From assembly GCA_041649135.1 (NCBI GenBank), contig JBAZNQ010000001.1, positions 99,037-163,036 on the forward strand: a stretch of 64,000 bases of DNA, read 5' to 3'. This document shows positions 1-64,000 of the stretch, in pieces. The notes beneath the pieces are model-generated. The model was not told where the DNA came from, did not search any database, and worked only from the letters and a program-made list of their open reading frames with translations. The translations under genes were made by a program, and so were the position numbers. Positions within the stretch are counted from its first letter, which is position 1; each line of letters begins with the position of its first letter. The stretch is from Patescibacteria group bacterium (GTDB taxonomy: Bacteria; Patescibacteriota; Kazan-3B-28).

Positions 1-940
1 GTCTGCAGTATCGGCTGGCAAAGACGATATTCGTAAGATCGTTGCGAAGCAAACTGACCAGCCCAAGGTTTTATTTTTAGATGAAATTCATCGGTTCAAT
101 AAAGCCCAGCAGGATTTTCTCCTGCCATATGTTGAGCGTGGCGAATTAACACTAATCGGTGCCACCACCGAAAATCCCAGTTTTGAGATCATTCCGGCGC
201 TATTATCACGCTGTCGGGTATTTGTCTTGAACGAATTATCAGAAACAGACATGCAGAAAATTATTCTGCAAACCAATATCAAACTGGATGAAACCGCGCG
301 GGACTGGCTGATCAACATGGCCAATGGCGACGCTAGGCAAGCGATCACCATGTTAGAAAATACTCAAAAGTTATATGGCGAGATCACCCTTGATAATTTA
401 AAGAATGCTCTCCAAAATAAATTTCTGCGGTTTGATAAACAAGGCGATGAACACTACAACACCATTAGCGCGTTTATCAAAAGTATGCGAGCGTCGCAAC
501 CTGACGCGGCGCTGTATTATTTGGCGCGGATGGTGGATGCGGGTGAAGATCCCAAATTTATTGCTCGTCGCATGGTAGTTTTTGCGTCCGAAGATATTGG
601 GATCGCTCAACCCACGGCGCTAGTCGTCGCCAACGAAGTATTCCGGGCAGTCGAAACTATTGGTTATCCGGAATGTGCGATTAATTTAGCGCATGGGGTG
701 GTGTACTTAGCCAAGTGTCCCAAAAATCGGGATTCGTACAACGCCTATTTTGCGGCACTGGAAGATGTGAAAAAACATGGCAACTTGCCGATTCCGCTTC
801 TGGTCAGAAATGCGCCGACAAAACTAATGAAAGAGTTGAACTATGGCGCAGGATATGACCCATACACCCAGACAAGTTTTTTGCCGGAAAAGTTAGTTCA
901 AAGACGATATCTGATACAACAAATTTCCAAGAAGGACTAG
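1..940 (+). CDS. rarA: Recombination factor RarA/MgsA (AAA+ ATPase), C-terminal portion; the 5' end lies outside the window
   Basis: Frame 2 is open from position 2. Translation ...[40 protein letters not shown]... then the MgsA C-terminal helical domain ([28 protein letters not shown]). Stop at 940. Confidence 0.85.
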
Positions 941-1052
941 GCTAGGCGACAGACTATGTTCTCGCTGCCGATCCCAACCACCGAAAGTCGGTTCTGCGAG
1001 CTGGTTTTTGGCTTGTCATTGTGGCCATAGAACCAATAAGCTATGAACCCTC

Positions 1053-1080
1053 TGGGCGAGCTTTCCAGCTCGCCCTTTTG
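1053..1080 (+). terminator. Rho-independent terminator after rarA
   Basis: gggcgagct-ttcc-agctcgccc followed by tttt. Confidence 0.6.
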
Positions 1081-1148
1081 ATTTTGATGATAAACTTACA
1101 GATAGAGAGTGAAACTATTTTTAAAAAATTGCGGTAACAAACAATCAG

Positions 1149-1955
1149 ATGGATACATCCAAACATCGTCCGACTATCGGTTTGGCGCTTGGGAGCGGAG
1201 GCACGCGCGGAATTGCTCACATTGGCGTCATCAAAGTTTTGGAAAAAGCCGGTATCCCGATTGATTACATTGCTGGCTCTAGCATCGGCGCAATGATCGG
1301 CGGACTTTACGCTTTACACAAAGACATTAACATCGTCGAGAATATCGCTCTGTCGGTCGATTGGCAGACCTCGATTTCGCTGATCGATCCCAGTATGAGA
1401 CAGGGATTAGTCAAAGGCGCAAAACTGGAGCAATTTTTACGTGACCAAGTTGGATTTGCCGAAATCGAAAAACTCCAAATCCCGCTCAAAATTATTGCTA
1501 CCGATTTGGCGACTGGTCAGATGGTTTGTTTGGACAAAGGCGACTTGATCGAAGCCATCCGAGCCAGCATTTCTGTTCCTCTAGTTTTTAAGCCGGTTAG
1601 TTATCGCGGTTGGACTTTGGCTGACGGTGGTTTGTCGATGCCGGTGCCGGTAGAAATAGCCAGACAAATGGGTGCCGATATTGTGATTGCCGTAAATATT
1701 GAAGGTGATTTATTTGACTATCGTCGCAGTCTTCGACCGGGGTTAGCGGCGATCGCTCTCACTTCCATCGATGCTCTGCGATATCACTTAGCCGAACAAG
1801 AAACCAACACAGCGGACATCGCTATCACCATTCATAGTCGGGGCGGCAAGCTCCTCGAAGAAGTAACTTGGGACGCGAAAAAATTGATCTCCGCCGGTGA
1901 ACGATATGCCAAACTGGCATTGCCCAATATTCGAGAACGTCTTGGACAAATTTAG
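1149..1955 (+). CDS. Patatin-like phospholipase (RssA/NTE family)
   Basis: GLALGSGGTRGIAHIGV oxyanion motif, GSSIG (GxSxG) nucleophile elbow, DGG catalytic Asp motif. Confidence 0.85.
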   Translation: MDTSKHRPTIGLALGSGGTRGIAHIGVIKVLEKAGIPIDYIAGSSIGAMIGGLYALHKDINIVENIALSVDWQTSISLIDPSMRQGLVKGAKLEQFLRDQVGFAEIEKLQIPLKIIATDLATGQMVCLDKGDLIEAIRASISVPLVFKPVSYRGWTLADGGLSMPVPVEIARQMGADIVIAVNIEGDLFDYRRSLRPGLAAIALTSIDALRYHLAEQETNTADIAITIHSRGGKLLEEVTWDAKKLISAGERYAKLALPNIRERLGQI

Positions 1956-2005
1956 ATTTTTTATCGTGGTTTGGTCGCGACAACTCCAAGGCTTGCTTTT
2001 GCAAA

Positions 2006-2827
2006 CTACACGGCGATATCTCGTCGGTTGAACGCAATTAACCCAGCCATAATTGCCGCTACGATAATCCCAGCGAATACCCACAAATTTACATTATCGA
2101 TACTAGCGGTCGTAATAATCGCATCTGGTGTGCCATAGTAGTAGAATATCGAAAGCCATTTTAGGTTTTCCCAATCGGCGTTCAGTTTGGCAAACAACTC
2201 CACCACGAAAGAAATGATGACAAATAATAGTGGTAGCAAAGTTGCCCGTCCTCGCTCTGCCACCATGGTCGAAAACATCATTGCGAGCGCGAAAATACTC
2301 ACAAAAAACAGGATGGCTACACCAATAAATGTCCAGTATCCCTCAATTGGCGCAGTCGTGATGTCTAGACGATAGGCTTGCCAGAGCATTCCCCCGATAG
2401 TTGCTGTAGTCAACGCCACTATGCCTATTACTCCAACTGCTAGTTTGCTGAAAAAGATTTGTGTTCGGGTTACTGGTTGAGACAACAGCAAGGCAATTGT
2501 GCCTTGTTCCACTTCTCCGGCAATTGCTCGAGAAGCAAACCCAATCATAAACGCACACACTGCAATCACCCAGAAAAACTTCAGATGTTCCAGCGACAAA
2601 AATCCCTCAAAACTCATCCCATTGTCCAAAAAATTTCCTCCCCCCAGTGCCTCGCGAATTTGGACCGGAATTTTATTAAATATTTCAGTATAATTTGTGC
2701 CCAAATCTTGAGCGATGGGGTAGATAAATGTCAAAAGCATACTGTACAGAAACAGGCCACCGCAGTAGAAGAGGATGGTCGACCAGTAGCTTTTTAGGGT
2801 TTGCCAAAAAATCGGCCAGCTCATCAT
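2006..2827 (-). CDS. ABC-2 type transporter permease
   Basis: 273-aa polytopic membrane protein. Its start overlaps by 4 nt the stop of the upstream ABC ATPase gene on the same strand. Confidence 0.6.
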   Translation of the reverse strand: MMSWPIFWQTLKSYWSTILFYCGGLFLYSMLLTFIYPIAQDLGTNYTEIFNKIPVQIREALGGGNFLDNGMSFEGFLSLEHLKFFWVIAVCAFMIGFASRAIAGEVEQGTIALLLSQPVTRTQIFFSKLAVGVIGIVALTTATIGGMLWQAYRLDITTAPIEGYWTFIGVAILFFVSIFALAMMFSTMVAERGRATLLPLLFVIISFVVELFAKLNADWENLKWLSIFYYYGTPDAIITTASIDNVNLWVFAGIIVAAIMAGLIAFNRRDIAV

Positions 2828-3696
2828 CGATACCAGGTTAAAAATATATCTTCAAGAGTTGATTGGGTAATCGCGATATTGGTGATGGGGTACTGGTTAA
2901 TTCGCGCCAACACCGCGTTGATCTCCCCCTGCCGCACTTGAAATTTAACTGACTGGCCATTACGCTCCGTCACCATCAATCCGGCCAGTTCAGCCTCGGT
3001 GGGTACTGTTTGAAAAGTAACCTCGACTATCAGATTGCTTCGGTTGATCAGAGTGCTGACCTCTTCTACCGCCACCACCCGGCCGTCTTTGATGATTGCC
3101 ACCCGATCGCAAACTTTTTGCACTTCAGCCAAATCATGCGAGGAAAAGAAAATTGTTGTACCACCCCGTTTTAAACTCCGCAAAACTGCGTAAAAATTTT
3201 GCTTGACGATTGGATCTAGCCCATTAGTCGGCTCGTCTAAAATTAGCAGTCGCGGCCGATGCATTAACGCTTGAACCAGCGCTAATTTTTTGCGATTGCC
3301 ACTTGAATAATTCTTAACGAAATGATTTGGATTGAATTGCAATATTTCACACAACCGTGTTAACGACAGATCATTACCGCGAGCGCGAAAAGTTCTTAGC
3401 CAGTTCAATAATTCTTGTCCGCGCATAAATGGATACAAAAACGGTTCGCTCGAGACATAACCAATACAGCGATGAATCGCCAGTGCGTCCCGATGAGCAT
3501 CAAACCCAAACAAACTGACACTGCCAGTTTGAGGCCGGATGAAGTCTAGCATCAGGCGGATGGCAGTAGTTTTACCAGCCCCATTGGGGCCCAGAAACCC
3601 AAAAATCTCTCCCTCGTTCACAGAGAAGCTAAGACCTTCTACCCCCCTTACACGCCCATAGTACTTGGTCAGGTTGTTGGCTTCAATTACTCCCAT
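2824..3696 (-). CDS. ABC transporter ATP-binding protein
   Basis: Walker A GPNGAGKTT, signature YSSGNRKKL, Walker B LLILDEP, H-loop. The most plausible start is the ATG at 3696 (MGVIEANNLTKYYG); the ORF extends to 3729. Confidence 0.85.
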   Translation of the reverse strand: MGVIEANNLTKYYGRVRGVEGLSFSVNEGEIFGFLGPNGAGKTTAIRLMLDFIRPQTGSVSLFGFDAHRDALAIHRCIGYVSSEPFLYPFMRGQELLNWLRTFRARGNDLSLTRLCEILQFNPNHFVKNYSSGNRKKLALVQALMHRPRLLILDEPTNGLDPIVKQNFYAVLRSLKRGGTTIFFSSHDLAEVQKVCDRVAIIKDGRVVAVEEVSTLINRSNLIVEVTFQTVPTEAELAGLMVTERNGQSVKFQVRQGEINAVLARINQYPITNIAITQSTLEDIFLTWYR

Positions 3697-3899
3697 AAAG
3701 GTCAATGTACACCCAAAACTCGCCTCCAATCAAGCTTTTTGGCAAAGTGGCCTAGCTTAATATGTTATGAGGCGATACTTCTTGCGGCAGGTTGATTAGA
3801 GATGCCGGAATTTACAATTTTAGTACCCAGACAACTGGACAATTCTTTTTTAACCGTTTTAAGATTGCTGATACACTAGGCTGGTAAAGGATCACATTT

Positions 3900-4382
3900 A
3901 TGGGACAGATTGCTGGAATAACCTTAGCCGGAATTAGTATGTTGGTTGGTCTTGTTGGAACAATCGTACCGATTATTCCGGGTGTTCCATTTATGTTTCT
4001 GGTGGCATTGATTTATGCCTTAATCACAAAATTCGCCATTCTGACGGGAGCCGAGCTTGGTTATCTAGCTATTTTGGTTGTCTCGTCAATTTTTATTGAT
4101 TATTTTGCCGGACTTTTGGGCGCCAAGTTTAGTGGTGCTTCCGGCAAATCGTTATTAGTTGGCACATTCGGATTTCTACTTGGTCTCATTCTATTTCCAC
4201 CGTTTGGTGGTTTTATCGGCATGTTCGTCGGTATTGTTACTGGTGAAATTTATTTTTTCAACAAACCTAAAACTGCCATTCGGGCCGCCAGTGGGGGAGT
4301 CTTGGGCACATTAGCGGGAATGGTGCTCAACTTTCTCCTCGGTCTGACTTTTGTTAGTCTATTTTTAGTCTTTGTGCTTTAG
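3900..4382 (+). CDS. Small polytopic membrane protein (DUF456-like)
   Basis: 160 aa, 4 predicted TM helices, glycine-rich hydrophobic segments. The family assignment is by eye only. Confidence 0.4.
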   Translation: MGQIAGITLAGISMLVGLVGTIVPIIPGVPFMFLVALIYALITKFAILTGAELGYLAILVVSSIFIDYFAGLLGAKFSGASGKSLLVGTFGFLLGLILFPPFGGFIGMFVGIVTGEIYFFNKPKTAIRAASGGVLGTLAGMVLNFLLGLTFVSLFLVFVL

Positions 4383-4489
4383 TTGTCGGTTACTACCGCA
4401 ACAACATCAAAGTTTATTTGTCATATCTCTTTTTGCCGTAACAGATATAATTAAGCAGTAGAGCAATAATTTATTTTAGGTTAATTCTT

Positions 4490-5266
4490 ATGGCCAAGAA
4501 AAAATTTAATATTATTTATGCTGTTATTGGACTCCCAATTTTGTTTGGCTTAATTTGGTATGGTGCTAGTTTGGGTATCGGAGTTGCTCCCCAAACTAAT
4601 GACGGTACCACACCCACTAATCGAACAGAAAACACCGCCGGAGCTAACACAGCTCAAGAGCAGTTAGATGGTTTGCCAAATAAGATCCTGATCGCCAATG
4701 TTCCATTTACCTCTCAAGCGCCTACTGGCCAATGGAGTGATGACCGTCAACAGAATGATTGTGAAGAAGCCGCTGTGTTAATCGGAACAAAGTGGATGAT
4801 CGGCGAATCGATCGGCTCTACGGAAAACGCTCTCGCGCAACTTCTGACACTTTCGAAATTAGCCGAGAGTATGTTTGGCAGTTATGTTGATTCTTCTGCC
4901 GCCGATACTTTAAAACTGTTCCAAAAATATACTGATACAACTCAAGGCCAAGTCAAATATGACGTTACGATGACCGATATCAAAACCGAACTGGCGGCTG
5001 GCCACATCCTGTTATCGCCCATGAATGGCCAAGCCTTAAACAATCCTAATTTTACCGGTGCCGGTCCGGAACGACATTTTTTGGTCATTATTGGCTATGA
5101 CGACAAAACCGGCATGTTTACCACTCAAGACCCAGGGACGCGTAAAGGGCAAAATTATCGCTACAAATACGAGACTCTCTTTGCCGCCATGCGGGATTAT
5201 CCGACCGGAGATCACGAAAAAATTGTCAGCAACCGACGAGCTGTCATCATCGTTAATAAGGTTTAG
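4490..5266 (+). CDS. Membrane-anchored papain-like (C39_2/YvpB-like) peptidase-domain protein
   Basis: N-terminal TM anchor, NDCEEAAVLIG (candidate catalytic Cys), GHILLSP / RHFLVIIGYDD (candidate His). The fold call is by eye. Confidence 0.4.
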   Translation: MAKKKFNIIYAVIGLPILFGLIWYGASLGIGVAPQTNDGTTPTNRTENTAGANTAQEQLDGLPNKILIANVPFTSQAPTGQWSDDRQQNDCEEAAVLIGTKWMIGESIGSTENALAQLLTLSKLAESMFGSYVDSSAADTLKLFQKYTDTTQGQVKYDVTMTDIKTELAAGHILLSPMNGQALNNPNFTGAGPERHFLVIIGYDDKTGMFTTQDPGTRKGQNYRYKYETLFAAMRDYPTGDHEKIVSNRRAVIIVNKV

Positions 5267-5422
5267 ATTTTCTTAACTTATCCGACATTTTAGCCGTCCC
5301 GATATCGCAATGACCGAAAATTGTTTCGGCTAGGTTTCTGGATGGCTTCAGTCCCTCGTTATTGACATAATGAGGTTTTTGTGCTATAATTAGATAGAAA
5401 AGTAAAAATAAACAAATCAGTC

Positions 5423-6376
5423 GTGGAAAACAAAAATCAAATCCCACAAACCATTTTTAGTATTATTCTCACTACCGCCAAGACAGCCGTCTTGGTTTTG
5501 TTAGTATTGTTCACAGTTTCCAGCCCACGTCAGGCCTTGGCTGGTAACGCCTTGCTGGGTCAGGAGTCGGCCATTATTACCCAAACCAACGCCATCCGAG
5601 CGGAAGCTGGTCTGCCAGCTTTGACATTTGAGGCTCGTCTAGCCCGATCAGCTGCTGCCAAAGCCAATGATATGGCTACCAAGGGCTACTTTGATCACGG
5701 TAATCCTGACGGCTATCGGATGTCCTATTGGATTAACAACACCGGCTATACCTATACCTTGGCTGGCGAAAACCTCGCCAAAGGATTTTCTAGTGTTACT
5801 CGACTAATGAATGCTTGGGTAGCCAGCCCTTCTCATTATAAGAATCTAGTTGAGCCACAGTTTACCGATATTGGCATCGGCATGGCTGAAGGTTGGTATG
5901 ACGGTCAATCCACTCTGTTTGTTGTCCAACATTTTGGAGCCGAAGCCGCTCCACTAATAAAGGATGTGAGCCAGTTTGTCTCCGGAGTAACTGCTATGGT
6001 TGCTCCCTTGGTTGAGACCGTAGCTGGCACCACCGAGGGGCAAACGATCGTTAATAATTCCACCCCACTAGTTTCTCCTACTGTTGTCAAACCAGTTCAG
6101 ACGTCGATCGCCAACAGCGCTATAACCAATTCATCTCCAACTCTCCATTTTCTGCCGTCCATCAGTCTTTTACCCCAACCTGCCCAAGCCGGAACCGTGA
6201 CGCCTTGGGTTAATTCCACCGATCAGGCTCCCATTTGTCCGAATATGGCTTGGGCGATCTTGGTGATGTTGATAGTCGCTATCCTTGCTTATTTTGTTGA
6301 TTTCAAGCTGATTGTGCTAATTCGAGACCGGTTGGCAAAAATTGCTTCCAAAACCATTTCCACCCAGCCAAAATAA
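5423..6376 (+). CDS. Secreted CAP-domain (SCP/PR-1/YkwD-like) protein with C-terminal TM anchor
   Basis: Signal peptide, CAP motifs (GYFDHGNPDG, GENLAKGF, HYKNLVEPQFTDIGIG), then a low-complexity linker and a C-terminal hydrophobic helix. Confidence 0.75.
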   Translation: MENKNQIPQTIFSIILTTAKTAVLVLLVLFTVSSPRQALAGNALLGQESAIITQTNAIRAEAGLPALTFEARLARSAAAKANDMATKGYFDHGNPDGYRMSYWINNTGYTYTLAGENLAKGFSSVTRLMNAWVASPSHYKNLVEPQFTDIGIGMAEGWYDGQSTLFVVQHFGAEAAPLIKDVSQFVSGVTAMVAPLVETVAGTTEGQTIVNNSTPLVSPTVVKPVQTSIANSAITNSSPTLHFLPSISLLPQPAQAGTVTPWVNSTDQAPICPNMAWAILVMLIVAILAYFVDFKLIVLIRDRLAKIASKTISTQPK

Positions 6377-6406
6377 ACTAAAATTTGGCATCTTTTGACG
6401 CCCCGA

Positions 6407-6440
6407 TTTGTCTCTCTGCCCCACGCTGGGCAGACTTTTT
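6407..6440 (+). terminator. Terminator after CAP-domain gene
   Basis: tctgcccc-acgc-tgggcaga + cttttt. Confidence 0.55.
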
Positions 6441-6554
6441 GATTTTGCTTGACGGGGACAGGATTTCTGGCTAACCTTAGAAAGACATGAGAGGGGAGGG
6501 TCTTTGGGGTTTGAAAGCAAGATGAACAGTTACACACATCACGGTAGTGGTTTA

Positions 6555-6590
6555 TAAAAGAAACCTGTTGTTTCTTGGTTTTTTGTATAA
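6555..6590 (+). promoter_or_regulatory. Extended -10 promoter (TGTATAAT) for the giant surface protein gene
   Basis: ttcttggt ... tgtataat about 45 nt upstream of the ATG at 6630, in an AT-rich leader. Confidence 0.4.
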
Positions 6591-6629
6591 TGAATTATTA
6601 AATTATAAAAATCTAAAAATTATATTCGT

Positions 6630-9600
6630 TTGCTAAATACACATACAGTCATGAGTAAATTGAAACAGGTAGCCACTCTTTTTTACTGGGTGACAGCTTT
6701 TGGCTTAGCGTTAGCGCCAATGCTAACCGCCACTCCAGCTTGGGCCACATATATTGATCCAACTGGCGGTCAACCAAGTGATATCGGCCCAGTGTGTAGT
6801 CCCGCTGTGGATTTGATCTCTAACGGCAGTTTCGAAGTGCCGGTAGTTGATAATGATTCCAACTGGGACATTTTCCCAAGCGACCCCAACAATGATTTAG
6901 GGAGTAACTTGTGGTGGGGCGCGGAATGGGTAGCCCCCGGCGAAGGTGCACCTAATTTTGCCAATCTTGAATTACAGAAAGCCCCGCTCAACGGCTGGTC
7001 TGCTCAAGCCGGCGATCAATGGGCAGAATTGGATACTGACTATGACGGCCCCGGTGGCAGCATCGGTGGCGAAGCCGCTTCCATCCGTCTGACCCAGAAT
7101 ATTAAAAACACCAAGGGAGGCTGTTATTATAATTTGGAATTTTATACTTTGCCTCGCCCCGGTTACGGTCCAGAAGATAATACTATCGAAGTCAGCTGGA
7201 ACGGTGTCGTAATCGATACAATTACTACAGATGGTTCGTCTCTTACTCAACCAGATTGGGCTTATCACCAATATACTGTTCAGGCCGATGATTTAACCGC
7301 CGATCTTTCCTTTACCGACATTGGCATTCCCAATTCCTTTGGGATGCTACTAGATAATGTTCAAATTCACTGCATCGAAGAAAAAACGACGATCGTTGCT
7401 CACAAAATTGTCTGTGATTCAGAAGAAGATTTGCCTAACTGGGGTATCGGTGGCGAACCAATTACTGCTACTACCGCCCAAGATTTTGTTACTTCCCGCC
7501 AAGGTAGATGTCATTTTCAGGCAGGCTGGCAGTTCCAATGGGCGCCAGAAGGTACTTCAAATCCCGGAGACACCATGATCGGAGAAGCGGGTGGTTGGAA
7601 CACCCTTCCCGCAACTGACGGAGATGGCAAGACAACGATTACTCTTACTGCCACCGACATTGCTGGTAGTAGCTATCTTTGGTTCCGTGAAGCCTTACTG
7701 GAAAACTATGTTCCGTTTAGTAGCTGGCTGTCTGATGGTTCGAACACTCCAAGTGCCGATGATGAATTTTCCGCTGAAGTTTATGCCACTACTGATGTAT
7801 TAAACTATGACAACTACGATCGGATCGAAGATGTTGAAAACGGTGGCATCAAGTTAGGTCAAACTTACTACGCCGTTGCGTTTAATGTTCTGGCCGAGCC
7901 AGAAGAAGATCCGTGTGATTTCGGCGAGCAGACCGGTTGGTTCGGCCAATACTATGATTACACCGCCAACCATCAGGACATGAACTTGCCGACTGGCGTC
8001 TGGCCAGACAAAACTCACGGTGATCCGTTGAGCAAGACTGCTACTTGGACGGCCGATTGGTATGATTCTGACTACTTTGTCAGAAGCCAAGTTGATCCTA
8101 GTCTTAATTTTGGGAACGATTTCTTCCCATTGGATAGTCCTGTACTCGTTGAAGACCCTGCTGGGAGCGGTCACAACTATCACTTCGGTGCGCATTGGAG
8201 CGGAAAGGTTACTGTTGGTACAGAAGGGGATTACAACTTTGCTCTCAAATCGGATGACGATGCTTGGGTTTATCTTGATGGCGAATTAATCAAAGACAAC
8301 TCTGGCATTCATCAGCCACAAGAGAATAATGGTTCGGCGCACATGACGGTCGGCACTCACATTGTCGATATCTTCTTCGCAGAACGGCATACGGTCCAGT
8401 CTTACATGGCATTTGCCTTTGAAAACCAAGACTTGCTGATTGTTCCATACAACGACGAGTGTCCCGTTCCAGTCCCGACCCTTTCGATCGATAAGACTGG
8501 CGTTTACGATCAGGCTGGTCAAATTGATTACACCATTACTTGGAGTGTTGAGGGTGAAGGCACACTCCATAACGTTACTATTACTGATGCTATTCCAGCT
8601 GGTACGACGTATGTGCCTAGTGATCCATCCGGTATCCCTGCCGCTGGAGTAGTAACTTGGATCTTGGGTGATAAAACCGCTCCAGATTCGGGTACCATTC
8701 ATCTAATTGTTTCAATCGATTCTTACGAACCATGGGCGGACAGTCACAGCGACTTTACCCAAGGTTTGCGCAAAGATAATACTCCAGTAGTTGAAGAAAG
8801 AAGCCACCCCGATAAAGCTCTGGGCGTAGCCGAAAACAATGACACAATTAATTTTGTTTCACTCGGCTTCGGCGGTAGTTTGGTGCTTCATTTCAACAAC
8901 TACATCTTAGACGGCGCTGGTGCTGATATCGCCGTTACCGAAACTAGCTATGGCGAGCCATCTGACACCAACTATCCGGAAAAAGTGGAAGTGTTTGCTT
9001 CCCAAACTGGTAATGGCACAGACTGGGTATCGCTTGGTAGGGGGATCCAAGACCAAGACTTCGATCTCAATGGCAGCGGTTTGGCTTGGGCTAGATATCT
9101 GAAATTGGTTGATGTCTCCAACAAGGCTGACGCTCATTTCCCAGCCGATGCCGATGGTTACGACATTGATGGGGTAGCGGCCTTACACTACGCGCCTGCC
9201 GAATGTTCAATTGATAATACCGTTCAAATGAGCGGCGATCCAGCATCAGATGATGTTCCGAAGATCGCTATGGTAGCAGTAGTTGATGACGGTCTAGTCC
9301 ACGCCAGCGATACCACTACTACCACTATTAGTGATATCTGTAATCCTCCCATCCCCGATGACCCAGAGGATACTCACACTCTGATTAGTGGAATGAAGTT
9401 CAACGACCATGATGGTGATGGTGATAAAGATGAAAATGATGGGGGACTGGCCGAATGGAAAATTTATGCCGCCCAATTAGCTGCTAGCTTTGAAGTCGAT
9501 TCACACGGCGATATTACTGGTACGCCAGTTGATTCACCAATTCTTGAGAACGGTGTGGAATATCTGATTCGTGTAAGCGATACCTTTAACGCTGGTGACT

Positions 9601-10658
9601 CCATTACCGCCGATGCTAAATATTCCATTCGCACCGGTAGTGAGTGGACTGATATAGTTGAAAACTACGTTGGATATGGTCCAGCCTTGCTTGATCTGCA
9701 GTTGGATGGCACATCTCCGAACTGGGGTAGTTACAGCCCAGCCCATATTTATTGGTATGCCATGACTGGTACAGGAGCGGCTGTTACATTCCAAATCTAT
9801 GACATTTTTGCTTCCAACAATGTTGGCACACTCGATGTCTCCCTGTATCGTGTCTTGGATTTCACTCTGACTGACGGAACTGGCAATTATTCATTTGATC
9901 TACTCAACGTCGAGGGTGATGTCATTATTGCCGAACAAAATCAAACTGGTTGGACCCAAACCGCTCCCGCTCCGGTTGACTACTATACTGTTCCATCTGG
10001 TGGAGAAGCTAGTAACCAAGATTTTGGTAACTACCAAATTCCAGCAGAGCCACGTCTTGGTTCGATCACTGGTATCAAATTCGAGGATCATGACGGTGAT
10101 GGCGTAAAAGACGGTAGTGATGATCAACCATTAGCCGGTTGGACTATCTACCTTGATGCCAATGACAATGGCAGTCTTGATAGCGGCGAATTGTCTGATG
10201 TAACTGATGATGCTGGTGTCTTTAGCTTCCCCAACCTCTCGGCTGGTACCTACATTGTTCGTGAAGTTTACCAAGATGGTTGGACCAAAACCTTCCCGAG
10301 TGCCTCGGCTTACAGCTTGATCATTGGAGATGGAGAGGGTAACGACTGGGATTGGATCGAGATCGATTTTGGTAACCATGAAGGCGTTGTCGACTCACAG
10401 GGCACAACTCCAACTGGTAGTTCAGGCAGTAGCAGCGGATATTACACTCCAGCGCCAACTCCTGATCCTGACGACGGAGATGTACTGGGCGAGCAAACTG
10501 GGAGCAACGGTAGTGGTAGCGGCGCTAGTGATGAAGCTGTCGGTGGCGAACAAACCCTGCCTGTTACTGGTACATCGCCATGGGTCATACCGGTAATGTT
10601 ACTATTAGCTCTTGCCGTACTACTAGTCGAATCTCGTTGGTCAAAACGTACAAATTAA
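6630..10658 (+). CDS. Giant LPXTG-anchored cell-surface protein (PA14 + DUF11 + SdrD-B/Cna-B-like repeats)
   Basis: Signal peptide. PA14-like segment (GDYNFALKSDDDAWVYLDGELI). DUF11-like (TLSIDKTGVYDQAGQIDYTITWSVEG...VTITDAIPAGTTYV). Two SdrD-B-like repeats (GxKFxDHDGDGxKD...LAGWxIY...G.Y.V.E). The C-terminus is LPVTG + hydrophobic stretch + SRWSKRTN, a classic sortase sorting signal. Confidence 0.85.
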   Translation: MLNTHTVMSKLKQVATLFYWVTAFGLALAPMLTATPAWATYIDPTGGQPSDIGPVCSPAVDLISNGSFEVPVVDNDSNWDIFPSDPNNDLGSNLWWGAEWVAPGEGAPNFANLELQKAPLNGWSAQAGDQWAELDTDYDGPGGSIGGEAASIRLTQNIKNTKGGCYYNLEFYTLPRPGYGPEDNTIEVSWNGVVIDTITTDGSSLTQPDWAYHQYTVQADDLTADLSFTDIGIPNSFGMLLDNVQIHCIEEKTTIVAHKIVCDSEEDLPNWGIGGEPITATTAQDFVTSRQGRCHFQAGWQFQWAPEGTSNPGDTMIGEAGGWNTLPATDGDGKTTITLTATDIAGSSYLWFREALLENYVPFSSWLSDGSNTPSADDEFSAEVYATTDVLNYDNYDRIEDVENGGIKLGQTYYAVAFNVLAEPEEDPCDFGEQTGWFGQYYDYTANHQDMNLPTGVWPDKTHGDPLSKTATWTADWYDSDYFVRSQVDPSLNFGNDFFPLDSPVLVEDPAGSGHNYHFGAHWSGKVTVGTEGDYNFALKSDDDAWVYLDGELIKDNSGIHQPQENNGSAHMTVGTHIVDIFFAERHTVQSYMAFAFENQDLLIVPYNDECPVPVPTLSIDKTGVYDQAGQIDYTITWSVEGEGTLHNVTITDAIPAGTTYVPSDPSGIPAAGVVTWILGDKTAPDSGTIHLIVSIDSYEPWADSHSDFTQGLRKDNTPVVEERSHPDKALGVAENNDTINFVSLGFGGSLVLHFNNYILDGAGADIAVTETSYGEPSDTNYPEKVEVFASQTGNGTDWVSLGRGIQDQDFDLNGSGLAWARYLKLVDVSNKADAHFPADADGYDIDGVAALHYAPAECSIDNTVQMSGDPASDDVPKIAMVAVVDDGLVHASDTTTTTISDICNPPIPDDPEDTHTLISGMKFNDHDGDGDKDENDGGLAEWKIYAAQLAASFEVDSHGDITGTPVDSPILENGVEYLIRVSDTFNAGDSITADAKYSIRTGSEWTDIVENYVGYGPALLDLQLDGTSPNWGSYSPAHIYWYAMTGTGAAVTFQIYDIFASNNVGTLDVSLYRVLDFTLTDGTGNYSFDLLNVEGDVIIAEQNQTGWTQTAPAPVDYYTVPSGGEASNQDFGNYQIPAEPRLGSITGIKFEDHDGDGVKDGSDDQPLAGWTIYLDANDNGSLDSGELSDVTDDAGVFSFPNLSAGTYIVREVYQDGWTKTFPSASAYSLIIGDGEGNDWDWIEIDFGNHEGVVDSQGTTPTGSSGSSSGYYTPAPTPDPDDGDVLGEQTGSNGSGSGASDEAVGGEQTLPVTGTSPWVIPVMLLLALAVLLVESRWSKRTN

Positions 10659-10673
10659 AAAAGTGTCTTATTA

Positions 10674-10712
10674 GTTGATCAATTTGAGCCCCGATACATC
10701 GGGGCTCAAATT
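10674..10712 (+). terminator. Hairpin terminator (copy 1 of a duplicated hairpin)
   Basis: gttgatcaatttgagccccg-atacat-cggggctcaaatt. Confidence 0.55.
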
Positions 10713-10783
10713 ATATTTCACCCTAGGATTATGCTATATTTGGGGTAGTAGTTATATTGGTCTAATCTTTTATCGGAGACATT

Positions 10784-11053
10784 ATGAAAGATAGATTAAA
10801 TGGGCACCACGTCGGTATGGTCTTGGGCGCCTTTGCCGTTGTCGTCCACATCATTTGGACGATCATGATCGCGCTGGGCATTGGCCAGACTTGGATGGAT
10901 TGGATATTTGGGTTGCATATGATCACCAACCCAATTACTGTTATCACCTTTTCTTGGGGAACAGCCGTTCTGCTCTGGATCGTTGTTCTAGTGGTAGGGT
11001 ATATCCTCGGCCATATCTTTGCTTGGGTTCACAATTTGATTCACAAGAAATAA
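10784..11053 (+). CDS. Small membrane protein, hypothetical
   Basis: 89 aa, 2-3 TM helices; bracketed by near-identical hairpins. Confidence 0.4.
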   Translation: MKDRLNGHHVGMVLGAFAVVVHIIWTIMIALGIGQTWMDWIFGLHMITNPITVITFSWGTAVLLWIVVLVVGYILGHIFAWVHNLIHKK

Positions 11054-11068
11054 GTTAGGTTTACGCAT

Positions 11069-11104
11069 CGTTGATCAATGAGCCCCGGTTTTCCGGGGCT
11101 CAAA
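11069..11104 (+). terminator. Hairpin terminator (copy 2 of the duplicated hairpin)
   Basis: gttgatcaatgagccccg-gttttc-cggggctcaaatgg. Confidence 0.55.
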
Positions 11105-11123
11105 TGGTCAGACATGCTAAGAT

Positions 11124-12206
11124 ATGTCTATGGATTTATCACCCAAACGCCGCATCATCACCCTAGATCTCCTGCGCGGTTATTTTCTGTGGGTAATTTT
11201 AGTTGACCACATCTACCGGTTCCCCGGTTTCTTTGAGATTTTCACCGGCAAAGGATTACTTTGGGCGTCGGCCGCCGATGGTTTCTTCTTGGAATCCGGT
11301 GTCTTAGTCGGATATTTGCGGGGGCGGGAAACCCGCACTGGTAATTTTGGATTAGCGTGGAAACGACTTTGGCTTCGGGCGCTCGTGCTATATGCGTGGT
11401 CGATCGGACTGACTTTATTATTTACTTTGCTGGCCTACTGGTTGCCAAATTACGTCGGTATTAAATCTGGTTTCGCTGACGATCTATCGACGTTACAATT
11501 GCTTTGGCAAACTCTGACTTTTCAATATTCCTATGGTTGGACGGACTTTTTGCCTTATTACACGATGTACATGGTTTTTGCTCCACTCGCTCTTTGGTTG
11601 ATGAACAAACGTCAAACTTGGTTGGTGCTATTTACCTCACTTATCATTTGGTTATTTCGAGGACACAATCCATTCTTGGCATGGCAAGCGTTATTTTTTA
11701 TCGGTCTGACTGGCGGTTATTATTTTCCGGAATGGGAACAATTTTGGCATCGGTTATCTCTTACCGCCCAGCGGTGGGTGCGTTGGTCGAGTGTTAGTTT
11801 AGCGTTGGTAATTTTAGTGACCAATTTATGGATTAAACATTTTTACGGTTATGAAGGTGGTTGGTTAACTCACTGGTTTGACAAATGGACGCTTGCTCCC
11901 GGCCACTTGATCGTCGGTATAATTTGGTTCATCGGTTTATATTTGTTGGTTCGAGGCATAGAACCGATCGTTGCCAAAATTACCGGCTGGTTACTTTTAC
12001 CGGCTGGTCGCAATTCGCTGGCGACTTACATTTTTGAAAGCTTTGTAGTGGTGGGTGTCAATTTGTTGCTACCGTATCCCAGCACTAGTTTTTGGGTTAA
12101 TACCGCTATCAATCTCTCTGCTATTACTGTTGTCTGGCTCTTTACTTACTTCTATGATCGCCGGCGAACTGCCCGTCGTCTGACTAGTTCTCCGATCGCT
12201 ACTTAG
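11124..12206 (+). CDS. Polytopic membrane protein, acyltransferase-3/DUF1624-like
   Basis: ITLDLLRGYFLWVILVDH N-terminal motif typical of acyltransferase family 3; about 10 TM helices. Confidence 0.4.
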   Translation: MSMDLSPKRRIITLDLLRGYFLWVILVDHIYRFPGFFEIFTGKGLLWASAADGFFLESGVLVGYLRGRETRTGNFGLAWKRLWLRALVLYAWSIGLTLLFTLLAYWLPNYVGIKSGFADDLSTLQLLWQTLTFQYSYGWTDFLPYYTMYMVFAPLALWLMNKRQTWLVLFTSLIIWLFRGHNPFLAWQALFFIGLTGGYYFPEWEQFWHRLSLTAQRWVRWSSVSLALVILVTNLWIKHFYGYEGGWLTHWFDKWTLAPGHLIVGIIWFIGLYLLVRGIEPIVAKITGWLLLPAGRNSLATYIFESFVVVGVNLLLPYPSTSFWVNTAINLSAITVVWLFTYFYDRRRTARRLTSSPIAT

Positions 12207-12252
12207 CGTCTGATAGTTACTTTTACCAAAGGTAGTTTTTGCCGTATGATGA

Positions 12253-13116
12253 ATGCAGTCACAACCTATGGTAACTGATTGGTGGAGTATTTTTATTAGT
12301 CATCTGACCGGTGGTCTCGTCCAGATGAGTGAAACAGCCGGTTTATTCTGGTCGGGTTTAATTAGTCAATTTTCACTTACCGGATTGCTCGACTTAATTT
12401 TAGTGGCCGCGTTACTCTGGTGGCTTTATCGCCGGTTGCGTCGTAGTGAATTGATCGGTATCTTACCGCGGATTTTCATTTTATTAATTATTATTTTAGT
12501 AGCGCGTATCTTGGGATTTTGGGCGCTCTTTTATGTTGGCGGAGCTTTGTTTATTATCACTCTGTTAGCGCTCTCCGCCTTGTACGCGCCGGAGATCAAG
12601 CAAGTTCTGATTACCGATTTAAAACTTGACCATCATCCACGTGCCACTATCCGTAATGTTAGTACCGCCGATTATCAAACCGCTATCAAGACACTAGTTG
12701 AGGCGCTCGCCGTGCTGACTCGCGCTCACAAGCCGGCTTTAATTGTCATTAAACGAGACAAACCCCTCACTCGGTTAGTTGATAATGGCACCAAGATGAA
12801 TTCGCCTCTACGCGCCGATTTGCTAATTGATTTTTTTGCTAATGGTTCAGTTTTGGGTAAGGGTGCCGCTATCATTGATGGCAACAAAATTATCGGGGCT
12901 GGTTCTACGCTCTTTCGGACCAATGCCCGCATCTTATTTAATCCCACCCATCCCATGATCCAGCGTGCCGCTCGCGAACTTAATGCCGTCATTATCATTG
13001 CCACCAAAACCACTAGCGATATCAACGTTGTGGCAGGGGATAACACTTACAAAAATCTCAATTTGGCCGATCTTTCCAAACTTCTGCAGAACATATTGGT
13101 TTATCGTCGGATTTAA
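12253..13116 (+). CDS. Diadenylate cyclase CdaA-like membrane protein (DAC domain; catalytic motifs appear divergent)
   Basis: Three N-terminal TM helices with LLDLILVAALLWWLYRRLRRSELIG (CdaA-like), then a DAC-like region GKGAAIIDGNKIIGAGSTLF ... IQRAARELNAVIIIATKTTSDINVV. The canonical DGA and RHR appear as DGN and IQR. A ybbR/cdaR-like gene follows immediately. Confidence 0.5.
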   Translation: MQSQPMVTDWWSIFISHLTGGLVQMSETAGLFWSGLISQFSLTGLLDLILVAALLWWLYRRLRRSELIGILPRIFILLIIILVARILGFWALFYVGGALFIITLLALSALYAPEIKQVLITDLKLDHHPRATIRNVSTADYQTAIKTLVEALAVLTRAHKPALIVIKRDKPLTRLVDNGTKMNSPLRADLLIDFFANGSVLGKGAAIIDGNKIIGAGSTLFRTNARILFNPTHPMIQRAARELNAVIIIATKTTSDINVVAGDNTYKNLNLADLSKLLQNILVYRRI

Positions 13117-14313
13117 ATGCGTCTCAATTCTCCCAATATCATGCGCTGGGTAATCCTGATCGCCGCCGTTTTGGTTTGGATCAACATTTACTCATTTCTC
13201 GATCGCACTACGACCATTTCCGCTCCGCTTTTGATCGAAAATCTTCGAAGTGATTTTGCGATTGCCGAACCAATTACGGTTGTTAATGCTACTGTGAGCG
13301 GCGGAATTCGCGATTTTGCCAGTCTGACTGATCAGACTTTTCAATTTACGATCGACGCCTCATCCATTGCCGCTATCGGTCAATACACTCTCGAAATTAA
13401 ACCCAAATTAGTGCCCAAATCGGTCAAAGTGGTTGCGATCGAGCCTCAACAACTGACCGCGACGATCGAATTGGTTGCCAGCAAAATTGTTCCGGTGTCG
13501 GCTCTCTCTCGCGGTATGACTAATGACAAATATAGTGTCTACTCACTAACTGCTGTGCCAAGTCAGGTCCAAGTTTTTGGAGCGCCGTCATTGTTGGCGC
13601 AAATCTCGGAAGCTCGCACTTATGCAGATGTTTCTCGTCGCAAAAATTCCTTCACCGCTCCGGCTTCGGTTGCGGTTGAAGATGCCAATAACCACGTTAT
13701 TCATTCACTCCGAGTTGAACCTAGTAATGTCAAAATCACCGTCGAGATCATCGCTGGGGCTGGGATTCGCAATCTTGGTTTAAAACCATCTTTTATCGGT
13801 GAATTACCGGGTGGTTTTTGGGTCAAAGAAGTAAAATTCGATCCTTCGGTTGTCCAAGTGCGTGGTCCTCAACAGATTTTAGAAGCTCTCTCATCGCTCT
13901 CATCAACGGCTATTAATTTGTCCGACCATCGTAGCGACTTTAACGAACAAGTGGCTGTCGATCTGCCGAGTGGTATCGAAATCGTTGGCGACAACTTGAT
14001 CATGGCACAAATCTTGGTCGGCTCTAGCGAGGGTACTCGTCAATTGGAAATCGTGCCCCAGTATGTTAATGTAACCGAAGGTTTCAGCATTACCGCCACC
14101 AATCCTGCTAGCATCCAAGTTGTGGTTTCTGGCGACCCTAAAGCTGTTAATCAGCTCACTCGCCAAGATATTAAACTAAACCTCGATTTAAAAGGCACTC
14201 TGTCTGGCGCCAATCAAATTGTCCTAACGCCGGCGATGTTCTCCGCCCCTCCCAACATTCAGATCGTTTCCTTCACTCCCGACAAAGTCGAAATCGTCCT
14301 GACGAGACTCTAA
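13117..14313 (+). CDS. YbbR-like (CdaR) domain membrane-anchored protein
   Basis: N-terminal TM, then repeated beta-rich YbbR-like segments; start abuts the cdaA-like stop (TAA-ATG). Confidence 0.55.
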   Translation: MRLNSPNIMRWVILIAAVLVWINIYSFLDRTTTISAPLLIENLRSDFAIAEPITVVNATVSGGIRDFASLTDQTFQFTIDASSIAAIGQYTLEIKPKLVPKSVKVVAIEPQQLTATIELVASKIVPVSALSRGMTNDKYSVYSLTAVPSQVQVFGAPSLLAQISEARTYADVSRRKNSFTAPASVAVEDANNHVIHSLRVEPSNVKITVEIIAGAGIRNLGLKPSFIGELPGGFWVKEVKFDPSVVQVRGPQQILEALSSLSSTAINLSDHRSDFNEQVAVDLPSGIEIVGDNLIMAQILVGSSEGTRQLEIVPQYVNVTEGFSITATNPASIQVVVSGDPKAVNQLTRQDIKLNLDLKGTLSGANQIVLTPAMFSAPPNIQIVSFTPDKVEIVLTRL

Positions 14314-14552
14314 AATAATCTCGCCAATTTCCCCAATTTATTCCAATCTCATCAAGAAAGTTGGTCTTTTCCATTGGTTAGATTGTTAAGATTGGTTAGA
14401 TTCCGTGCAAACCCAAAAGCTTGACCCAAAGCCGCTTTTTCTATATCCTATATCCGTCAGGTGGTTTGCCGATTCTGGCAAAAATCAATCCACCAGCACC
14501 TTAAAGACTAGCCGACACAAGCTGGCCTGCGGGGTGAGAGAAGGAGACTGGG

Positions 14553-15224
14553 ATGAAACTCCTGGCCGCCATTAATGTTGTCCTGGAATTCCTCGGGGCC
14601 TTGATTGTCGCCAAACAAGACAAGGAAGGTCACTTTGCCCGTGTGAGAGAGTTGCTCACACAGCTCAAGACCCTCGACGAGGAAGCTCTTGGTAGACTGC
14701 TTCAACGGATGAACTATGTCCGTGTGATCCTGACCCAGAACACGCTCCTCCCTACCGCAGAAGCCATACAAAGGTTTATTCTGAGCCAAGTCATCCAGAT
14801 CATTGATTGCGATACCGAACTATTTATTCCTGATTACTGGGAGGTGGTCGAGCACCAGAAGGGTGGCAAGCTGGAGTGGAACCCAGAGAAGATTCAGCTC
14901 TATCTCTCGAACGCACAAAATGACAACAGTGACATCGAGGGCCACGAGCTCTGCCGTGAGCTGAAAGGCAAGCGGGTCTTAAACGATTGCGTCCTTGATT
15001 GGCTCATTGCCCATCCCGAGTTCATCCCCGAAGAATGGAAGGGTAAATATATCTTCTTCTGGGGTACCATCTATCGCGACTCGAGTGGCTACTTACGCGT
15101 GCGGTTCCTCTACTGGGACGGTGGCAGGTGGGGCAGGTGGGGCAGGTGGCGCTGGAACTATCGCCGGCTCGACGACAAATTGCACTCCAACGAACCTGCG
15201 GCTGTCCTCGCAGACGCAGCTTAG
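14553..15224 (+). CDS. Hypothetical protein in a higher-GC islet, C-terminal GRW repeats
   Basis: About 52% GC against about 44% flanks. SD aggagactggg before the ATG. C-terminus GGRWGRWGRWRW encoded by 3 perfect ggcaggtgg units. Confidence 0.45.
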   Translation: MKLLAAINVVLEFLGALIVAKQDKEGHFARVRELLTQLKTLDEEALGRLLQRMNYVRVILTQNTLLPTAEAIQRFILSQVIQIIDCDTELFIPDYWEVVEHQKGGKLEWNPEKIQLYLSNAQNDNSDIEGHELCRELKGKRVLNDCVLDWLIAHPEFIPEEWKGKYIFFWGTIYRDSSGYLRVRFLYWDGGRWGRWGRWRWNYRRLDDKLHSNEPAAVLADAA

Positions 15225-15280
15225 CTTTCGGTTCTGAACTCGTGGGGTCAATAGACCTCTGACATCAGAACCATTGTGCG

Positions 15281-15306
15281 CCCGCCCCCTCTGGGGCGGG
15301 CGCTTA
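15281..15306 (+). terminator. GC-rich hairpin terminator
   Basis: gcgcccgcccc-ctct-ggggcgggcgc. Confidence 0.5.
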
Positions 15307-15376
15307 TCGTATAATGTTATGGCGGTATACTTTTTACTCGGTCATTCTAGGCGAAGCGAAGAATCTATAATTAACT

Positions 15377-15562
15377 CGTCATTCTGGCCTGCCTGCCGGT
15401 GGGCAGGTAAGTCCAGCCCCGAAGGTGCCCCGTTGGGGTAGGACGCATCCAGAATCTTCCTCTCGTCATTCCCGCGCCACCTTCTGTCATTCCCGCTCCA
15501 CTCTTCGTCATTCCCATTTCTCTCTTCGTCATTCCCGCGAAGGCGGGAATCCAGAAAAGAAC
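15377..15562. repeat. Composite array of MITE-like palindromic repeats (GTCATTC... family)
   Basis: gtcattctgg...ccagaatc unit, then four tandem tcgtcattccc half-sites ending in the full hairpin gtcattcccgcgaaggcgggaatccagaaaagaaca. Confidence 0.8.
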
Positions 15563-15579
15563 ATAAACTTTTAACTCTT

Positions 15580-15620
15580 CACTCTTCACTCTTCACTCTT
15601 CACTCTTCACTCTTCACTGC
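15580..15620. repeat. Tandem heptamer repeat (ctcttca) x6 directly upstream of the next start codon
   Basis: ctcttcactcttcactcttcactcttcactcttcactcttcact. Confidence 0.8.
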
Positions 15621-15627
15621 CCCCATT

Positions 15628-18045
15628 ATGTCTTACCCCGAATTTATTGTTTTAGATATCGAATCCACCGGCGTCGACTCCAAACACGACGACATTATTG
15701 AATTCTCTGCCGTCAAACTCAATGCTGCAGGTGAAATTATCGATCAACTCGATACTCTAGTTTCCACCAAACTTCTGCCACTTCGCCCACTAGTAGTTGC
15801 TCTGACTGGCATTAAAGATGAAGATTTTGAAGGTCAGCCGAATTTGGAAGCAGTCTTACCCAAAATCGAAGCCTTCTGCGGCGATTTGCCGATAGTGGGT
15901 CATAACATCAGTTTTGATGTTGAATTTTTACATGCCAAAGGGTTGAGCTTGAAAGGCGACTTGCTCGATACGTTGGAACTTGCCCAAACAGTTCTTACCA
16001 AACAACCAGCTTATAGTTTGGAAGGTCTCTGCTGGCGGTTCAATTTTCCCCATCAACCGTCTCATCGCGCTATGGCTGATGTTTTGGCTACTGTTGATTT
16101 AATGAAATTCCTAAGCCAGCAAATTGCCGATCTTAAAGCCGGTACGCGCAAAAAGGTTTTGGATACTCTGCCGGAAAAATCTTGGAACTGGCGTTGGCTG
16201 TTTGCAGAATCTTCTTTTGTCATCCCGAGCGAAGAACGTTCGACGTTCGGAGCGAAGAATCTAGGACAAAGTCCGCACATCACTCCCCACACGAGCAGTC
16301 TGATCGGCAGTCTCAATCAGGCTGAACAATTCTTACCAGACATCAAAACCGCTGAAACCGGCAAAATCAATTTTATTGAAACCCATTTTTCAATTGACCA
16401 ACTGTCCCTTGCCCTAGCTCACGCCATTGCCAAAAAACCGGCTGTATTAGTCGTGCCATTCAACGCTTGGCGAGAAATTGATTGGGAAGCAGTCGGCCAA
16501 GCCCATAACCTTAAACTGGCCGTTCGTGATCGCCAAGAATTTTTCTATCAGGCAGATAGTGAACTGGAATTGGCCAAATCTATGCCGTCCATTTCCGCTA
16601 CCGAAGCAAAATTGATCACCAAAGTTATCTTGTGGCGCAACGAATGGGGGAGCGACCCGTCAAAATTGTATCTGGTAAATGATGAGCTCTATCAATGGGA
16701 ACAAAAATTTGCTCCCATTGAAGTAAAAAAATCTCAACTTCCCGAACATGAAAAAGTTGATCTAATTATTGCCACCACCAGTTCCGTATTAGAGTTGGAA
16801 AATTTGGCAAGATACAATATCATCGTGCTTGATCCATTGAGTGTCGAGGAATCAGCGATGCGTATTAAATCTCGCACTCTGTCGTTAAATTACTTTAGCG
16901 CACTAGTTTCAAGTCGTCGGGATTTTGTACATCTCCAGATTCGTCCCAAAGATGTCAAACTGGCAGATTCATTATTCAAAATTCTTAACGATGTTAGTAG
17001 CAAACTTGCGGCTTTGAGCCCCATGTTGGTGGCGTGGTACGCCGCTAATCCGCCCAGCAATGTCTTTGACCGCAATACCGAACTCTCCGGTGTCAACATG
17101 ACTGATGAATTGCGCAGTCAGCTTGATCTGATCATCGAAGACTTATCGCAATATCTTGGTGTTATCATTGATGCTAAATTGCCCAATTCTAAATCACAGA
17201 TCGAACATACTGAAAAATTGATTATTCATTTAAAGGCTCTCGAAACAACGGATCCTAGCTTTAGATATTTCCTCAACGCGATCGAAAATCGATTCTATTT
17301 GGATATTCTTCCCGCTCATCCAGATTTTTCACTACTAGAGCGAATTTTAACAGATAGCAAATCCTGTACCGTGTTAGGCGCTGGTTTGTCCGTTCAGGGC
17401 AGGTTCAATTATTGGCACCAATCATTTGGTGAATTTAATAGTAAAGTGCTCAAAGACGATACCCCATTGGAATTATTGTTAGTGAAAGACTTGCCGGAAG
17501 GTGATGACTATCTGGAAGCGATCGGTAAATTTTCTAGCCAGATGATCGCCAACAATCCCTATTCACTCGTTTTAACTGGTTCCGCTTATGATACCGAAGA
17601 GCTCTTTGATTGGTTGTTGGCTCCCGTTACGGAAGCTGGGATCGCTCTCTCTAGCGCCAACACAACCAAAGCATTGGAGAAATTACCTGACCTAGTTGGC
17701 GCCAATCGGCATCTGGGAATTGTGGCTTACTATTGGTGGCTGGAACGAGCTCGGTTGTATTTACCAAATTTTGATTTGCTCCTGCTCGGCAAAATTCCTT
17801 TCGATCCCAACAGCCGACCGCAAGCCAAAGTGATGCAAGGGGATAATAACGGTTTCGATAGCTATACGATCCCGCGCACCACAATGAAACTCAAGGAGGT
17901 GCTTCATACTGCTTCTTTAATGAATTTCAAAACTCTAGTTTTAGCCGACAGTCGATTGGTGAAAAAAGATTATGGCGAACGGATCATCGGCTCCCTCGAA
18001 GGCTTCGTCGTCATTCCCCAAACTAGCAAAGAACTTCTCGGATAA
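15628..18045 (+). CDS. DnaQ-like 3'-5' exonuclease domain fused to a large DinG-like C-terminal region (helicase motifs not recognisable)
   Basis: N-terminal DEDDh motifs: VLDIESTGVD (Exo I), GHNISFDVEFL (Exo II), HRAMADV (Exo III). No Walker A seen in the 600-aa C-terminal part. Contains an in-frame MITE-like insert at 16219-16264. Confidence 0.55.
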   Translation: MSYPEFIVLDIESTGVDSKHDDIIEFSAVKLNAAGEIIDQLDTLVSTKLLPLRPLVVALTGIKDEDFEGQPNLEAVLPKIEAFCGDLPIVGHNISFDVEFLHAKGLSLKGDLLDTLELAQTVLTKQPAYSLEGLCWRFNFPHQPSHRAMADVLATVDLMKFLSQQIADLKAGTRKKVLDTLPEKSWNWRWLFAESSFVIPSEERSTFGAKNLGQSPHITPHTSSLIGSLNQAEQFLPDIKTAETGKINFIETHFSIDQLSLALAHAIAKKPAVLVVPFNAWREIDWEAVGQAHNLKLAVRDRQEFFYQADSELELAKSMPSISATEAKLITKVILWRNEWGSDPSKLYLVNDELYQWEQKFAPIEVKKSQLPEHEKVDLIIATTSSVLELENLARYNIIVLDPLSVEESAMRIKSRTLSLNYFSALVSSRRDFVHLQIRPKDVKLADSLFKILNDVSSKLAALSPMLVAWYAANPPSNVFDRNTELSGVNMTDELRSQLDLIIEDLSQYLGVIIDAKLPNSKSQIEHTEKLIIHLKALETTDPSFRYFLNAIENRFYLDILPAHPDFSLLERILTDSKSCTVLGAGLSVQGRFNYWHQSFGEFNSKVLKDDTPLELLLVKDLPEGDDYLEAIGKFSSQMIANNPYSLVLTGSAYDTEELFDWLLAPVTEAGIALSSANTTKALEKLPDLVGANRHLGIVAYYWWLERARLYLPNFDLLLLGKIPFDPNSRPQAKVMQGDNNGFDSYTIPRTTMKLKEVLHTASLMNFKTLVLADSRLVKKDYGERIIGSLEGFVVIPQTSKELLG

Positions 18046-18048
18046 AAT

Positions 18049-18075
18049 AAAGGGTCGCATCATGCGACCCTTTAA
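18049..18075 (+). terminator. Terminator after the DnaQ/DinG-like gene
   Basis: gggtcgcat-cat-gcgaccc + ttt. Confidence 0.55.
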
Positions 18076-18292
18076 AGATCTCTTGGCTATCCGGAAGAAT
18101 AGCAGTCCCAACCATCGCCGTCCAACCCGCCGCTGGAGAAACCCAGCCTGAAGGCGAGTAAGACAAGGAAGCATCCTCCGAAGATGCCCCGCCAAATCCT
18201 TAGCAGCAAGGTACACCTCCACACGATAAAACTGCGATCAATATATCGTTTTTTGCGCTTCTGGTCAACAAAGTCAGGATATAGTGCTTATG

Positions 18293-18321
18293 TTGACAAA
18301 ATGCTCATCCTATGCTACAAT
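18293..18321 (+). promoter_or_regulatory. Consensus sigma70 promoter (TTGACA-17-TACAAT) followed by no ORF
   Basis: ttgacaaaatgctcatcctatgctacaat; perfect -35, near-perfect -10, 17-nt spacer. Downstream is structured noncoding sequence. Confidence 0.6.
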
Positions 18322-19044
18322 GAAATAATTTGGTAACCCCTGCAGTGTGCTTTGCTCTACTGCAGGGCCGACGAATCTTTGAAAATTCACCTGTCCAGCT
18401 CGCATAGCTTCATGACAAGCTTTGTTAGCAGGAAGAGTAGGGGAATGCGAGATATCACTCCCCCCAGTGGTGTCTCGCATTCCCTTACTGTCCCGTATCA
18501 AAACTAAAATAAAATTTAGTGTTTTTGTACCTTAGATGAAACAATATTCCCCGCCATTCCTATAGTGGTTTGGAGAACAAGACAGTCGAAATTGCAAAAT
18601 GGCATCATTGCCGGCTGATCTCTCGAAACTAGCATTGGAATGGAGGGGCGGGACGGGAGGTGAACCCTTCTTGTCCCCCTGACCGTGCCAAAGTTATTTA
18701 ATTTTGGGCCCGCTGATCAGGGGGACTTTTTTGACCCCTCGGGGTCAACCCTCCGTAGCGTTATCTATTTCGAGAAGAGGATAAATATCCTAATTCGAGA
18801 AGAGATGTACGCGTAGGACGGGTAAGTATCATTGATTTATGTCCCCCCGAGGGGATTACCAAATCAACCATCAGGGGGACTTTTTTATGCCCATATATCA
18901 GAATTTCTTGCACTATACTGAACGGCCGTTCAGTATATTGTATTGCACTAGTTTGACCCGATGGAGGATATGGGAAATAATCAAACCAGTAGCGGGGGAC
19001 ATTTTCTCCGCTCGTAACTTATAAATCGGTGCCGGAGGTACACC

Positions 19045-19494
19045 ATGGGTTGCGGTCACGAGCAGACACGCAGGTTTGAAGAGAACACCACGTTGGCTGG
19101 CTTTGGTATGGCAATGTTCACATTTCTTACGCTCATCCAGACCAATGGAATCACGGCCGAGAACTTTGATGAGTTTAAGTCTAACGTGTTGGCTAGGCTT
19201 GCCGAATATGGCAATCAACTCGGTTTCGGTGACCTCTTTAAACCTAGCGCCAAGACGGAGAGTGAAACAGCTGCCCTAAGTCACCAGTTGGGTTTATGTG
19301 GACCCCCTGTACCGCTGTTTCGTTGTCATCTGCAACAGCTCTATCGGCTGCTGAAACGTTCGCAGGAACCACGGACACAACAGGGATACTACGACTTAGG
19401 GTACGAGCTGGCAAAATTACTTCAGGATATCAACAATGAGATTACCGCTCTTCAGCAAGCGCGGGACAAGAGGGAAAGCTCTAGCTGTTCCTGA
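19045..19494 (+). CDS. Hypothetical protein (higher-GC islet)
   Basis: 149 aa; followed by a strong terminator at 19508-19545 (gccgctgacgg...ctatcagcggc + ttttt). Confidence 0.45.
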   Translation: MGCGHEQTRRFEENTTLAGFGMAMFTFLTLIQTNGITAENFDEFKSNVLARLAEYGNQLGFGDLFKPSAKTESETAALSHQLGLCGPPVPLFRCHLQQLYRLLKRSQEPRTQQGYYDLGYELAKLLQDINNEITALQQARDKRESSSCS

Positions 19495-19696
19495 AGTGTG
19501 AACGGGCAGACGCCAAATGCCGCTGACGGTTAAACTATCAGCGGCATTTTTATACCCCAAACCGTTTTTTTGTCATCCTCGGGCTTGACCCGGGGATCCA
19601 GACAAAAACAACAAAAAAGCCCATTTTCAGAAGATTTTTTACTCTCTAAAATCACCTATAAACAGCCAAAAATCGGCTCTGGGAGCAGAAAAAGTG

Positions 19697-19725
19697 TTGA
19701 CAAAAAATTAGGCTTGGAGTATGCT
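19697..19725 (+). promoter_or_regulatory. Sigma70-like promoter (TTGACA-17-TATGCT)
   Basis: ttgacaaaaaattaggcttggagtatgct. Confidence 0.45.
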
Positions 19726-19739
19726 CAAACTGTTGATGC

Positions 19740-19976
19740 GGGGGCGCACACTACAACTCGAAGACACTTTGAGGAGAGAGTCTGTGGCACCCGAAGCTTC
19801 GGGGCACGTTTTGTTTGCCGGCTTAGCCGGTCAGGATGATAGCGGAGGTCTGCTACTGTCATCCGGATAACAACATGGATACTAGTTAGCTTTAAACAAG
19901 CGGCTGGGAGATCTCTGTTCTCAAGGATACTTATATCCTTTCAGAAGAGATATCTCTTGGCCGCTTTTTTGTTTTT
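19740..19976 (+). ncRNA. Candidate small RNA (promoter to terminator, about 235 nt, no credible ORF)
   Basis: Hairpins gcacccgaagcttcggggc and gccggcttagccggt; ends in the long hairpin 19900-19963 + ccgctttttt gtttttt. Confidence 0.3.
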
Positions 19977-20202
19977 TCGCTCCCTGTCATTGCGAGGAGC
20001 GAGAGGGGAATGAGCGACGAAGCAACCTCATCATTTGTCGCAGGAATAGTGGAGAGGAGAGAGTGTTGTTCGGAAGCCGGCTACTAAATAATTATTTTTT
20101 GGCCCCTTGGTCTTCCGAGCTAACTCATCTCCACCATTCCCTCGATAAGCTGATTGGAAACAGTTAGTGAATCGGGAAGCAAATTGAAAAGGGAGGTGGC
20201 GT

Positions 20203-20745
20203 ATGGCCACCAAAACAGAAGAAGAGACAGTAGTAGTGGAGTGGGGGTTGGTGACTGGGTCACCAACCACCATTAAGCCCCGCATATTCGTGCGGGTGGC
20301 GAGCAACGGGAAGTCAGGGTTGTCGTCTCATTTTAGCGACGGAAGTCGTCCGACCCCCCCATCGGATTTGGGGAAGCGCCTCGAGCGCGTCGCGCGCGAG
20401 GTGCGAGGCCTTGGCCTCGGCGCCGAGGTCGTCGACGGCAAGGTTGTTGTCGACGGGCTGGTGTATCACAACACCATCCCCAACGGCCAAACGTTGGGGG
20501 TGGACGCTAGCGGACGACCCTACCTGACCGCCAACTCTCCCATAGTGGGAGAGCTGGCAGGACGGTTACTGCCGCCCTGCTCCGAGTGGGTAGAGCTAGG
20601 GGAAATTAGAGGAGCCTACTACGGCTCCGACGGTATGAGCATTGGCCAGCCCTTGCTACACACGGTCACCCTCTCCAACGGGGAGAGGGTATTGTTGGCT
20701 ATAGGAGGGGATATGGCCGACCTGACCATCTTCCCCCTTCCATAG
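20203..20745 (+). CDS. Hypothetical protein, strongly GC-rich (about 62%)
   Basis: Strong SD gggaggtggcgt-ATG; codon usage and GC differ sharply from the core genes. Confidence 0.5.
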   Translation: MATKTEEETVVVEWGLVTGSPTTIKPRIFVRVASNGKSGLSSHFSDGSRPTPPSDLGKRLERVAREVRGLGLGAEVVDGKVVVDGLVYHNTIPNGQTLGVDASGRPYLTANSPIVGELAGRLLPPCSEWVELGEIRGAYYGSDGMSIGQPLLHTVTLSNGERVLLAIGGDMADLTIFPLP

Positions 20746-21047
20746 CCTTTCCCTTTTCCCCGCGAGCATATGAGCCGCTCGCGCACCAAATCAAGCCGAA
20801 GCCGTGGCGGCCAAGTAGTCCACGGCGCTGGAGAAATCCAATGAAGCTGAACCTTTGGCCCCCTCTGCTCTTTCAAACAGAGGGGGCAGGGCACCTATGC
20901 CCAGAACTTCACCGCTGACAGGAAAAGCGTCAAGTGAAGAATAGGTGGGTGGCTCCCGTAACAGCCATTCCTCGTAAACTGTGTAGTTTGCCTGATGAGT
21001 CCAAAAGGACGAAAGGAATATATATAAAATAATTTAATAAAAATATT

Positions 21048-22094
21048 ATGAGTAATCAAGATTTGAATCCAGAACAAAATCGAGGCGAAATCGGGACTTC
21101 ATCTATTCAGTCAGAAGTTGACGGTACAATGGAAGTTACCCCAGAAGCCAAGGCTAACGATCCCGAAATTCAGCCCAAAATTGAAGGAAGTTTTGTGGTG
21201 CTTGATCCTCGTCCTCAAAGCTTAGACGCCATGATTGCATTAGTGTCTGCTACTCCAACTCTAGGTATCGAACTGACCGTCCCCGAAATTGCTAAACATT
21301 GTGTCGGCAATATTGACCCCCAACATAGTGAAGGGAAAAACATTTCTGCAATTGAAGCAGTCTCCAGCCCAGATTTTGAAATTCCTACTCCCGAAGTCCA
21401 ACTTGCAACAGTTCGGGCCGATAATGATGCTATCGGAGCTATGGCAGTCATTGGTTTGCGTCGAATTGGTGTCGAGCTTTCTGATGAAACTATGGTGCGG
21501 ATTGCCCGCATTGCTACCGGCGATAAAGCCAGAACCGGCAAATGGCAACCCGAAACCCGTTCCTTTGACGATCGTGATTGGGATTATGTCGGATTAGCTC
21601 GAATAGTGGCTGATTTTAAAAAGCCAGTTGCCGAACGTGTCCAACTAATGGCCGATTGGCTAATGACTGGCACTTGCGAAGGTAGTGACACTGCCATCGA
21701 CATCGTCAAACTTGAGTTGGCCGAAGCCATCGCTAAAACCGATGTTTGGGTGGAAGGGAGCGTTGCCCAAGTTAACGGTGAACATCGCGGGGCTATGGCC
21801 ATAGGCTACGAACAGGCTCCCGTTGTCATCGCCGCAAATCCCAACTTTAAAATTGCGGGTGGTGAACCTCATCTGAAATACACAGTCGGTCAGTGGAGTG
21901 CTGGCTATGCCGATCTTAAATCAGTGCTAGTAGAACTTCAGGCCCTAGAACCAGGTTGGGGCGGTAGCGACACCATTATTGGCTCTCCTCAAGGCGAATC
22001 TAGCCAACTCACAATGGAGCAGATTCTAGAAATAGTCGCTAAACACACAACCTTCGACGAATATAGATCAGAAGAAGACCAGATCATACTCTGA
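21048..22094 (+). CDS. Hypothetical protein (348 aa)
   Basis: Long ORF after an AT-rich promoter region; no recognisable motifs by eye. Confidence 0.45.
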   Translation: MSNQDLNPEQNRGEIGTSSIQSEVDGTMEVTPEAKANDPEIQPKIEGSFVVLDPRPQSLDAMIALVSATPTLGIELTVPEIAKHCVGNIDPQHSEGKNISAIEAVSSPDFEIPTPEVQLATVRADNDAIGAMAVIGLRRIGVELSDETMVRIARIATGDKARTGKWQPETRSFDDRDWDYVGLARIVADFKKPVAERVQLMADWLMTGTCEGSDTAIDIVKLELAEAIAKTDVWVEGSVAQVNGEHRGAMAIGYEQAPVVIAANPNFKIAGGEPHLKYTVGQWSAGYADLKSVLVELQALEPGWGGSDTIIGSPQGESSQLTMEQILEIVAKHTTFDEYRSEEDQIIL

Positions 22095-22190
22095 CTAACA
22101 CGCCGTCTCTCCGATCGAGAGGTTCGGGATATTAAAGCTGGGTCAAAGATTCTCGGAGTACGTGGCATCTCATGGAAAGAGCTACATAGG

Positions 22191-22781
22191 TTGCTACTTG
22201 AGGGGAAAGTGAACCGGGATACTGCAGAGTTTGCGGTCATTCAAGAGGAAGAAAAGCTGAAAGATACCCATCCCGAACCACCTGCCGGTACAATTGCTCT
22301 CTTTGATGGTAGTGAATTTGTTGACTGTGATAATGCCGTTTCTCTGCGACATCGGTTGGCAAACCGATTCGGAGAACTGGTAGTAGAATTTATACTTTCA
22401 CCGGACGACATCTCTCGCAGCCAGGGTATATATACCTTCAGGGATAGTTGGGGGCTAGATCCTAAATACACAGAAGTAGAGCCGGAGGTTTATGCGAGAG
22501 AGACGAAAGCAGTCGGAATAAGAGGTATATATGCCAGTTATAACGACATACCCCTTTCACCCGAGACTCTAGTAGAACAGTTGTTAGAATTCGTAGATGT
22601 TGGTCTAGATAAAGAAATATTAAAACATTCTGGTAGAGAAATATTGTCCTTGTTGCACTCGATGTGGTGGAATAAGGACATCACGCCCGAAGAATTCTAT
22701 GACTTATATGAATTCTTATCAGGTAAAGCAGAAGAAATAATTCGGCGTTCGGGTGGCTGCAAGCTAGACGAGCCCAAGTAG
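22191..22781 (+). CDS. Hypothetical protein (196 aa)
   Basis: ORF follows the previous gene on the same strand; the true start may be internal. Confidence 0.4.
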   Translation: MLLEGKVNRDTAEFAVIQEEEKLKDTHPEPPAGTIALFDGSEFVDCDNAVSLRHRLANRFGELVVEFILSPDDISRSQGIYTFRDSWGLDPKYTEVEPEVYARETKAVGIRGIYASYNDIPLSPETLVEQLLEFVDVGLDKEILKHSGREILSLLHSMWWNKDITPEEFYDLYEFLSGKAEEIIRRSGGCKLDEPK

Positions 22782-22816
22782 CTCTTCGACAAAGAACAAT
22801 AATCAACCAACTTTAA

Positions 22817-22948
22817 ATCTCCTCTTTTGTGCCGACAACGGAATGAGATTTGGAATGCGATTTTTATCCGCAAGGATAAAATCTCTCTCCTCGAGATCGC
22901 AAACTAAACCTCTTACTAGACACCAGTTGTCGGCACAAAAGAGGAGAT
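22817..22948. repeat. Perfect 23-bp terminal inverted repeats flanking an 86-bp structured core (tiny MITE or structured RNA)
   Basis: atctcctcttttgtgccgacaac ...(86 nt with nested ttttatcc-gcaa-ggataaaa hairpin)... gttgtcggcacaaaagaggagat. Confidence 0.7.
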
Positions 22949-23109
22949 AGACTGATAAAGCACATTGCCAATTAGTAAAAACGATTCCTTAAAAGCTTTT
23001 GAGGGCGGTATTTTGTGGATTAGCCAAGACTAGCCCACAGTAGTCCGCTCTCAATTGTGAGAGTAGGAGTGTATTCATGACTGCACTCCATAATTTCGGC
23101 TAGAAAGTC

Positions 23110-23499
23110 ATGAGTTCTAGTCGATTTTTCGTGAAGGAGACTAAGATGGTTGAGGCGATGATTAAGCTGGTTCGCCCTCAATTAGAGGGCCATTCAGACC
23201 CACTAGCCCTGTGCCAGTGGGCCGCCTTCAAAGTGGCCGAGGGGGTAGTAGCTACCACCAAAGCCAATTGGGCAACTTTCAAAACATATCCGTCATTGGA
23301 CGGATATACAATGGGGAAGTTACTCTTGCTGGTAGTCGCTGGCAAGGGCGAAGATTTTGCGGAAGAAGCTGGATATCTGTCAGAGTTGGCGATTTATGGC
23401 CCAAAAGGAGGGGAGGGAGCGTGGGTTGCCAGCTACTTGCTAGAATGCTATGAAGCACTCGAACTGATAGCTGACGCTCGCCACCTTTGGGTGGCATAG
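23110..23499 (+). CDS. Hypothetical protein (129 aa)
   Basis: ORF followed by terminator aaggcccgccg-caa-ggcgggcctt at 23519-23548. Confidence 0.45.
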   Translation: MSSSRFFVKETKMVEAMIKLVRPQLEGHSDPLALCQWAAFKVAEGVVATTKANWATFKTYPSLDGYTMGKLLLLVVAGKGEDFAEEAGYLSELAIYGPKGGEGAWVASYLLECYEALELIADARHLWVA

Positions 23500-23751
23500 A
23501 CACACCTGTAACTTTCAGCACAAGGCCCGCCGCAAGGCGGGCCTTTCACTTGTCCAAACGCCCATGGTCATACATAAATAATTTCGCCATTAGATGAACG
23601 ACCGTCCAGTATATTGCGAACATTTTAACCTCTATATGTCAAGTGACCATTCCTCCATTCCCCATTGGTTAGATTGGTGTAATCGGAAAAATTGATTAGA
23701 TTTGTCCCCATCCTCTAGATACTAGATGCTAAATGCTAGATACTAGTAAGT

Positions 23752-24114
23752 ATGGACAACAGCTATTTACCGGGGATAGGAATTGCGACTGGGATGACAC
23801 TAGCGGCGTGGTTGTTAGTGTTATTTTATTTTGATCCAACCACTTCTGGCGTTCCCGGTATCACTTTATTTTTTATCAGTCTAGCGGCTACTTTAATAGG
23901 TATATTGATTTTAATTTTCAATTATCTCCGCTATCGTTTTGCCAAAACGCCCGCCTCATTTGGTGTTACCATCAGGCAGGCTGTCTTGTTAGGGCTGGCC
24001 GTCTCGGGTATCCTACTATTGTTGGCTCTGGACAAGCTAAATTGGTGGAACGGGGTCGCCATCGTAGTGGCTGGTATAGTTATTGAATCCTATGCGCTGA
24101 TCAAACCGGAATAA
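23752..24114 (+). CDS. Small membrane protein (3 TM), hypothetical
   Basis: 120 aa, hydrophobic; preceded by ctagata/ctagatg tandem repeats. Confidence 0.45.
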   Translation: MDNSYLPGIGIATGMTLAAWLLVLFYFDPTTSGVPGITLFFISLAATLIGILILIFNYLRYRFAKTPASFGVTIRQAVLLGLAVSGILLLLALDKLNWWNGVAIVVAGIVIESYALIKPE

Positions 24115-24164
24115 AAGAAATCTAACCAATCTAGCCAACCTTCGCCAATCTAACCAATCAAGCC

Positions 24165-24252
24165 GTCATTCTGGTAAGCGAAGCGCATCCAGAATCGTAT
24201 AAAAAATTAAATAAGATTCTGGTCCCTGGCCGAGCAGGCAAGCCAGAATGAC
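24165..24252. repeat. MITE-like palindromic element (gtcattctgg ... gccagaatgac variant)
   Basis: gtcattctggtaagcgaagcgcatccagaatcgtat...aagattctggtccctggccgagcaggcaagccagaatgac. Confidence 0.75.
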
Positions 24253-24261
24253 CAATACAGC

Positions 24262-25242
24262 ATGAAAGATAAACTCCAAAAAATTCTTGATTCTGCTCGC
24301 AAAGAAATTACTTCAGCTCAACCTGAAGCGTATGAAGATTTGCGAGTAAAGTATCTTGGCCGGAAGGCCGAGTTGAGTTTGCTATTGCGTCAGCTTGCCG
24401 ACCTATCTTTGGAAGAAAAAGTCGAACTGGGTAGTTTTGGCAACCAAGTGAAGACTGAAATTACTGAACTGTTAAAGCAATTAAAACGATCTCCAGCCGA
24501 AGGTAAATTACAAAACTTTGATCCGACTATTCCGGGAATTATTCAACCGCTCGGCCATCTTCATCCAGTTACCCAAACTACGTATGAACTGATAGACATT
24601 TTCAGAGGTCTTGGCTACGACGTTGCGACTGGTCCTGAAGTTGAATTGGAAAAATATAATTTCGACATGCTAAATATCCCTGCCGATCATCCAGCCCGTG
24701 ATCAGTGGGATACTTTTTGGGTCAAGCAAGAAGATGGTGGTAAAGATAATACTCTCCTCCGGACTCATACTTCGCCCGTTCAGATCCGTTATATGCTGGA
24801 ACACAAACCGCCGATCCGCATTATTAGCCCCGGCCGAACTTTTCGTTACGAAGCCGAAGATGCTACTCATAGCTCTGTTTTCTATCAACTTGAAGGACTG
24901 GTGGTTGACGAGGGGATTACGGTCGCCAATCTCAAAGCCACCCTGCAGACCATGATGCAACAGGTGATCGGTTCGGAAGCCAAAATCCGCCTTCGTCCCA
25001 GCTTCTTCCCATTCACCGAACCAAGCTTTGAAATGGATGTCTGGTTTCAGAACAAGTGGTTAGAGCTGATGGGCTGCGGCATGGTCAATCCAATTGTCTT
25101 AAAAAACTGTGGCATTAATCCTGACAAATATTCTGGTTTCGCTTTTGGTGTCGGTATCGACCGACTGGTCATGCTCAAATACAACATCAAAGACATCCGC
25201 TATTTCCTGTCTGGTAATTTAGAATTTTTAGAGCAGTTTTAA
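24262..25242 (+). CDS. pheS: Phenylalanine--tRNA ligase alpha subunit
   Basis: Class II aaRS motifs: FRYEAEDATHSSVFYQLEGL, FFPFTEPSFE, GCGMVNP, GFAFGVGIDRL. Confidence 0.9.
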   Translation: MKDKLQKILDSARKEITSAQPEAYEDLRVKYLGRKAELSLLLRQLADLSLEEKVELGSFGNQVKTEITELLKQLKRSPAEGKLQNFDPTIPGIIQPLGHLHPVTQTTYELIDIFRGLGYDVATGPEVELEKYNFDMLNIPADHPARDQWDTFWVKQEDGGKDNTLLRTHTSPVQIRYMLEHKPPIRIISPGRTFRYEAEDATHSSVFYQLEGLVVDEGITVANLKATLQTMMQQVIGSEAKIRLRPSFFPFTEPSFEMDVWFQNKWLELMGCGMVNPIVLKNCGINPDKYSGFAFGVGIDRLVMLKYNIKDIRYFLSGNLEFLEQF

Positions 25243-25263
25243 ACTGTCACTTCTTGCTTTCTC

Positions 25264-25507
25264 TGTCATTCCCGCTCCACCTTTCGTTGTTCCCACCTCG
25301 CTCTTCGTCATTCCCGCGAAGGCGGGAATCCAGAAAAGAAAAAAGAACAACCCACAAAATGTCTGCTTATGTCTACATTCTTGCCAGCAATAAAAATGGC
25401 ATCGAGCATGGAAAATAAGAATCATTGAAGAGCAGAACCCGCAATGGAAAGATTTATTTCAAGAAATTTTAATTTAATGTCTGGATTCCCGCCTACGCGG
25501 GAATGAC
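25264..25507. mobile_element. Palindromic element carrying an internally deleted GIY-YIG gene remnant (degenerate copy of the 39.4-kb element)
   Basis: Left arm tgtcattcccgc...gtcattcccgcgaaggcgggaatccagaaaag and right arm ctggattcccgcctacgcgggaatgac. Between them, 25359-25477 encodes MSAYVYILASNKNG fused to ...QNPQWKDLFQEILI*. This is the N- and C-termini of the GIY-YIG protein, joined at an AAAAATGG microhomology. Confidence 0.75.
25359..25477 (+). pseudogene. GIY-YIG nuclease gene remnant (internal deletion)
   Basis: The first 14 codons and last about 20 codons are colinear with the CDS at 39515-39802; the middle about 170 nt is missing. Confidence 0.7.
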
Positions 25508-25512
25508 GAGTA

Positions 25513-27786
25513 ATGAAATTTTCCTACAACTACCTCAAAAAAATCCTTAAGTTCAAAAAAACTCCTCAAGAAATTGCGGAGCTGATGGATTTGCATATTA
25601 CCGAAGTTGAATCGGTTTTGGCTAATGCCGCGTTTACCAAAGTGGTGGTAGGGGAGATCTTGGAAATTCGCGATCATCCCAATGCCGACAAACTTCATCT
25701 CACCAAAGTTGATATTGGTACCGAAACCTTGAATGTGGTTTGTGGAGCTGCCAATATTGCCGTTGGTCAAAAAGTGCCGCTAGCACTAGTTGGAGCCGTG
25801 CTTCCTAACGGACTAGAAATAAAGGAGGCTGTCATTCGTGGTGAAAAATCCTTTGGGATGATTTGTAGCGAAACCGAACTTGGTCTGGCGGATAAATCTG
25901 ACGGCATTTTGGTCTTGAGATCATCAGCCATTCCGGGTACACCAGTTGAGGAAATTCTGGACACCAATACTGATACGATCATCGAGCCCAAAATTCTCTC
26001 TAATCGTCCTGACTTTATGTCGTATGTCGGTATGAGCCGGGAACTAGCAGCAGTATTGAATATCGATTATCAACCAACTATCGATACTAAATTTATCGAG
26101 TCCAACGTCAAAACTATGACCGCTCTTGCCGTAAAGGTGGAAGATACCAAGTTGTGTCCTCGTTATCTGGGGCGGGTAGTCAGAAATATTACTGTCAAAT
26201 CTTCACCCAAGTGGATGCAGGATGTCTTAAATGCTTCTGGTCTTCGGCCGATAAATAATATCGTCGATATCGCCAACTTCGTCATGTTGGAACTTGGTAA
26301 TCCCATTCACACTTTTGATTATGCCAAGGTAGGGGATGGGGAAGTCGTTGTGCGCAATGCTCATGATGGTGAGACTCTCGTTTGTTTGGATGGTGTTGAG
26401 CGCAAATTAGATAACAAAACTTTGATTATCGCAGACAGTAAAAACCCAATTGCGATCGCTGGCATCATTGGAGGGGAGGAGAGCGGGGTTTCTGACCAAA
26501 CTCGTGATTTAGTCGTTGAGGTCGCCGCCTTCGAAAAAACCTCAATTCGCCGGACATCAAAAAGATTGGGAATTGCGACTGACGCTGAATTGCATTTTGA
26601 AAGGGGAGTGACTCCCCTTTCGCCAGAAAAAGCAATGGAGCGGGTCCTCAATTTAATTCAGGCCGACTCCCCTGCCTGCGAAATTCTAGCCGGCAATCTG
26701 GATGTTCACGGCAAATTGCCTTCACCGTTTTCGCTTTTACGCGTTTCAGTAGAGGGGATCAATCAATTACTTGGGATTACGATTTCTGCTCAACAAATGG
26801 CGGGGACATTGAATAAACTTGATTTGCCAACCGAAATTCGTCGCAATGATCTAGTGATTAAAGTCCCCGCCTATCGGGCTGATATTGTTGGGATGTCGGA
26901 CATTGCTGAAGAAGTTTTGCGGATTTATGGAGCCGACCAAATCCCCTTCGTTATGCCGCAAATTACTGGTAAGCCGTTTGAAATGCCGGAAATTGAAAAA
27001 GTCAAAATGCAAATTCGCGAACTGATGGTTCGACTTGGTTTTACTGAAGTTTACACTCATCCATTTGATGATCTAAAAAACGACAAACACAAAGTTGCTA
27101 TTAAAAATCCCTTAAGTGAGGGTTGGGTTTATTTAGTCGATAATTTAAGCACCAATTTAGTCGCGTTGGATATCAATCGGCCTAATTATCGGATCTTTGA
27201 GCTCGGGACTACTTTTCATGACTACGGCGAGACCTTGCCTGCCGAAGAGCAACAACTGGCAGTGCTGATCAAAGGGGCTGATGCTTATCGCATTGCTCGA
27301 GGAGTTGTCGATCAATTAATTCGCGAACTTGGTCTCAATTTGCGAATGACCGAATTTATTCACTATTCTGGTTTGCTTTTACAATTACCCAACCAAGACA
27401 TCGTGGTGGGTAGTCTTTCGGCTTTGGATGAACATCGAGCCGCATTCGTATTAGAAATTAGCCGGCTGATGCCTCATATTGCTTCGGCCAAGCACTTTAT
27501 TGAGATCAACAAATTCCCCGCTATTAAAATGGACATGGCGTTTATTATTCGTTCTGAAGTTAGGATCGGGGAGTTACAAACTCTAATTCAAGACATCGAC
27601 AAATTAGTTGATACAGTTGAGTTGTTTGATGTTTTTGAACTACCCAAAGATGGAAATCGTTCCGTGGCATTCCATATTGAACTGCGAGCTAATGATAGAA
27701 CCCTCACTAACACCGAACGTGATGATATTCACGCTAAAATTGTTGAGGCCGCCAAAGTCCGATTCGACGCCAAGCTAAGAGAATAG
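25513..27786 (+). CDS. pheT: Phenylalanine--tRNA ligase beta subunit
   Basis: N-terminal tRNA-binding OB domain (GEILEIRDHPNADKLHLTKVDIG), B3/B4 and B5 regions; 757 aa. Confidence 0.9.
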   Translation: MKFSYNYLKKILKFKKTPQEIAELMDLHITEVESVLANAAFTKVVVGEILEIRDHPNADKLHLTKVDIGTETLNVVCGAANIAVGQKVPLALVGAVLPNGLEIKEAVIRGEKSFGMICSETELGLADKSDGILVLRSSAIPGTPVEEILDTNTDTIIEPKILSNRPDFMSYVGMSRELAAVLNIDYQPTIDTKFIESNVKTMTALAVKVEDTKLCPRYLGRVVRNITVKSSPKWMQDVLNASGLRPINNIVDIANFVMLELGNPIHTFDYAKVGDGEVVVRNAHDGETLVCLDGVERKLDNKTLIIADSKNPIAIAGIIGGEESGVSDQTRDLVVEVAAFEKTSIRRTSKRLGIATDAELHFERGVTPLSPEKAMERVLNLIQADSPACEILAGNLDVHGKLPSPFSLLRVSVEGINQLLGITISAQQMAGTLNKLDLPTEIRRNDLVIKVPAYRADIVGMSDIAEEVLRIYGADQIPFVMPQITGKPFEMPEIEKVKMQIRELMVRLGFTEVYTHPFDDLKNDKHKVAIKNPLSEGWVYLVDNLSTNLVALDINRPNYRIFELGTTFHDYGETLPAEEQQLAVLIKGADAYRIARGVVDQLIRELGLNLRMTEFIHYSGLLLQLPNQDIVVGSLSALDEHRAAFVLEISRLMPHIASAKHFIEINKFPAIKMDMAFIIRSEVRIGELQTLIQDIDKLVDTVELFDVFELPKDGNRSVAFHIELRANDRTLTNTERDDIHAKIVEAAKVRFDAKLRE

Positions 27787-27805
27787 CTCCGATCCAAATT
27801 TGAAA

Positions 27806-27833
27806 AACCCCGAGTCTCTGCTCGGGGTTTAAA
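27806..27833. terminator. Bidirectional terminator between pheT and the convergent gene
   Basis: aaaaaccccgagtctctgctcggggttt. Confidence 0.6.
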
Positions 27834-27852
27834 GTTTCTACTTCCCATTATG

Positions 27853-28473
27853 CTAGTCGCTAGGAAAGTACAAGTCCAACTGCGCCCAAACGCAGTCGCT
27901 GTCCCGAGCAACTAGTGACCAACCATAGTAGAGTTGCAGGTCAGCCTTGGTGCTGAAATGAAAGGTAATGGCCGGCCCCAAATTGCTACTGACTCGACTG
28001 TCGTCGGCAAACTCACCGGAGAACACACCGACAACGGACAAGGTTGCATCTTCTCCGGCCAACGCATCCCATTGTGCTTGCTCATAAAAAGAGGTCTTTT
28101 TGCCGTTGGCGAACCTGATGCTTGTCATGGCCCATCCAAAACGACCATCAACCTTTCCTTGGAGTTTAAGCCCAGTATCCTCGCCATCGCGGAACATCAG
28201 AATGACCCGGGGTTGGACTTTAAAGTCTTCCCCCCAGCTCACTTGTGGCAAACGCCAACCGATATCAACCCCGTCCATGTCGGGGCTCCAGTCGAATTGC
28301 CAAGACGCTTGACCATCTGGCACCACCAGTCGGAGGTTGTGACTTGTTCCTCCGTTCTCTGGCGAGATGTAAGTCAAGTCCTCCACGACAACCGTACCAG
28401 CCATCACCGGGCTGGCAATCGCCATACACAGCACTACTACCGCAACTGCGGCAGCCACTAACCATCGTGGCAT
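27853..28473 (-). CDS. Secreted hypothetical protein (higher GC, about 56%)
   Basis: SD aaggagg 7 nt before ATG (MPRWLVAAAVAVVVLCMAIASPVMAG signal peptide). The ORF extends to 28548, but the internal start is favoured. Confidence 0.5.
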   Translation of the reverse strand: MPRWLVAAAVAVVVLCMAIASPVMAGTVVVEDLTYISPENGGTSHNLRLVVPDGQASWQFDWSPDMDGVDIGWRLPQVSWGEDFKVQPRVILMFRDGEDTGLKLQGKVDGRFGWAMTSIRFANGKKTSFYEQAQWDALAGEDATLSVVGVFSGEFADDSRVSSNLGPAITFHFSTKADLQLYYGWSLVARDSDCVWAQLDLYFPSD

Positions 28474-28678
28474 TTCGCATTCCTCCTTCTTGTACTTCCT
28501 AGTGGTCAAAGGACATCCCCCAACCACCGTCGCATCGTACTCTGACAATCAGCTTCCAGTCAAGCTTTTTGGCTTCTCCCAAAACTTTGCTTTTAACGCC
28601 AAGCTAAGAGAATAATCCTAAAATCTAAATTTGAAAAACCCTCGGTCGATTTCGACCGAGGGTTTCATTGTGGTCGGC

Positions 28679-28774
28679 TCATCTGCAAGCAGCGGAAGCA
28701 AAGATGAGCCATAAAAGAACAATAACGGCAATAATAAAGGCCCAAAAGACCGAAGAGTCCGCGGGTGGTTTCAT
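28679..28774 (-). CDS. Candidate 31-aa hydrophobic micropeptide
   Basis: aggaggaggttacgtt-ATG then MKPPADSSVFWAFIIAVIVLLWLIFASAACR*; the terminator hairpin at 28641-28672 lies immediately downstream on this strand. Confidence 0.3.
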   Translation of the reverse strand: MKPPADSSVFWAFIIAVIVLLWLIFASAACR

Positions 28775-29020
28775 AACGTAACCTCCTCCTTTTTACCACC
28801 GTAGTTAGGAAACCTATTCCAACCACTTGCCATTCTATCTCAACCCCGCTCCCAGTCAATTTTCCACTGTCATTGCGAGGAGCCCAGAGGTGTCGAGGGG
28901 CGACGCGGCAATCTACTTTTTGTCATATCCAAAATCTTGCTCCATAGGATAAAATCAGGTACAATTGAGGTAGCAATTTCGCCCCTAAGGCGACTTTCCG
29001 TATGGTCTTAATTACCTGTC

Positions 29021-29110
29021 ATTCCCGCGGAGGCGGGAATCCAGAAAAGAACAGAAAAATGTTTTTGTTTCTGTCTGGATCCCCAATCAAGTTGGGGATG
29101 ACGACTAAGA
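29021..29110. repeat. Full-length two-hairpin MITE-like element upstream of gyrB
   Basis: gtcattcccgcggaggcgggaatccagaaaagaacagaaaaatg tttttgtttctgtctggatcccc-aatcaagtt-ggggatgac; the right half is an imperfect reverse complement of the left. Confidence 0.8.
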
Positions 29111-29125
29111 AAAGTTTTATTACCA

Positions 29126-31174
29126 ATGCCTGACGACAATAAAAAAACTAGCGGTTCCTACGGTGCAAAAGATATTCAGGTCCTAGAAGGGCTTGAGCCA
29201 GTTCGCAAACGCCCCGGTATGTATATCGGCTCCACCTCGGTGGAGGGTCTTCACCATATGATTTGGGAGGTGGTCGATAACTCTATTGATGAAGCCATGG
29301 CCGGTCACGGCACGATGGTGGAAGTTATTATTCACAAAGACGGCAAGGTAACCGTGATTGATGATGGTCGCGGCATCCCAACCGAGATACATCCTCAAAC
29401 CAAGAAGTCCACCCTTGAAACTGTTTTAACCACTCTTCATGCCGGTGGTAAGTTCGGCGGCGAAGGTTACAAAGTTTCCGGTGGTTTACATGGTGTGGGC
29501 GTGTCAGTTGTCAACGCCCTGTCTGATTTTATGCGGGTAGAAGTAACCCGTGATGGCAAAACTCATGCCCAAGAATATTCCAAAGGTATCGCCACCAGTT
29601 CAGCCAAAGTGATCAACAAAGATGTCAAAGGACATGGTACAAAAATAACTTTTCATGCCGACAAAACCATCTTTGATGACAACGAAGGGTACGAATGGAA
29701 AACCGTTCTCGAACATTTGAAACAGCAAGCTTATCTCACCAAAGGCGTTTTTGTAAAAATTCACGATGAACGTTCGGGCGAATCGCAGGAATTCAAATTT
29801 GAAGGCGGAGTGCAGTCATATGTCGAAGATTTAGATAAAAACAAGACTCCGCTCTTCACTCCACCATTTTATATCGACAAAGAACGCAACAATGTCCAAG
29901 TTGAATTGTCGATTCAATACACGGAAGATTTTAATGAAACGCTCAAAGCTTTTGCTAATAATATTTACAATCCCGAAGGCGGAACTCACGTAATTGGTTT
30001 TCGTACCGCGTTAACTCGCATTTTAAATGCTTACGCTAAAAAAACGGGGATTATCAAAGAAGCGAAAGATGCTTTATCGGGCGACGATGTTCGCGAAGGT
30101 CTGACCGCCGTTATTTCTGTCAAACTGGCGAATCCCCAATTTGAAGGTCAGACTAAAGCCAAGTTGGGTAATGCCAATGTTCGGACTGCCGTCGATGCGG
30201 TAATGTCCGATTATTTCAATAACTACCTTGAGGAGCATCCTTCAGAAGCTCGTCGGATTATCAGTAAGACCATGTTGGCTGCCAGAGCCCGCCTAGCGGC
30301 GCGTCAGGCGCGTGAAACGGTACTGCGCAAAGGTATCCTCGAAGGTATGACCCTGCCGGGGAAACTAGCCGACTGTTCCAACCGAGATCCATCCAAATCA
30401 GAGATCTTCATTGTCGAGGGTGAGTCTGCCGGTGGTTCCGCCAAAAGTGGACGTGATCGTCAGTTCCAAGCTATTTTGCCTTTACGTGGGAAAATTTTGA
30501 ACGTAGAAAAAGCTCGGCTGGATCGCATGTTATCTTCCGAGGAAATTAAAGTTTTGATCATTGCCCTTGGTGCCGGTATTGCTGAACAATTCAATGTTGA
30601 TAAAATTCGTTACCATCGCGTAATTATTATGACTGATGCCGATGTTGATGGTGCGCACATTAGAACTTTGCTTTTGACTTTCTTCTACCGCTACATGCGC
30701 GCCATTATCGACCGCGGCTATCTCTATATTGGCCAGCCGCCACTGTATCAGCTTAAGTCTGGCAAAGATGTGCGCTGGGTTTATTCTGACGAAGAGAAGG
30801 ATAAAGTAATGAAAGACATGCAGGAAGCCGCTGCCAAGAAGAAGGAAGGCAAGAAAGCTAAGATGGAAACCGATGACACCGCCATCGTCATTCCCGCGGA
30901 GGCGGGAATCCAGACCGAAACAGAAACCATCGCCGAAGATTTGTCATCTACTAAAGGTATTGCGATCCAACGTTACAAAGGTCTTGGAGAAATGAATCCA
31001 AGCCAACTTTGGGAAACCACTATGGATCCTGCTAATCGGATTATTCACCGTGTTACTGTTGATGATGCCGAAATCGCTGATGACATCTTTTCCACCCTCA
31101 TGGGAGACGACGTTGCCCCCCGCAAGAAATTCATCGAAGATAACGCCCAATTCGTCCAGAATCTGGACGTGTAA
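29126..31174 (+). CDS. gyrB: DNA gyrase subunit B, carrying an in-frame repeat-derived insertion
   Basis: GHKL ATPase motifs (EVVDNSIDEA, GLHGVGVSVVNALS), TOPRIM (EGESAGGSAK, IMTDADVDGAHI), C-terminal QRYKGLGEMN. Codons VIPAEAGIQ at 30886-30913 are encoded by gtcattcccgcggaggcgggaatccag. Confidence 0.9.
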   Translation: MPDDNKKTSGSYGAKDIQVLEGLEPVRKRPGMYIGSTSVEGLHHMIWEVVDNSIDEAMAGHGTMVEVIIHKDGKVTVIDDGRGIPTEIHPQTKKSTLETVLTTLHAGGKFGGEGYKVSGGLHGVGVSVVNALSDFMRVEVTRDGKTHAQEYSKGIATSSAKVINKDVKGHGTKITFHADKTIFDDNEGYEWKTVLEHLKQQAYLTKGVFVKIHDERSGESQEFKFEGGVQSYVEDLDKNKTPLFTPPFYIDKERNNVQVELSIQYTEDFNETLKAFANNIYNPEGGTHVIGFRTALTRILNAYAKKTGIIKEAKDALSGDDVREGLTAVISVKLANPQFEGQTKAKLGNANVRTAVDAVMSDYFNNYLEEHPSEARRIISKTMLAARARLAARQARETVLRKGILEGMTLPGKLADCSNRDPSKSEIFIVEGESAGGSAKSGRDRQFQAILPLRGKILNVEKARLDRMLSSEEIKVLIIALGAGIAEQFNVDKIRYHRVIIMTDADVDGAHIRTLLLTFFYRYMRAIIDRGYLYIGQPPLYQLKSGKDVRWVYSDEEKDKVMKDMQEAAAKKKEGKKAKMETDDTAIVIPAEAGIQTETETIAEDLSSTKGIAIQRYKGLGEMNPSQLWETTMDPANRIIHRVTVDDAEIADDIFSTLMGDDVAPRKKFIEDNAQFVQNLDV

Positions 31175-31217
31175 CGGGACGGGTGATGAGTTGTGGGTAA
31201 TGAGTTGCGAGCGTTGG

Positions 31218-31245
31218 TAACCGCCTGCGGCGGTTTTTTGTTTAC
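31218..31245 (+). terminator. Terminator after gyrB
   Basis: accgcctgcggcggt + tttttgtttacc. Confidence 0.6.
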
Positions 31246-31618
31246 CAATTAGGAAATGCGATCGCATGATATTTTAGTAAAGATAAGTATGCCGCTTCAG
31301 AAGACGGCCGTCTTCCTAATCGGCAAATTTATCGTACGATTCCTTGGCCGCGACCGCAGGCAGGCTGGATGCGGTCACCACGGCGACCTTACCAGAATGA
31401 CGAGCAGGCGGTAGATTCTGGAGCCTCCTATACTAAGCTGACCTGCTCCTTGCTCTGCCCTAGGTAAGAAAACAAGTTCGCTACTTCCCCTCCTACTTTC
31501 TCTAGTCTAGCCACTGAACGCTAGATGCTAGATGCTGACTTGTAGTACTATGTTAGGGTAGCGCTTGGGGGAGCGCGGAGGTTCTTGGAGGTTTTTTATG
31601 TTGGGTTAATGGGAGGTT

Positions 31619-32770
31619 ATGACTAGTTCACTTGCTTGGATTACAGTTGATCTGAAAGCTATTGATTTTAACATCAAACAATTTCGTCGCCTCATAAAAC
31701 CGGAAACAAAAATTATGGCAGTTGTTAAGTCCAATGCTTACGGGCACGGGCTTTTTGAAGTTGCGCGACAGGCGATTAAATCCGGGGCCGATTATCTTGG
31801 TGTAATTACCGATCAAGAAGCTATGATTCTACGCAAACATGGGATTATCCAACCGATTTTAGTGCTAGGCGTCGTACCCAAAGACAACATTGCTATGTTA
31901 ATTCGCAATAAGATTGCTTTAAGCGTTTATAACGAAGAATCTTATCGCACCATTGCCAGAATTGCCGATATTATTAATCGCAAAGCGATTGTTCACATCA
32001 AGATTGATACCGGTACTAATCGACTTGGTTTTACTAATCTTGATAACGCTCTGCGGATTATTAAATTGATTGTAGCTAAGCGTCGCCAATTTGATTTAGA
32101 GGGTTTATATTCGCATCTCGCTAGTGTGGAAGAATTAAACCAAAGCTACACCAATGATCAGATACTAATGTTTGAGCGGCTATTGGCACGGGTAGACAAA
32201 CTCGGTATTAAAATTCCGATTATTTCTTTAGCCGCTTCTGCCGCCGCTATTATGCTTCCGGAGAGTCGGTTTAATTGTGTTCGTATTGGTATCGCACTCT
32301 ATGGGCTATGGCCTTCCCGAGGAGTGGAGCTGTGGTGTAAACGGAGCAAAAAGACCCGCAATTTTCATCTGAAACCAGCTCTCACCTACAAAACTAAACT
32401 TGTCCACATCAAACGGGTACGGGCCGGCAGTTTTATCGGTTATGGTTGTAATTATCAAGCCAAATCTGCCATGACCATCGGCGTCATCCCAGTTGGCTAT
32501 TTTGAAGGTTTGCCCAGACATTTGAGCAATATGGGTTTTGCTCTGCTTAAGGGCGCAGTCGTGCCATTTGTCGGACGGGTATGTATGAACATGACGATTT
32601 TAGACATCAGTCGTCGTCCCCGTGCCAAAGTTGGTGATGAAGTTGTTTTGATCGGTCGGAGTCAGACTAAAGAAATTACCACTACTGATATTGCTGATTG
32701 GGCCAGCACTATTAATTATGAAATTGTCTCGCGCATGCCAGAACATATTGAAAGAGTATATAAAAATTAA
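31619..32770 (+). CDS. alr: Alanine racemase
   Basis: PLP-binding MAVVKSNAYGHG; TIM-barrel and C-terminal beta domain conserved. Confidence 0.85.
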   Translation: MTSSLAWITVDLKAIDFNIKQFRRLIKPETKIMAVVKSNAYGHGLFEVARQAIKSGADYLGVITDQEAMILRKHGIIQPILVLGVVPKDNIAMLIRNKIALSVYNEESYRTIARIADIINRKAIVHIKIDTGTNRLGFTNLDNALRIIKLIVAKRRQFDLEGLYSHLASVEELNQSYTNDQILMFERLLARVDKLGIKIPIISLAASAAAIMLPESRFNCVRIGIALYGLWPSRGVELWCKRSKKTRNFHLKPALTYKTKLVHIKRVRAGSFIGYGCNYQAKSAMTIGVIPVGYFEGLPRHLSNMGFALLKGAVVPFVGRVCMNMTILDISRRPRAKVGDEVVLIGRSQTKEITTTDIADWASTINYEIVSRMPEHIERVYKN

Positions 32771-32878
32771 TAGTTAACAGTTAATAGTGAACAGTTAAGG
32801 AAAAATTATTTAATAAATTGTCGCTTGCGACACCAAAACTATTCACCCTTCACTTTTAACTTTTCACTGACTTTCGCT

Positions 32879-34537
32879 ATGAATGATACTCACATCAAAT
32901 TTATCTTCGTTACTGGGGGAGTCCTGTCGGGATTGGGCAAAGGCATTGTTGCCGCTAGTATTGGCAATATTATGAAAGCCCGCGGCCACAAAATTTTTAT
33001 GCAAAAACTTGATCAGTACATCAATTATGATGCTGGTACTCTCAACCCCGGCGAGCATGGGGAAGTATTTGTCACCGATGATGGTGCGGAAACTGATTTG
33101 GATTTAGGCCATTACGAAAGATTTATTGATGAGAGTCTGACTCAAGACTCCTCGATCATGACTGGTCGGATTTATAGCGATGTGATCAACCGTGAACGCC
33201 GCGGGGATTATTTGGGCAAAACCGTGCAGGTAATCCCACATCTGACCAACGTCGTCAAAGAATTTATTATTAATGGCGCCCAGAAAGTTGGCGCCGATAT
33301 CGCCATTGTCGAAGTTGGTGGCACGGTGGGAGACCACGAAGGATTTCATTTCTTGGAAGCCATCCGCGAAATACGTTATGACTTAGGTGAAGACAATGTC
33401 ATGTACTGTCATACCGTCTTTTTACCGTATCTTGGGGTTACCAAAGAAGTAAAAACTCGTCCAGCACAATTCAGCATCCGCGAGTTGCAGGGGATTGGCA
33501 TTACTCCAGATGCGATTTTCTGTCGTTCCGACCAACCTATTCCCCAAAGTGGACTGACCAAGATCGCTCGCGCCGCCAACTTACCCGTTACCAATATCGT
33601 CCCCCTTCAGACCGCTAGCACTGTCTATGAAGTACCATTAACTTTGGAAAATTTTGGTATTGGCAAAGTTGTTGAAAACCGTCTGAAATTAGATCCAGTC
33701 GAGCCAAATCTAACTGAATGGCGCGAGCTAGTTGGAAAAATCAAGTCTGATAAAAGAAAAATTAACATCGGTATTGTCGCCAAATATACCACGATGGAAG
33801 ATACCTACATTTGTGTCTTCGAATCTCTCCGTGCCGCCGGTTGGTATCACAATGTTGATGTCAACATAAAATGGATTGATGCCGAAGAGCTTGGTAGTCC
33901 AACTGCCAATGTCGTGGAATTAATGGCTGGTTGTGACGGCTACGTTGTGCCGGGGGGTTTCGGCATTCGTGGAATTGAGGGTAAGATCAAAGCTGCTCAA
34001 TATGCTCGCGAAAATCAAATACCATATTTGGGTTTGTGTTTGGGTATGCAAATCGCCGCGATCGAGTTTGCTCGCAATGTTTTGGGATTGTCTGATGCTA
34101 ATAGCACCGAATTTAATGAAGCCACCCAACATCCAGTCATTCACATTATGGAATATCAAAAAACTATCGTGAACAAAGGTGGCACAATGCGGTTGGGTGC
34201 CTATCCCGCCGTTCTTCAACCCTCTTCTCGCGCCTACAACGCCTATCGTCAGAGTGAAATCTCGGAACGTCATCGCCATCGGTATGAATTTAACAATGCT
34301 TACCGCCAAGCTTTCGAACAGGCCGGCATGATTCTCTCCGGCATTTCACCTAGTAACGAATTAGTTGAAATCATTGAGTTAAGAGACCATCCATGGTTTG
34401 TCGCTTCGCAATTTCATCCCGAATTCAAATCCCGTCCCAACCGACCTCATCCACTTTTCCGCGACTTCATCGGTGCCACTCTCAAGATCACTTCACTATT
34501 GGATGGGATTAGCGAACCACGCGAAGCCCTCATCTAG
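32879..34537 (+). CDS. pyrG: CTP synthase
   Basis: MNDTHIKFIFVTGGVLSGLGKG N-terminus, glutamine amidotransferase GLCLGMQ with HPEF; start taken at the ATG at 32879 rather than the ORF start 32825. Confidence 0.9.
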   Translation: MNDTHIKFIFVTGGVLSGLGKGIVAASIGNIMKARGHKIFMQKLDQYINYDAGTLNPGEHGEVFVTDDGAETDLDLGHYERFIDESLTQDSSIMTGRIYSDVINRERRGDYLGKTVQVIPHLTNVVKEFIINGAQKVGADIAIVEVGGTVGDHEGFHFLEAIREIRYDLGEDNVMYCHTVFLPYLGVTKEVKTRPAQFSIRELQGIGITPDAIFCRSDQPIPQSGLTKIARAANLPVTNIVPLQTASTVYEVPLTLENFGIGKVVENRLKLDPVEPNLTEWRELVGKIKSDKRKINIGIVAKYTTMEDTYICVFESLRAAGWYHNVDVNIKWIDAEELGSPTANVVELMAGCDGYVVPGGFGIRGIEGKIKAAQYARENQIPYLGLCLGMQIAAIEFARNVLGLSDANSTEFNEATQHPVIHIMEYQKTIVNKGGTMRLGAYPAVLQPSSRAYNAYRQSEISERHRHRYEFNNAYRQAFEQAGMILSGISPSNELVEIIELRDHPWFVASQFHPEFKSRPNRPHPLFRDFIGATLKITSLLDGISEPREALI

Positions 34538-34545
34538 TAGAACAC

Positions 34546-34572
34546 AAAAAACCGCCACAGGCGGCTACCAAA
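34546..34572 (-). terminator. Terminator for rpmA (T-run on minus strand), possibly bidirectional
   Basis: Minus-strand reading ggtagccgcctgtggcggttttttgtg. Confidence 0.55.
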
Positions 34573-34607
34573 ATTATTCACTATTCACTTTTAACTATTG
34601 ACCCGTC

Positions 34608-34889
34608 TTACCTTGTCGGCACCACATTAATGTAGGTCGCTGTGGAATGACCAGTACCATTTTGGCGGACTCGCTTCACTTCAAAATTGACCTTCCCCAC
34701 CGCTTTCGCAAAAATCGTGTGATCCTTACCCATCAACGTATTCTCACCAGACCGGTATTTTTGACCCCGCTGACGCACAATAATATCTCCCGCTTTCGCG
34801 TACTGATTTCCATAGATTTTGACCCCGAGCATTTTTGGCTTGGAGTCTTTCAGGTTTTTACTTGTCCCCGCAGCTTTTACATGAGCCAT
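34608..34889 (-). CDS. rpmA: 50S ribosomal protein L27
   Basis: [45 protein letters not shown]...GKDHTIFA, a typical L27. Confidence 0.9.
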
Positions 34890-35084
34890 AAGAAGAAAAT
34901 TAGTTTCTAGTATCTAGGATTTAGTATCTAGAAAGATGGGGACGCACCTCACCTAGTCGCTAGATGCTAGCCCCTAGATACTGATAGTACTCCGCCAGAT
35001 TACCGTATCTGGTGAAATAGGTCAAGGGGTAATAAAAAAGCTTCCCGCAAGGAAAGCTTTTGAGGAGATCTTACGCCGAGAACC

Positions 35085-35447
35085 CTACACTTTCGAACCG
35101 CTGGACGCGAGCTTATCCCGATAGATCTTGCCTACCAAGATAAACAATACCCATGCAGTTACCGGTGGAACCAGTATGGAAATAGCCGGCGGACACTCGA
35201 CAGATACAGGCCAACTTATCCGTGTTACGAATAGGTCGGCTGTAATTTGGCAACATCCCATTCGTTCAAATATCCAAATCAGCCACCAAAAAGCGATTAG
35301 GAATGAACCTAAACCGAACAGGGCTATTGCCGTCCACCACAATCCTCGCTTGAGCATCTCTGCCTCCAAAGAACAAGCATAGATACAAAGTAGCCAGTAA
35401 CAGGGCTCCCAGTCAAGTAGACAAGAAAAAAGCCCCTTGCGGGGCAA
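35085..35447 (-). CDS. Hypothetical small membrane protein
   Basis: 120-aa ORF with 3 hydrophobic segments; weak support. Confidence 0.25.
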   Translation of the reverse strand: MPRKGLFSCLLDWEPCYWLLCIYACSLEAEMLKRGLWWTAIALFGLGSFLIAFWWLIWIFERMGCCQITADLFVTRISWPVSVECPPAISILVPPVTAWVLFILVGKIYRDKLASSGSKV

Positions 35448-35783
35448 TGGGATGGGAGTCGGCTAGCTAAGTCTTGCTCATGTCTTCTTTGTAAGCCACG
35501 CGAGCCGAATTAACTAGTCAAATCATCCCAATAAAGGCAAATACCCAGTCCGAGTTGTTGACCATGACAAGGCAAATTGTCATGACACCGCATAGACAAG
35601 AAGCAATAAGATACACCCACCACATATTTCTACCCTCCTCGAGGTGGATTAAAGTCGATTTTACTATCCGACCAAACCCGCCCCCAGTCAAGCCTTTGAG
35701 CAAGAAAAAGCCCCGAGTAAACTCGGGGCGATGGTGTGCGAAGTTTTGACTCAATCGGCAGTTTTTGCCGATTGTTGCGGTTG

Positions 35784-36434
35784 TTAGTCTGCTGACTTCG
35801 TTGCCGTTATCTCTGGGAACCGAGACGGATCCCGAACAATCAACGACGATAGACACAGACGAGAAATAAGACGCTTTGCAGTATCAGCATTTACCGCTCC
35901 ATCGTGGAAGTCGTAAGTAGCCACCTCCCCTTGTTGTTGAAAACCGTAGATACATGCCCAGCCCTTACCGCTTGAATGGTGCTCGTAGGCATCATATCCC
36001 ATAAAAATGAGATATTTGGCCCCGAACTGTTCGGCAAAAGTTTCTAGCACAGCAAGTTTCTCGCCCTTGGTCCATCCTCCATCCTTCAATAATGTACGGA
36101 TATCAGTCTGACTAATGCGGTACGCATTCAAACCGAGCAGGGCGAACTGCAAGCAAAGCTGGCATTCTGCTTCGGCGAACTGCGTCTCATCTCCGTACAC
36201 ACAGTCAGTCACACACACAGGGATGGGGTTGCCCTTGGTGTGTTTGAGCAGGGCTTTTAACCGAATCTCGAATTGACAGTCCGCTCGGCCATTGGTGTAC
36301 GCATGGTGATGTGCGTTCTTCAGATTATCCTCATAGTTCTTCTCTGATTTTCCCCATGCGGCTCGATGCTTCCGGACTAGTGTCCAGATGATTCCGACAG
36401 CTACGACAATGACTGCCAATAGCCCTATCAACAT
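35784..36434 (-). CDS. Hypothetical membrane-anchored protein
   Basis: N-terminal TM (LIGLLAVIVVAVGIIWTLV), 216 aa, several Cys pairs. Confidence 0.4.
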   Translation of the reverse strand: MLIGLLAVIVVAVGIIWTLVRKHRAAWGKSEKNYEDNLKNAHHHAYTNGRADCQFEIRLKALLKHTKGNPIPVCVTDCVYGDETQFAEAECQLCLQFALLGLNAYRISQTDIRTLLKDGGWTKGEKLAVLETFAEQFGAKYLIFMGYDAYEHHSSGKGWACIYGFQQQGEVATYDFHDGAVNADTAKRLISRLCLSSLIVRDPSRFPEITATKSAD

Positions 36435-36848
36435 GTCAAGCTCCTTTTGTAAGCCTCTCTCTCGAGTAGGCAGGATTTACAATGTGGTCCCGTAGGCCAC
36501 GCCCGCATCCTAGCCCAAAACCTAGCTCCCAGTCAAGATTCTGCCCCGCTCTCCGCCATTAGAGCTTGAACATCCTTATCCACCCCGGCCCTTCAACGGA
36601 GGGTCGTCTTGAAATGAGCTAAATCTCTAGTGGGTGAAGCTGTTGTTTGATCCCGCCAGCTCGCCAAAGGCGAGCTGGGAACCGGTTGCTAAATGCAACC
36701 GGCGGGAGAGTTCAGCGAGAACGCCCAGAGATTTAGCCAATGAATAGACCCATAGTTGCGGGCCACGGCTTTGCCTACTTTCGCCAAGACGAAAGTAGGG
36801 CTGGATCAAACGCCAGCTTGCGTTTGGTCTCTGCTCGATGGCAATCGG

Positions 36849-38135
36849 CTATTTTCTTTCCAATACAAAAATCTCCCTCGACACAAACGCGTCAGGACGG
36901 GAATAGATTAGCCCGCCGCGATGAGTCGCCAAGGCCTCCCTCTTTGATACTTCTGGCGGCAAAAACTGCTTTGGGGTAAATCCGAGCTCTTTTACTTGGT
37001 CAAGAATATTCATGTACAGCAACCCTTCGTTAGTTTTCAGCACTGGCAATACCATTCCGACTTTATCAATTTTGCCATAATTTTTGTGTAAATTCTCAAA
37101 GAAACCCAAATACAATTTCTCTAATTCTTTTGCCAATTCTTTTCCATGATGTAACAGGATCGTCCCTCGTTGCGGCGGGCCAAGATACGGTTCGGTTACG
37201 ATACAAACATCACTCTGGTTCGCTTTAATCCAACGCGAACGAGTGGCATCTGCCAGTCGAATTCGCCCCGTCAGTTTAGATGGTTTAATTTTTTCATGAC
37301 CCAACTTTGGTGCGGCGGCATTGTGAGTTTTAATTAACCATGTCAGATTTTCTTGGGTCGATTTTACCGCGTCTTCATCAATGTCAGATGCCAATACATC
37401 CAATCCCAGCAATAACGATTCTTGTGGAATAATCCCGCTACCGCAAAACGGATCAAAAATCTGTTTGTGGTCAGCATCCCGCGTAATATTCACCATGATT
37501 TGAGCCAGTTTTGGTGGTAGCATTCCCGATTTCGGGTTAGGTGATGGTTTTTCCATATCCCGATGAGCGTAGCTTCGAAAATCCTGTACTGTTCGGGTCC
37601 GTCCGATTTTAAAGTTTTTATCCTGCTTAATGATCACAATCTCTGCGCCAGTTTCTACCAGCTTGTTATTGGCCACCATCACCGAAGACAACTCAAAGTT
37701 TTTCTCATCTACATATCGGATGCTGTAATTCGACTTGAATCGGCGCTTGATTTGATACGCAAAATTGCGTAGCCAGTTGATTTCCGAATACACCAGATGA
37801 GCGGTCGAATAAACGGAAAACCCAAAATTAATTTTGCTGGTCGATTGCGCAAAATATTTTTCCACCAAACTCTCCGGCGTCAAGGCTCGGCTGACTTGAA
37901 AAATCGTCCCGTCAAATTCATCCACAATCTCAATAATCTTAATTGTCCCGCCCAAGGTTTGTTGGAGCTTCTGCAATTTTGCGTCAGTTAGTTTCATCGG
38001 CAAAATCAAAATATCCTCGCCAATCCGGAGGTAACCGCCATGCGGAATTCGCTCCACGTCCAAAACGTTGAGGATTTCGAGGAAGCTCATCAGCGGATGA
38101 GACCCCAGCAAAAATGCGTATTTAGTCATTTCCAT
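36849..38135 (-). CDS. THUMP-type RNA (guanine-N2) methyltransferase (Trm11/Trm14/RlmL family)
   Basis: SAM motif I DPFCGSGII, motif IV-like TEPYLGPP, PPKLAQIMVN region. The ORF extends to 38183; the start at MEMTKY (38135) is preferred but uncertain. Confidence 0.6.
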   Translation of the reverse strand: MEMTKYAFLLGSHPLMSFLEILNVLDVERIPHGGYLRIGEDILILPMKLTDAKLQKLQQTLGGTIKIIEIVDEFDGTIFQVSRALTPESLVEKYFAQSTSKINFGFSVYSTAHLVYSEINWLRNFAYQIKRRFKSNYSIRYVDEKNFELSSVMVANNKLVETGAEIVIIKQDKNFKIGRTRTVQDFRSYAHRDMEKPSPNPKSGMLPPKLAQIMVNITRDADHKQIFDPFCGSGIIPQESLLLGLDVLASDIDEDAVKSTQENLTWLIKTHNAAAPKLGHEKIKPSKLTGRIRLADATRSRWIKANQSDVCIVTEPYLGPPQRGTILLHHGKELAKELEKLYLGFFENLHKNYGKIDKVGMVLPVLKTNEGLLYMNILDQVKELGFTPKQFLPPEVSKREALATHRGGLIYSRPDAFVSREIFVLERK

Positions 38136-38209
38136 AATGGGAAAAGTCAGTCGTAGTATAGCTTTTTTTAAGGTTAACCGCAATCCGTAAAATCAGATAG
38201 AATAAGGAG

Positions 38210-39430
38210 GTGGTGAAAACGATCCAACAACTGATCGAGGCAGAAGCCAAGCGTCAGCAGGAGACCCTGTCTCTGATCGCTTCAGAGAATATTGCCAGCC
38301 GAGCCGTTCGGGAAGCGGTCGGCTCGGTTTTGATGAATAAATACTCCGAAGGCTACCCAAATAAACGTTACTATGGCGGCAATGAGATAGCTGACGAGGT
38401 GGAGGAGCGGGCGATTGAACTAGCCAAAAAACTCTTCCACGCCGAGCATGCTAATGTTCAGCCCTATTCTGGCAGCCCCGCTAATATTGCCACTTACACC
38501 GCACTCGCCAATTTTGGCGACACCATCATGGGCATGAGCCTAGCCCACGGTGGTCATCTCACTCATGGCCATAAAGTCAGTATTAGTGGCAAAGCGTATA
38601 AATTTATCCAATATGGAGTGGATCAAGCTACCGGCTTGCTTAATTACGACGAAATCGAAACGATGGCGAAGATTTTTAAGCCAAAAATTATTGTCTGTGG
38701 CGCGACGGCTTACCCTCGTGAAATTGATTTTGCTCGATTTGCTAAAATCGCCAAACAAGTCGGTGCGTATTTATTGGCCGACATTTCCCATATTGCCGGA
38801 TTAATTGCCGGTGGTGTTCATCCACAGCCTTTCCCACACGCCGATGTCGTAATGACTACGACTCACAAAACTTTGCGCGGCCCCAGAGGTGCTATTATTA
38901 TGTGCAAAAAACCACTTGCCAGTTTAATTGACAAAGCGATTTTCCCCGGCCTTCAGGGTGGTCCGCATGATAATATTACTGCCGCCAAAGCAATCTGTCT
39001 GGAAGAGGCCAGCAAGCCAGAATTCAAAAAGTATGCTCGTCAAATCATCGACAACGCTCACGCTCTTGCCTCTAACTTAACTCAATTCGGCTTCAAGTTA
39101 GTTAGTGGCGGTACTGATACTCATTTAATGTTGGTCGATTTGAACAATAAAAAAATTACCGGCATGGAAGCCGAACAAGCACTAGAGCAAGTGGGGATTA
39201 TCGTTAACAAAAATATGATTCCTGGCGATCTGCGTTCTCCCTTTGACCCTTCTGGCATTAGACTTGGTGTCGCCAACATTACTACTCGTGGTATGACCGA
39301 ACCGGACATGGCGGAGCTGGCATCTATTATCAATGACACTCTTGCCAATCCAACCAGTAAAAGCGTATTATCACAAGCGAAAAAGCGAGTAGTCGAACTG
39401 ACCATAAAATTCCCGATTCCATCGTCATAA
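38210..39430 (+). CDS. glyA: Serine hydroxymethyltransferase
   Basis: PLP-lysine motif TTTHKTLRGPRG, GGPH; SD aaggagg immediately upstream (GTG start at 38210 or 38213). Confidence 0.9.
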   Translation: MVKTIQQLIEAEAKRQQETLSLIASENIASRAVREAVGSVLMNKYSEGYPNKRYYGGNEIADEVEERAIELAKKLFHAEHANVQPYSGSPANIATYTALANFGDTIMGMSLAHGGHLTHGHKVSISGKAYKFIQYGVDQATGLLNYDEIETMAKIFKPKIIVCGATAYPREIDFARFAKIAKQVGAYLLADISHIAGLIAGGVHPQPFPHADVVMTTTHKTLRGPRGAIIMCKKPLASLIDKAIFPGLQGGPHDNITAAKAICLEEASKPEFKKYARQIIDNAHALASNLTQFGFKLVSGGTDTHLMLVDLNNKKITGMEAEQALEQVGIIVNKNMIPGDLRSPFDPSGIRLGVANITTRGMTEPDMAELASIINDTLANPTSKSVLSQAKKRVVELTIKFPIPSS

Positions 39431-39439
39431 GCCTCCCTG

Positions 39440-39833
39440 TTCGTCATTCCCGCTCCACTCTTCGTCATTCCCGCGTAGGCGGGAATCCAGAAAGAAAAAA
39501 TAACAATCTATGAAATGTCTGCTTATGTCTACATCTTAGCCAATGGCAAAAATGGGACCTTATACACCGGCGTGACAGTACCATTGGTCAAGAGGGTGTA
39601 CGAACACAAGAGCAAATTTATTTCTGGATTCGCTGAACAATACAACGCAACCGACCTAGTCTATTACGAAATATTTGACGATATAGAAAACGCTATTCTT
39701 CGCGAAAAACATATCAAAAAATGGCATCGAGAATGGAAAATTAAATTGATCGAGAAAAATAATCCACAATGGAAAGATCTATACCAAGAAATTTTAGTTT
39801 AATGTCTGGATTCCCGCCTTTGCGGGAATGACG
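39440..39833. mobile_element. Full-length palindromic element carrying an intact GIY-YIG nuclease gene; candidate autonomous parent of the MITE family
   Basis: Left arm ttcgtcattcccgctccactcttcgtcattcccgcgtaggcgggaatccagaaag; right arm tctggattcccgcctttgcgggaatgac; 288-nt ORF in between. Confidence 0.7.
39515..39802 (+). CDS. GIY-YIG nuclease superfamily protein (YhbQ/UPF0213-like, 95 aa)
   Basis: MSAYVYILANGKNGTLYTGVTVPLVKRVYEHK (GIY-N10-YTG motif with a conserved R and E); a remnant paralog at 25359-25477. Confidence 0.75.
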   Translation: MSAYVYILANGKNGTLYTGVTVPLVKRVYEHKSKFISGFAEQYNATDLVYYEIFDDIENAILREKHIKKWHREWKIKLIEKNNPQWKDLYQEILV

Positions 39834-39883
39834 AACGTATGGCCAAGTGGTGGAATGGTATAGTGCACCCCATAAAATTTTTT

Positions 39884-39970
39884 GGCTCGGTGGCGGAACT
39901 GGTATACGCGCACGACTCAAAATCGTGTATCCGCAAGGATGTGTGGGTTCGATTCCCACCCGAGCCACCA
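39884..39970 (+). tRNA. tRNA-Leu (anticodon CAA), class II with long variable arm, CCA encoded
   Basis: Acceptor GGCTCGG/CCGAGCC, anticodon stem-loop cacga-CTCAAAA-tcgtg, 16-nt variable arm, T-arm tgggTTCGATTccca, ACCA end. Confidence 0.8.
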
Positions 39971-40039
39971 AAAAATTCAACGGGGCACGCAACGACTTCC
40001 ACCGTCGTTCAATCTCACTCCAACTAGGTCATTTGCCTC

Positions 40040-40112
40040 TTGGAGTATAGATATCACTTTGGCGGACAGGCGCCATCGTGTGGGGCAACCCTTGAGAGTT
40101 CGAGTCTCTCCT
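40040..40112 (+). other. tRNA-like 3' half (T-arm + acceptor 3' strand + CCA) with no recognisable 5' half
   Basis: gagagTTCGAGTctctc ctcggcc a cca. Its last 20 nt are repeated at 40256-40275; the strong hairpin 40113-40162 lies between them. Confidence 0.35.
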
Positions 40113-40335
40113 CGGCCACCAAGAGCGAGAATCCAACTTGTTTGGATCTTGGCTCTTGGTAGATTAAAAAAGACGAGAAGCAAGGTCCGCCACAATGCAA
40201 TCTATATCGCAAGAGACGAATGATCTATTTGCGATGAGATTAAATGACGGCGGAAGTCTCTCCTCGGCCACCAAAATAGAAAGTTAGCTCTCAACATAGG
40301 TTATTCTGCTCATCCCTCTTGACAGAGTGGCTTAG

Positions 40336-40833
40336 TTGTGGTATAAAGAAGAAAGTCGGGTTTTCCCTATACCAATGCTACAATTAATCTATCAATCCAT
40401 GATGCAGAAAAAGATTATCTTAATTCTAATCGGCCTTGTAGCAATCGGCGGCTTAAGTGGCTGCGCAGTTACCAATAATTCAAGCTCAACTACTGATAAT
40501 TCGGTTAAGGGTGAACAAACGGTGGTAGTACCAACCGACTCTAGGTGGGAAAATTTGGCTAAGGCTCTCACGGCCGCTGGCGCCAAAATGTATGGTGCCT
40601 ATTGGTGTAGTCATTGTCAGGCGCAAAAAGCAATGTTCGGTTCAGCTTGGCAATCTGCCCCCTACGTTGAATGTTCGCCTAATAAAAACGATCCTTCCGT
40701 ACAATCACCAGCCTGTGTTACTGCCGGTCTTCAGGGATATCCCACTTGGATTTTCGCCGATGGTACTCGGGTAGAACGTGTGATGAGCTTCGATGAACTC
40801 GCCCAAAAGATTGATTATCAACCGTCAACTTAA
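40336..40833 (+). CDS. Thioredoxin-like lipoprotein of the VKOR-associated type (CxxC)
   Basis: Lipobox LSGC. KMYGAYWCSHCQAQKAMFG ... YVECSPN ... CVTAGLQGYPTWIF resembles the periplasmic Trx-like domain fused to bacterial VKOR homologues. Confidence 0.6.
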   Translation: MWYKEESRVFPIPMLQLIYQSMMQKKIILILIGLVAIGGLSGCAVTNNSSSTTDNSVKGEQTVVVPTDSRWENLAKALTAAGAKMYGAYWCSHCQAQKAMFGSAWQSAPYVECSPNKNDPSVQSPACVTAGLQGYPTWIFADGTRVERVMSFDELAQKIDYQPST

Positions 40834-40919
40834 ATTGTCTTGTTAGAAATTTATAAAACCTATGGTTTGTTCAAAGGTTCAAATTAGTACTTGCTACACC
40901 AACCCAAATTTCTCATAGG

Positions 40920-41255
40920 ATGACAGACAATATTTTATTAACCCCACTCCGTGAATTTGCTAGATTTATTGTTTGGTGGGTGATGACGATGCCGAGCCGG
41001 TTATGGAAAATTGGTTGGGGGTTTTTGTTGACTGCGGAAGATAATCTTCGGCTCTTTAGTAATATCCGACTCTGGTTTGCGTTAGAGCCATTGTTCGGCG
41101 ATTACGGCTGGAAGGGGCGGCTGATTGGTTTTATTTTCCGTGGTATGAGGATTATCGTTACTGCGGCGCTGTATCTTGGTCTGCTCGGACTAGCAATTAG
41201 CTTATTGATTGCTTGGTACCTTCTGCCGATTTTATCATTCAGGTCATTTTTCTAA
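40920..41255 (+). CDS. Small membrane protein, hypothetical
   Basis: 111 aa, 3 TM, no Cys; its stop abuts the start of the Clp-like gene. Confidence 0.4.
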   Translation: MTDNILLTPLREFARFIVWWVMTMPSRLWKIGWGFLLTAEDNLRLFSNIRLWFALEPLFGDYGWKGRLIGFIFRGMRIIVTAALYLGLLGLAISLLIAWYLLPILSFRSFF

Positions 41256-43697
41256 ATGGGAGAATCATTTTCAAACCAGCAAATTAAATTGCCATCCCGT
41301 GGTTGGTTGTTTTGGCTGACTTCCAGCCGATTAGCTTGGCAATGGCTGATGTTGGTGTTGGGGTTATCACTTATTTGGTCGTCAGTTGGCCAATGGTTGG
41401 ATAATTCTGTTGCTACTGATCCGCGACTTGGTATTTTAATTTTGATGTGGATTATCTGGCTGTATTGGAATGACCGACTCAAAGGGGTTAAACCTCATCT
41501 CTATCCCAATTTAGACTTTGGTAATTACTTTAGTTTTTATGGTCGGCAAATCTTTTGGGGTGCTGTTCGCCGGTTTTATGCCAGTCATGCTGCTACGATG
41601 ACATCTCAACATCTATTGGACGCTGTCTTGACCCATCAAGGCACTCGATTGACTTTGATTCGTCTTCAATTAACTACTGACGATATTCACCAAGCTACCG
41701 TTGTAGAATCTCTTCCCCTGACCGACATTTTGGCCAAAGCGACCGAATTTGCCGTAGCGGAACATTCCCATGTCTCGTGGGATGACTTGTTAAAGAGTTT
41801 GCTCACAGTCTCCCCCGGATTAAAACAACTGCTGGCGGACTACAAAATTACTACCGATGAAGCCATCGCCGTTGTGAATTGGAGCCGTGGTGATGTGTAT
41901 CATCATCCTACCAGCGCGGGGCGAACTCTCTTCCGTGATTTATTTGGTCCACGGCGCAATCTCAATAAAACTTGGACTGCCCGTCCCACTCCAGTTTTAG
42001 ATCGCTTCAGCCAAAATTTAACTGACTTGGCTCGGGTTGGTTTATTAACCTCTGCCAAAATCCGTACTCAAGAAGTTGATGAAGCGATTCGGGTGTTGTC
42101 TCGTAGTTCCGGCAATAATTTAATCTTGGTGGGCGAAGCAGGAGTCGGCAAAACTTCCATTGTTGGCGATATCGCTCTAAAAATGATTCAGGGACAAATT
42201 ACCGCACTAGATGATTACAAATTAATTGCGCTGGATATTGGCGCAATGATTGCCTTCGGTACTTTTGATAAAGTTTTCTCCTCCGCTCTCAATGAAGCTA
42301 GTTCGTCGGGCAACACGATTTTATTTATTGGTAATCTTGACCAATTTGGCAAAGCCAGTACTAGCGAAGGTTTTGATGTATCAGCCATTTTGTTAAGCGC
42401 GTTAGACAAACCCGGTCTGCAGATTATTGGTACGTCTGATCCGTTAAATTACAAAAAATATATTGAAAATAACTCTAACCTAGTTCAAAAATTCACTCGG
42501 GTGAATATTCCCGAGCTCGATACCAGTCGGGCGATTTTAGTGTTAGAAGATTTAAGCGACCAAATTGAAAATCGCCAGCGGGTCTTGATTACCCTTGCGG
42601 CAGTTAAAGCGGCAGTTATTCTTTCTCAACGTTTAATTCATCAGGGACAATTGCCAGACAAAGCAGTTGATCTTTTGGACGAAGCCGCCGTTTATACCGC
42701 CCGTCAAGGACGTCAATTGGTCGGTGCCAATGACGTCGAAGCAGTTATCAGTACCAAGACTAACGTGCCAGTTGGCGAGATTGATACTTCCGAACGTGAA
42801 AAGCTGGTGAATTTGTCAGACCAAATTCACACCCGGATGATTGGTCAGGACGAAGCGGTCAATGCTGTTAGTGAAGCCCTCAAACGTGCCCGCTTAAATG
42901 TTTCCGCCAATACCAAACGCCCGATCGGGACATTCCTGTTCCTTGGCCCCACTGGTGTTGGTAAAACCGAATTAGCCAAAAGCTTAGCTTGGGCATATTT
43001 TGGCGACGACACCAAAATGATTCGGTTGGATATGAGCGAATATCAAACTGCGGACTCAATTAATCGGTTATTGGGTGCACCCGCGACATCCGGCGATATT
43101 GCTTTATCCGGCGGCAAATTCACGGAAAGCGTCAAAGCAATGCCATTCGCGGTAGTTTTGTTAGACGAAATTGAAAAAGCTCACCCCGATATTCTAAATG
43201 TTTTCTTGCAGGTTTTAGACGAAGGCCGATTGACTGATAATCTTGGCAATATGGTTGATTTTACGCATACAATTATCATTGCTACCAGCAATGCCCAAGC
43301 CCGATTTATCGAGGAAGCTATTCGCTCCAATCAGCCTTATACTGATATTCAGGAGCAGATGCGAGGGCTGCTGGTCCAAGAAAGTTTTAAACCAGAATTT
43401 ATCAACCGATTTGACGGCGTGATCATCTTTAAACCTCTTACTCCCGAACAGATCTTTGCCATTGCTCAACTTAAACTTAAAAAACTCCAACAATTCTTGT
43501 CTGCCAACAAAGGTTTAGAGTTAATCGTTGATGACGTCGCCCTTCACAAATTGGCCGATCGTGGCTATGATCCGGCATTTGGTGCTCGACCGTTGGAACG
43601 GTTAATCCGTGACCAAATCGAAACCAAAGTTGCCAATGCATTGCTGGCAAATCCGAGCCTAAAAGAACTGACCATCACCCCTGCCGACATTTTATAA
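41256..43697 (+). CDS. ClpA/ClpC-like double-AAA+ ATPase with N-terminal transmembrane segment; D1 Walker B degenerate
   Basis: N-terminal TM helices, two Clp_N-like repeats, D1 Walker A GEAGVGKTS with ILFIGNLDQF in place of DE; D2 intact (GPTGVGKTELAK, VVLLDEIEKAHPD, sensor/arginine finger region). Confidence 0.65.
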   Translation: MGESFSNQQIKLPSRGWLFWLTSSRLAWQWLMLVLGLSLIWSSVGQWLDNSVATDPRLGILILMWIIWLYWNDRLKGVKPHLYPNLDFGNYFSFYGRQIFWGAVRRFYASHAATMTSQHLLDAVLTHQGTRLTLIRLQLTTDDIHQATVVESLPLTDILAKATEFAVAEHSHVSWDDLLKSLLTVSPGLKQLLADYKITTDEAIAVVNWSRGDVYHHPTSAGRTLFRDLFGPRRNLNKTWTARPTPVLDRFSQNLTDLARVGLLTSAKIRTQEVDEAIRVLSRSSGNNLILVGEAGVGKTSIVGDIALKMIQGQITALDDYKLIALDIGAMIAFGTFDKVFSSALNEASSSGNTILFIGNLDQFGKASTSEGFDVSAILLSALDKPGLQIIGTSDPLNYKKYIENNSNLVQKFTRVNIPELDTSRAILVLEDLSDQIENRQRVLITLAAVKAAVILSQRLIHQGQLPDKAVDLLDEAAVYTARQGRQLVGANDVEAVISTKTNVPVGEIDTSEREKLVNLSDQIHTRMIGQDEAVNAVSEALKRARLNVSANTKRPIGTFLFLGPTGVGKTELAKSLAWAYFGDDTKMIRLDMSEYQTADSINRLLGAPATSGDIALSGGKFTESVKAMPFAVVLLDEIEKAHPDILNVFLQVLDEGRLTDNLGNMVDFTHTIIIATSNAQARFIEEAIRSNQPYTDIQEQMRGLLVQESFKPEFINRFDGVIIFKPLTPEQIFAIAQLKLKKLQQFLSANKGLELIVDDVALHKLADRGYDPAFGARPLERLIRDQIETKVANALLANPSLKELTITPADIL

Positions 43698-43784
43698 TCT
43701 CCTTCGTTATTGCTTAATTGCTCAATTGGCGAATTGTCGAATTCCCATCTCTCTCCTCTCTATTCACCATTCACCATTCACCTT

Positions 43785-44582
43785 ATGTACACCTTACCCA
43801 ATCAACCACAACCTAATTGGTTCCAGCCGACTATGCCACCAGTTCGTTACCGCCGGCGAAATTGGTTTATTGAAGTATTGAAATTTTTGGGTTTGTTTAT
43901 TTTCTTTTTTGCTGGTCTCGTGCTGATCGTGATGGGCCCAACCTATTATGCTAAACTGGCGTATCTCTGGACCAAACCAACTAATAACTATTCACAAAAA
44001 TATGAATTGCCAGTTTCAGTAACCGACGATCCAGCGGCAATTGGAGATTTGACCGACCAAGTCAGTAAAAGTAAATCTGCCTTTGGTCAAGATACTATTG
44101 TGATCCCTAAAATCAACGTCGATGCGCCGCTACTTTATTTAGAAACTACGAACAACACAGACATTATCGAAGCCATTCAGAACGGTGTCGGTCATTATCA
44201 GGGGACCGCTCTCCCCGGTCAAAATGGCAATGTTTTCTTAACTGGTCACAGCTCTTATTACTGGTGGTCGGGCGGCAAATACAATCAAGTTTTTGCCTTA
44301 CTCAACAAACTCGAAGCAGGGGATTTGATCTACCTCTACTATCAGGGCAACAAATATATTTATCGAGTTAGCCAGAGCTTTGTTGTTAAACCAGAGCAAG
44401 TCGAAGTCCTGCAGGCCACTACTGAACCAATTTTAACTCTCATGACTTGCACTCCAGTTGGCACCAATCTTAAGCGTCTGATTGTTCGGGCAGACTTAAT
44501 TAGCCAACCACCAGTTAGTGGTAGTGACTTTTCTAACCTATTCAATTTGCCCAAGCCGCCAACCATCCTGCCGCTGTACTAG
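43785..44582 (+). CDS. Sortase (transpeptidase, membrane-anchored)
   Basis: N-terminal TM, LTGHSSYYW (His), LTLMTCTP (TLxTC Cys), RLIVRAD (Arg); start at the ATG 43785 directly after the ttcaccattcaccattcacctt motif (ORF from 43710). Confidence 0.8.
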   Translation: MYTLPNQPQPNWFQPTMPPVRYRRRNWFIEVLKFLGLFIFFFAGLVLIVMGPTYYAKLAYLWTKPTNNYSQKYELPVSVTDDPAAIGDLTDQVSKSKSAFGQDTIVIPKINVDAPLLYLETTNNTDIIEAIQNGVGHYQGTALPGQNGNVFLTGHSSYYWWSGGKYNQVFALLNKLEAGDLIYLYYQGNKYIYRVSQSFVVKPEQVEVLQATTEPILTLMTCTPVGTNLKRLIVRADLISQPPVSGSDFSNLFNLPKPPTILPLY

Positions 44583-44716
44583 GAGAAAAATCTCATCAAT
44601 CTAACCAAAAAGGAAGTGGAGAGGAGGATGGAAATTCGACAATTCGCCAGAATGACGAGCTTTTTATTTTTATCTTTGCCCCTAGCTACTAGCTACTAGC
44701 TACTAGATACTAGATA

Positions 44717-46147
44717 CTAGATACTGACTGTACTAGATACTAGATACTGTCCAAGCCCGCCAAAGATATTGGAATCATTCTGACGCAAAATTAGTTCAAC
44801 CAATTTGTTGGCTTTTAACAGCCAGATTTTTTTCGCATCACTTCCAAGGTAAACTGTAGTTTTGTTAACATCAGCTACTGTATAAACATTTGTTCCGCTA
44901 ACGTCGCTAACGTTAAGTTGATTATTAGTAGTTAAAAACAAGCTTTCATCTTGTTTGCCTAGCAATTCAACTGCGGCGGGGAAATTTTTTAGTGTCATTT
45001 CAGTTTGATTAACGAAATTATGGCTCATTAAATTCCGACCAACCGTATAAAACAATCTTGGTTTCAAATTATGATGTTCGTAGTAAACGTCACCGATATT
45101 GCTAGCTACTTTTGTCCAAATCGGAACTTCGTTTTTTCCAACAACAGTTTTATCCCACAACCACAACCCCGCTGTGCTGTTTTTAGCCGTTACGATAATT
45201 CTCTCGTCATTCACAAAGACGATTTCGTAGCTTTTTCCGACCGGCAAATCGTTAGTTACCGCTTCTCCCGCTTTGTCATCAAACAAATTACTGTCTCGCA
45301 TCAGCGAAATACTTCCGTTACTGTTACGAATAATGTAGTACAACCGACTATTACTATAAGACGCCCCTAAAATATTTTTAGCGTAAAGGTTTATTCGGTT
45401 GAGATTCAGATCAACTGCATATACTGTCGTCCCCATTACTGCCATTAGTCGATCATTGTCTAACCAGCTTAATTTTTCTGCCGTTGCTTGATTCAGGGGG
45501 CTACCAAATAACTGCCCTCGATAACCTTCTTGAAAATCGGCTACCACTAACCATTTTCTTCCCCCTGAAATCACTCCCAACGCCCAAGTATTGCCATCCG
45601 ACTTTTTGGCCAAATACACGTCAGTCGTTGCCTGCAACACACTTTTTACATTGGCTGGTAATCGGCTAAAGTCCAGCGGCGTCGCTGTACCGTTAGCGTA
45701 TTTGATAAATTTTCGGTCTTTCGAAAAATATAATAAATCGTTTCCCACGCTAATTACTCGCTGGGCATCCTCTACCAAAATTTGACTCGGAATATCGGTC
45801 AGCACCAAATCCAAGTTGTGTTCTTCTACCACTTGTCTTGATGCCACGTCTATGGTTTTAAAAAACGGCCGATAATCCTTCAGCTCCAATTTGATATTAT
45901 ATGCCCCCGGCAGAACATTGCGCATTGTAATTGGGGTCAGCCGGGAGGTTTTATGATCATTAATGTATACCGTTGCTCCGCTTGGTTTACTGCTGATTGC
46001 CAACACACCAGTCTTCTGGATCGTCCAAGTCGCCAAATCCAGCCGATAGCCGGTCGCGTATCCTATGGCATAGACTGCCACCACGATGAAAACCAACGTG
46101 GACAGCACATAAGCCAGCAGTGTCGGCCAATTTTTCTGATAGGTCAT
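44717..46147 (-). CDS. Membrane-anchored PEGA-domain protein with beta-rich C-terminal region
   Basis: N-terminal TM; PEGA-like SSKPSGATVYINDHKTSRLTPITMRNVLPGAYNIKLELKDYRPF. Confidence 0.55.
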   Translation of the reverse strand: MTYQKNWPTLLAYVLSTLVFIVVAVYAIGYATGYRLDLATWTIQKTGVLAISSKPSGATVYINDHKTSRLTPITMRNVLPGAYNIKLELKDYRPFFKTIDVASRQVVEEHNLDLVLTDIPSQILVEDAQRVISVGNDLLYFSKDRKFIKYANGTATPLDFSRLPANVKSVLQATTDVYLAKKSDGNTWALGVISGGRKWLVVADFQEGYRGQLFGSPLNQATAEKLSWLDNDRLMAVMGTTVYAVDLNLNRINLYAKNILGASYSNSRLYYIIRNSNGSISLMRDSNLFDDKAGEAVTNDLPVGKSYEIVFVNDERIIVTAKNSTAGLWLWDKTVVGKNEVPIWTKVASNIGDVYYEHHNLKPRLFYTVGRNLMSHNFVNQTEMTLKNFPAAVELLGKQDESLFLTTNNQLNVSDVSGTNVYTVADVNKTTVYLGSDAKKIWLLKANKLVELILRQNDSNIFGGLGQYLVSSTVSI

Positions 46148-46305
46148 ATCGTTTACAATAAGAGGTGCCGGGGGGATGCTGAAGTATCGGTTGCCGCCGG
46201 TCTGTAAATATCATAATCTAACCTGTGAGATTAGCCCAGATTAGACCTCATGCCACAGGCTATCAGGGGAGATTCGTTCCGTTAGAAGTTTAGAAAGAAA
46301 ATAGT

Positions 46306-47430
46306 ATGTCATTTTCAAGCACAAAAACCACATCCGACGATCTTGTCCAACCTTCCAACGGGATGAAGATCGGGATTGATGCTACTGCTCTGACCCACCT
46401 CCAACCAACTGGTGTTGAAGTCGCTACTCGAGAACTGATTCGGGCACTTTTGACGTTAGATCAGACAAACCAGTACTATCTTTACACTCCCACCCCTCTG
46501 GATCGGTCTTGGCAGATGTTCGCCAATGTCTCCAATCGGGTTTTACCACCAACTCGTCGATGGCTCTTATCTCAACTCGGTCCCGCTATTCACCAAGATC
46601 GATTGGATCTTTTTTGGTCACCCAGCAATCTATTGCCTTTTAAACTGCCTGCCAGACGTCTTGCTACTGTCCATGATTTGGCGTTTTTCCACTTTCCCCA
46701 AGCTTATTCGTGGCGCAGTTGGTTAATGTCATGGTTAACGGTTTGGCGAGCGACTAAATTAGCCACCAAAATTATTGCTGTCAGCCATCACACTAAACAG
46801 GATTTAATTCAAAAATTTCATTTGCCAGACCATCGCGTAGTAGTTGTCCCTAATGCCTTGCCGCAATCTCCAACGGTTACTGTCACCCCATTAATTTTAG
46901 ATGACTATATTTTGGTAGTTGGTCGGGTGGAAACACGCAAAAATCCTCTCGCCGCCATCAAAGCTTTTGCCTTAATTGCCGCTGATTATCCCAAACTCCA
47001 ACTAATTTTTGCTGGCGGTGATGGTTTGGGAGCTACGTCAGCCAAACAATTAGCTGACACTCTCGGATTATCGCATCGAATTCAGTTTTTGGGTTTTGTT
47101 GATGGAGAAACCTTGGCCAACTTGTATGCCCATGCTCGCATCGCTCTCTTCCCAACACTTTATGAGGGTTTCGGTCTGCCAGTACTGGAAGCCTTCCAAT
47201 ATGGAGTTCCTTTGGTTGCCTCTGATACTCCAGCCGTTGCTGAAGTGGCTGGTGATGCCGCTCTATTAGTCGAACCAACTGATACTTTGGCGATTGGTCG
47301 TGCTTTGATTAGACTGTTAGAAGAACCAGAATTAAGAACCACCTTAATTGAAAAGGGGACTTTGCGTCTACGCCAATATTCATGGGAACGATCAGCCGAA
47401 GAACTGTTGGCAGTAATTAACTCCTTGTAA
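46306..47430 (+). CDS. Glycosyltransferase family 4 (GT-B)
   Basis: EGFGLPVLEAFQYGVPLVASD EX7E-type motif. Confidence 0.8.
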   Translation: MSFSSTKTTSDDLVQPSNGMKIGIDATALTHLQPTGVEVATRELIRALLTLDQTNQYYLYTPTPLDRSWQMFANVSNRVLPPTRRWLLSQLGPAIHQDRLDLFWSPSNLLPFKLPARRLATVHDLAFFHFPQAYSWRSWLMSWLTVWRATKLATKIIAVSHHTKQDLIQKFHLPDHRVVVVPNALPQSPTVTVTPLILDDYILVVGRVETRKNPLAAIKAFALIAADYPKLQLIFAGGDGLGATSAKQLADTLGLSHRIQFLGFVDGETLANLYAHARIALFPTLYEGFGLPVLEAFQYGVPLVASDTPAVAEVAGDAALLVEPTDTLAIGRALIRLLEEPELRTTLIEKGTLRLRQYSWERSAEELLAVINSL

Positions 47431-47504
47431 TATTTATTTGTCTAGTCATCCGCCAGCTAATGAATCCTTTCTCTCTTCTGCCATCCCACGTCCTTCCTTT
47501 TTGT

Positions 47505-47605
47505 CATCCTGAACTTGATTCAGGATCCAGCCAGAAACAACAAACAAAACTCTTTTTCTTTTCTTGTCTAGATTCCGGGTCAAGCCCGGAATGACAAAAT
47601 AAATA
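47505..47605. repeat. Full-length MITE-like element (gtcatcctgaac...ccggaatgac variant)
   Basis: ttgtcatcctgaacttgattcaggatccagccagaaacaac...cttgtctagattccgggtcaagcccggaatgacaaa. Confidence 0.75.
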
Positions 47606-47658
47606 ACCACGCCGAAGACGCCACCAAAACTGTTCACCTTTAACGATTAACTTGTCTT

Positions 47659-48816
47659 ATGTCTAATCCAAAAATTGCCATCGTTCACGACTTCCTCCAA
47701 TCCTTCGGTGGTGCCGAAAGAGTTACTTTGGCGATCAGCGATCTTTATCCCGATGCGCCGATCTATTCTTTGACTTACGATATCAAGCTCAATCCTTGGT
47801 TCGGTAAAAGAAAAATCCTCACGTCCTATTTGCAAAAATGGAGCTGGGTTCCGGCTAAATTTTTAATCCCGTTTTATGCTCAAGCGATTGAGAGTTTTGA
47901 TTTTAATGATTTTGACGTAGTTATTTCTAGTTCTCATTCATTCGCGAAAAATATTCTTACCAATCCGGACACAATTCACATTTCCTATATTCATTCGCCG
48001 ATGCGTTACGTTTGGGATGCGTGGCACTCTTATTTAGCTGGTCAGCGAGTTAGTCGTTTGAATGGGATTTTAGGAGTAGGGTTAGTCCGCAATACTGTTG
48101 TCAATATTCTGCACCATTTGCGACTTTGGGATCGGCTGGGTGCATCGCGGGTAGACCAATTTGTGGCTAATTCCCACTACGTGGCGGATCGTATCCGCAA
48201 ATTTTATCGTCGGGAATCAATTGTTATTTACCCACCAGTTGATACTGATAAAATTCAAATTTCTCACGAGCATAAAAATTACTTCATCGCCATTGCTCGC
48301 TTAAGCCAGTACAAGCGACTAGATTTAGTCGTCCAAGCTTGTAATGAATTAAATCTGCCATTAATAGTTATCGGTACTGGTGAAATGGAAGCCGAATTAA
48401 AAAAACTAGCTGGGCCGACAGTCACTATTACTGGCTGGATCAGCGACGAACAAAAGATTAAATATATTGAAAGTGCTCGCGCCCTAATTTTCCCTGCCGA
48501 AGAAGATTTTGGAATTGTACCGGTGGAAATTCAAGCGGCTGGTAAACCAGTGATAGCCTTTGGCAAAGGCGGCTGTTTGGAAACTGTAATTGATGGCGAA
48601 ACCGGCATCTTTTTCCCTGAACAGACGGTAGAAAGTCTTAAATTAGCTATCCAAAAATTTATTCAAATCGAGTCGACTTTCGATCCAGCTACCATTTCCC
48701 AGCACGCTCAACAATTTTCTCGTCAACGTTTCCAAACTGAACTTAGAAAACTAGTTGAAGAAAAATTAGCAGAGCATAGTTTTCGTCATCCTCTGGCTTG
48801 CGTCAGTCCTCCGTAG
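47659..48816 (+). CDS. Glycosyltransferase family 4 (GT-B)
   Basis: EEDFGIVPVEIQAAGKPVIAFGKGGCLETV. Confidence 0.8.
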   Translation: MSNPKIAIVHDFLQSFGGAERVTLAISDLYPDAPIYSLTYDIKLNPWFGKRKILTSYLQKWSWVPAKFLIPFYAQAIESFDFNDFDVVISSSHSFAKNILTNPDTIHISYIHSPMRYVWDAWHSYLAGQRVSRLNGILGVGLVRNTVVNILHHLRLWDRLGASRVDQFVANSHYVADRIRKFYRRESIVIYPPVDTDKIQISHEHKNYFIAIARLSQYKRLDLVVQACNELNLPLIVIGTGEMEAELKKLAGPTVTITGWISDEQKIKYIESARALIFPAEEDFGIVPVEIQAAGKPVIAFGKGGCLETVIDGETGIFFPEQTVESLKLAIQKFIQIESTFDPATISQHAQQFSRQRFQTELRKLVEEKLAEHSFRHPLACVSPP

Positions 48817-48867
48817 CTCAACGAGCGAAGGATGGAACCAGAGGATCCAGTCCCACCCTTTGTTATT

Positions 48868-49040
48868 CTCGGACTTGATCCGAGAATCCAGAAAAGAACA
48901 GAAAAAATGTTTTTGTTTCTGGCTGGATTCCCCAATCAAGTTGGGAAATGACAACAGAAACTTAAGAATAACCAAAAGTCCACCGTCATTCTGGTAAGGT
49001 CGACGCAGCGACCGCATCCAGAATCGTATAAGTGACGATG
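48868..49040. repeat. Two adjacent MITE-like elements
   Basis: ctcggacttgatccgagaatccagaaaagaacagaaaaaatgtttttgtttctggctggattcccc...gggaaatgac followed by gtcattctggtaaggtcgacgcagcgaccgcatccagaatcgtat. Confidence 0.75.
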
Positions 49041-49094
49041 TACACCATTCCTCATTTTCTCTGGCTTGTGTCAGTCATGTGTAGCTTGTCAGAG

Positions 49095-49260
49095 CGCAAT
49101 GGTCATCCTCGAGCTGAGTGCCGTAGGCAACTCGACGTCGGGGACCCAGACAGAAACAGCCAACAAAAACTTTTTCTTTTTTGTCTGGATTCCCGCCTAC
49201 CTGCCCGAAGTGCTACACCGTTGCAGGCGGGCGCGGGAATGACGAAGAGGAGGGCTCATA
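49095..49260. repeat. MITE-like element (gtcatcctcgag...gggaatgac variant)
   Basis: cgtcatcctcgagctgagtgccgtaggcaactcgacgtcggggacccagacagaaacag...ttgtctggattcccgcctacc...gcgggaatgacg. Confidence 0.75.
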
Positions 49261-49277
49261 ATGACAAAATATTAACT

Positions 49278-50150
49278 ATGGAAAATCGTAAAACAATTAA
49301 AATTTTAGGTACTAAAGTCGATTGCTTAACTTTGCCACAAGCTTTGCGGCGAATTGTGGATTTGGTGCGAGGGCGAAAAAATTATTATATTGTCACCCCC
49401 AATCCAGAAATGGTGATGTACGCCGATTCTCACCCTTGGTTTAAGGAAGTTCTGAATAACGCCGATCTAGCTCTGGCTGACGGTGTCGGCCTACAATGGG
49501 CGGCTAAATATTTATCTTTTCCGCTAACTAAAATCCCAGTATTAAAGCAGGTTCAAGAATTCTTCCAATTTATCTTTACTCTGCCGTTGGTTGTTTTAGC
49601 ACCCAAATTATTGAACGTAATTCCGGAACGACTAACTGGCGCTGATATGGTGTGGGAAATTGCCAAACTTGCTTCCGAACGCGATTACCGGATTTTTCTG
49701 CTAGGAGCTGGACCGGGGGTTGCCTTAAAAGCGGCCAGAACTATGCAAGCGCTCTACCCTCAACTCAATGTGGTAGAAATTATGGTTGGGCCGCCCTATG
49801 AATCGCAAGAAGAAGTTATCCGGGCAATTCAACAAACTAAACCTCAATTTATTTTTCTAGCTTTTCCGGCCGAAGAACAAATGCGCTGGATGCGTGATGA
49901 ATTACCAAAACTACAAGATGTCATCGCGATCGGTATCGGTGGCGCGTTGGACTTTATCGCCGGAGGCACGGCTATCAATGCCGGTCAGGACAAATCTCCC
50001 GCCAAAAGAGCCCCCGAATGGATGCGAGAAAGGGGATTGGAATGGTTTTATCGTTATATTACTCAACCGTGGCGCAAAAAGCGCATCCAGACCGCTACAA
50101 TTGACTTCGTAAAAAAAGTCAGACAATATAAAGCCGAATCTTGCACCTGA
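49278..50150 (+). CDS. WecB/TagA/CpsF-family glycosyltransferase (GT26)
   Basis: ALADGVGLQWAAKY, IFLLGAGPGVALKAA, RAPEWMRERGLEWFYRYITQPWRKKR; start at ATG 49278 (the ORF from 49032 runs through repeat sequence). Confidence 0.8.
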   Translation: MENRKTIKILGTKVDCLTLPQALRRIVDLVRGRKNYYIVTPNPEMVMYADSHPWFKEVLNNADLALADGVGLQWAAKYLSFPLTKIPVLKQVQEFFQFIFTLPLVVLAPKLLNVIPERLTGADMVWEIAKLASERDYRIFLLGAGPGVALKAARTMQALYPQLNVVEIMVGPPYESQEEVIRAIQQTKPQFIFLAFPAEEQMRWMRDELPKLQDVIAIGIGGALDFIAGGTAINAGQDKSPAKRAPEWMRERGLEWFYRYITQPWRKKRIQTATIDFVKKVRQYKAESCT

Positions 50151-50183
50151 AATTTATTCAGGCAACCAATTTTTGCTCCGGAG

Positions 50184-50528
50184 GTGAGCCAGATGTCGAA
50201 ACTGCATAATAGGCTTGTGTTTGGTAACGCACACACGGGGAATGTGCACCCGGCTGATTTGTGCGAAACGGCCAGAGTGAACTTGTTGTATGGCCACACA
50301 ACATGGGGGCGTATTGCAGAACTCCTCCCACCTTTCGCAGAGTTGATAGACAGTCTGGCCAAGGTGGCGACCAGATATGTAGAACTTGCGAAACAGGTTA
50401 TAGCGCTAGCGGAACAAGACTCTAGCCGTTTAGTTGACTCCGACCCCGAGCTCAGAGATGCACTCAACGAGGATTTGATCAAGCTGGTGACAGCATATAA
50501 CTTTGGCGAAGCGAAACGCCACCACTGA
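50184..50528 (+). CDS. Hypothetical protein (higher-GC islet)
   Basis: SD ggaggtgagccag-ATG; 114 aa; followed by a second small gene and a strong terminator (ccccaccactacgcagtggtgggg + tttttt at 50556-50592). Confidence 0.45.
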   Translation: MSQMSKLHNRLVFGNAHTGNVHPADLCETARVNLLYGHTTWGRIAELLPPFAELIDSLAKVATRYVELAKQVIALAEQDSSRLVDSDPELRDALNEDLIKLVTAYNFGEAKRHH

Positions 50529-50644
50529 CCTTACTATGGGGTGTAGGAGCAATAACACCCCACCACTACGCAGTGGTGGGGTACTTTTTTATCCGTGTTA
50601 AAATAAAGTTGATTAAATTGAACCTAGGGTTGGAGGTGCAGCCC

Positions 50645-50881
50645 ATGCCAGTCATTCTGTGGTGCTTGGATGATTTCTCTGGTCTACGCGCCAAAGAGAT
50701 TCTGCAAGAGTGTGGCATTGAGTTTCGTCACATCATCCCAGTTGAAGGTTTTTGCCCAAGTGGCGGATGTGATGATGGCTATGAGCCCAGACTTGAACTT
50801 GATGACGGACGGATTGTCCATGGAGTATCTGCCATCAAGGGATATGCCCAGAACCACTTAGCTTCAAAGCCCCGTCAGTAA
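50645..50881 (+). CDS. Thioredoxin-fold GST-N/glutaredoxin-like mini-protein lacking CxxC (paralog of 61620-61838)
   Basis: SD ggttggaggtgcagccc-ATG; MPVILWCLDDFSGLRAKEILQECGIEF...EPRLELDDGRIVHGVSAIKGY resembles a GST N-terminal domain (PVLE.DG..L.ES.AI). Confidence 0.5.
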   Translation: MPVILWCLDDFSGLRAKEILQECGIEFRHIIPVEGFCPSGGCDDGYEPRLELDDGRIVHGVSAIKGYAQNHLASKPRQ

Positions 50882-50916
50882 ACGGGGCTTTATCTTATAC
50901 GTGTTAAAATGGGTCT

Positions 50917-52233
50917 ATGAGAGAGAAAGTTAGAGTTAGATTTGCTCCAAGCCCGACTGGACCATTACATATTGGGAGTGCGCGTACCGCGCTCTTCAAT
51001 TATCTGTACGCTAAAAAATTTAACGGTGTTTTTGTCTTACGTTTTGAAGACACGGATACCGCTCGCAGTCAAAAAGTCTTTGAAGAGAACATTTTAGGGG
51101 GTTTAGCGTGGTTGGGGTTTGTGACTGATGAAACTTATCATCAAAGCGAACGCGAAAAAGTGTATCGCTCGTATTTACAAAAATTGACCGATAGGGGACT
51201 TACTTATGAACATGATGGGGGAGTCTATTTCAAATTACCAACCGACAATCGAAAGGTCATTGTTGATGACATTATTCGCGGCCAAGTGGAATTTGAAAGT
51301 AAAGATTTTGACGATCTAGTTTTATTTAAAAAGGATGGCTCACCGACCTTTCATTTTGCCAATGTTGTAGATGATATTGAAATGAAAATTACTCACGTTA
51401 TTCGTGGCGAAGATCATTTGAGCAACACTCCAAAACATATTTTGCTTTATGAGGCACTAGATGCTACACCACCCCAATTTGCCCACATCCCGCTGATCCT
51501 AAATCCAGATCGCACCAAGATGAGTAAACGTGCCGGTAACGTCAATTTGGACGACTACAAACAAGCCGGATATCTACCCGAAGCCTTAATTAACTTTCTT
51601 GTTCAACTTGGCTGGTCTGACCCCTCTTCTTCTGTCATTCCCGCGAAGGCGGGAATCTATTCCCTAGACGAACTAATCAAACTTTTTGATTTGTCTCGCG
51701 TCCAAAAAGCCGGAGCAGTTTTCGACATAAAACATCTCAATCACCTGAACCACTATTACCTGATGCAAAAACCTCTAGACGAATACACCGCACTAGCTAC
51801 TTCTCGTCTCTCGCAACTCGCAACTCGCAACTCGCGACTTCTTCGTTCCGCCCTGCGTCTGGTTCAAGACCGCGCCCAAACTCTGGGTGAAATCCCCTCT
51901 TTAATTGAATTTTTCTTCACCCAACCGGAATATGACTCTCCCCTGCTGGTTTTCAAAAAATCCAGTCCCGAACAAACTATGACAGGGTTGAAAACCGCTT
52001 TGAAGGTTTTAGAAGCCATCAGCGAGACAGAGTGGGCCCAACCAAAGTTACAACAAATCTTAGACGAGGCGACAGCAGCCGAATCACTTCAGCCGGGGGA
52101 TTTGTTCTGGCCGGTAAGAGTAGCTTTATCTGGTCGCGATGCCAGCCCCAGCCCGACTGAATTGTTAGACGCCCTTGGAAAAACCGAATCTATCGCAAGG
52201 ATCAAAACCGCTATTAATAAGTTGGGCAATTAA
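50917..52233 (+). CDS. gltX: Glutamate--tRNA ligase, carrying an in-frame repeat-derived insertion
   Basis: HIGH motif PTGPLHIGSAR, KMSKR. Codons SVIPAKAGIY at 51644-51667 are encoded by gtcattcccgcgaaggcgggaatc. Confidence 0.9.
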   Translation: MREKVRVRFAPSPTGPLHIGSARTALFNYLYAKKFNGVFVLRFEDTDTARSQKVFEENILGGLAWLGFVTDETYHQSEREKVYRSYLQKLTDRGLTYEHDGGVYFKLPTDNRKVIVDDIIRGQVEFESKDFDDLVLFKKDGSPTFHFANVVDDIEMKITHVIRGEDHLSNTPKHILLYEALDATPPQFAHIPLILNPDRTKMSKRAGNVNLDDYKQAGYLPEALINFLVQLGWSDPSSSVIPAKAGIYSLDELIKLFDLSRVQKAGAVFDIKHLNHLNHYYLMQKPLDEYTALATSRLSQLATRNSRLLRSALRLVQDRAQTLGEIPSLIEFFFTQPEYDSPLLVFKKSSPEQTMTGLKTALKVLEAISETEWAQPKLQQILDEATAAESLQPGDLFWPVRVALSGRDASPSPTELLDALGKTESIARIKTAINKLGN

Positions 52234-52242
52234 TTCTGTCGT

Positions 52243-52300
52243 CATCCTCGAGTCGAAAGCGTAGCGCTTCGACATCGGGGACCCAGACAGAAACAAAATA
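52243..52300. repeat. MITE-like element
   Basis: gtcatcctcgagtcgaaagcgtagcgcttcgacatcggggacccagacagaaacaaaa. Confidence 0.75.
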
Positions 52301-52332
52301 ACTAAACATACCAACTAACTTATGGGGCGCAA

Positions 52333-53466
52333 ATGAAACGAACCAAAACAACTCACAGTATCTTCGAGATCATTGCCGATAGTTCTCTCACCGGTGCCCC
52401 TCGTCATTTACTGACGCTTCTTTCTGGTGTCAATCGTCATAAATTTGTTGTCAGCGTTATTTGCCCCCCCGGCCCTTTAGTTGCTGAAGTTAAAAAACTC
52501 AAGTTTCCTGTTTTTCAAGTTCCGATGAGCGGTAAAGCGGATATTAATGCCATCAATGCTGTGGCAAGAATTTTAAAGAAATATGATCCCGATATTGTTC
52601 ACACTCACGGTCAGCGCGCTGGATTGGTCGGCCGGATGGCCGCCAAAAACCTACCTATCAAAAAGATACACACCGAACACACCTATACCCGCGAGTTTCG
52701 TTTGAATAACCCACTTCTGCACTGGAGTCATCTTCGGGGGATGAAAGGACTTGATCGCTGGACCGATCAAATCATTGCGGTCAGCAATGCAGTAAAGAAA
52801 TTTATGTTGGACGCGGGGCTTACCAAGCCAAATAAAATTGTGATGATCTACAACGGTATCAGCCCCAATGCCGCCAGAGTGGCCGAGGCCGACATCGAAA
52901 AATTCCGCGATCAGTTTGGCCTGAAGAAAACAGACATTGTTATCGGCACGGTTGGTTCATTTAATCACGCCAAAGATACTGCCACTCTCATTCACGCATT
53001 CTCTCGGATTGCCGCCAAATGGTCGCAATCAAAGTTAATTTTAATTGGTTCCGGTCCTCTAAAGCGTGATTTAACTAATCTCGCCCAAAGATTGAAGTTG
53101 GAGGACAAAATTATCTTTGCTGGTAATGTTGAAGATATCTTTCCGGCAATGAAGACTTTTAATGTATTTGTTTTGCCTTCTTTATCGGAGGCATTTGGTA
53201 TTACTCTATTAGAAGCAATGCAAGCCGGAGCTCCAATCATTGCCACTCGAGTCGGGGGCATCCCCGAGATTATTACCAACAAACTCAATGGCATTTTAGT
53301 TGAACCGAAACAACCCAAAAAACTAGCCGCCGCAATTTTGAATTTAATCAATGATAAGCGTCTCCAACGCAAATTAGTCGGCAACTATCCCGCTACTCTG
53401 AAAAGGTTTTCCGCTGACGTAATGGTGAAACAAACCGAATCCGTCTACTCCAGCTTATTCCATTAG
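52333..53466 (+). CDS. Glycosyltransferase family 4 (GT-B)
   Basis: SEAFGITLLEAMQAGAPIIATRVGGIPEII. Confidence 0.8.
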   Translation: MKRTKTTHSIFEIIADSSLTGAPRHLLTLLSGVNRHKFVVSVICPPGPLVAEVKKLKFPVFQVPMSGKADINAINAVARILKKYDPDIVHTHGQRAGLVGRMAAKNLPIKKIHTEHTYTREFRLNNPLLHWSHLRGMKGLDRWTDQIIAVSNAVKKFMLDAGLTKPNKIVMIYNGISPNAARVAEADIEKFRDQFGLKKTDIVIGTVGSFNHAKDTATLIHAFSRIAAKWSQSKLILIGSGPLKRDLTNLAQRLKLEDKIIFAGNVEDIFPAMKTFNVFVLPSLSEAFGITLLEAMQAGAPIIATRVGGIPEIITNKLNGILVEPKQPKKLAAAILNLINDKRLQRKLVGNYPATLKRFSADVMVKQTESVYSSLFH

Positions 53467-53469
53467 TTT

Positions 53470-53612
53470 CGTCATCCTCGAGCCGAGTGCCGTAGGCAAC
53501 TCGACATCGGGGATCCAGAAAAAACAAAACATTTGGTTTCCCGACGAACAGAGGGACCACCCATTTCCCTTTCTCGTCATTCTGGCTTGTCCAGAATCTT
53601 ATAAAGCGATAC
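53470..53612. repeat. Two MITE-like elements (one partial)
   Basis: gtcatcctcgagccgagtgccgtaggcaactcgacatcggggatccagaaaaaacaaaac ... cgtcattctggcttgtccagaatcttat. Confidence 0.7.
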
Positions 53613-53630
53613 ACTACCATCCGTTGTTAT

Positions 53631-53704
53631 TGGGGTGTAGCCAAGTGGTAAGGCAACGGGTTCTGGTCCCGTGATCCCTGGTCCGAATCCAGGCACCCCA
53701 GCCA
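53631..53704 (+). tRNA. tRNA-Gln (anticodon CTG)
   Basis: Acceptor TGGGGTG/CACCCCA (U1-A72 as in many Gln tRNAs), D-arm gccAAGTGGTAAggc, anticodon loop TTCTGGT, T-arm cctggTCCGAATccagg, G discriminator + CCA. Confidence 0.8.
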
Positions 53705-53893
53705 AGTAGAATATTACTCAATTATCTCCTTAGAAATTTATAAACCCATTAAGACCCGAGTGGGTTATTTAGTTTTACTCCTTACAACCAACCGAAACCG
53801 TGTTGTCTCACCAGTATAAAAAAATGCCCCACCGAGTGTGATACTCGGCGGGGCTTGGGGCAATTCCTGTGGAATTGCTAGTAAGCATGGAGC

Positions 53894-55375
53894 CTACGGG
53901 AGAGGTACGTCAGGATAACGGAAGAACTGCTCGCCTGAGATGACCATGCCGGCCAATACTTCGCTGGTGACTTCCCAGTTCCATCCACCAGTCGTGCTGG
54001 TAACATTACCACGGAACTGGCTACGAACTGCTCCGGCGTCGCCGTTGCCGTCCAAGTCGATGTCAGTATCGAACAAGATGTCCTTACCGACTCGGCTGTT
54101 GAACCACTCAAGCTGTCCGTCCATGGGGCCGAACAGGGTAGGATCGCTTCCCGAGAAGTCATTCTGATCTGCGAATCCAAGACCAGTCAAACCATAGGCG
54201 CCGTACTGCGAATCGTCATAGAGGCGACCGCCCTCTTCATAACCAAAGTATCCATAGCTACGGTGACGGAAGGAATTATCCTTCATCTCGTCCAGGGCTT
54301 CGGCGTAGAGATTGTCGGCTTCGGTGGTGAGGGTGGCGTAGTTCTGCACTTCTGAGAGACCAGCAGGCAGGAAGCACCAACCCAAATCGGTGTAATCCCA
54401 GGTTCCCAGAGGGATGCCTTCCCATTCTGAGCGACGAGCCACCAGCTCCTGGATCATGCCATCGTCTTCGTCGGTGACAGCATCAAACAGGGCAGTTAGG
54501 CCGACATCGGTACCGGAATCGTAGTCAGCGAATTCGTTGAAGCCAGTGAGTGCCGCCGCCCAGATATAGGCCGTGGAATCCCACAAGGCCAAACTGTTGC
54601 GAGCGTCCACCATGCGGGTGGCATACTCAGCACCAGTGAATTCGTCGGCGATCTCTGCGAACCAGGTCTCCGCCATGTACTGGTAGTTCGAGTTGTTGAA
54701 CACGTTTGCAGACCGGCTTAACAGGATAACATCCCAAGCGTAGGGACGATCAGCACTGGTGCTGGCGTCCGTGTCGCTGGCTGCCATAGAAGTGGCGTAG
54801 GCGTCGCCCAAGAAGCCGGTGGGGCTCAAGAACTCTGCCAGATCGTCCAAAACGTCAGCGTTGATAGGCGTCTTCGTGGAGTCGCTCGGGTCGTAGAGAT
54901 CGTAGAGCTCTACGTACTGAAGTAGCCCCATCCAGATAACAGACTGAACATTGCGCTGTGCAGTCGTGCCACCAGATTCCCATGTGAACACGTGGGGCCA
55001 ACCACCAAAGACGTTCGTACTCTCCTGCAGATATAGCAGGTAAGCGATGCCGTTGGCTGTGGCTTCGATGGCCTCGCGGTCTTCATTCGTCAGGGCCGAC
55101 AGATCCTTGTTGCCACTAGTGAAGTCGTTGAGGTCGATGAGCATCTGGATCTCAGCAATCTGGCCGTCGCCCATCTCGCCGGTCCCATCACGGGTAGGCG
55201 ACGGGTAGTAGTTCGTCACCGTGACAAATCGTGCGTCACCGGTATCAGGCGTGATGTCCGGGATGTCGATGTTCACGTCGGGTGACATCGGATCCGAGGT
55301 TACGCTGTTGCTGCCGCCACAGGAAACTACGAATGCCATCAAGATGGCAATGATAATAAACAAACTATAACGCAT
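53894..55375 (-). CDS. Lipoprotein, hypothetical (GC-rich island gene)
   Basis: Lipobox AFVVSCGGS, 493 aa acidic Asp/Thr/Gly-rich protein; about 56% GC; located just downstream of tRNA-Gln. Confidence 0.55.
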   Translation of the reverse strand: MRYSLFIIIAILMAFVVSCGGSNSVTSDPMSPDVNIDIPDITPDTGDARFVTVTNYYPSPTRDGTGEMGDGQIAEIQMLIDLNDFTSGNKDLSALTNEDREAIEATANGIAYLLYLQESTNVFGGWPHVFTWESGGTTAQRNVQSVIWMGLLQYVELYDLYDPSDSTKTPINADVLDDLAEFLSPTGFLGDAYATSMAASDTDASTSADRPYAWDVILLSRSANVFNNSNYQYMAETWFAEIADEFTGAEYATRMVDARNSLALWDSTAYIWAAALTGFNEFADYDSGTDVGLTALFDAVTDEDDGMIQELVARRSEWEGIPLGTWDYTDLGWCFLPAGLSEVQNYATLTTEADNLYAEALDEMKDNSFRHRSYGYFGYEEGGRLYDDSQYGAYGLTGLGFADQNDFSGSDPTLFGPMDGQLEWFNSRVGKDILFDTDIDLDGNGDAGAVRSQFRGNVTSTTGGWNWEVTSEVLAGMVISGEQFFRYPDVPLP

Positions 55376-55407
55376 GGTATCCTCCTAAGGATACGAACAA
55401 TGTAGTG

Positions 55408-55917
55408 TTATCGCGTCGAGACACGATAGTATAGTTTGAATGGGAAGGCATTACCTTCCACGTCCAACGCTTGCCATTCGATTTTAAGAACCGACGGCAA
55501 ACTGGTTGCGCTGTCGACCTTCAACTTCCAGAAATTGATATCTGGATGAGAGTAGGTCTGATCCTGCCAAACACTTACCAGCGTGGCTGAAGTGTTGATA
55601 ACCAAACCGCCCGAAGACAATTGTTCTGCATGGTGAATGTAGGCCAAAGGAGTTCCTTCAGCTTTTGGAACAGGTAAAACATAGGTCGTACCTGTCACAA
55701 CCACTGATCCTCCGTCAACCCATGTTTCTGTCGCCCAGAGACTAGTTTCAGCGGGGATAACCCGTGACGAGCCATCGTAACCGAAATAAAGTTCCCTGGC
55801 CACCATGTTGATAGGGTCCGGTGGGTCAGGATTGTTGACAACTGAGTTACTATCACAGCCACTGGCTACTAGCAATATTGTCATTGCTAAAGCCAAAACG
55901 GCTTGTCCAAGTCGCAA
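55408..55917 (-). CDS. Lipoprotein, hypothetical (GC-rich island gene)
   Basis: Lipobox LLVASGC; 169 aa; co-directional with and upstream of the 493-aa lipoprotein gene. Confidence 0.5.
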   Translation of the reverse strand: MRLGQAVLALAMTILLVASGCDSNSVVNNPDPPDPINMVARELYFGYDGSSRVIPAETSLWATETWVDGGSVVVTGTTYVLPVPKAEGTPLAYIHHAEQLSSGGLVINTSATLVSVWQDQTYSHPDINFWKLKVDSATSLPSVLKIEWQALDVEGNAFPFKLYYRVSTR

Positions 55918-56347
55918 TATATATCCTCCTAGATTGTCAATTTACGATACAGAGAACGCCATATCTTAATGGCGGATTAGGTATATACAATGCCTACCCA
56001 ACCAAAGCATTGTATAGCAGAGAATCTTTTTGTCAATAGTTTATTGGGATTTCGGTATTTCAAGACTATTTTTCCAATAGTTCGATATGCAAGCGTAGAT
56101 AGAGTCACAAAACTCTCTCAAAATCCATCGTGACTTCTTGCCACTGTCTCATTTGTCTCATTTTCTCCTATAATGACCTATAATTATTCGTAGTGGCGCA
56201 AACAGCTAAAAACCACCCCAATTTTACTCCTTGGGAACCACCGAGACTAAGCTGTTCAGCCAGCAAGGGCACGAGTCAAGCGACCCGTGTGCCCAGTTGA
56301 GTCGTAATTACTCGGCCTAGTAGGGTATGTTAAAATGGGAATAGCTA

Positions 56348-57067
56348 ATGAACTATGTAGCTGTAGTAGAACCAATAGCGCCAAGTGTCGCCAAAATATT
56401 CACTCTCAACAAGGGCGTGGTTTCTGGAACTGGCTCTGGCTTCTTGTTCTCAAAAGCTGGCATCATGGTTACTTGCGATCATGTGGTAGGTGGTAGCGAA
56501 ACTTTAGTCTGTCGGTTTTCGGATGAAGATAAATTCTACACCGCCAAGCTAGTTGTTCGCGACCAAGAACATGATTTGGCTCTCTTGAAGGTAGAAGATG
56601 CAGAAGCTCGTCCAGTTCTCGCTGAAGGAGAACAAGATGAAATAAAGGCCGGTATGTCAGTTCTTTTCTCTGGTTATCCCCTCAACCTCGAAACACTAAC
56701 TACTCATCAGGGAATTCTCTCGTCAATTACTACGGATGCGGTTGGCATAACCACTTATTTAATAGATGGCACAGTTAATTCCGGTAATAGTGGGTGCCCT
56801 TTAATGGATAACAAGGGAAGAGTGATAGGTGTTGTGAACGCTAAGCGTCAAGAGCGCGCTGATCTTCTTAATAAAGTAGAAAGGATGGCCCTTGGCGCCG
56901 TTGCGATTCATGGGGTAGACTTAGTAGAAATCTATCAAGCTCTCATATCAAATGTACAGCTTGGCATTGGATATGCCGTTCCCGCCTCGTATATTCCCGA
57001 ACATAAAGAGTTAGCTGAAGGGCAGCTCCCTATCATAACTCCCCAGTCAACTGATAAAGATAAGTAG
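56348..57067 (+). CDS. Trypsin-like (S1) serine peptidase, no PDZ
   Basis: Catalytic triad context: MVTCDHVVGG (His), HDLALLKV (Asp), GNSGCPLMDNKGRVIGV (Ser). Confidence 0.7.
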   Translation: MNYVAVVEPIAPSVAKIFTLNKGVVSGTGSGFLFSKAGIMVTCDHVVGGSETLVCRFSDEDKFYTAKLVVRDQEHDLALLKVEDAEARPVLAEGEQDEIKAGMSVLFSGYPLNLETLTTHQGILSSITTDAVGITTYLIDGTVNSGNSGCPLMDNKGRVIGVVNAKRQERADLLNKVERMALGAVAIHGVDLVEIYQALISNVQLGIGYAVPASYIPEHKELAEGQLPIITPQSTDKDK

Positions 57068-57079
57068 ATTAAGACAACC

Positions 57080-57370
57080 ATGAACCCAATTTTTAAATCC
57101 AACGGTATATACATAGGCTTTATTATTAGCAATCTTCTCTATTCTAGAGACGGAGAGTACTTGGGTTGGGTTGAAGATAATTTTGTGTGGGATTCTCGAG
57201 GACGGTTCAGGGGTAGAATTTGGAATGATAAATACGTCATCTCTAACAAATTTGCGGTTGCGCCAATACCTCGTGTACCTCGCCCTATCCCGCCAGTACC
57301 TACATTACCGACTCCACCAGCCAATATCACACCCGTACTACTGCCGACTGGTTGGGACGATGCTTTTTAA
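57080..57370 (+). CDS. Hypothetical protein with Pro-rich C-terminus
   Basis: 96 aa; 13 nt after the peptidase stop. Confidence 0.35.
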   Translation: MNPIFKSNGIYIGFIISNLLYSRDGEYLGWVEDNFVWDSRGRFRGRIWNDKYVISNKFAVAPIPRVPRPIPPVPTLPTPPANITPVLLPTGWDDAF

Positions 57371-57462
57371 AGATTTTTTTGATTCTCCAGTAAAATAGTC
57401 AGCTTAATAAAAAGGACATCCACCTAAGATGTCCTTTTAAAGTTGCAAATACTGATTTCAAA

Positions 57463-57828
57463 TCAGTATCCCTTACGAGCTTCTGGAGCGATATGCCAGA
57501 GTAGCCGTAGGCAAGAATAAGTGATCAGCCATGCCCACCACAAAAACCCAACCGGCTCAATTTTGAAAAGACCACAAACCAATGCTCCAATAACCCACGC
57601 CGGTATTATGCTGAACAGACTGATAAACATCTCGCCAATTGCCAACAGTATCGCTCCTAGTCCAGCACCGCGACTTAAGTCTGCGATTAGACCTAGTCCG
57701 GTCACTATACTGAAAATCCACCAGAAGATATCTCCTGGGTTTCCAAAGAGCCAGGTATTATCCATCGGCGCGCCCCTTTTGTTAAAGTCAGCCCAGTATG
57801 GCTCGTTAAATTGTCCTCCGTCAAGCAA
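57463..57828 (-). CDS. Hypothetical membrane protein
   Basis: 121 aa, 3 TM helices. Confidence 0.35.
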   Translation of the reverse strand: MLDGGQFNEPYWADFNKRGAPMDNTWLFGNPGDIFWWIFSIVTGLGLIADLSRGAGLGAILLAIGEMFISLFSIIPAWVIGALVCGLFKIEPVGFLWWAWLITYSCLRLLWHIAPEARKGY

Positions 57829-58111
57829 AGGTTTAATTTTTCATTTCAGTTGGGAAATAGCCTACCAACCTCCTTTTTCCCTTGACACACTCACCAATTT
57901 GTGTCATACTCCCCAAGTACTGATGAAAGGGCATTGCGACCTCTTGAACGGGGTCGTATTTTATTACTCGATCAGATACCTCTGTAATGGTTTAGATGAT
58001 AGAGCTTTGATTGAGTCCTCCTAAGCGTTATCTATATCAGAAGAGACAAATAACCTGTTTCTGATGAGATAAAGCGAAGGATGGACCCACATATTTCAAC
58101 AAAGCAAAATA

Positions 58112-59386
58112 ATGTATCGGAATTCTCACAAATCGATCTCTTCTCGCCACTCTACTTCTCGTAGAAGTTTTGGCGGAACCCACAGCACTGGCTCAAAACC
58201 GCCAGTTTTTAGTAGTGGAGCTCCTCATCGCTCGTCCTACGGGCGTAGCGGTGGTGGCCGTCGGTCATTTCGCTCGGCTGGAAAATCCGAGTTAAATATC
58301 GATACTTTCATCAATAAAGCTACTTCAAGATCAATTGTTACAGAATTTCACCCCCAACATCAGTTTGCTGATTTTGGGCTAGATAAAGCTTTATTTGCAG
58401 CTATCGCGCAAAAAGGCTATGCCGATCCAACTCCTATCCAAGACAAGACAATTCCTTTAATTATGGCGGGCAAAGATTTAGTCGGTTTGGCTAATACTGG
58501 TACCGGTAAAACCGCCGCCTTCCTCTTACCTTTAATTCATAAAATTAATCAGAATCGTAACCAACGAATTTTAATTCTGTCTCCGACTCGTGAATTAGCC
58601 ATCCAGATTAATCAGGAGTTCAAAAGTTTTACTACTAAACTTGGGATGCATTCTGTCGCTTGTGTAGGTGGAATGAACATTAGTTCCCAGATTCGCGAAT
58701 TGCGTTACCATCACCAATTTATTATTGGTACTCCCGGTCGGATTTTGGATTTAATGCAACGGGGTGTTCTAAAACTTGATGACGTCAAAACCATCGTGCT
58801 CGACGAAGCTGATTGTATGTTGGATATGGGTTTCATTAATGATATGCGGTTTGTGATGTCAAAAATGCCGACTTCCCGTCAGACTTTGTTTTTCTCCGCC
58901 ACTATGTCACCAACTATCAGCAAATTGATCGATGAATTTTTAACCGAACCCATAACTGTATCTGTCAGCCACCAAGCCGCCCCCACCAATATTGAACAAA
59001 ATGTGGTGCGCTTGAACGGTCGGAATCGAGTGGACGTCTTACAGGATTTACTCCAAGGTTCTGACTACACCAAAGTTTTAGTCTTTGGTCGAACTAAACA
59101 CGGCGTCGAAAAACTATCTAAAACTTTAATTGAGCGTGGCATCAAAGCTGAATCGATTCACGGCAACAAGAATCATGGCAGTCGTCAACGGTCTTTAAAG
59201 CAATTCAAAGATGGCACTGTTCAAGTGCTAGTGGCTACCGATGTGGCGGCTCGTGGTTTGGATATTAATAATGTCAGCCATGTTATTAATTACGAGCTTC
59301 CCGAATCTCGCGAAGACTATATCCATCGCATCGGTCGGACTGGTCGTGGCATTCATCTCGGTAAAGCCCTGACTTTTATTGGGTAA
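58112..59386 (+). CDS. DEAD-box ATP-dependent RNA helicase with Arg/Ser-rich N-terminal extension
   Basis: Q-motif region ...TPIQ, GTGKTAAF, PTRELA, DEAD (LDEADCMLDMGF), SAT, HRIGRTGR. Confidence 0.85.
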   Translation: MYRNSHKSISSRHSTSRRSFGGTHSTGSKPPVFSSGAPHRSSYGRSGGGRRSFRSAGKSELNIDTFINKATSRSIVTEFHPQHQFADFGLDKALFAAIAQKGYADPTPIQDKTIPLIMAGKDLVGLANTGTGKTAAFLLPLIHKINQNRNQRILILSPTRELAIQINQEFKSFTTKLGMHSVACVGGMNISSQIRELRYHHQFIIGTPGRILDLMQRGVLKLDDVKTIVLDEADCMLDMGFINDMRFVMSKMPTSRQTLFFSATMSPTISKLIDEFLTEPITVSVSHQAAPTNIEQNVVRLNGRNRVDVLQDLLQGSDYTKVLVFGRTKHGVEKLSKTLIERGIKAESIHGNKNHGSRQRSLKQFKDGTVQVLVATDVAARGLDINNVSHVINYELPESREDYIHRIGRTGRGIHLGKALTFIG

Positions 59387-59399
59387 TCAACTATTCCGG

Positions 59400-59510
59400 G
59401 TCATTCTGGCAAGCCCCCTCCGTCATTCTGGTAATTCTGCCGTACGGCAGAAGCGACCAGAATCGTAGAAAATATATTTATAAGATTCTGGCCAAGCCAG
59501 AATGACACAA
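59400..59510. repeat. MITE-like element array (gtcattctgg ... ccagaatgac)
   Basis: gtcattctggcaagccccctccgtcattctggtaattctgccgtacggcagaagcgaccagaatcgtag...aagattctggccaagccagaatgac. Confidence 0.75.
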
Positions 59511-59686
59511 ACAAAAAACAGCGCCGCAGGCACCACCAAAACTTTTTCATCGCAGATCCTTCGACCTGTCCGCCATAGCTTTAGCGACGGAGGAAGCCTT
59601 GGCGGAGGAGGACCATTCACTTTTAACTTTCTGCTATCTCAAATTATTCACTGTTCACTATTCACTTTTAACTTTTCATTATCTCT

Positions 59687-61507
59687 ATGGAAATTAGAAA
59701 CATCGCTATTATTGCTCATGTCGATCATGGGAAAACCGCATTAACTGATGCGATTTTAAAGCAAACCGGTATGGCAGAAGCCGGCATGACGATGGATTCT
59801 AACGCTCTCGAACAAGAGCGAGGAATTACGATCTATTCCAAAAATACTTCAGTTTTCTACAAAGGGACAAAAATTAACATTCTCGACACTCCCGGCCATG
59901 CCGATTTCGGTTCGGAAGTTGAACGAGTTTTGCGCTCCGTTGATTCTGTCTTGCTTGTTGTCGATGCCGCCGAAGGTCCGATGCCCCAGACCAAATTTGT
60001 TTTAAAAAAATCCTTGGAACTAGGTTTAAAGCCAATTTTGATCCTGAATAAAATCGATAAACCTGCCGCCAATGTCGAAACTGCCAGCGAAGCAGTCGCC
60101 GAATTATTTTTAGACTTGGGCGCTACCGACAGTCAGTTCAATTTTGAAACTCTCTACGCCATTGGTCGGGATGGTTTGGCCAAAAAGGACATGAGCCATG
60201 AGGCTGAAGATCTGACCCCAATTTTGGATACAATTCTAGAAACTGTTCCCGCCGCCTCTGGCGACAATCTTGCTGCCAAGCCGTTGAAGATGCAGGTGTT
60301 TAATCTGGCTTACGATAATTATCTTGGTCGGATGGGCATTTGCCGGATTTATGAAGGCACTGTCAAGGATGGTCAAAAATTGATCGTCAAGAATCCCAGT
60401 GGCCAAATGTTTACCGGCAAAATTACCAAATTGTATACTTTTGAAGGTATGGCAAAAAAAGAAACCAGCGAAGCTAGTGCTGGCGATATTGTCATGCTGG
60501 CAGGACTTCCGGAAATTTTTATCGGTCAGACTTTGCTTGATAGTGAAACCGGTGAACCCATGCCAGCGATTGCTATTGATGAACCGATCCTATCGATTTA
60601 TATGTTTGTCAACGATTCACCATTTGCTGGCAAGTCTGGCAAATTCTTAACTTCCCGCAAAATTAAGGAACGGTTAGAAAAAGAGCTTGAGGTAAACGTT
60701 GGATTGAAAGTTGATTTTGGTGATGCTCGCTACAAAGTTCATGGCCGCGGTGAGTTACATCTTGCCGTGTTAATTGAAAATATGCGCCGTGAAGGTTTTG
60801 AGCTAGCCGTTTCCCAGCCGGAAGTTATTTTAAAAAATGCTGACGGTACACCTGATACCAATCCCACCGGCTCCAAGGATGGAAAGCTCGAGCCATTTGA
60901 AGAAGTGTCAGTTCTCGTCCCAGATGACCTCTCTGGTGTTGTCATCGAAAAATTAAGTAGCCGCAAAGGTATCATGACAAGTTTAATTTCCGAAAATGGC
61001 GAGTCAAAAATTACTTTTGATATTCCAACCCGCGGACTTTTGGGTTATCGCAACGAATTTATTATCGACACCAAAGGAAAGGGGATTCTCACTTCGATCT
61101 TTTCCAACTTCAGACCGTATGTCGGCGCAATTAGCAAAACTAAATATGGTTCCATGGTTTCCATGATGACCGGCAAAGCCTTGGGCTATGCCCTGTTTAA
61201 TTTACAGGATCGTGGCACGCTTTACATCAAAGCCAATACGGAAGTTTACGAGGGTATGGTGATTGGCAATATTGCTAAAGGCAACGATGTCTGTGTTAAT
61301 CCGATCAAGGGCAAACAACTTACCAACACTCGTTCCTCTGGTACTGATGAGGCCATTCGATTGACTCCGCCGCTTGAATTAACGCTGGAAAAGGCTATCG
61401 ATATTATGAATGATGATGAATTTATCGAAGTTACCCCCGATGCTGTTAGATTGCGTAAACAGTATCTAACTGAACTCGACCGCAAGAAACATCTCCGCGG
61501 GCAGTAA
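59687..61507 (+). CDS. typA: Translational GTPase TypA/BipA
   Basis: G1 AHVDHGKTAL, DTPGHADF, NKID; EF-G-like domains; 606 aa. Confidence 0.9.
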   Translation: MEIRNIAIIAHVDHGKTALTDAILKQTGMAEAGMTMDSNALEQERGITIYSKNTSVFYKGTKINILDTPGHADFGSEVERVLRSVDSVLLVVDAAEGPMPQTKFVLKKSLELGLKPILILNKIDKPAANVETASEAVAELFLDLGATDSQFNFETLYAIGRDGLAKKDMSHEAEDLTPILDTILETVPAASGDNLAAKPLKMQVFNLAYDNYLGRMGICRIYEGTVKDGQKLIVKNPSGQMFTGKITKLYTFEGMAKKETSEASAGDIVMLAGLPEIFIGQTLLDSETGEPMPAIAIDEPILSIYMFVNDSPFAGKSGKFLTSRKIKERLEKELEVNVGLKVDFGDARYKVHGRGELHLAVLIENMRREGFELAVSQPEVILKNADGTPDTNPTGSKDGKLEPFEEVSVLVPDDLSGVVIEKLSSRKGIMTSLISENGESKITFDIPTRGLLGYRNEFIIDTKGKGILTSIFSNFRPYVGAISKTKYGSMVSMMTGKALGYALFNLQDRGTLYIKANTEVYEGMVIGNIAKGNDVCVNPIKGKQLTNTRSSGTDEAIRLTPPLELTLEKAIDIMNDDEFIEVTPDAVRLRKQYLTELDRKKHLRGQ

Positions 61508-61619
61508 GAACTAGTGGTTTGCCAGTCTCCCTAAATCGTAGCATCAGTTTGACTTGTAACACCTCCCTCAAGTAGAGTGGAGCTATCACTTGTACCTATC
61601 TCAAAATCAGGAGAAACCC

Positions 61620-61838
61620 ATGAAAATGTGGTTACTCGCGGTTCCTAACCGCGCGGCAGAGGTCGCCGAATCGTATCTTCAGCGCGCTGGCCTTGAATAC
61701 ATACGTTATTCCGAGACTGGACCGTATGATACCGAGCCGGTTCTGGAACTGGAAGATGGCAGAATTTTTGAAGGCTTAAGAGCGATCAACGAGTTCTGCA
61801 ATCGTGAAACAGCCATCAAAGGAGCGGAATCACACTAA
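61620..61838 (+). CDS. Thioredoxin-fold GST-N/glutaredoxin-like mini-protein lacking CxxC (paralog of 50645-50881)
   Basis: SD caggag 6 nt before ATG; MKMWLLAVPNRAAEVAESYLQRAGLEY...EPVLELEDGRIFEGLRAINEFC. Confidence 0.5.
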   Translation: MKMWLLAVPNRAAEVAESYLQRAGLEYIRYSETGPYDTEPVLELEDGRIFEGLRAINEFCNRETAIKGAESH

Positions 61839-61883
61839 ACTCGTCGTATCTTGGTGTTAACCCATATGTAGGAGGTGAACGTG

Positions 61884-62210
61884 ATGTTCATGGTCGGCCG
61901 GCATATTGCCAGTACCGCAGAGGAGTTCGATGCGAAGGCCACACTACTCTCTCCAAGCTACTACGCAGAGGTAGCCCGCATCGACTACGGGTTGAGTATT
62001 GGGGATGAGGAGTACTCTGGCCTCAACCTTAATGACTCCGAACCAGCAACCGAGGAGCAGAAGCACCGGCTTACTGAACTGTACGATCAGGTTCAGAACG
62101 CGCAGTTAACCGAGGAGGACTTCAAGGGAGTCGGTGTCAAGTGCGCAGCCGAGCTTATCCTTGATATGGAAAAGAAGCTTGCCTATCGGCAAGCCCATGG
62201 AGGGCAGTAA
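61884..62210 (+). CDS. Hypothetical acidic protein
   Basis: SD aggaggtgaacgtg-ATG; followed by terminator ccgccacctg-aaaccaacc-aggtggcgg + tttttt at 62228-62268. Confidence 0.4.
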   Translation: MFMVGRHIASTAEEFDAKATLLSPSYYAEVARIDYGLSIGDEEYSGLNLNDSEPATEEQKHRLTELYDQVQNAQLTEEDFKGVGVKCAAELILDMEKKLAYRQAHGGQ

Positions 62211-62331
62211 CTGCCTTCAAACAGCTGTACCTGTCGCACCCCGCCACCTGAAACCAACCAGGTGGCGGTTTTTTGTTTCATCATCTGGAAAGAAAAAATG
62301 CCACCAAGCTGGCGGCATTAATCGAATCAGT

Positions 62332-62700
62332 CTAAAACGTCGCGCTGACTCGTTGGAATTTATCAGGTACATCACGAACCTTTCGTACGGTGCGATAGCG
62401 ATAGTCCACCACCCAAGCTGTGTTCGTACCATCTACGTTAGGTACGTACACAACGTTGTGGCCATGTTTGACTACAAAGGCCCAATGAATTTCTGGCAGC
62501 CAGTCGCATTCCGTGCTAAGTATCCTTGCCATATCCCTCACCCTGATCGCGACTAGAGGTTTCACAGCGAACACGGCCAACTTTCTCCAGAAAACTGGCC
62601 AACGGCTGATTGCCACGATTAGCTTGTCAATGAAACGCATTAGTTCGTTTCTTAACTCAACTCCGATCCAGTCAGCAAAGTGCATAGCGCAAACCCCCAA
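62332..62700 (-). CDS. Hypothetical protein
   Basis: 122-aa ORF convergent with the previous gene; start uncertain. Confidence 0.3.
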   Translation of the reverse strand: MGVCAMHFADWIGVELRNELMRFIDKLIVAISRWPVFWRKLAVFAVKPLVAIRVRDMARILSTECDWLPEIHWAFVVKHGHNVVYVPNVDGTNTAWVVDYRYRTVRKVRDVPDKFQRVSATF

Positions 62701-62811
62701 TGAAATTTCTCATTCAGAGCATACTGACAGGCGTACCTGTCAGTCAAGGCTTGACACTATGTTAGAAATGTATAACATAGGACTTGTGATATATTTCTAA
62801 CTCCTATATTT

Positions 62812-63360
62812 ATGACACTCAAACAATTCCAAATCGTTAAACTAACCATTGCGGCGCTAGTGGCGGGGACTATTAGCTACAGCATCACTGTCGACAACTA
62901 TATTGTCCCGATGATCAGTATCGCTTTTTCCATTATTCTGCTTGTGTATTTGCGAAGCCGAGTGAAAGAAGTAATAGCTGATGAACGAGATTATGAGATC
63001 GGTGGTCATGCCGCTCGCTGGGCTATGATGATCTTCAGCTGGACCGCAGTCATTGCGATGTTCCTTCTGTATTACGAAAAAGCGCTTAACCCAACTTTTG
63101 AAGTAGTCGCATATGTCTTGGCCTATGCTGTTTGCGTTCTAATGCTTTTGTATTCGCTCCTCTTTCGTTATTACGATCAGATCAGATTCATGAAACGCCG
63201 AACCTACTACATTATTGCCGGAGTAGTCCTTTTAATTATTGTCGCGATCATGGGCCTTCGGTTTTTCAGCGGTGAAGACACTTGGATGTGCCAAAATGGC
63301 CAATGGGTCGAACATGGCCATCCGTCTGCTTCGATGCCAACTACTAATTGTCAAAAATAA
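62812..63360 (+). CDS. Polytopic membrane protein (DUF2178-like) paired with a downstream HTH regulator
   Basis: 4 TM helices; its stop overlaps the start of the XRE-type regulator gene by 13 nt. Confidence 0.45.
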
Positions 63361-63551
63361 ATATGAAAAACAAGATCAAACAATTTCGCGCTAAACTTGA
63401 TCTCACCCAAGATGAGTTGGCCAAAATGGCAGGAGTGCGTCGGGAGACGATCGTGTTTTTGGAGCAGGGGAAATACAACCCATCACTTCAACTAGCTCAC
63501 AACGTCGCCAAAGCGCTCAAAACCACCATTGGAGAACTTTTTGGTTTGTAA
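63348..63551 (+). CDS. XRE-family helix-turn-helix transcriptional regulator (67 aa)
   Basis: [39 protein letters not shown], a canonical Cro/C1 HTH. Confidence 0.8.
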
Positions 63552-63614
63552 AAGACTTGTTCTATCTCCCAGAGGAGCTTATTCTGTTCATAACTAGTAC
63601 CTCGGGAGTCGGCT

Positions 63615-64000
63615 ATGGCATCAAAGCGATCCGTTTACCGATCAATCTATCGGCACGAATTTCACAAGCTTTGCTCCAAAGCCTATGAGTATCTTTGCGA
63701 GCTGCATCCCAACGCTGTCACCTTCGACCCACCCACTTTTGGTGAATATGATGGGTACGGCCAACGGGGTGATCGGATTTGGTTCAACGGCAACGCTTAC
63801 ATCGGAGGGATCACCCCAAAACGTTACCTATGCGTCGCTGAACTAGTCTTTGACAGCAAAGGTAGGCTTCTTCACATCGATAGCGCCGAATATTCCTTGC
63901 TACCCCACAACGCCTACTTCGACTTCTGGATTAGCAAGGGATTGTTCGAAACACCGGGCGAACTGGAAGATCCTGATCTCTTTCGGAGAGATCGTCCACC
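63615..64000 (+). CDS. Hypothetical protein, 3' end outside the window
   Basis: SD gggag 6 nt before the ATG at 63615; frame open to the window end (128 codons); about 50% GC. Confidence 0.4.
   Translation, partial: MASKRSVYRSIYRHEFHKLCSKAYEYLCELHPNAVTFDPPTFGEYDGYGQRGDRIWFNGNAYIGGITPKRYLCVAELVFDSKGRLLHIDSAEYSLLPHNAYFDFWISKGLFETPGELEDPDLFRRDRP

Follow-up and report, generated by a model that had tools for sequence, protein, structure and literature searches.

The closest described counterparts of the locus analysed here are the LPXTG fibrillar adhesins of Gram-positive bacteria, in particular the MSCRAMM/Sdr proteins (S. aureus SdrD, Cna). The surface protein encoded at this locus shares with them a signal peptide, an N-terminal ligand-binding region, CnaB-type Ca-binding B-repeats, a wall-spanning linker, a C-terminal LPXTG motif followed by a hydrophobic segment and a basic tail, and the company of a membrane sortase. 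Unlike these proteins, it has neither a DEv-IgG A-domain nor an SD-repeat region, and would instead bind through lectin-type modules (DUF642-like, PA14 and CBM32-like). It also has B-repeats in just two copies, the first interrupted by an insert, its tail is missed by the anchor HMMs, and its organism is an ultra-small Patescibacterium. Sortases are common in Patescibacteria/CPR, and a Gram-positive-like envelope has been predicted for this group (PMC6744442). The pair formed by adhesin and sortase is the expected kind of system.

The DNA inspected was a stretch of about 64 kb (the window) with short flanks, out of roughly 0.55 Mb of genome; all features described are on the forward strand. 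The adhesin open reading frame (6630..10658) is intact from a TTG codon, which yields the 1342 aa given in the earlier note, but ATG 6651 is the start chosen by gene callers and used in the identical deposited protein (6651..10658, 1335 aa), and residue numbers are counted from this ATG. The stop codon is the TAA at 10656-10658. The reading frame is real: the same protein is deposited in NCBI, JGI, ENA and Logan, where its contigs measure 420-521 kb. To call it giant, as had been done, was an overstatement, since its homologues span about 800 to 3300 aa. The protein is very acidic (net charge about -157, Asp 10.5%), which fits a Ca-binding surface protein. Directly upstream lies the gene of a CAP/SCP-domain exported protein (5423..6376), which also neighbours the adhesin gene in a relative. 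A terminator-like hairpin (6415-6434) lies after this gene, suggesting that the adhesin gene is probably its own transcription unit, the number of sites in the terminator scan being not above shuffled expectation.

A predicted Sec signal peptide (6651..6746, residues 1-32, MSKLKQ...TPAWA) was read by eye from its n-, h- and c-regions and AxA site, with cleavage before TY. It precedes a β-sandwich of the DUF642 or choice-of-anchor-C-like type, a putative glycan-binding module (6798..7376, residues ~50-242). The Pfam DUF642 match is below threshold (E 0.006) and TIGR04362 reaches 31 bits for a cut-off of 120; PF04862 is annotated on many homologues, and the region is common to 78 of 120 hits. 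The earlier note had proposed an architecture of PA14, DUF11 and SdrD-B domains. The Pfam search recovered all three above their cut-offs, so that this part stands, but about half of the domain layout had been missed, namely the DUF642-like module, module A with its likeness to pilins, module B with its likeness to CBM32, and the insert that splits the first repeat.

The PA14 domain core (8163..8399, residues 505-583, envelope ~430-603) scores 47.8 bits with PF07691, whose cut-off is 24 (E 1.8e-12), while TIGR02148, a fibro-slime model related to PA14, gives 35 bits, under its cut-off. With its SDDDAWVYLDG core the domain resembles those of the PA14/fibro-slime lectins (yeast flocculins, Epa, the ice-binding adhesin MpIBP, Fibrobacter fibro-slime proteins), and as in those adhesins it is part of a large, Ca-rich, non-enzymatic surface protein. 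In contrast to them, PA14 here lies within the protein and not at its tip, with another lectin-type module on either side. A CnaA-like stalk domain of the DUF11/CLIPPER family follows (8502..8720, residues 618-690). The PF01345 match is above cut-off (28.9 bits versus 24.6), though a partial one that takes in positions 12-85 of the 114-position profile; TIGR01451 scores 29.6 bits for a cut-off of 24. The family belongs to the isopeptide stalk domains, and its function is taken from Costa et al. 2025 (PMC12617251). Module B (8733..9260, residues 695-870) is a galactose-binding-like β-sandwich of the F5/8 type C, CBM32 and SUN superfamily. Its AF2 model has a pLDDT of 90.3 and gave 26 Foldseek matches at E<=1e-3, including CBM32 modules with bound GalNAc or Gal (probability 1.0, TM ~0.5). 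The Pfam family F5_F8_type_C weakly matches 16 of 25 homologues; the copy in the adhesin itself has no Pfam match.

Module A (7377..7925, residues 243-425) carries no annotation and gave no match in Pfam or PDB sequence searches. Its AF2 model (pLDDT 86.9) was found by Foldseek to be CnaB/pilin-like, with RrgB D1, EbpC, EbpB and BcpA as best matches at low TM-scores (top TMq 0.31-0.39). Like the CnaB pilin domains (RrgB, Spy0128, BcpA), it has a Lys in the first strand, an Asn in the last and a Glu in an E-box-like 'REVLxxGY' strand, with a parallel A-G register; these features define the CnaB geometry (PMC3132780). The corresponding putative isopeptide triad is K252 (7404-7406), E347 (7689-7691) and N412 (7884-7886). 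Of 361 instances, 351 have K/E/N at these positions, K and E being lost together; the first and last strands are coupled in parallel A-G register by DCA, and the E-box-like segment aligns to SdrD_B. Differences from CnaB are that the domain lies outside all Pfam isopeptide families, that its bond is putative, and that it is larger (about 180 aa) and contains one or two disulfides as well as a helical insert. The adhesin copy has the cysteine pair C255-C287; Ala379/Ala408 replace the second pair of the family. About 1,074 cluster representatives were found, only in Patescibacteria and DPANN-type archaeal MAGs, going by source names. The weak likeness to Gram-positive pilin CnaB domains, together with a Lys/Glu/Asn triad that hardly varies and sits on a first and a last strand coupled in parallel, makes it probable that module A is a new family of isopeptide (self-crosslinking) stalk domains.

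Two SdrD-B-like repeats precede the C-terminus. The first (9381..10025, residues 911-939 and 1073-1125, motif DHDGDGDKD) is interrupted by an unannotated insert about 133 aa long (9468-9866, residues 940-1072). Its Pfam match is under threshold (E 0.085), and a BLAST comparison with repeat 2 returned two HSPs, one on each side of the insert. Repeat 2, of CnaB type (10074..10304, residues 1142-1218), has the Ca-type motifs DHDGDGVKD and DANDNG and exceeds the Pfam cut-offs of both SdrD_B (31.9 bits versus 29.7) and SpaA (25.3 bits versus 23.1). The Ca-type B-repeats announced earlier are thus present as DHDGDGDKD and DHDGDGVKD, in just two repeats of which the first is split. A low-complexity Gly/Ser/Thr/Pro linker follows by direct reading (10356..10556, residues 1236-1302), a putative wall-spanning spacer containing VLGEQ and VGGEQ; the homologues have the same motif ahead of their anchors.

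The protein ends in a cell-wall sorting signal (10557..10655) made of LPVTG (10557-10571), a 19-residue hydrophobic segment TSPWVIPVMLLLALAVLLV (10572-10628) and the basic tail ESRWSKRTN (10629-10655). Pattern scans for other LPXTG substrates found it to be the sole credible sorting signal in the window. The orthologues P0010 and P0011 keep LPVTG, TM segment and basic tail. Other close homologues have LPAAG, LAAAG or LVAAG at this position, or a plain TM anchor lacking the motif, so that a membrane anchor by itself is viable in the family. Neither Pfam Gram_pos_anchor nor the NCBIfam LPXTG anchor HMMs matched, even when the isolated tail was searched. The earlier note had seen a textbook sortase substrate and had set recovery of the anchor domain beforehand as a point on which this could fail. 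The motif pattern and its conservation in orthologues bear the description out; the curated anchor models do not.

The sortase gene (43785..44582, 265 aa) starts 33.1 kb from the adhesin stop codon. The product matches Pfam Sortase (105.7 bits) and TIGR01076 (71.9 bits, cut-off 39.35), and His155 (44247-44249), Cys222 (44448-44450) and Arg235 (44487-44489) align with the catalytic residues of solved sortases, as expected for the intact enzyme reported earlier at this distance. Its fold and its triad (TGHSS, MTCTP, RLIVRA) are those of the housekeeping sortases (classes A, D and E), as is the membrane anchor at its N-terminus (43866-43946), its only TM segment; with classes A and E it also shares a gene location apart from the substrate genes. 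By sequence it is nearest to the class C pilin polymerases, which provide the best NCBIfam model (90.7 bits, cut-off 160) and the best PDB matches (E 4e-16 to 1e-15), but unlike them it lacks the conserved DP[FWY] lid motif and a C-terminal TM segment. It scores below every class-specific NCBIfam cut-off, and current models do not reproduce the NCBI label 'class D sortase'. The enzyme falls in a Patescibacteria clade whose members keep the C-terminal tail P..P.iLPl. No substrate was found within ±10 kb of the sortase in seven relatives (L008-L014), nor at two places with the orthologue P0129 (L006, L007). Having no lid, no C-terminal TM segment and no substrates nearby, it looks like a housekeeping enzyme. 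Its gene lies within an envelope cluster with PEGA, GT4 and WecG/TagA-type genes. The window encodes an alanine racemase, and no peptidoglycan synthesis genes (Mur, PBP) were found within its 64 kb. Among named relatives, the nearest are Kazan-group genomes (0.56–0.60 Mb); a relative carries adhesin and sortase together in the same gene order at 55-67% identity, and in relatives orthologues of the two share contigs in syntenic order.

We favour, with a probability of about 0.7, a Sec-exported, wall-anchored, multi-lectin protein of fibrillar-adhesin type in a Kazan-like Patescibacterium; its adhesive, stalk and sorting layout agrees with the scheme of PMC12617251. The signal peptide would direct export, and the hydrophobic segment and basic tail would keep the precursor from leaving the membrane. 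By analogy with housekeeping sortases, the membrane-bound enzyme (Cys222, His155, Arg235) may process the adhesin, cutting LPVTG between Thr and Gly and then joining the carboxyl group of Thr to an amine of a peptidoglycan precursor. The Gly/Ser/Pro linker would cross the wall. The stalk, made of the two Ca-binding SdrD-B-like CnaB repeats, DUF11/CLIPPER and module A, the latter probably locked by a K252-N412 isopeptide bond with E347 as catalyst, would push the binding modules outward. The DUF642-like, PA14 and CBM32-like modules would bind glycans, most plausibly of a host cell surface or matrix, and their domain families suggest a role in host or cell attachment.

That the adhesin belongs instead, at the tip or as an accessory subunit, to a pilus put together by sortase, its LPVTG Thr being joined to a shaft pilin Lys rather than to peptidoglycan by a class C-type enzyme, seems very improbable. 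The class C affinities of the sortase and the structural proximity of module A to the N-terminal domains of the shaft and basal pilins RrgB, EbpC, EbpB and BcpA point that way, but the class C score is far under 160 and lid and C-terminal TM segment are missing. Moreover, the window encodes no second LPXTG protein or shaft pilin, none occurs in the sortase neighbourhoods surveyed above, adhesin and sortase form no islet, and direct reading of the adhesin finds no YPKN-type pilin motif. Somewhat less remote, though still unlikely, is a mere membrane tail anchor with an unprocessed LPVTG, the sortase acting on substrates elsewhere in the genome. Many close homologues (for instance P0002, P0004, P0006-P0008 and P0013) do lack the motif and end in a plain TM segment and basic tail, the anchor HMMs give no match, and we only infer the pairing with the sortase. 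However, LPVTG stands at the exact canonical position directly ahead of the TM segment, is kept while the linkers have diverged in orthologues whose contigs carry the orthologous sortase, and is the only sorting-signal candidate found near this conserved enzyme.

A more serious contender, which we consider possible yet doubtful, is a wall-anchored protein that is no host adhesin and serves polysaccharide capture, matrix or biofilm binding, or structuring of the cell's own envelope through its non-catalytic CBM-like modules. All three binding-type modules come from superfamilies best known as glycosidase-attached CBMs or in cell-wall proteins, no host is known for the lineage, and the gene has housekeeping and envelope genes as neighbours in what is a conserved core region. 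Against this stand the lack of a catalytic domain, the fibrillar-adhesin architecture (PMC12617251) and the obligate episymbiosis of cultivated Patescibacteria (PMC11623550). About 0.7% of a 0.55-0.6 Mb genome is spent on this one conserved surface protein, which suggests a central role in the lifestyle of the organism.

The adhesin is encoded by an intact ORF at 6630-10658 (+), the largest of the window, which comprises 1342 aa when counted from a TTG codon. The ATG at 6651 is favoured as the start over TTG 6630, since it is the choice of the gene callers and the resulting 1335-aa protein is the one deposited in NCBI, JGI, ENA and Logan (contigs of 420-521 kb). Residues are numbered here on this 1335-aa form. 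The protein is extremely acidic, with 10.5% Asp and a net charge of about -157. On direct reading, residues 1-32 form a Sec signal peptide in which a basic n-region is followed by a hydrophobic core and by the cleavage site AWA|TY. At the C-terminus, LPVTG is followed by TSPWVIPVMLLLALAVLLV (19 hydrophobic residues) and then by ESRWSKRTN. The earlier note had described this end as a sortase substrate made of LPVTG, a hydrophobic helix and a basic tail, and the description was borne out both by a pattern scan and by the orthologues P0010 and P0011, in which all three elements are kept. The LPVTG-type candidate sortase-substrate peptide is GEQTLPVTGTSP. No other credible sorting signal was found in the 64-kb window when all six frames were scanned for the pattern.

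The curated anchor models behaved differently. The earlier note had held that failure of HMM searches to recover the anchor domain would speak against its proposal. Neither Pfam Gram_pos_anchor nor the NCBIfam LPXTG anchor matched the full adhesin, and when tails of 41 aa and 62 aa were run in isolation, the anchor HMMs gave no match at E<=10 either. The sorting signal of the adhesin therefore rests on the pattern and on its conservation in orthologues. Since the three-part signal is canonical on inspection and kept in orthologues, the failure of the anchor models does not refute the mechanism.

The modules of the adhesin follow each other in the order DUF642-like, A, PA14, DUF11, B, SdrD-B repeat 1, SdrD-B repeat 2, and a Gly/Ser/Pro linker with the sorting signal. 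The three domains named in the earlier note were all recovered above their Pfam gathering scores. PA14 (PF07691) reached 47.8 bits (cut-off 24) with an E-value of 1.8e-12 and matches positions 39-125 of the 147-position profile. The DUF11 match (PF01345) was partial, covering profile positions 12-85 of 114, with 28.9 bits for a cut-off of 24.6, and TIGR01451 gave 29.6 bits (cut-off 24). The second SdrD_B repeat (PF17210) reached 31.9 bits (cut-off 29.7), and SpaA 25.3 bits (cut-off 23.1). SdrD-B-like repeat 1 is sub-threshold and interrupted by an unannotated insert of 133 aa. Calcium-type motifs, including DHDGDGDKD and DHDGDGVKD, are located at residues 919, 1146 and 1169. The region of residues ~50-242 resembles DUF642/choice-of-anchor-C domains at a sub-threshold level, and PF04862 is recorded on many homologues. 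DUF11 has been renamed CLIPPER, and crystallography revealed it as a CnaA-like isopeptide domain that serves in the stalk of fibrillar adhesins (Costa et al. 2025, PMC12617251). In the adhesin, direct reading of this domain shows LSIDK and VTITD with a spacing of K+31, compared to K+33 in the solved structure 9IFR; the Asn-bearing last strand is unmatched by the profile. The insert of repeat 1, at residues 940-1072 (9468-9866), has no Pfam match and is conserved in ~25 homologues, and it could represent a fourth module for binding.

Mapping coverage across 120 homologues showed that the most widely shared parts of the adhesin are not PA14, DUF11 or SdrD_B. Two modules without annotation were modelled with AF2. 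Module B (residues 695-870) has no Pfam match at E<=1 in the adhesin itself; 16 of 25 homologues match PF00754 (F5_F8_type_C) weakly (best E 7.9e-5), and a PDB profile search returned CBM32 at E 0.04-0.3. Its model (pLDDT 90.3) gave 26 Foldseek matches at E<=1e-3 with a probability of 1.0 and TM values of ~0.5, among them CBM32-GalNAc (4uap, TMt 0.58), CpGH89 CBM32-5, EndoD CBM32, SUN domains and F5/8-type-C domains. Some of the matched CBM32 structures have bound GalNAc or galactose. In sum, the adhesin carries three lectin-type modules set between stalk-type modules, followed by a C-terminal anchor. It shares its adhesive, stalk and sorting logic with the fibrillar adhesins (PMC12617251).

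Module A (residues 243-425) had no Pfam match in any of the 33 members scanned and no PDB match by sequence/profile search. When 1.84 billion cluster representatives were searched with a profile, a sharply bounded family emerged, with 1,074 proteins at E<=1e-3 and 929 at E<=1e-30. These proteins are ~500-3300 aa long, carry 1-4 copies of the module and come, by source names, from Patescibacteria and from Micrarchaeota, Woesearchaeota and Burarchaeum MAGs. The AF2 model of the module has a pLDDT of 86.9. Its best fold matches in the PDB are weak (top Foldseek matches at E 2e-3 or poorer, probability <=0.97, TMq 0.31-0.39), and all are N-terminal or shaft domains of sortase-assembled pilins: RrgB D1, EbpC, EbpB, BcpA and Spy0128.

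In CnaB domains, the Lys is carried by strand A, the Asn by the last strand G and the catalytic Glu by strand E, strands A and G being parallel and adjacent (PMC3132780). Residues K252, E347 and N412 of module A (domain positions 10, 105 and 170) fall on three predicted strands of the model, namely the first (positions 4-13), an internal one (101-105) and the last (163-172). The K/E/N triad is present in 351 of 361 unique instances, and in six of the seven instances where the Glu is replaced the Lys is replaced as well. Mean-field DCA (Meff 333, 15,931 pairs ranked) placed the pairs 7-163 and 7-165 second and fourth, 11-169 28th and 10-168 67th, which corresponds to a parallel A-G register; K10-E105 ranked ninth. 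The top pair, 137-166, is Cys-Cys in 349 of the 361 instances. Both positions are Ala in the adhesin (A379, A408), so the second disulfide of the module has been lost as a unit, with C255-C287 being kept. Comparison with hhalign to the SdrD_B repeat of the adhesin aligned only 12 columns with a probability of 9.6%, "WFREVLxxGY" facing "YIVREVYQDGW" at the E-box position. This match hints at homology between the two sequences and is suggestive rather than proof. No signal was obtained against the DUF11, PA14 and N-terminal modules. Module A is thus probably a divergent CnaB-like stalk domain locked by a predicted isopeptide bond, outside the current Pfam families. None of the Pfam isopeptide families compiled by a 2025 global survey includes it, and it is not listed in a recent AlphaFold-DB-based survey. 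We propose more tentatively, at odds slightly short of even, that it founds an undescribed family of Lys-Asn self-crosslinking CnaB-like stalk domains (~1,000 clusters at 50% identity), confined by source names to surface proteins of ultra-small Patescibacteria and of DPANN-type archaea.

The sortase gene at 43785-44582 (+) encodes 265 aa, a length in agreement with the homologues and the gene callers. The protein matches PF04203 with 105.7 bits (cut-off 26.6) and TIGR01076 with 71.9 bits (cut-off 39.35). His155 (TGHSS), Cys222 (MTCTP) and Arg235 (RLIVRA) align to the catalytic positions of solved sortases, and these motifs are conserved across 80 homologues; the intact His/Cys/Arg set reported in the earlier note is thereby confirmed. 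No class-specific NCBIfam cut-off was reached among the models scored, which were class C (90.7 bits for a cut-off of 160), LPxTATN-specific SrtD (77.8 for 140), class E (76.8 for 160), class D (66.6 for 165) and class F (36.3 for 166), a class A model not being among those listed. Beyond the catalytic domain, residues 241-265 (44507-44579) form a conserved Pro-rich C-terminal tail, P..P.iLPl, which is not a TM segment.

The class C model scores highest among these, and the nearest solved enzymes by sequence are also of class C (E ~1e-15). A reading of the enzyme as the pilin polymerase of a pilus islet was rejected as the leading explanation. The sortase family has a single TM segment, at the N-terminus and none at the C-terminus, shows no conserved DP[FWY] lid, and is not adjoined by LPXTG or pilin genes in the window, in seven relatives or at the two places that carry the sortase orthologue P0129; within ±10 kb of the sortase, no protein with a sorting signal was found in these relatives or places. 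The single TM, the missing lid and the absence of neighbouring substrates lead us to regard the enzyme as a sortase of housekeeping type that belongs to a clade specific to Patescibacteria. Another alternative concerns the substrate, which may be held by its hydrophobic helix alone. A strict LPxT[GASN] motif occurs in 17 of 120 adhesin homologues. Others have at the position of LPVTG the sequences LPAAG or LPGAG (P0003, P0005, P0017), LAAAG (P0014, P0018) or LVAAG/LVSAG (P0019, P0021, P0022), or else end in a plain TM segment without a motif; further endings are a recurrent "VPYGAPGTGHGG…" tail and PG_binding_1 domains. Given the motif-free ends, membrane anchoring alone is a viable alternative in the adhesin family. 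The L[PAV]x[AS]G variants in closer homologues suggest a lineage-specific drift of sortase specificity, and P0005, which ends in LPGAG, is encoded with the sortase orthologue P0211 on one contig of 150,751 bp. The endings support sortase dependence wherever the motif occurs.

Two further features of these C-termini were observed. At least 15 proteins with module A (P0035, P0038, P0039, P0043, P0046, P0056, P0065, P0066 and others) have in common a tail 'VLGEQVS(A/V)VPYGAP(G/N)TGHGG…' with a hydrophobic stretch and R(K/R) after it. This tail resembles a separate sorting signal of (A/S)PxTG type that has not been described before. A (V/A)(L/G)GEQ motif occurs twice in the adhesin directly upstream of the sorting signal, as VLGEQ at residues 1277-1281 (10479-10493) and VGGEQ at residues 1297-1301 (10539-10553). 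It recurs before the varied anchors of the homologues and might serve in processing or recognition.

Adhesin and sortase genes are located on one contig in the window, and orthologous pairs are likewise co-located on contigs of relatives. JGI contig Ga0315284_10000090 encodes the adhesin orthologue P0011 (55% identity), which likewise ends in LPVTG, a TM segment and a basic tail, and, ~24 kb away and in the same order as in the window, the sortase orthologue P0129 (67%). On this contig a CAP-domain gene lies directly upstream of the adhesin gene, DAC, YbbR, RNase_T and PheS genes lie downstream, and the sortase gene is followed by PEGA, GT4, GT4 and WecG genes. This synteny indicates that the adhesin and the sortase are conserved core genes of the lineage and not an islet. 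The nearest named relatives of the sortase come from two genomes, candidate division Kazan bacterium GW2011_GWA1_50_15 (complete, 602,646 bp; sortase 63% identical) and a MAG chromosome of 560,194 bp (67%); in a genome of such size, the 4-kb adhesin gene would take up ~0.7%.

The conserved neighbours of the sortase constitute an envelope-biogenesis cluster of a PEGA-domain membrane protein, three GT4 glycosyltransferases and a WecG/TagA-type transferase. In the window, the PEGA gene (44717-46147, (-)) is convergent with the sortase gene, and GT4, GT4 and WecG/TagA-type transferase genes occupy 46306-50150 (+); both arrangements are conserved in relatives. They suggest that the sortase sits inside a wall-glycopolymer cluster. 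The organism likely has a peptidoglycan wall: many members of the adhesin family end in PG_binding_1 domains, and the window encodes an alanine racemase as well as an Acyl_transf_3/OpgC acyltransferase right behind the adhesin gene. No Mur or PBP gene was found within the 64-kb window. A sortase family was found in more than half of CPR genomes, for which a Gram-positive-like envelope was predicted (Méheust et al. 2019, PMC6744442).

Several other loci were recorded. The membrane acyltransferase lies in a segment directly downstream of the adhesin gene (11124-14313, (+)) together with a diadenylate cyclase (DAC) and a YbbR-domain protein, which form a CdaA/CdaR-like pair, as in Firmicutes. A promoter and terminator scan of the window noted a hairpin 3′ of the CAP gene, with counts not above shuffled expectation. 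In one relative, the CAP-adhesin pair is preceded at a distance of ~2 kb by a gene of the bAvd/23S_rRNA_IVP family (L004/L005, 7409-7780). Diversity-generating retroelements use bAvd as their accessory protein, and no reverse transcriptase was found near this gene. A link to such retroelements was dropped, as the window has neither bAvd nor reverse transcriptase near the adhesin gene. Three consecutive ORFs (180, 348 and 196 aa) without Pfam match occupy a GC-rich patch (0.518) at 20203-22781 (+). The neighbouring genes at 53894-55375 (-) and 55408-55917 (-) encode putative lipoproteins (493 and 169 aa), which have no Pfam match on record and show lipobox-like VVSC and ASGC behind a signal sequence. 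This pair may have been acquired horizontally, as its local GC is 0.526 against ~0.45 for the window.

Altogether, we consider the adhesin to be a wall-anchored glycan-binding adhesin, with a probability of roughly 0.7. It would be exported by Sec and retained in the membrane by its C-terminal signal. The 43785-44582 sortase would then cut LPVT|G and transfer the protein to a peptidoglycan precursor, this pairing of enzyme and substrate and the resulting wall linkage being what we infer. The stalk, presumably rigidified by calcium and probably reinforced by isopeptide bonds, would present the three lectin-type modules (DUF642-like, PA14, CBM32-like) to the glycans carried by a partner cell or a matrix. 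A host cell as the specific target is possible, though we hold this to be the less probable case.

Sortases, LPXTG proteins, PA14, DUF11 and SdrD_B are already annotated in CPR genomes, and current views are not overturned. Because sortases of CPR have been described and public records already carry automatic annotations of both genes, the pairing of adhesin and sortase as stated is not new in kind. The part that exceeds existing annotation is module A, the sortase clade outside the curated classes being a lesser addition. If the proposal for module A is true, autocatalytic isopeptide chemistry reaches the two main episymbiotic radiations, the module points to an exchange between Patescibacteria and DPANN-type archaea, and it provides a new Tag/Catcher-type scaffold. 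Most Patescibacteria have not been cultured, and an attached life on host cells is assumed for them; to our knowledge, little is known of the mediators of this contact beyond type IV pili. A conserved, syntenic, wall-anchored multi-lectin protein, to which ~0.7% of a ~0.55 Mb genome is devoted, is therefore a concrete candidate attachment factor, and the sortase-substrate pair bears on how the wall is decorated in these organisms.

Follow-up and report, generated by a model that had tools for sequence, protein, structure and literature searches.

Oriented GTCAT hairpins, a putative Ssn-type nuclease gene and turnover at orthologous sites in Patescibacteria

Hairpin units in the window

The window, meaning the whole 64-kb stretch of Patescibacteria DNA analysed here, holds 32 curated hairpin units, plus half-sites, between 15.3 and 59.5 kb, beside or within genes such as pheS, pheT, gyrB, glyA and gltX. 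Each unit is a DNA hairpin with a fixed orientation, made up of a GTCAT tag on the 5' side, a stem of 7-9 bp beginning with AT, a loop and a tail. GTCAT is the near-invariant part of the tag (one head reads GTTAT); in the printed sequences, the preceding letter gives CGTC in part of the units and TGTC or GGTC in the others. The loop is usually 4-5 nt long and in some units is enlarged by nested hairpins, and an A-rich tract comes after the tail. Conservation is best in the NTS subtype (the NTS/dRS3 type), which has a 4-nt loop; type C has a 5-nt loop (CTTGA), and the tail of both is TCCAG(A). Type B combines a 7-bp ATTCTGG...CCAGAAT stem with a TCGTA or TCTTA tail. Units occur in four forms: solo, as inverted dimers with their tags outward (six gene-less ones in the window), as a 371-bp NTS-ssn-NTS unit, and as a decayed copy of that unit. 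In window coordinates, the features are as follows.

15341..15372, + strand: degenerate solo unit GTCATTCTAGGCGAAGCGAAGAATC, type E-like (sequence reading, loose scan)
15378..15456, + strand: solo type B with a 61-nt loop containing nested hairpins (strict scan; fold -19 kcal/mol, z -3.0)
15463..15527, + strand: array of three half-sites of 21 nt, each made of GTCATTCCCGC and some 10 nt of pyrimidine-rich flanking sequence, with a full NTS immediately 3' (TRF period 21, 3.7 copies)
15527..15554, + strand: solo NTS CGTCATTCCCGCGAAGGCGGGAATCCAG, exactly the published NTS consensus (fold -8.9 kcal/mol, z -4.2)
16212..16276, + strand: type-E unit inside a DinG-like gene (sequence, protein alignment)
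19571..19601, + strand: solo type C with a 9-bp stem, CTTGA loop and CCAG tail, fitting the SRM pattern given below
19986..20030, + strand: degenerate type D (GTCATTGCGAGGAGC...), stable hairpin lost (fold z +1.4)
24165..24252, unstranded: inverted type-B dimer, tags outward; the pheS start codon follows after 9 nt (fold -20 kcal/mol, z -5.7)
25262..25305, + strand: pair of 21-nt half-sites on the 5' side of the remnant's left NTS
25306..25508, unstranded: NTS-ssn-NTS remnant between pheS and pheT
28870..28914, + strand: type D (GTCATTGCGAGGAGC...GCGGCAATC), weak hairpin (fold z 0.1)
29018..29102, unstranded: inverted dimer in the gyrB leader, left NTS and right type C, with a central inverted repeat CCAGA...TCTGG (fold -23 kcal/mol, z -5.3)
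30886..30913, + strand: NTS inside gyrB
31350..31401, - strand: degenerate type B, the sole solo unit oriented against its neighbouring genes
39441..39462, + strand: single 21-nt half-site on the 5' side of the ssn unit's left NTS (TRF period 21)
39463..39833, unstranded: complete 371-bp NTS-ssn-NTS unit, flanked by glyA and tRNA-Leu
39515..39802, + strand: ssn gene (Pfam GIY-YIG)
44637..44656, - strand: partial type B, 3' of a minus-strand PEGA-domain gene
47503..47595, unstranded: inverted dimer of two type-C units with 8-bp stems and CTTGA loops (fold z -4.9)
48785..48847, + strand: long-loop type C overlapping the 3' end and stop codon of a glycosyltransferase gene (47659-48816)
48862..48952, unstranded: inverted type-C dimer, left head GTTAT, central spacer the same as in 29018-29102 (fold z -4.5)
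48985..49025, + strand: solo type B with a 23-nt loop (strict scan)
49102..49243, unstranded: inverted dimer, left long-loop type C and right long-loop NTS (fold -29 kcal/mol, z -2.8)
51633..51660, + strand: NTS inside gltX
52240..52283, + strand: solo long-loop type C, 6 nt past the gltX stop
53471..53515, + strand: solo long-loop type C, 4 nt past the stop of a glycosyltransferase gene
53576..53598, + strand: solo short-loop type B upstream of tRNA-Gln
59400..59421, + strand: type-B half-site, GTCATTCTGG with its flank, 22 nt upstream of a full unit
59422..59506, unstranded: inverted type-B dimer (fold -23.8 kcal/mol, z -8.3)

The composites span 85-142 bp with inverted ends and, as single-stranded DNA, fold far better than shuffled sequences (z -2.8 to -8.3). 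A preliminary description of this DNA had reported a two-hairpin composite, which is present in that form at 29018-29102, 47503-47595, 48862-48952 and 49102-49243; a second composite type with ATTCTGG stems lies at 24165-24252 and 59422-59506. All 22 positions at which copies had been listed do contain a GTCAT-tagged hairpin unit or fragment. The half-site arrays consist of left halves only and are repeated outside each NTS. Nested insertion into loops was considered as the source of the 21-nt arrays and rejected on these grounds: only left halves occur, and they lie on the outer side. The solo NTS at 15527..15554 resembles a left end of the ssn unit from which the gene is missing (79 nt at 91% identity to 25262-25340).

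That the repeats form a genuine family of several variants, mostly intergenic, is borne out by the counts. A strict structural scan (GTCA[TC], a stem of at least 7 bp from the A, then C) returned 29 units, compared with 1.3 +/- 1.3 in 40 dinucleotide-preserving shuffles. The dRS3 core ATTCCC-N8-GGGAAT occurs eight times in the window against none expected (100 such shuffles), and GTCATTC 37 times against 9.6 expected from dinucleotide-preserving shuffles. The 28-nt oriented NTS consensus of Neisseria, CGTCATTCCCGCGMAVGCGGGAATCYRG, has six copies with at most one mismatch, compared with none in 50 shuffles. The degenerate pattern published for Ssn-related motifs (SRMs; HGTCWYN(0-2)YYVSBRHN(0-5)WNVSBRGN(0-2)RNCYNB; PMC11893778) has eight matches in the window where 0.22 are expected; it fits 7 of the 32 curated units and leaves out types B, D and E as well as units with long loops.

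Intergenic DNA makes up 20% of the window and yet holds 28 of the 32 units (P ~7e-16). Even so, only 14 of the 41 intergenic regions longer than 40 bp contain one, so the earlier statement that almost every intergenic region does so went too far. The companion claim that units often end a few nucleotides before a start codon applies to pheS (9 nt) and pheT (5 nt), with gyrB at 23 nt; others lie 50-250 nt away.

About 12% of the units lie inside genes, compared with the 2% reported for N. meningitidis (PMC11893778), and units can persist in frame inside essential genes. In-frame copies are found in gyrB, gltX and the DinG-like gene. The last reads as ..SFVIPSEERSTFGAKNLGQ.. and makes the product 11 residues longer than its orthologue in the related genome L007. 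The gyrB NTS (30886..30913) reads as VIPAEAGIQ in a variable linker, as judged from protein and DNA alignments; relative L092 has it at the same site with a loop longer by 30 nt, L100 keeps a hairpin there by means of a different stem, and L006, L093, L097 and L098 lack it. The gltX NTS (51633..51660) reads as VIPAKAGIY, in a region 6 residues longer than in the closest solved GluRS (alignment to PDB 8jpv).

A putative nuclease gene between inverted hairpins

The 371-bp unit encloses an ORF (39515-39802) for a 95-aa single-domain GIY-YIG protein (Pfam match over residues 3-76, E 3.3e-15; no other domain), flanked by inverted NTS copies (left, 39463-39490, + strand; right, 39806-39833, - strand). 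The same inverted pair surrounds the gene in relatives L006 and L007/L092. NTS and Ssn-related motifs were described by Chenal et al. (Nat Commun 2025; PMC11893778), who showed that Ssn cuts beside NTS hairpins and who raised an IS-like role for NTS-ssn-NTS only as speculation. The window reproduces that system in its 28-nt oriented NTS with CGTCAT tag and CCAG tail, in the NTS-ssn-NTS layout, and in units that are clustered and mostly intergenic.

The protein itself resembles SsnA of N. meningitidis (Ssn nuclease family, cd10448) in having a single domain, in its length (95 versus 94 aa) and in residues Y6, Y17 and E64, a likeness judged from published size, residues and architecture rather than by direct alignment. 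Mutating Y6, Y17 or E64 in SsnA abolished cleavage (PMC11893778); in the window protein these three, together with R27, H31 and N83, are invariant across 23 aligned homologues. Homologues number 2,558 at 60-83% identity and are spread across phyla, with the closest ones in species-representative genomes belonging to many different bacterial lineages. Among the 80 closest genomic homologues, 45 have an SRM-pattern match within 200 bp of the gene and 19 have SRMs on both sides in inverted orientation, mostly the same NTS; Neisseria is absent from these 80 loci listed in the genome scan. Searches of NCBIfam and of PDB sequences returned no match to the protein. From sequence and context we infer that it is an Ssn-type nuclease cognate to the NTS, with cutting activity predicted.

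The preliminary description had treated the agreement with dRS3 as formal and had added that homology was not implied. That caution now appears excessive: the copies fit the full oriented 28-nt NTS, including tag and tail, and the window also encodes the putative cognate nuclease between inverted NTS, as in the published system (PMC11893778). dRS3 is CGTC-1 of Neisseria, one of four families (CGTC-1 to CGTC-4) of CGTC-tagged REPs defined by Di Nocera et al. (BMC Genomics 2013; PMC3733652), whose list of five phyla includes no candidate phylum, and who concluded that the repeats have no dedicated enzyme. The NTS and type-C units share with these REPs the tag, stems of 8-9 bp opening with AT, loops of 4-5 nt and a CCA tail, and also the predominance of dimers, the presence of copies inside replication and repair genes and the lack of an adjacent transposase. 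Unlike CGTC REPs as surveyed in 2013, however, a repeat unit in the window encloses an enzyme gene, and type B (7-bp stem, TCGTA/TCTTA tail) and the enlarged loops fall outside the four consensus families, and the SRM pattern likewise does not cover types B, D and E or units with long loops. Patescibacteria appear to be a new host group for the family, one not named in the main text of Chenal et al. (PMC11893778).

Two further groups of repeats invite comparison. Neisserial intergenic mosaic elements (dRS3 plus RS units) likewise bracket short intergenic repeats with dRS3-type hairpins, often in clusters, but belong to a different phylum, and the window's spacers are A-rich (CCAGAAAAGAAC...); the likeness noted here is one of layout. 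Rickettsia palindromic elements, of which RPE-4 and RPE-6 have been equated with CGTC families (PMC3733652), resemble the in-gene units in being palindromic units inserted in essential genes and translated in frame. They measure about 100-150 bp, whereas the in-gene copies here are single hairpins that add 6-11 residues.

The decayed copy between pheS and pheT (25306-25508, 203 bp) retains both NTS intact and has lost about 168 bp of the ssn ORF between two AAAAATGG direct repeats. HMM matches in it cover Ssn residues 2-16 and 70-95 only, and BLAST against the intact unit gives two blocks that overlap by the 8-nt repeat. This remnant shows that internal deletions of the ssn unit occur, and we considered whether the 85-93-bp dimers arose from the ssn unit in the same manner; joining two extended solo units by their tails would account for them equally well, because solo units have the same A-rich tail.

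A separate Ssn paralogue for each hairpin type found no support in this genome. A six-frame HMM scan of the window detected the intact gene and the remnant only, and a second Ssn, associated with type-E hairpins in relative L091, returned 60 proteins when used as a query, none of them on this genome's 420- or 521-kb contigs. The only ssn in the window is thus of NTS type, which leaves types B, C, D and E without a matching gene in the window; therefore most units may be orphans.

Units appear, vanish and swap at orthologous sites

Units and dimers appear, vanish and swap at orthologous sites in related genomes, and the preliminary proposal to look for presence/absence polymorphism among strains proved productive at four sites. 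The junction between pheS and pheT takes several forms. It is empty in L100, L097 and L098, and an intact NTS-ssn-NTS fills it in L092/L007 and L006. L091 has the second Ssn type there, accompanied by hairpins of its own; L093 and L099 have dimers that lack a gene; and the window has the ssn remnant. At the site between a 120-aa ORF (23752-24114) and pheS, different dimers lie within conserved flanks (related genomes, alignment A4). In the gyrB leader, at the site of 29018-29102, the dimer of L092 and L169 is of type E, and L100 has no dimer (alignment A5). Between alr and pyrG, the window has no unit, and L100 and L092 have the site filled. The breakpoints of replacement at orthologous sites are the GTCAT/ATGAC tags.

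Hairpin loops change even between near-identical strains. Over the 32 kb compared (two samples), the window and strain L005 differ by 11 SNPs and one indel, and this sole indel adds 32 bp, in L005, to the loop of the ssn unit's left NTS. The NTS loop in the dimer at 49102..49243 is closely similar to the insert.

Most of the longer related loci hold 3-5.5 units per 10 kb, compared with 0.2 per 10 kb in distant PheS-bearing genomes (826 kb), a pattern of lineage specificity.

Origin and spread of the units

We consider it highly probable that the repeats are Ssn-related motifs, that is, CGTC-tagged REPs with an Ssn partner, in an explanation that as a whole includes turnover driven or permitted by Ssn. 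By extension from four homologues studied elsewhere, the hairpin would fold when the DNA is single-stranded, Ssn would bind the hairpin and the C after it and would cut within that strand, a few nucleotides before the tag, and the reverse strand, double-stranded DNA and RNA would stay uncut. Such cutting at outward-facing tags may drive or permit insertion and exchange. By analogy with REP/RAYT and IS200/IS605 systems, NTS-ssn-NTS would act as the autonomous element and the dimers without a gene as its non-autonomous counterpart. To our knowledge, strand transfer by Ssn has never been shown. Recombination between copies would explain a swap at a fixed site equally well.

A bolder version, which we regard as possible but rather doubtful, is that in this Patescibacteria lineage NTS-ssn-NTS and the gene-less dimers are currently active cassettes, with Ssn cutting single-stranded DNA just outside the outward-facing tags and the cassettes being inserted, excised or exchanged at preferred sites. 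Hairpin loops would then form a second hot spot, gaining or losing nested hairpins of about 30 nt. Exchange at preferred landing sites would explain the different dimers between identical flanks in close relatives. If true, this would amount to transposition or homing by a single-domain GIY-YIG protein, distinct from all known transposase classes, and the pheS/pheT junction, found variously empty, filled, decayed or replaced, would lend itself naturally to testing the idea.

Another reading holds that the units are host regulatory RNA hairpins (terminators, mRNA stabilisers or 5'-UTR structures) under selection and unrelated to the nuclease. Several units do lie in leaders or just past stop codons; 15 of the 16 solo units share the orientation of the adjacent gene and therefore would be transcribed as hairpins; and L100 preserves the in-gene gyrB hairpin through a different stem. 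Yet none of the 32 units coincides with a terminator- or promoter-like consensus site (scans over 40 kb), and separate canonical terminators follow gyrB, pyrG and other genes. Rfam at gathering thresholds reported only two tRNAs, and therefore the repeats are not covered by any described RNA family. Non-homologous dimers, or none, at the same site in close relatives are unexpected for a conserved element, and the link to ssn across phyla would be left unexplained. We therefore think this reading unlikely as the main account, and a secondary, co-opted RNA role may exist.

The label MITE-like, given to the repeats at the outset, fits them loosely, in their inverted ends and insertion polymorphism. 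In full it implies more, namely non-autonomous deletion derivatives of a DDE-type IS, with a transposase acting in trans and target-site duplications. The size of the composites, their inverted ends, their mostly intergenic placement, their presence/absence polymorphism among relatives and the existence of a 203-bp internally deleted derivative of a gene-bearing unit would all suit such an origin. However, no target-site duplication is definable at the compared filled and empty sites, where the filled junctions are too short or too diverged, and none of the roughly 26 window ORFs scanned with Pfam has a transposase domain. The only gene enclosed by the ends encodes the 95-aa GIY-YIG protein, and the ends, unlike plain terminal inverted repeats, are self-folding hairpin recognition sites that are also found solo. 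Classical MITEs are thus a very improbable explanation.

Mobilisation of REP/REPIN elements by a RAYT, a tyrosine transposase of the IS200/IS605 type, would follow the same logic: short oriented hairpins, inverted doublets that are the likely mobile unit, clustering, single-stranded hairpin recognition and an enzyme gene between its own hairpins (PMC3733652, PMC11893778). The particulars differ. The tag is (C)GTCAT rather than GTAG, the enclosed gene encodes a GIY-YIG nuclease rather than an HUH tyrosine transposase, the window ORFs scanned contain no Y1 transposase domain, and Di Nocera et al. never found CGTC repeats beside RAYT genes (PMC3733652). We give this alternative hardly any credence.

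Finally, a local duplication array confined to this region, as opposed to a dispersed family, is highly improbable, although the repeats do not come cleanly through the refuting condition set in the preliminary description, confinement to one region: the confinement itself is real in the roughly 82 kb of genome sampled, with all 32 units in one 44-kb stretch and none in the other 38 kb (window 1-15.3 and 59.6-64 kb, and 9.4 and 8.9 kb beyond its ends), but the units are interspersed among unrelated genes, in 14 separate intergenic regions and 4 genes whose flanks are unrelated and nowhere duplicated, relatives hold other variants at orthologous and non-orthologous sites, and in dozens of unrelated genomes ssn lies beside this very NTS.

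The means by which CGTC/NTS hairpins spread has been an open question ever since their description. The window and its relatives supply comparative evidence for gain, loss and exchange, at defined sites, of the gene-bearing unit as well as of dimers without a gene. The genomes are small, and in them the elements enter essential genes in frame. The loci also offer concrete sequences on which mobilisation by Ssn could be tested, among them the empty and filled junctions, the loop that differs by 32 bp between strains, and the second Ssn type together with the hairpin that belongs to it.

For annotation, the repeats explain spurious small ORFs in candidate-phyla genomes, with peptides such as IPAFAGMT, SFPRRRES and VIPAKAGIQ. 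Four antisense ORFs in the window had already been suspected as artefacts of this kind, and indeed they read through the repeats as ...WIPAFAGMTK..., ...MTKSGAGMT... and ...VIPGLTRNLD....

Hairpin units and the ssn gene

The preliminary description had reported GTCAT hairpin repeats at 15377-15562 and at other positions in the window; these are real and were correctly seen, with counts far above those in shuffled sequence. ATTCCC-N8-GGGAAT occurs 8 times (0 in shuffles), GTCATTC 37 times (9.6), and a structural definition (GTCA followed by T or C, a stem of 7 bp or more from the A on, then C) 29 times (1.3 +/- 1.3). Curation gave 32 units, plus about 8 half-sites, all within 15.3-59.5 kb; 28 units are intergenic, against an intergenic share of 20% of the window (P ~7e-16). 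That almost every intergenic region carries a repeat was too strong a claim (14 of 41 contain a unit), and four small antisense ORFs are artefacts, as proposed, their translations running through repeats. Folded as single-stranded DNA, NTS units and 6/6 inverted dimers were much more stable than shuffles, and two GTCATTGCGAGGAGC copies no better than shuffles. No Rfam family covers the units.

Each unit reads, 5' to 3', GTCAT tag, stem starting AT, loop, complementary arm, tail (TCCAG(A) in NTS and type C, TCGTA or TCTTA in type B) and often an A-rich tract, with some loops enlarged to 14-61 nt through nested GC-rich hairpins. By our own reading of the unit table, 15 of 16 solo units share the adjacent gene's orientation. 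Some units adjoin 21-nt-period arrays (TRF) of left half-sites; in such arrays, tag, left arm and ~10 nt of flank repeat every 18-22 nt immediately upstream of a full hairpin.

Unit forms, inverted dimers and half-site arrays
NTS type (best conserved, 28 nt): stem ATTCCCGC, 4-nt loop
Type B: stem ATTCTGG
Type C: 8-9-bp stems, CTTGA loop
Type D: ATTGCGAGGAGC, degenerate
Type E: ATTCTGAGCGAAG-like
Inverted dimers, tags outward: 24165-24252, 29018-29102, 47503-47595, 48862-48952, 49102-49243, 59422-59506
Half-site arrays: 15463-15527, 25262-25305, 39441-39462, 59400-59421; also in loci L033, L037, L038, L043, L068

Half-site arrays recur in unrelated phyla, where a half-site lies 17-23 nt upstream in 17/243 perfect sites, and spacings near 42 and 63 nt form additional peaks; the available sections of PMC11893778 and PMC3733652 contain no mention of them.

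The family itself is already known, having been described in 2013 (PMC3733652) and tied to its enzyme in 2025 (PMC11893778). Di Nocera et al. (2013, PMC3733652) present the same hairpins as CGTC-tagged REPs without a dedicated transposase, with 8-9-bp stems from AT, 4-5-nt loops and a CCA tail, mostly dimers, some within genes; CGTC-1 of Neisseria is dRS3. In Chenal et al. (2025, PMC11893778), NTS is defined as CGTCATTCCCGCGMAVGCGGGAATCYRG, encompassing dRS3, with Ssn-related motifs (SRMs) as a broader class; SsnA, a ~94-aa GIY-YIG protein, and three homologues bind the hairpin only as single-stranded DNA and cut a few nt upstream of it, on one strand only, and the NTS-ssnA-NTS arrangement is called IS-like. 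The window holds 6 matches to the published NTS (0 expected) and 8 to the SRM pattern (0.22 expected), together with two ssn units.

39463-39833: two inverted NTS around ORF 39515-39802
25306-25508: remnant between pheS and pheT, both NTS intact, ~168 bp of the ORF missing between two AAAAATGG repeats

The ORF product (95 aa) has a single GIY-YIG domain (Pfam E 3.3e-15) and carries Y6, Y17 and E64; these residues, mutated in the work on the N. meningitidis enzyme, are invariant across 23 homologues. Judged by motif matches and catalytic residues, repeats and predicted enzyme fit the published NTS/SRM and Ssn definitions. The databases contain 2558 homologues of this putative Ssn, 60-83% identical, and an identical entry is named as a Patescibacteria-group MAG. 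Among the closest 80 ssn loci in species-representative genomes, from many different bacterial lineages, a published-pattern SRM lies within 200 bp of the gene in 45, and on both sides, inverted, in 19, mostly as the same NTS as the window's. New here are the host group, additional hairpin variants and, from comparison of related genomes, evidence for turnover.

Turnover at orthologous sites

The window is identical to a 420-kb ENA metagenome contig. Related genomes, found via the Ssn protein and via PheS, share the gene order ybbR, DinG-like, pheS, pheT, gyrB, alr, pyrG, and the presence/absence differences that the preliminary description had suggested looking for were seen at pheS-pheT, the gyrB leader and alr-pyrG. 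Six states occur at the first junction.

States of the pheS-pheT junction (L-numbers, related loci)
Empty, 1-10 nt between genes: L100, L097, L098
Intact NTS-ssn-NTS: L092/L007, L006
Different Ssn inside type-E hairpins: L091 1755-2042
Gene-less inverted dimers: L093/L096, L099
Unrelated small ORF: L169 384-545
NTS-ssn-NTS remnant: window

The L091 protein, 95 aa long and sharing 37% identity with the Ssn of the window (hhalign probability 99.1%), represents a second Ssn subfamily. Type-E hairpins (GTCATTCTGAGTGAAGCGAAGAATC / GTCATCCTGAGCGCCAGCGAAGGATC) lie on either side of its gene, and the protein has only 60 database relatives, of which the named ones are Patescibacteria lineages; one, 82% identical, is named for candidate division Kazan. 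L169, the closest PheS relative (90%), has at this junction a membrane-peptide-like ORF of ~50 aa and no hairpin unit.

At the site between a 120-aa ORF (23752-24114) and pheS, the flanks are conserved but the dimer is a different one in each of the window, L100, L092 and L091, homology stopping at the GTCAT and ATGAC tags (alignment A4). The gyrB leader holds an NTS/type-C dimer in the window, a type-E dimer in L092 and L169 and none in L100 (alignment A5), the dimers lying just downstream of a partly conserved promoter-like box and hairpin. L100 and L092 have different dimers in the alr-pyrG interval, which is empty in the window. Most of the longer related loci have 3-5.5 units per 10 kb; across 826 kb of distant PheS-bearing genomes the density is that of the shuffle background, 0.2 per 10 kb.

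At the gyrB leader (window 28935-28995, L092 11665-11740, L169 2815-2895, L100 11240-11300) the box is present in all four, as TTGTTC-N17-TATAAT in L092, L169 and L100 and CTTGCTC...TACAAT in the window; a GC hairpin 3' of it, CGCCCC-N-AAGGCG, is found in the window, L092 and L169 and not in L100.

Two other assemblies of the same population were compared with the window over 32 kb; 11 substitutions and a single indel separate them from it. This indel, also the sole length difference in 32 kb between the near-identical populations ENA ERZ27247363 and JGI 3300037067, is a 32-bp segment, CCCGCCTGCAACGACGTAGCATCTCGGGCAGG, in the left NTS loop (NTS 39463-39490) of the ssn unit (window 39475, L005 9929-9960). 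It closely resembles the long loop within the NTS 49188-49243.

Units thus appear, vanish and replace one another, and the breakpoints fall at the tags. As shown for homologues elsewhere, Ssn would recognise the folded hairpin and following C in single-stranded DNA and nick a few nt to the 5' side of the tag; cuts outside both outward-facing tags of a dimer or ssn unit would underlie insertion or exchange. The replacements may alternatively reflect recombination between copies. A purely regulatory hairpin is contradicted by at least one test, and none of the 32 units coincides with a site in our terminator-like and promoter-like scan, which found ordinary terminators elsewhere; the units may have a secondary RNA-level role. 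Classical MITE and REP/RAYT explanations likewise each conflict with one or more tests.

Units within genes, clustering and neighbouring features

In gyrB, an NTS (30886-30913) is translated as VIPAEAGIQ in a variable linker; L092 has 30 more nt in the loop and L100 a different stem, ACCCCGCCAT/ATGGCGGGGT, all in frame, and the unit is absent from the more distant relatives compared. An NTS in gltX is translated as VIPAKAGIY, giving 6 residues more than a solved GluRS; a type-E unit adds 11 residues to the DinG-like protein relative to L007; and a fourth unit overlaps a glycosyltransferase gene's stop codon. The ORF 49032-50150 has a mechanically listed GTG start at 49032 that crosses three hairpin units, and its length differs by caller (357 aa, ENA; at least 290 aa, JGI, cut by the locus end); translation probably begins downstream of 49243.

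All 32 units lie in one 44-kb stretch. They are absent from 1-15.3 kb and 59.6-64 kb, from 9.4 kb past the right end (L174 11189-20549) and from 8.9 kb past the left end (L176 1-8853); with none in the 38 kb around, the family is therefore strongly clustered at the scale sampled, as likewise reported for Neisseria. Local duplication, also contradicted by at least one test, would make this cluster a duplication array, which it is not: units are interspersed among unrelated genes.

ORFs 14553-15224 (223 aa) and 27853-28548 (-) (231 aa), which have no Pfam matches, occupy places with short gaps in relatives (ybbR-DinG 8 nt in L100; pheT-gyrB ~130-205 nt in L100, L092 and L169), and each is followed in the window by a hairpin-unit cluster. 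Perfect or near-perfect 7-nt tandem repeats are also present, many in intergenic DNA.

7-nt tandem repeats
Intergenic: 15574-15618, 23715-23746, 32767-32798, 34901-34931, 44682-44748, 59647-59678
Inside gltX: 51810-51839

ACTCTTC x6.4 ends 9 nt 5' of the DinG-like start codon, CTAGATA x9.3 lies at the 3' end of a PEGA-domain gene, and a TTCAC-rich motif (repeat family D2) upstream of several genes overlaps some of the 7-nt tracts.

Follow-up and report, generated by a model that had tools for sequence, protein, structure and literature searches.

A probable flexible islet of apparently mosaic build beside a conserved structured RNA upstream of pheS in a Patescibacteria genome

How did a run of five hypothetical genes of unusual base composition come to lie ahead of pheS in a Patescibacteria genome, and what might they encode? 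Our analysis covers a 64-kb window, the whole stretch of DNA analysed, whose coordinates are used throughout; the islet genes, the RNAs, the scaffold pieces, the junction features and the membrane-protein gene whose positions are given below lie on its forward (+) strand. The five open reading frames (ORF1 to ORF5; 149, 180, 348, 196 and 129 aa) are where the first-pass annotation had placed them, and the elevated and heterogeneous GC content that it reported was borne out. In 300-nt windows GC reaches 62-64% at 20250-20700 against a baseline of about 45% across the window, and gene by gene it amounts to 50.0, 60.6, 47.8, 44.0 and 51.3%, with GC3 of 0.39-0.71 and codon-usage scores of 0.00-0.38 within the block, as compared with 45.3 ± 2.6% GC and a GC3 of 0.447 ± 0.053 in a reference set of 28 long ORFs from elsewhere in the window. 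Other parts of the initial description need qualifying. The block does not directly abut a DinG-like gene and pheS, as an RNA intervenes on the left and a membrane-protein gene on the right, and the 'DinG-like' gene matched only an RNase_T exonuclease domain in Pfam. The statement that each gene has its own Shine-Dalgarno sequence (SD) and terminator holds in part: ORF3 has no visible SD or terminator, and the annotated start of ORF4 is not the conserved one. We consider it rather probable that the block is lineage-specific accessory DNA of about 5 kb, a non-autonomous flexible islet of an ordinary kind with modestly interesting details.

The comparison with related genomes that had been proposed as a check was run, and the block was absent from all five Patescibacteria relatives compared (L002, a complete 560-kb chromosome, L003, L004, L021 and L023; neighbouring protein 70-79% identical). 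In these genomes the exonuclease gene is followed by the conserved RNA and, after about 45 nt, by the membrane-protein gene, pheS and pheT. Because the five relatives keep the same gene order without the block, the comparison indicates that it is an insertion, extending relative to them over ~18733-23737 (~5 kb), immediately 3' of the terminator of the structured RNA and ~10 nt upstream of the membrane-protein, pheS and pheT genes. The block is not an assembly artefact, since contigs of other samples in ENA, JGI and Logan carry it at 99.8-100% identity; it is fixed in the organism, all of whose assemblies show practically the same sequence. Absence from the five relatives, together with a codon-position GC of ORF2 that is foreign to the genome, bears out the earlier reading as acquired DNA. 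The converse, an ancestral block that the relatives lost by deletion during genome streamlining, can draw on the native codon usage and phylum-wide family of ORF3 and on the genome's own repeat types that the block carries, but strikes us as extremely improbable: the relatives share the same tight RNA-to-gene junction, so that several identical, precise deletions would be needed, the composition of ORF1 and ORF2 is non-native, and duplicated junction sequence marks an insertion.

Flexible genomic islets and islands of streamlined genomes have been reported, Patescibacteria included (PMC12455944). The block resembles such islets in being a few kb long, lineage-specific, atypical in composition, made up mostly of genes for hypothetical proteins and absent in close relatives, and in its setting between conserved housekeeping genes beside a small RNA gene. 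Unlike them, it is very small (~5 kb) and carries neither integrase nor transposase, its non-coding scaffold (promoter, leader and terminator) is common to a sister contig, L022, with different cargo, and instead of a tRNA or tmRNA gene it targets the 3' flank of a structured RNA that is unclassified.

That RNA, the left neighbour of the islet and outside it, is non-coding and about 405 nt long (~18328-18732). It is preceded by a conserved promoter (TTGACA-N17-TACAAT, 18293-18321), likewise outside the islet and a landmark of the insertion site, and ends in an intrinsic terminator (18673-18732). The RNA was found in 7 of 7 related loci; a 54-nt hairpin within it does not vary, despite an identity of only 70-79% in the neighbouring protein, and compensatory changes occur in 16 of 70 pairs as against 7.6 in shuffles, with none of 500 shuffles reaching 16. 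Rfam and ARAGORN searches were negative, and the RNA is neither a tRNA nor a tmRNA. Beyond its terminator follows a rearranged junction zone (18733-18925), defined by local alignments to L021 and L023, which consists of a small insert or duplication (18733-18878) and a duplicate of the sequence that ancestrally followed the terminator (18879-18925). In the small insert the ancestral 'TATACTTGAAnTATGTCC' gene start survives as a relic (18827-18844); a second terminator-like hairpin (18841-18886) repeats ATCAGGGGGACTTTTTT exactly, and an exact 17-nt direct repeat links 18716-18732 with 18870-18886. Altogether the islet site, a rearrangement-prone spot, has two or three degenerate copies of the ancestral junction sequence. 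At the left end of the main insert a 30-nt palindrome (18911-18940) holds copy 1 (18919-18940) of a 22-nt direct repeat, TGAACGGCCGTTCAGTATATTG, whose copy 2 (TGAACGACCGTCCAGTATATTG, 23595-23616) lies ~125 nt inside the right junction. The latter (23738-23751) is a remnant of the ancestral ATACTTGAAnT sequence and adjoins the 120-aa membrane-protein gene (23752-24114), which is conserved, directly follows the RNA in the relatives and is itself outside the islet.

Islands that target tRNA and tmRNA genes insert at the 3' ends of these genes. The block is like them in lying directly after a small-RNA terminator, in the duplication of the terminator 3' end and the downstream target, and in that a second lineage has other cargo beside the same RNA; unlike them, it contains no tyrosine or serine recombinase and its repeats are short and degenerate. 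A single integrated element, that is, a prophage or integrative remnant with the 22-nt repeats as att-like or arm-type sites and an integrase that was later lost, would be in keeping with the insertion at the 3' end of a small RNA gene, with the duplicated terminator and target sequence at the left end, with the occurrence of ORF3-family genes on phage-like contigs, and with a 22-nt repeat found at the two ends of the block and nowhere else in the window, where none would be expected by chance. We nevertheless regard such an origin as unlikely. Family searches of the block found no integrase, transposase, excisionase or phage structural or replication gene, and no recombinase, transposase or clean target-site duplication was found to mark the entry route. 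Furthermore, ORF1, ORF2, ORF4 and ORF5 lack phage or IMG/VR similarity, repeat copy 2 is not at the right junction, composition differs strongly from gene to gene, and L022 has the internal non-coding pieces without the rest or the 22-nt repeat, which points to piecemeal assembly. The degraded prophage put forward in the first-pass annotation finds weak, indirect support in the phage-like contigs and neither a hallmark gene nor an integrase in the block.

Instead, the islet appears to be a mosaic of an older non-coding scaffold, a 3.3-kb inner segment and a rearranged left junction with duplicated target, because L022 has the scaffold pieces with other cargo, the junction copies are degenerate, and GC3 and codon usage differ from gene to gene. 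The scaffold comprises a non-coding piece that ends in a promoter -35 box (19648-19701, 81% identity to L022), a 5'-leader-like piece (22960-23055, 81%) with two hairpins, whose pairing, read by eye in two sequences, is apparently kept through different sequence, and the terminator hairpin GGCCCGCCGCAAGGCGGGCC (23515-23565, 80%). Upstream of the first piece lies a GTCATCCTC...GGATCC repeat (19571-19600) typical of this genome. The inner segment (19702-22959) holds a candidate small RNA, ORF2, ORF3, ORF4 and a hairpin element, while the cargo of L022 is an unrelated, GC-rich orphan ORF of 283 aa (GC3 0.67) without a Pfam domain. L022 is a single short contig (2.5 kb) whose RNA has a different upstream neighbour, and it may not be the orthologous locus but another. 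From this one contig we infer that at least two or three distinct insertions or duplications, and not a single event, assembled the islet. Of the candidate small RNAs noted in the block, one (about 19728-19985) runs from a TTGACA-N17-TATGCT promoter (TTGACA at 19697, TATGCT at 19720-19725) to a long, strong terminator hairpin with T-run (~19899-19979, z = -5.2) and has no match in Rfam.

None of the five proteins matched Pfam, NCBIfam, PHROGs or PADLOC. ORF1 (19045-19494; 149 aa), an orphan with respect to these collections that forms a singleton cluster, follows an SD (GGAGG, 19034-19038) and is closed by a hairpin and T-run terminator (19515-19553); its codon-usage score of 0.00 is lower than that of all 28 reference genes. 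ORF5, an orphan in the same sense, more likely starts at ATG 23146 (23146-23499, 117 aa), preceded by AAGGAG (23134-23139), than at the alternative ATG 23110 that gives 129 aa. Neither has a phage or IMG/VR match. ORF2 (20203-20745; 180 aa) is a GC-rich orphan of foreign composition, and the strong SD noted for it was confirmed (GGGAGGTG, 4 nt ahead of its ATG). Its sequence is identical in independent assemblies, and its GC1/2/3 values of 0.62/0.49/0.71 follow the order GC3 > GC1 > GC2 expected of a real coding sequence from a GC-rich source. Among 5.8 billion proteins it matched only itself, in a word-indexed search that remote homologues can escape, and there was no match in plasmid, phage or IMG/VR collections.

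Transfer of ORF2, and perhaps of other GC-rich orphans, from a high-GC bacterial host to its epibiont had been offered as one explanation. The codon-position pattern does fit a genuine coding sequence from a genome of ~60-65% GC, and ORF2 is the most extreme but not the sole case, as four other ORFs in the window have a GC3 of 0.60-0.67, one of which (14553-15224) is also missing in the relatives. Yet these ORFs are mutually unrelated, have no Pfam domain, just like the orphan of L022, and, where present in the collection, form clusters of 1-2 sequences; the proteins searched with ORF2 include those of well-sampled high-GC phyla; and the data show neither an epibiont habit nor the identity of a host. 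Host transfer seems to us quite improbable, and a well-sampled host phylum is unlikely to be the ORF2 donor; in the absence of any homologue no donor can therefore be named. The cargo would rather have come from a poorly sampled mobile gene pool of Patescibacteria, comprising phages and other elements, than from a cellular host.

The view that no motif could be assigned stands as regards family models and gives way for ORF3 (21048-22094; 348 aa), which structural modelling presents as a putative divergent DHH/DHHA1-fold phosphoesterase and which is, possibly together with ORF4, the only module of the islet that seems interpretable. ORF3 represents an unannotated family spread over Patescibacteria, with at least 293 homologues (E <= 0.01). 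Its AF2 model (pLDDT 87.9; residues 1-45 predicted disordered) has a DHH/DHHA1-like two-domain fold, and the top Foldseek matches among PDB and viral structures were all DHH-family enzymes (E 3e-6, probability ~1.0), namely the nanoRNases NrnA/NrnB, RecJ, pAp phosphatase (PDB 8a8k), the pGpG/pApA phosphodiesterase TM1595 (5o1u) and NrN (9lqb). Global TM-scores to these enzymes are low (0.22-0.35), which may be attributed to domain orientation, and at the sequence level there is no match to the Pfam DHH/DHHA1 models or to any PDB chain, nor a literal DHH motif. The likeness lies in two domains linked by a long helix, in an invariant DxD with a Gly two residues on (G130, at least 90% of sequences) as in DHH motif I, and in a Gly-rich WGG of the C-terminal domain at the place of the DHHA1 GGGH. 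In contrast to DHH enzymes, GWGGS replaces GGGH, and an invariant NxDPQH stands N-terminal to the DxD without a DHH triad, an order which suggests that the catalytic domain may be rearranged or permuted. Invariant residues of the family include N88-x-D90-P-Q92-H93, T121-x-R123-x-D125-x-D127, D159, R197, K277, E301, W304-G305 and S313-x-Q315-G316, with G306 in at least 90% of sequences.

If ORF3 works like NrnA/NrnB, RecJ, pAp phosphatase and the pGpG/pApA phosphodiesterases, it would be a metal-dependent phosphoesterase with short oligonucleotides or nucleotide second messengers as substrates. The codon usage of ORF3 is the genome's own, and the gene may therefore be a long-standing resident instead of recent cargo. 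Elsewhere, family members lie between rpsP-KH and trmD (L008), beside small orphan genes (L005, L025 and L027), next to an EcoRI methylase and GmrSD with an integrase nearby (L026), and on five IMG/VR contigs and one more phage-like metagenome contig (L024), where gene neighbours encode an Erf-like annealing protein, a phage zinc finger, DUF932 and a tail/virion protein. As the family recurs in variable regions and on phage-like contigs, ORF3 would most likely serve to salvage nucleotides, or to clear signalling nucleotides, on behalf of a mobile element or its host. A defence or counter-defence islet, in which ORF3 with ORF4 degrades immune nucleotide signals in a ring-nuclease-like or NrN-like manner and the orphans are partners, could appeal to the fold match with nucleotide phosphodiesterases and with NrN, a DHH enzyme crystallised with SAM-AMP, to the family member beside EcoRI methylase and GmrSD, and to the phage-like contigs, on which signal degradation would amount to anti-defence. 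We judge it very improbable, however. PADLOC matched 0 of 5 proteins and lends no support to the defence islet of the first-pass annotation, no sensor, effector, CRISPR or CBASS component was found in the block or its flanks, most other contexts of the family are housekeeping genes or orphans, and the fold fits a housekeeping nanoRNase or pAp phosphatase equally.

ORF4 is mis-annotated and appears to belong with ORF3. The TGA stop of ORF3 (22092-22094), confirmed in three assemblies, shares the reading frame of ORF4, and the base after it is C (UGA-C). The annotated starts of ORF4 are TTG 22191 (196 aa) or GTG 22209 (190 aa), but the extended reading frame has 228 codons (22095-22781) with homology to P0137 from codon 4 (22104), and conserved coding sequence reaches upstream to the in-frame TGA. 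In the 'untranslated' part identity amounts to 9 of 18 residues, the sequence ahead of the annotated start includes five invariant residues, and the extension improves the pairwise E to 2e-36; 22095-22190 contains no ATG, GTG or TTG. Relatives are only 3 (phmmer, 1.84e9 representatives), and the AF2 model is poor (pLDDT 42). We tie ORF4 to ORF3 because it is in frame after the UGA and conserved sequence begins three codons past the stop.

Leaky UGA read-through gives C-terminally extended proteins, for example A1 of phage Qbeta, and UGA-C is reportedly the weakest termination context in E. coli, as Poole, Brown and Tate are said to have found in 1995. As in such systems, UGA-C here parts two in-frame conserved regions, the second without a canonical start; unlike Qbeta A1, ORF3-ORF4 read-through is deduced purely from sequence. 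ORF4 may be translated as part of an ORF3-ORF4 fusion through UGA read-through at a low level, or it may use a non-canonical start; alternatively, it may be a recently split, decaying gene. No such fusion was seen in any other genome, and the sequence would be explained just as well by a nonsense mutation of recent date or by initiation at a non-AUG codon (ATT 22131, preceded by GAGAGG).

Between ORF4 and the ORF5 leader, the perfect-TIR mini-element that had been described proved real. This 132-nt hairpin element (22817-22948), present as a single copy in the window and absent from IMG/VR, has arms (22817-22839 and 22926-22948) that form a perfect 23-nt inverted repeat and folds at -63.7 kcal/mol (z = -10).

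The five ORFs listed by the first-pass annotation were confirmed at their coordinates: ORF1 (19045-19494), ORF2 (20203-20745), ORF3 (21048-22094), ORF4 (annotated from a TTG at 22191, in a frame running to 22781) and ORF5 (ending at 23499), covered by NCBI locus tags WC553_00670 to 00700 on a 521-kb contig of a Patescibacteria-group MAG. The gene upstream of them (15628-18045, + strand), initially described as DinG-like, has an N-terminal RNase_T exonuclease domain as its only Pfam match, with no helicase-domain match in the remaining ~640 aa, and NCBI names the product a 3'-5' exonuclease. With this 805-aa protein as query against species-representative genomes, four related loci were recovered (72-78% identity), three of which reach downstream and show the exonuclease gene, ~700 bp of non-coding DNA, a gene for a 120-aa membrane protein, pheS and pheT. 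Two metagenome relatives (L021 and L023) have the same compact order. The non-coding DNA of these relatives matches window positions 18292-18733 and then resumes from 23738, so that an interval of ~700 bp in the relatives occupies 5.7 kb in the window. The block is accordingly missing at the orthologous position of five relatives whose flanks are conserved. An assembly chimera is ruled out, because the block is 99.8-100% identical in independently assembled contigs from other samples. Parsimony favours a single gain over five losses, each precise and all alike, and composition agrees; we regard the block as an insertion. Genomic islands of this kind have already been reported as frequent in Patescibacteria (PMC12455944); the islet is therefore ordinary in kind and adds little in itself. 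Its by-products are worth following, namely the ORF3 protein family, the stop codon between ORF3 and ORF4, an unclassified RNA and scattered GC-rich orphan genes.

The junctions carry traces of more than one event. The ancestral sequence that follows the terminator in L021, GTGCCCAAATCTCAGGGCATTTCAGATATACTTGAAATATG, recurs in the window at 18879-18925, after a second terminator-like hairpin, and at 23738-23751. Separate from the main insert is 18733-18878, a small insertion or duplication that has an exact 17-nt repeat at its borders and, within it, a remnant of the region of the ancestral start; the main insert therefore extends over ~18926-23737. A 22-nt imperfect direct repeat is found solely near the two block ends, at 18919-18940 (within a 30-nt palindrome) and 23595-23616. 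Together, the junction features show repeated rearrangement at one spot and single out no particular mechanism. A LexA/Cheo-box reading of the palindrome (GAAC-N4-GTTC) was rejected: the window has three matches against 1.0 expected, a number equalled by 9 of 100 shuffles. Pfam, PHROGs and NCBIfam searches found no mobility gene (integrase, transposase) in the block.

Immediately 5' of the insertion lies a gene for a highly conserved structured non-coding RNA (18293-18732, + strand), with its own promoter (TTGACA-N17-TACAAT, 18293-18321) and intrinsic terminator (18673-18732). In the relatives the RNA, ~330-410 nt long, is found at L002 12750-13125, L003 7762-8068, L004 2044-2350 and L023 3535-3910, and on the - strand at L021 862-1226 and at 1602-1945 of L022, a 2.5-kb sister metagenome contig. 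Seven lineages share, without any change, a 54-nt hairpin whose loop is CCCCCC, and the variable central stem and the terminator retain pairing via compensatory changes. Both sides have changed in 16 of 70 pairs, compared with 7.6 in shuffles and at most 8 in slid controls, and none of 500 shuffles reached 16; these figures are somewhat inflated, as the alignment that was scored had also served for the structure prediction. Rfam 15 gave no relevant match for the window region (E <= 5) or for three relatives (E <= 2), its covariance models for T-box and other leaders or riboswitches, tmRNA, RNase P, SRP and 6S RNA included, and ARAGORN found no tRNA or tmRNA there. This RNA, highly conserved, supported by covariation and outside any Rfam family, merits pursuit in its own right. 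In the relatives the ATG of the membrane-protein gene lies ~45 nt past the RNA terminator, and the RNA could be a leader of the membrane-pheS-pheT genes because it stands directly 5' of them in five relatives, although not in L022. A T-box leader for pheS was considered and dropped: Rfam gave no match, no UGGN/specifier logic could be read, and the L022 RNA has no pheS downstream. A strain-level length difference was also seen within the variable stem, where the window (18552-18641) has 88 nt against 48 nt in two other assemblies of the same organism (L012 and L013, 362-411) that are elsewhere 99.7-99.8% identical to the window.

The elevated GC reported for the block was borne out, reaching 62-64% over 20250-20700 against a baseline of ~45%. 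As reference we used 28 long ORFs outside the block (GC 45.3 +/- 2.6%, GC3 0.447 +/- 0.053, codon-usage score 0.26 +/- 0.08, the lowest being 0.08). ORF2 has 60.6% GC, and its values by codon position (GC1/2/3 = 0.62/0.49/0.71) are patterned as in true coding sequence of GC-rich origin. The codon-usage scores of ORF1 (0.00) and ORF2 (~0.0) fall below those of all 28 reference genes; those of ORF4 and ORF5 are low, yet inside the reference range, and ORF3, at 0.38, is native to the genome by this score. The atypical composition of a genomic islet is therefore seen in ORF2 (by GC3) and ORF1 (by codon score). Short GC-rich hairpin repeat families (GTCATTCCCGCGAAGGCGGGAATCCAGA and relatives) are dispersed across the intergenic regions of the window (15463-15610, 25262-25351, 29016-29084, 30885-30931, 39419-39512 and 51632-51678), some adjoining duplicated mini-ORFs that start MSAYVYILA (25335-25399 and 39491-39555). 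Copies of these repeats also occur inside the block, at 19571-19600 and about 19985-20030, which suggests that part of the block is not a recent arrival.

Four further GC3-rich ORFs (0.60-0.67), with no Pfam domain and no mutual similarity, lie outside the block: 14553-15224 (+; 223 aa, GC3 0.67, followed by the repeat array 15463-15610), 27853-28548 (-), 53894-55375 (-) and 61875-62210 (+). The second and third look like secreted proteins or lipoproteins by their N-termini, and the last three are also unrelated to ORF2. Only 14553-15224 and 53894-55375 are present in the protein collection, in clusters of one or two sequences (two for 53894-55375); the exact sequences of 27853-28548 and 61875-62210 are absent from it. 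The ORF at 14553-15224 separates ybbR from the exonuclease gene and is a second lineage-specific insertion, only 4 kb from the block, because those two genes abut in L002 and L003. The first-pass annotation had proposed transfer from a high-GC host to an epibiont, for which we found no positive evidence. The scattered GC3-rich orphans without homologues argue against such a simple transfer and favour an unsampled mobile gene pool. ORF2 itself matched only itself among 5.8 billion proteins, and had no match in plasmids, phages or IMG/VR.

Comparison with L022 shows that the islet is a mosaic. In that contig a shorter form of the islet comes after the same structured RNA, and pieces at 80-81% identity are common to both: 19648-19701, which ends in a -35 box; 22960-23055, a leader with two hairpins whose pairing, judged by eye, appears to be kept despite different sequence; and 23515-23565, a terminator. 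Between the same leader and terminator, in the slot of ORF5, L022 encodes an unrelated 283-aa orphan (400-1251, - strand; GC 58.8%, GC3 0.67, against a background of 42% GC). Relative to L022, window positions 19702-22959, with an sRNA candidate, ORF2, ORF3, ORF4 and a hairpin, form an extra nested segment. It is not certain that the two loci are orthologous, because the L022 RNA has a different upstream neighbour.

The hairpin in question, a perfect 23-nt inverted repeat at 22817-22948 that had been noticed at first reading, proved real: the window has one copy of it, and it folds much more stably than shuffled sequences do. An integron cassette was considered owing to this hairpin and the pattern of a scaffold with swapped cargo. 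However, the hairpin carries AAC/GTT at the inner ends of its arms, off the attC consensus RYYYAAC...GTTRRRY, which has them at the outer ends, and no integrase, IntI included, occurs in or near the block. An IS200/IS605-type end was likewise rejected, given the misfit of the 132-nt hairpin to the motif and the lack of an IntI, TnpA or TnpB gene. A more elaborate reading, which we think improbable, is that the RNA 3' flank is a dedicated cassette-exchange site, in which a conserved non-coding scaffold of promoter piece, structured 5' leader and terminator receives unrelated GC-rich orphans, swapped from lineage to lineage with no recognisable recombinase, the RNA being a new class that marks or serves the site, and the islet also holding a new DHH-like enzyme family joined to a partner domain via programmed UGA read-through.

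In our main reading the block is a small flexible islet, probably assembled piecemeal at a rearrangement-prone site beside the gene for the conserved RNA. The under-sampled mobile gene pool of Patescibacteria is the most likely source of its cargo. A single decayed prophage, also raised at the outset, is a possible alternative that fits the mosaic pattern less well than piecemeal assembly does. The block shows no phage hallmark genes (capsid, portal, terminase, tail, integrase, repressor) and no similarity to known phages: tblastn of ORF1-ORF5 against 50,697 phage records gave no match, PHROGs returned noise alone for the five proteins (E > 0.04), no relatives of ORF1 or ORF5 turned up among phages or in IMG/VR, and the ORF3 family alone was detected in IMG/VR. 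A defence islet, the remaining initial suggestion, found no support beyond the fold of ORF3, with no PADLOC-DB family matching any of the five proteins at E <= 1. None of them could be assigned to a family in Pfam, NCBIfam, PHROGs or PADLOC, in agreement with the first reading.

ORF3 nonetheless belongs to a sizeable family, with at least 293 homologues (90%-identity clusters, E <= 0.01), typically ~300 aa long, spread over Patescibacteria in Moranbacteria, Saccharimonadales, Woesebacteria, Parcubacteria and others. No Pfam domain was found among the 293 homologues, nor any NCBIfam or PHROGs match for the family. Its invariant residues include NxDPQH (88-93), TxRxDxD (121-127), D159, R197, K277, E301, W304-G305 and SxQG (313-316), and G306 is kept in at least 90% of sequences. 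The view that the protein has no assignable motif holds for sequence models, but not for fold: an AlphaFold2 model from the family alignment (pLDDT 87.9, pTM 0.81) has a two-domain, DHH/DHHA1-like architecture. The top Foldseek matches in PDB and BFVD are all DHH-family proteins (E 9e-7 to 1e-3, probability 0.9-1.0), at low TM-scores (0.22-0.35); they comprise the pAp phosphatase 8a8k, TM1595, RecJ2, NrN and NrnA in PDB, where E starts at 3e-6 and probability is about 1.0, and NrnB of phage AR9 and several DHH phosphohydrolases in BFVD. By sequence, ORF3 matched neither DHH (PF01368) nor DHHA1 (PF02272) in Pfam or NCBIfam at E <= 1, and a 50-member family profile recovered no DHH chain from PDB. 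Because Foldseek matches DHH enzymes and no sequence model does, ORF3 is filed as DHH-like by predicted fold, outside the sequence family; compared with the catalytic motifs of canonical DHH/DHHA1 phosphoesterases (DxD, D, DHH, D and GGGH), its family appears to have a rearranged set.

Relatives of ORF3 occupy varied positions: between rpsP-KH and trmD (L008); with two orphans ahead of aspS, serS and secA (L005); amid small orphans with TrmB-type regulators (L025 and L027); adjoining an EcoRI methylase and GmrSD, with an integrase nearby (L026); and, on five IMG/VR contigs and the phage-like L024, with an Erf-like annealing protein, a phage zinc finger, DUF932 and a tail/virion protein. From these varied contexts, with variable regions and phage-like contigs among them, the family is an accessory one, in many cases linked to mobile elements. 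No relatives of ORF1, ORF2, ORF4 or ORF5 were found beside 13 other ORF3-family genes. In L008 (8001-9846) the rpsP-KH-(rimM)-trmD cluster, usually contiguous, is broken between its KH-domain gene and trmD by the ORF3-family gene and the gene for a 140-aa PaaX_M-domain (Cas2-like) protein, a further case, it seems, of a small insertion into an operon of housekeeping genes.

A diadenylate cyclase gene (DAC domain) with ybbR/cdaR lies at 12253-14313 (+), just upstream of the exonuclease gene and 7 kb from ORF3; from this gene the organism is predicted to make c-di-AMP. Patescibacteria rely on scavenged nucleotides. Given this reliance and the c-di-AMP synthesis encoded nearby, the ORF3 family, a concrete and testable one, is a candidate for a new nucleotide or oligonucleotide phosphoesterase and worth characterising.

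Among 1.84 billion representatives, scanned in full with HMMER, ORF4 has only three relatives. Its homology to the best of them, the 780-aa P0137 (locus L015), which is also the only long one, extends 29 codons 5' of the annotated TTG (9 of 18 residues identical) and comes within three codons of the TGA of ORF3, which is in the frame of ORF4; five residues of this supposedly untranslated stretch are invariant among three sequences. The annotated start is thus a clear annotation error, which raises the question of read-through versus pseudogene. An apparent upstream homology at locus L014 is chance, the gene there having a proper SD and ATG. The genome uses the standard code: read with table 11, long conserved genes (pheS, pheT and the exonuclease gene) are intact and as long as in the relatives, and UGA = Gly was accordingly discarded. 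The TGA, followed by C, is seen in three assemblies, and no ATG, GTG or TTG occurs between 22095 and 22190. Three readings would account for this: low-level UGA read-through giving an ORF3-ORF4 fusion, initiation of ORF4 at a non-canonical codon such as the ATT at 22131, 8 nt past GAGAGG, or a recent nonsense mutation that split such a fusion. The structure predicted for ORF4 from a three-sequence alignment (pLDDT 42) is unusable. In P0137, residues about 340-640, after the ORF4-like domain, carry, when read by eye, DLDG, LDTGD and FDHH, which are motifs of canonical DHH enzymes. A canonical DHH domain in this half was not confirmed by Pfam (E <= 10), phmmer against PDB or hhalign to the ORF3 family, and is kept as a lead; if true, P0137 would be a 'Rosetta stone' joining the ORF4 domain to DHH.
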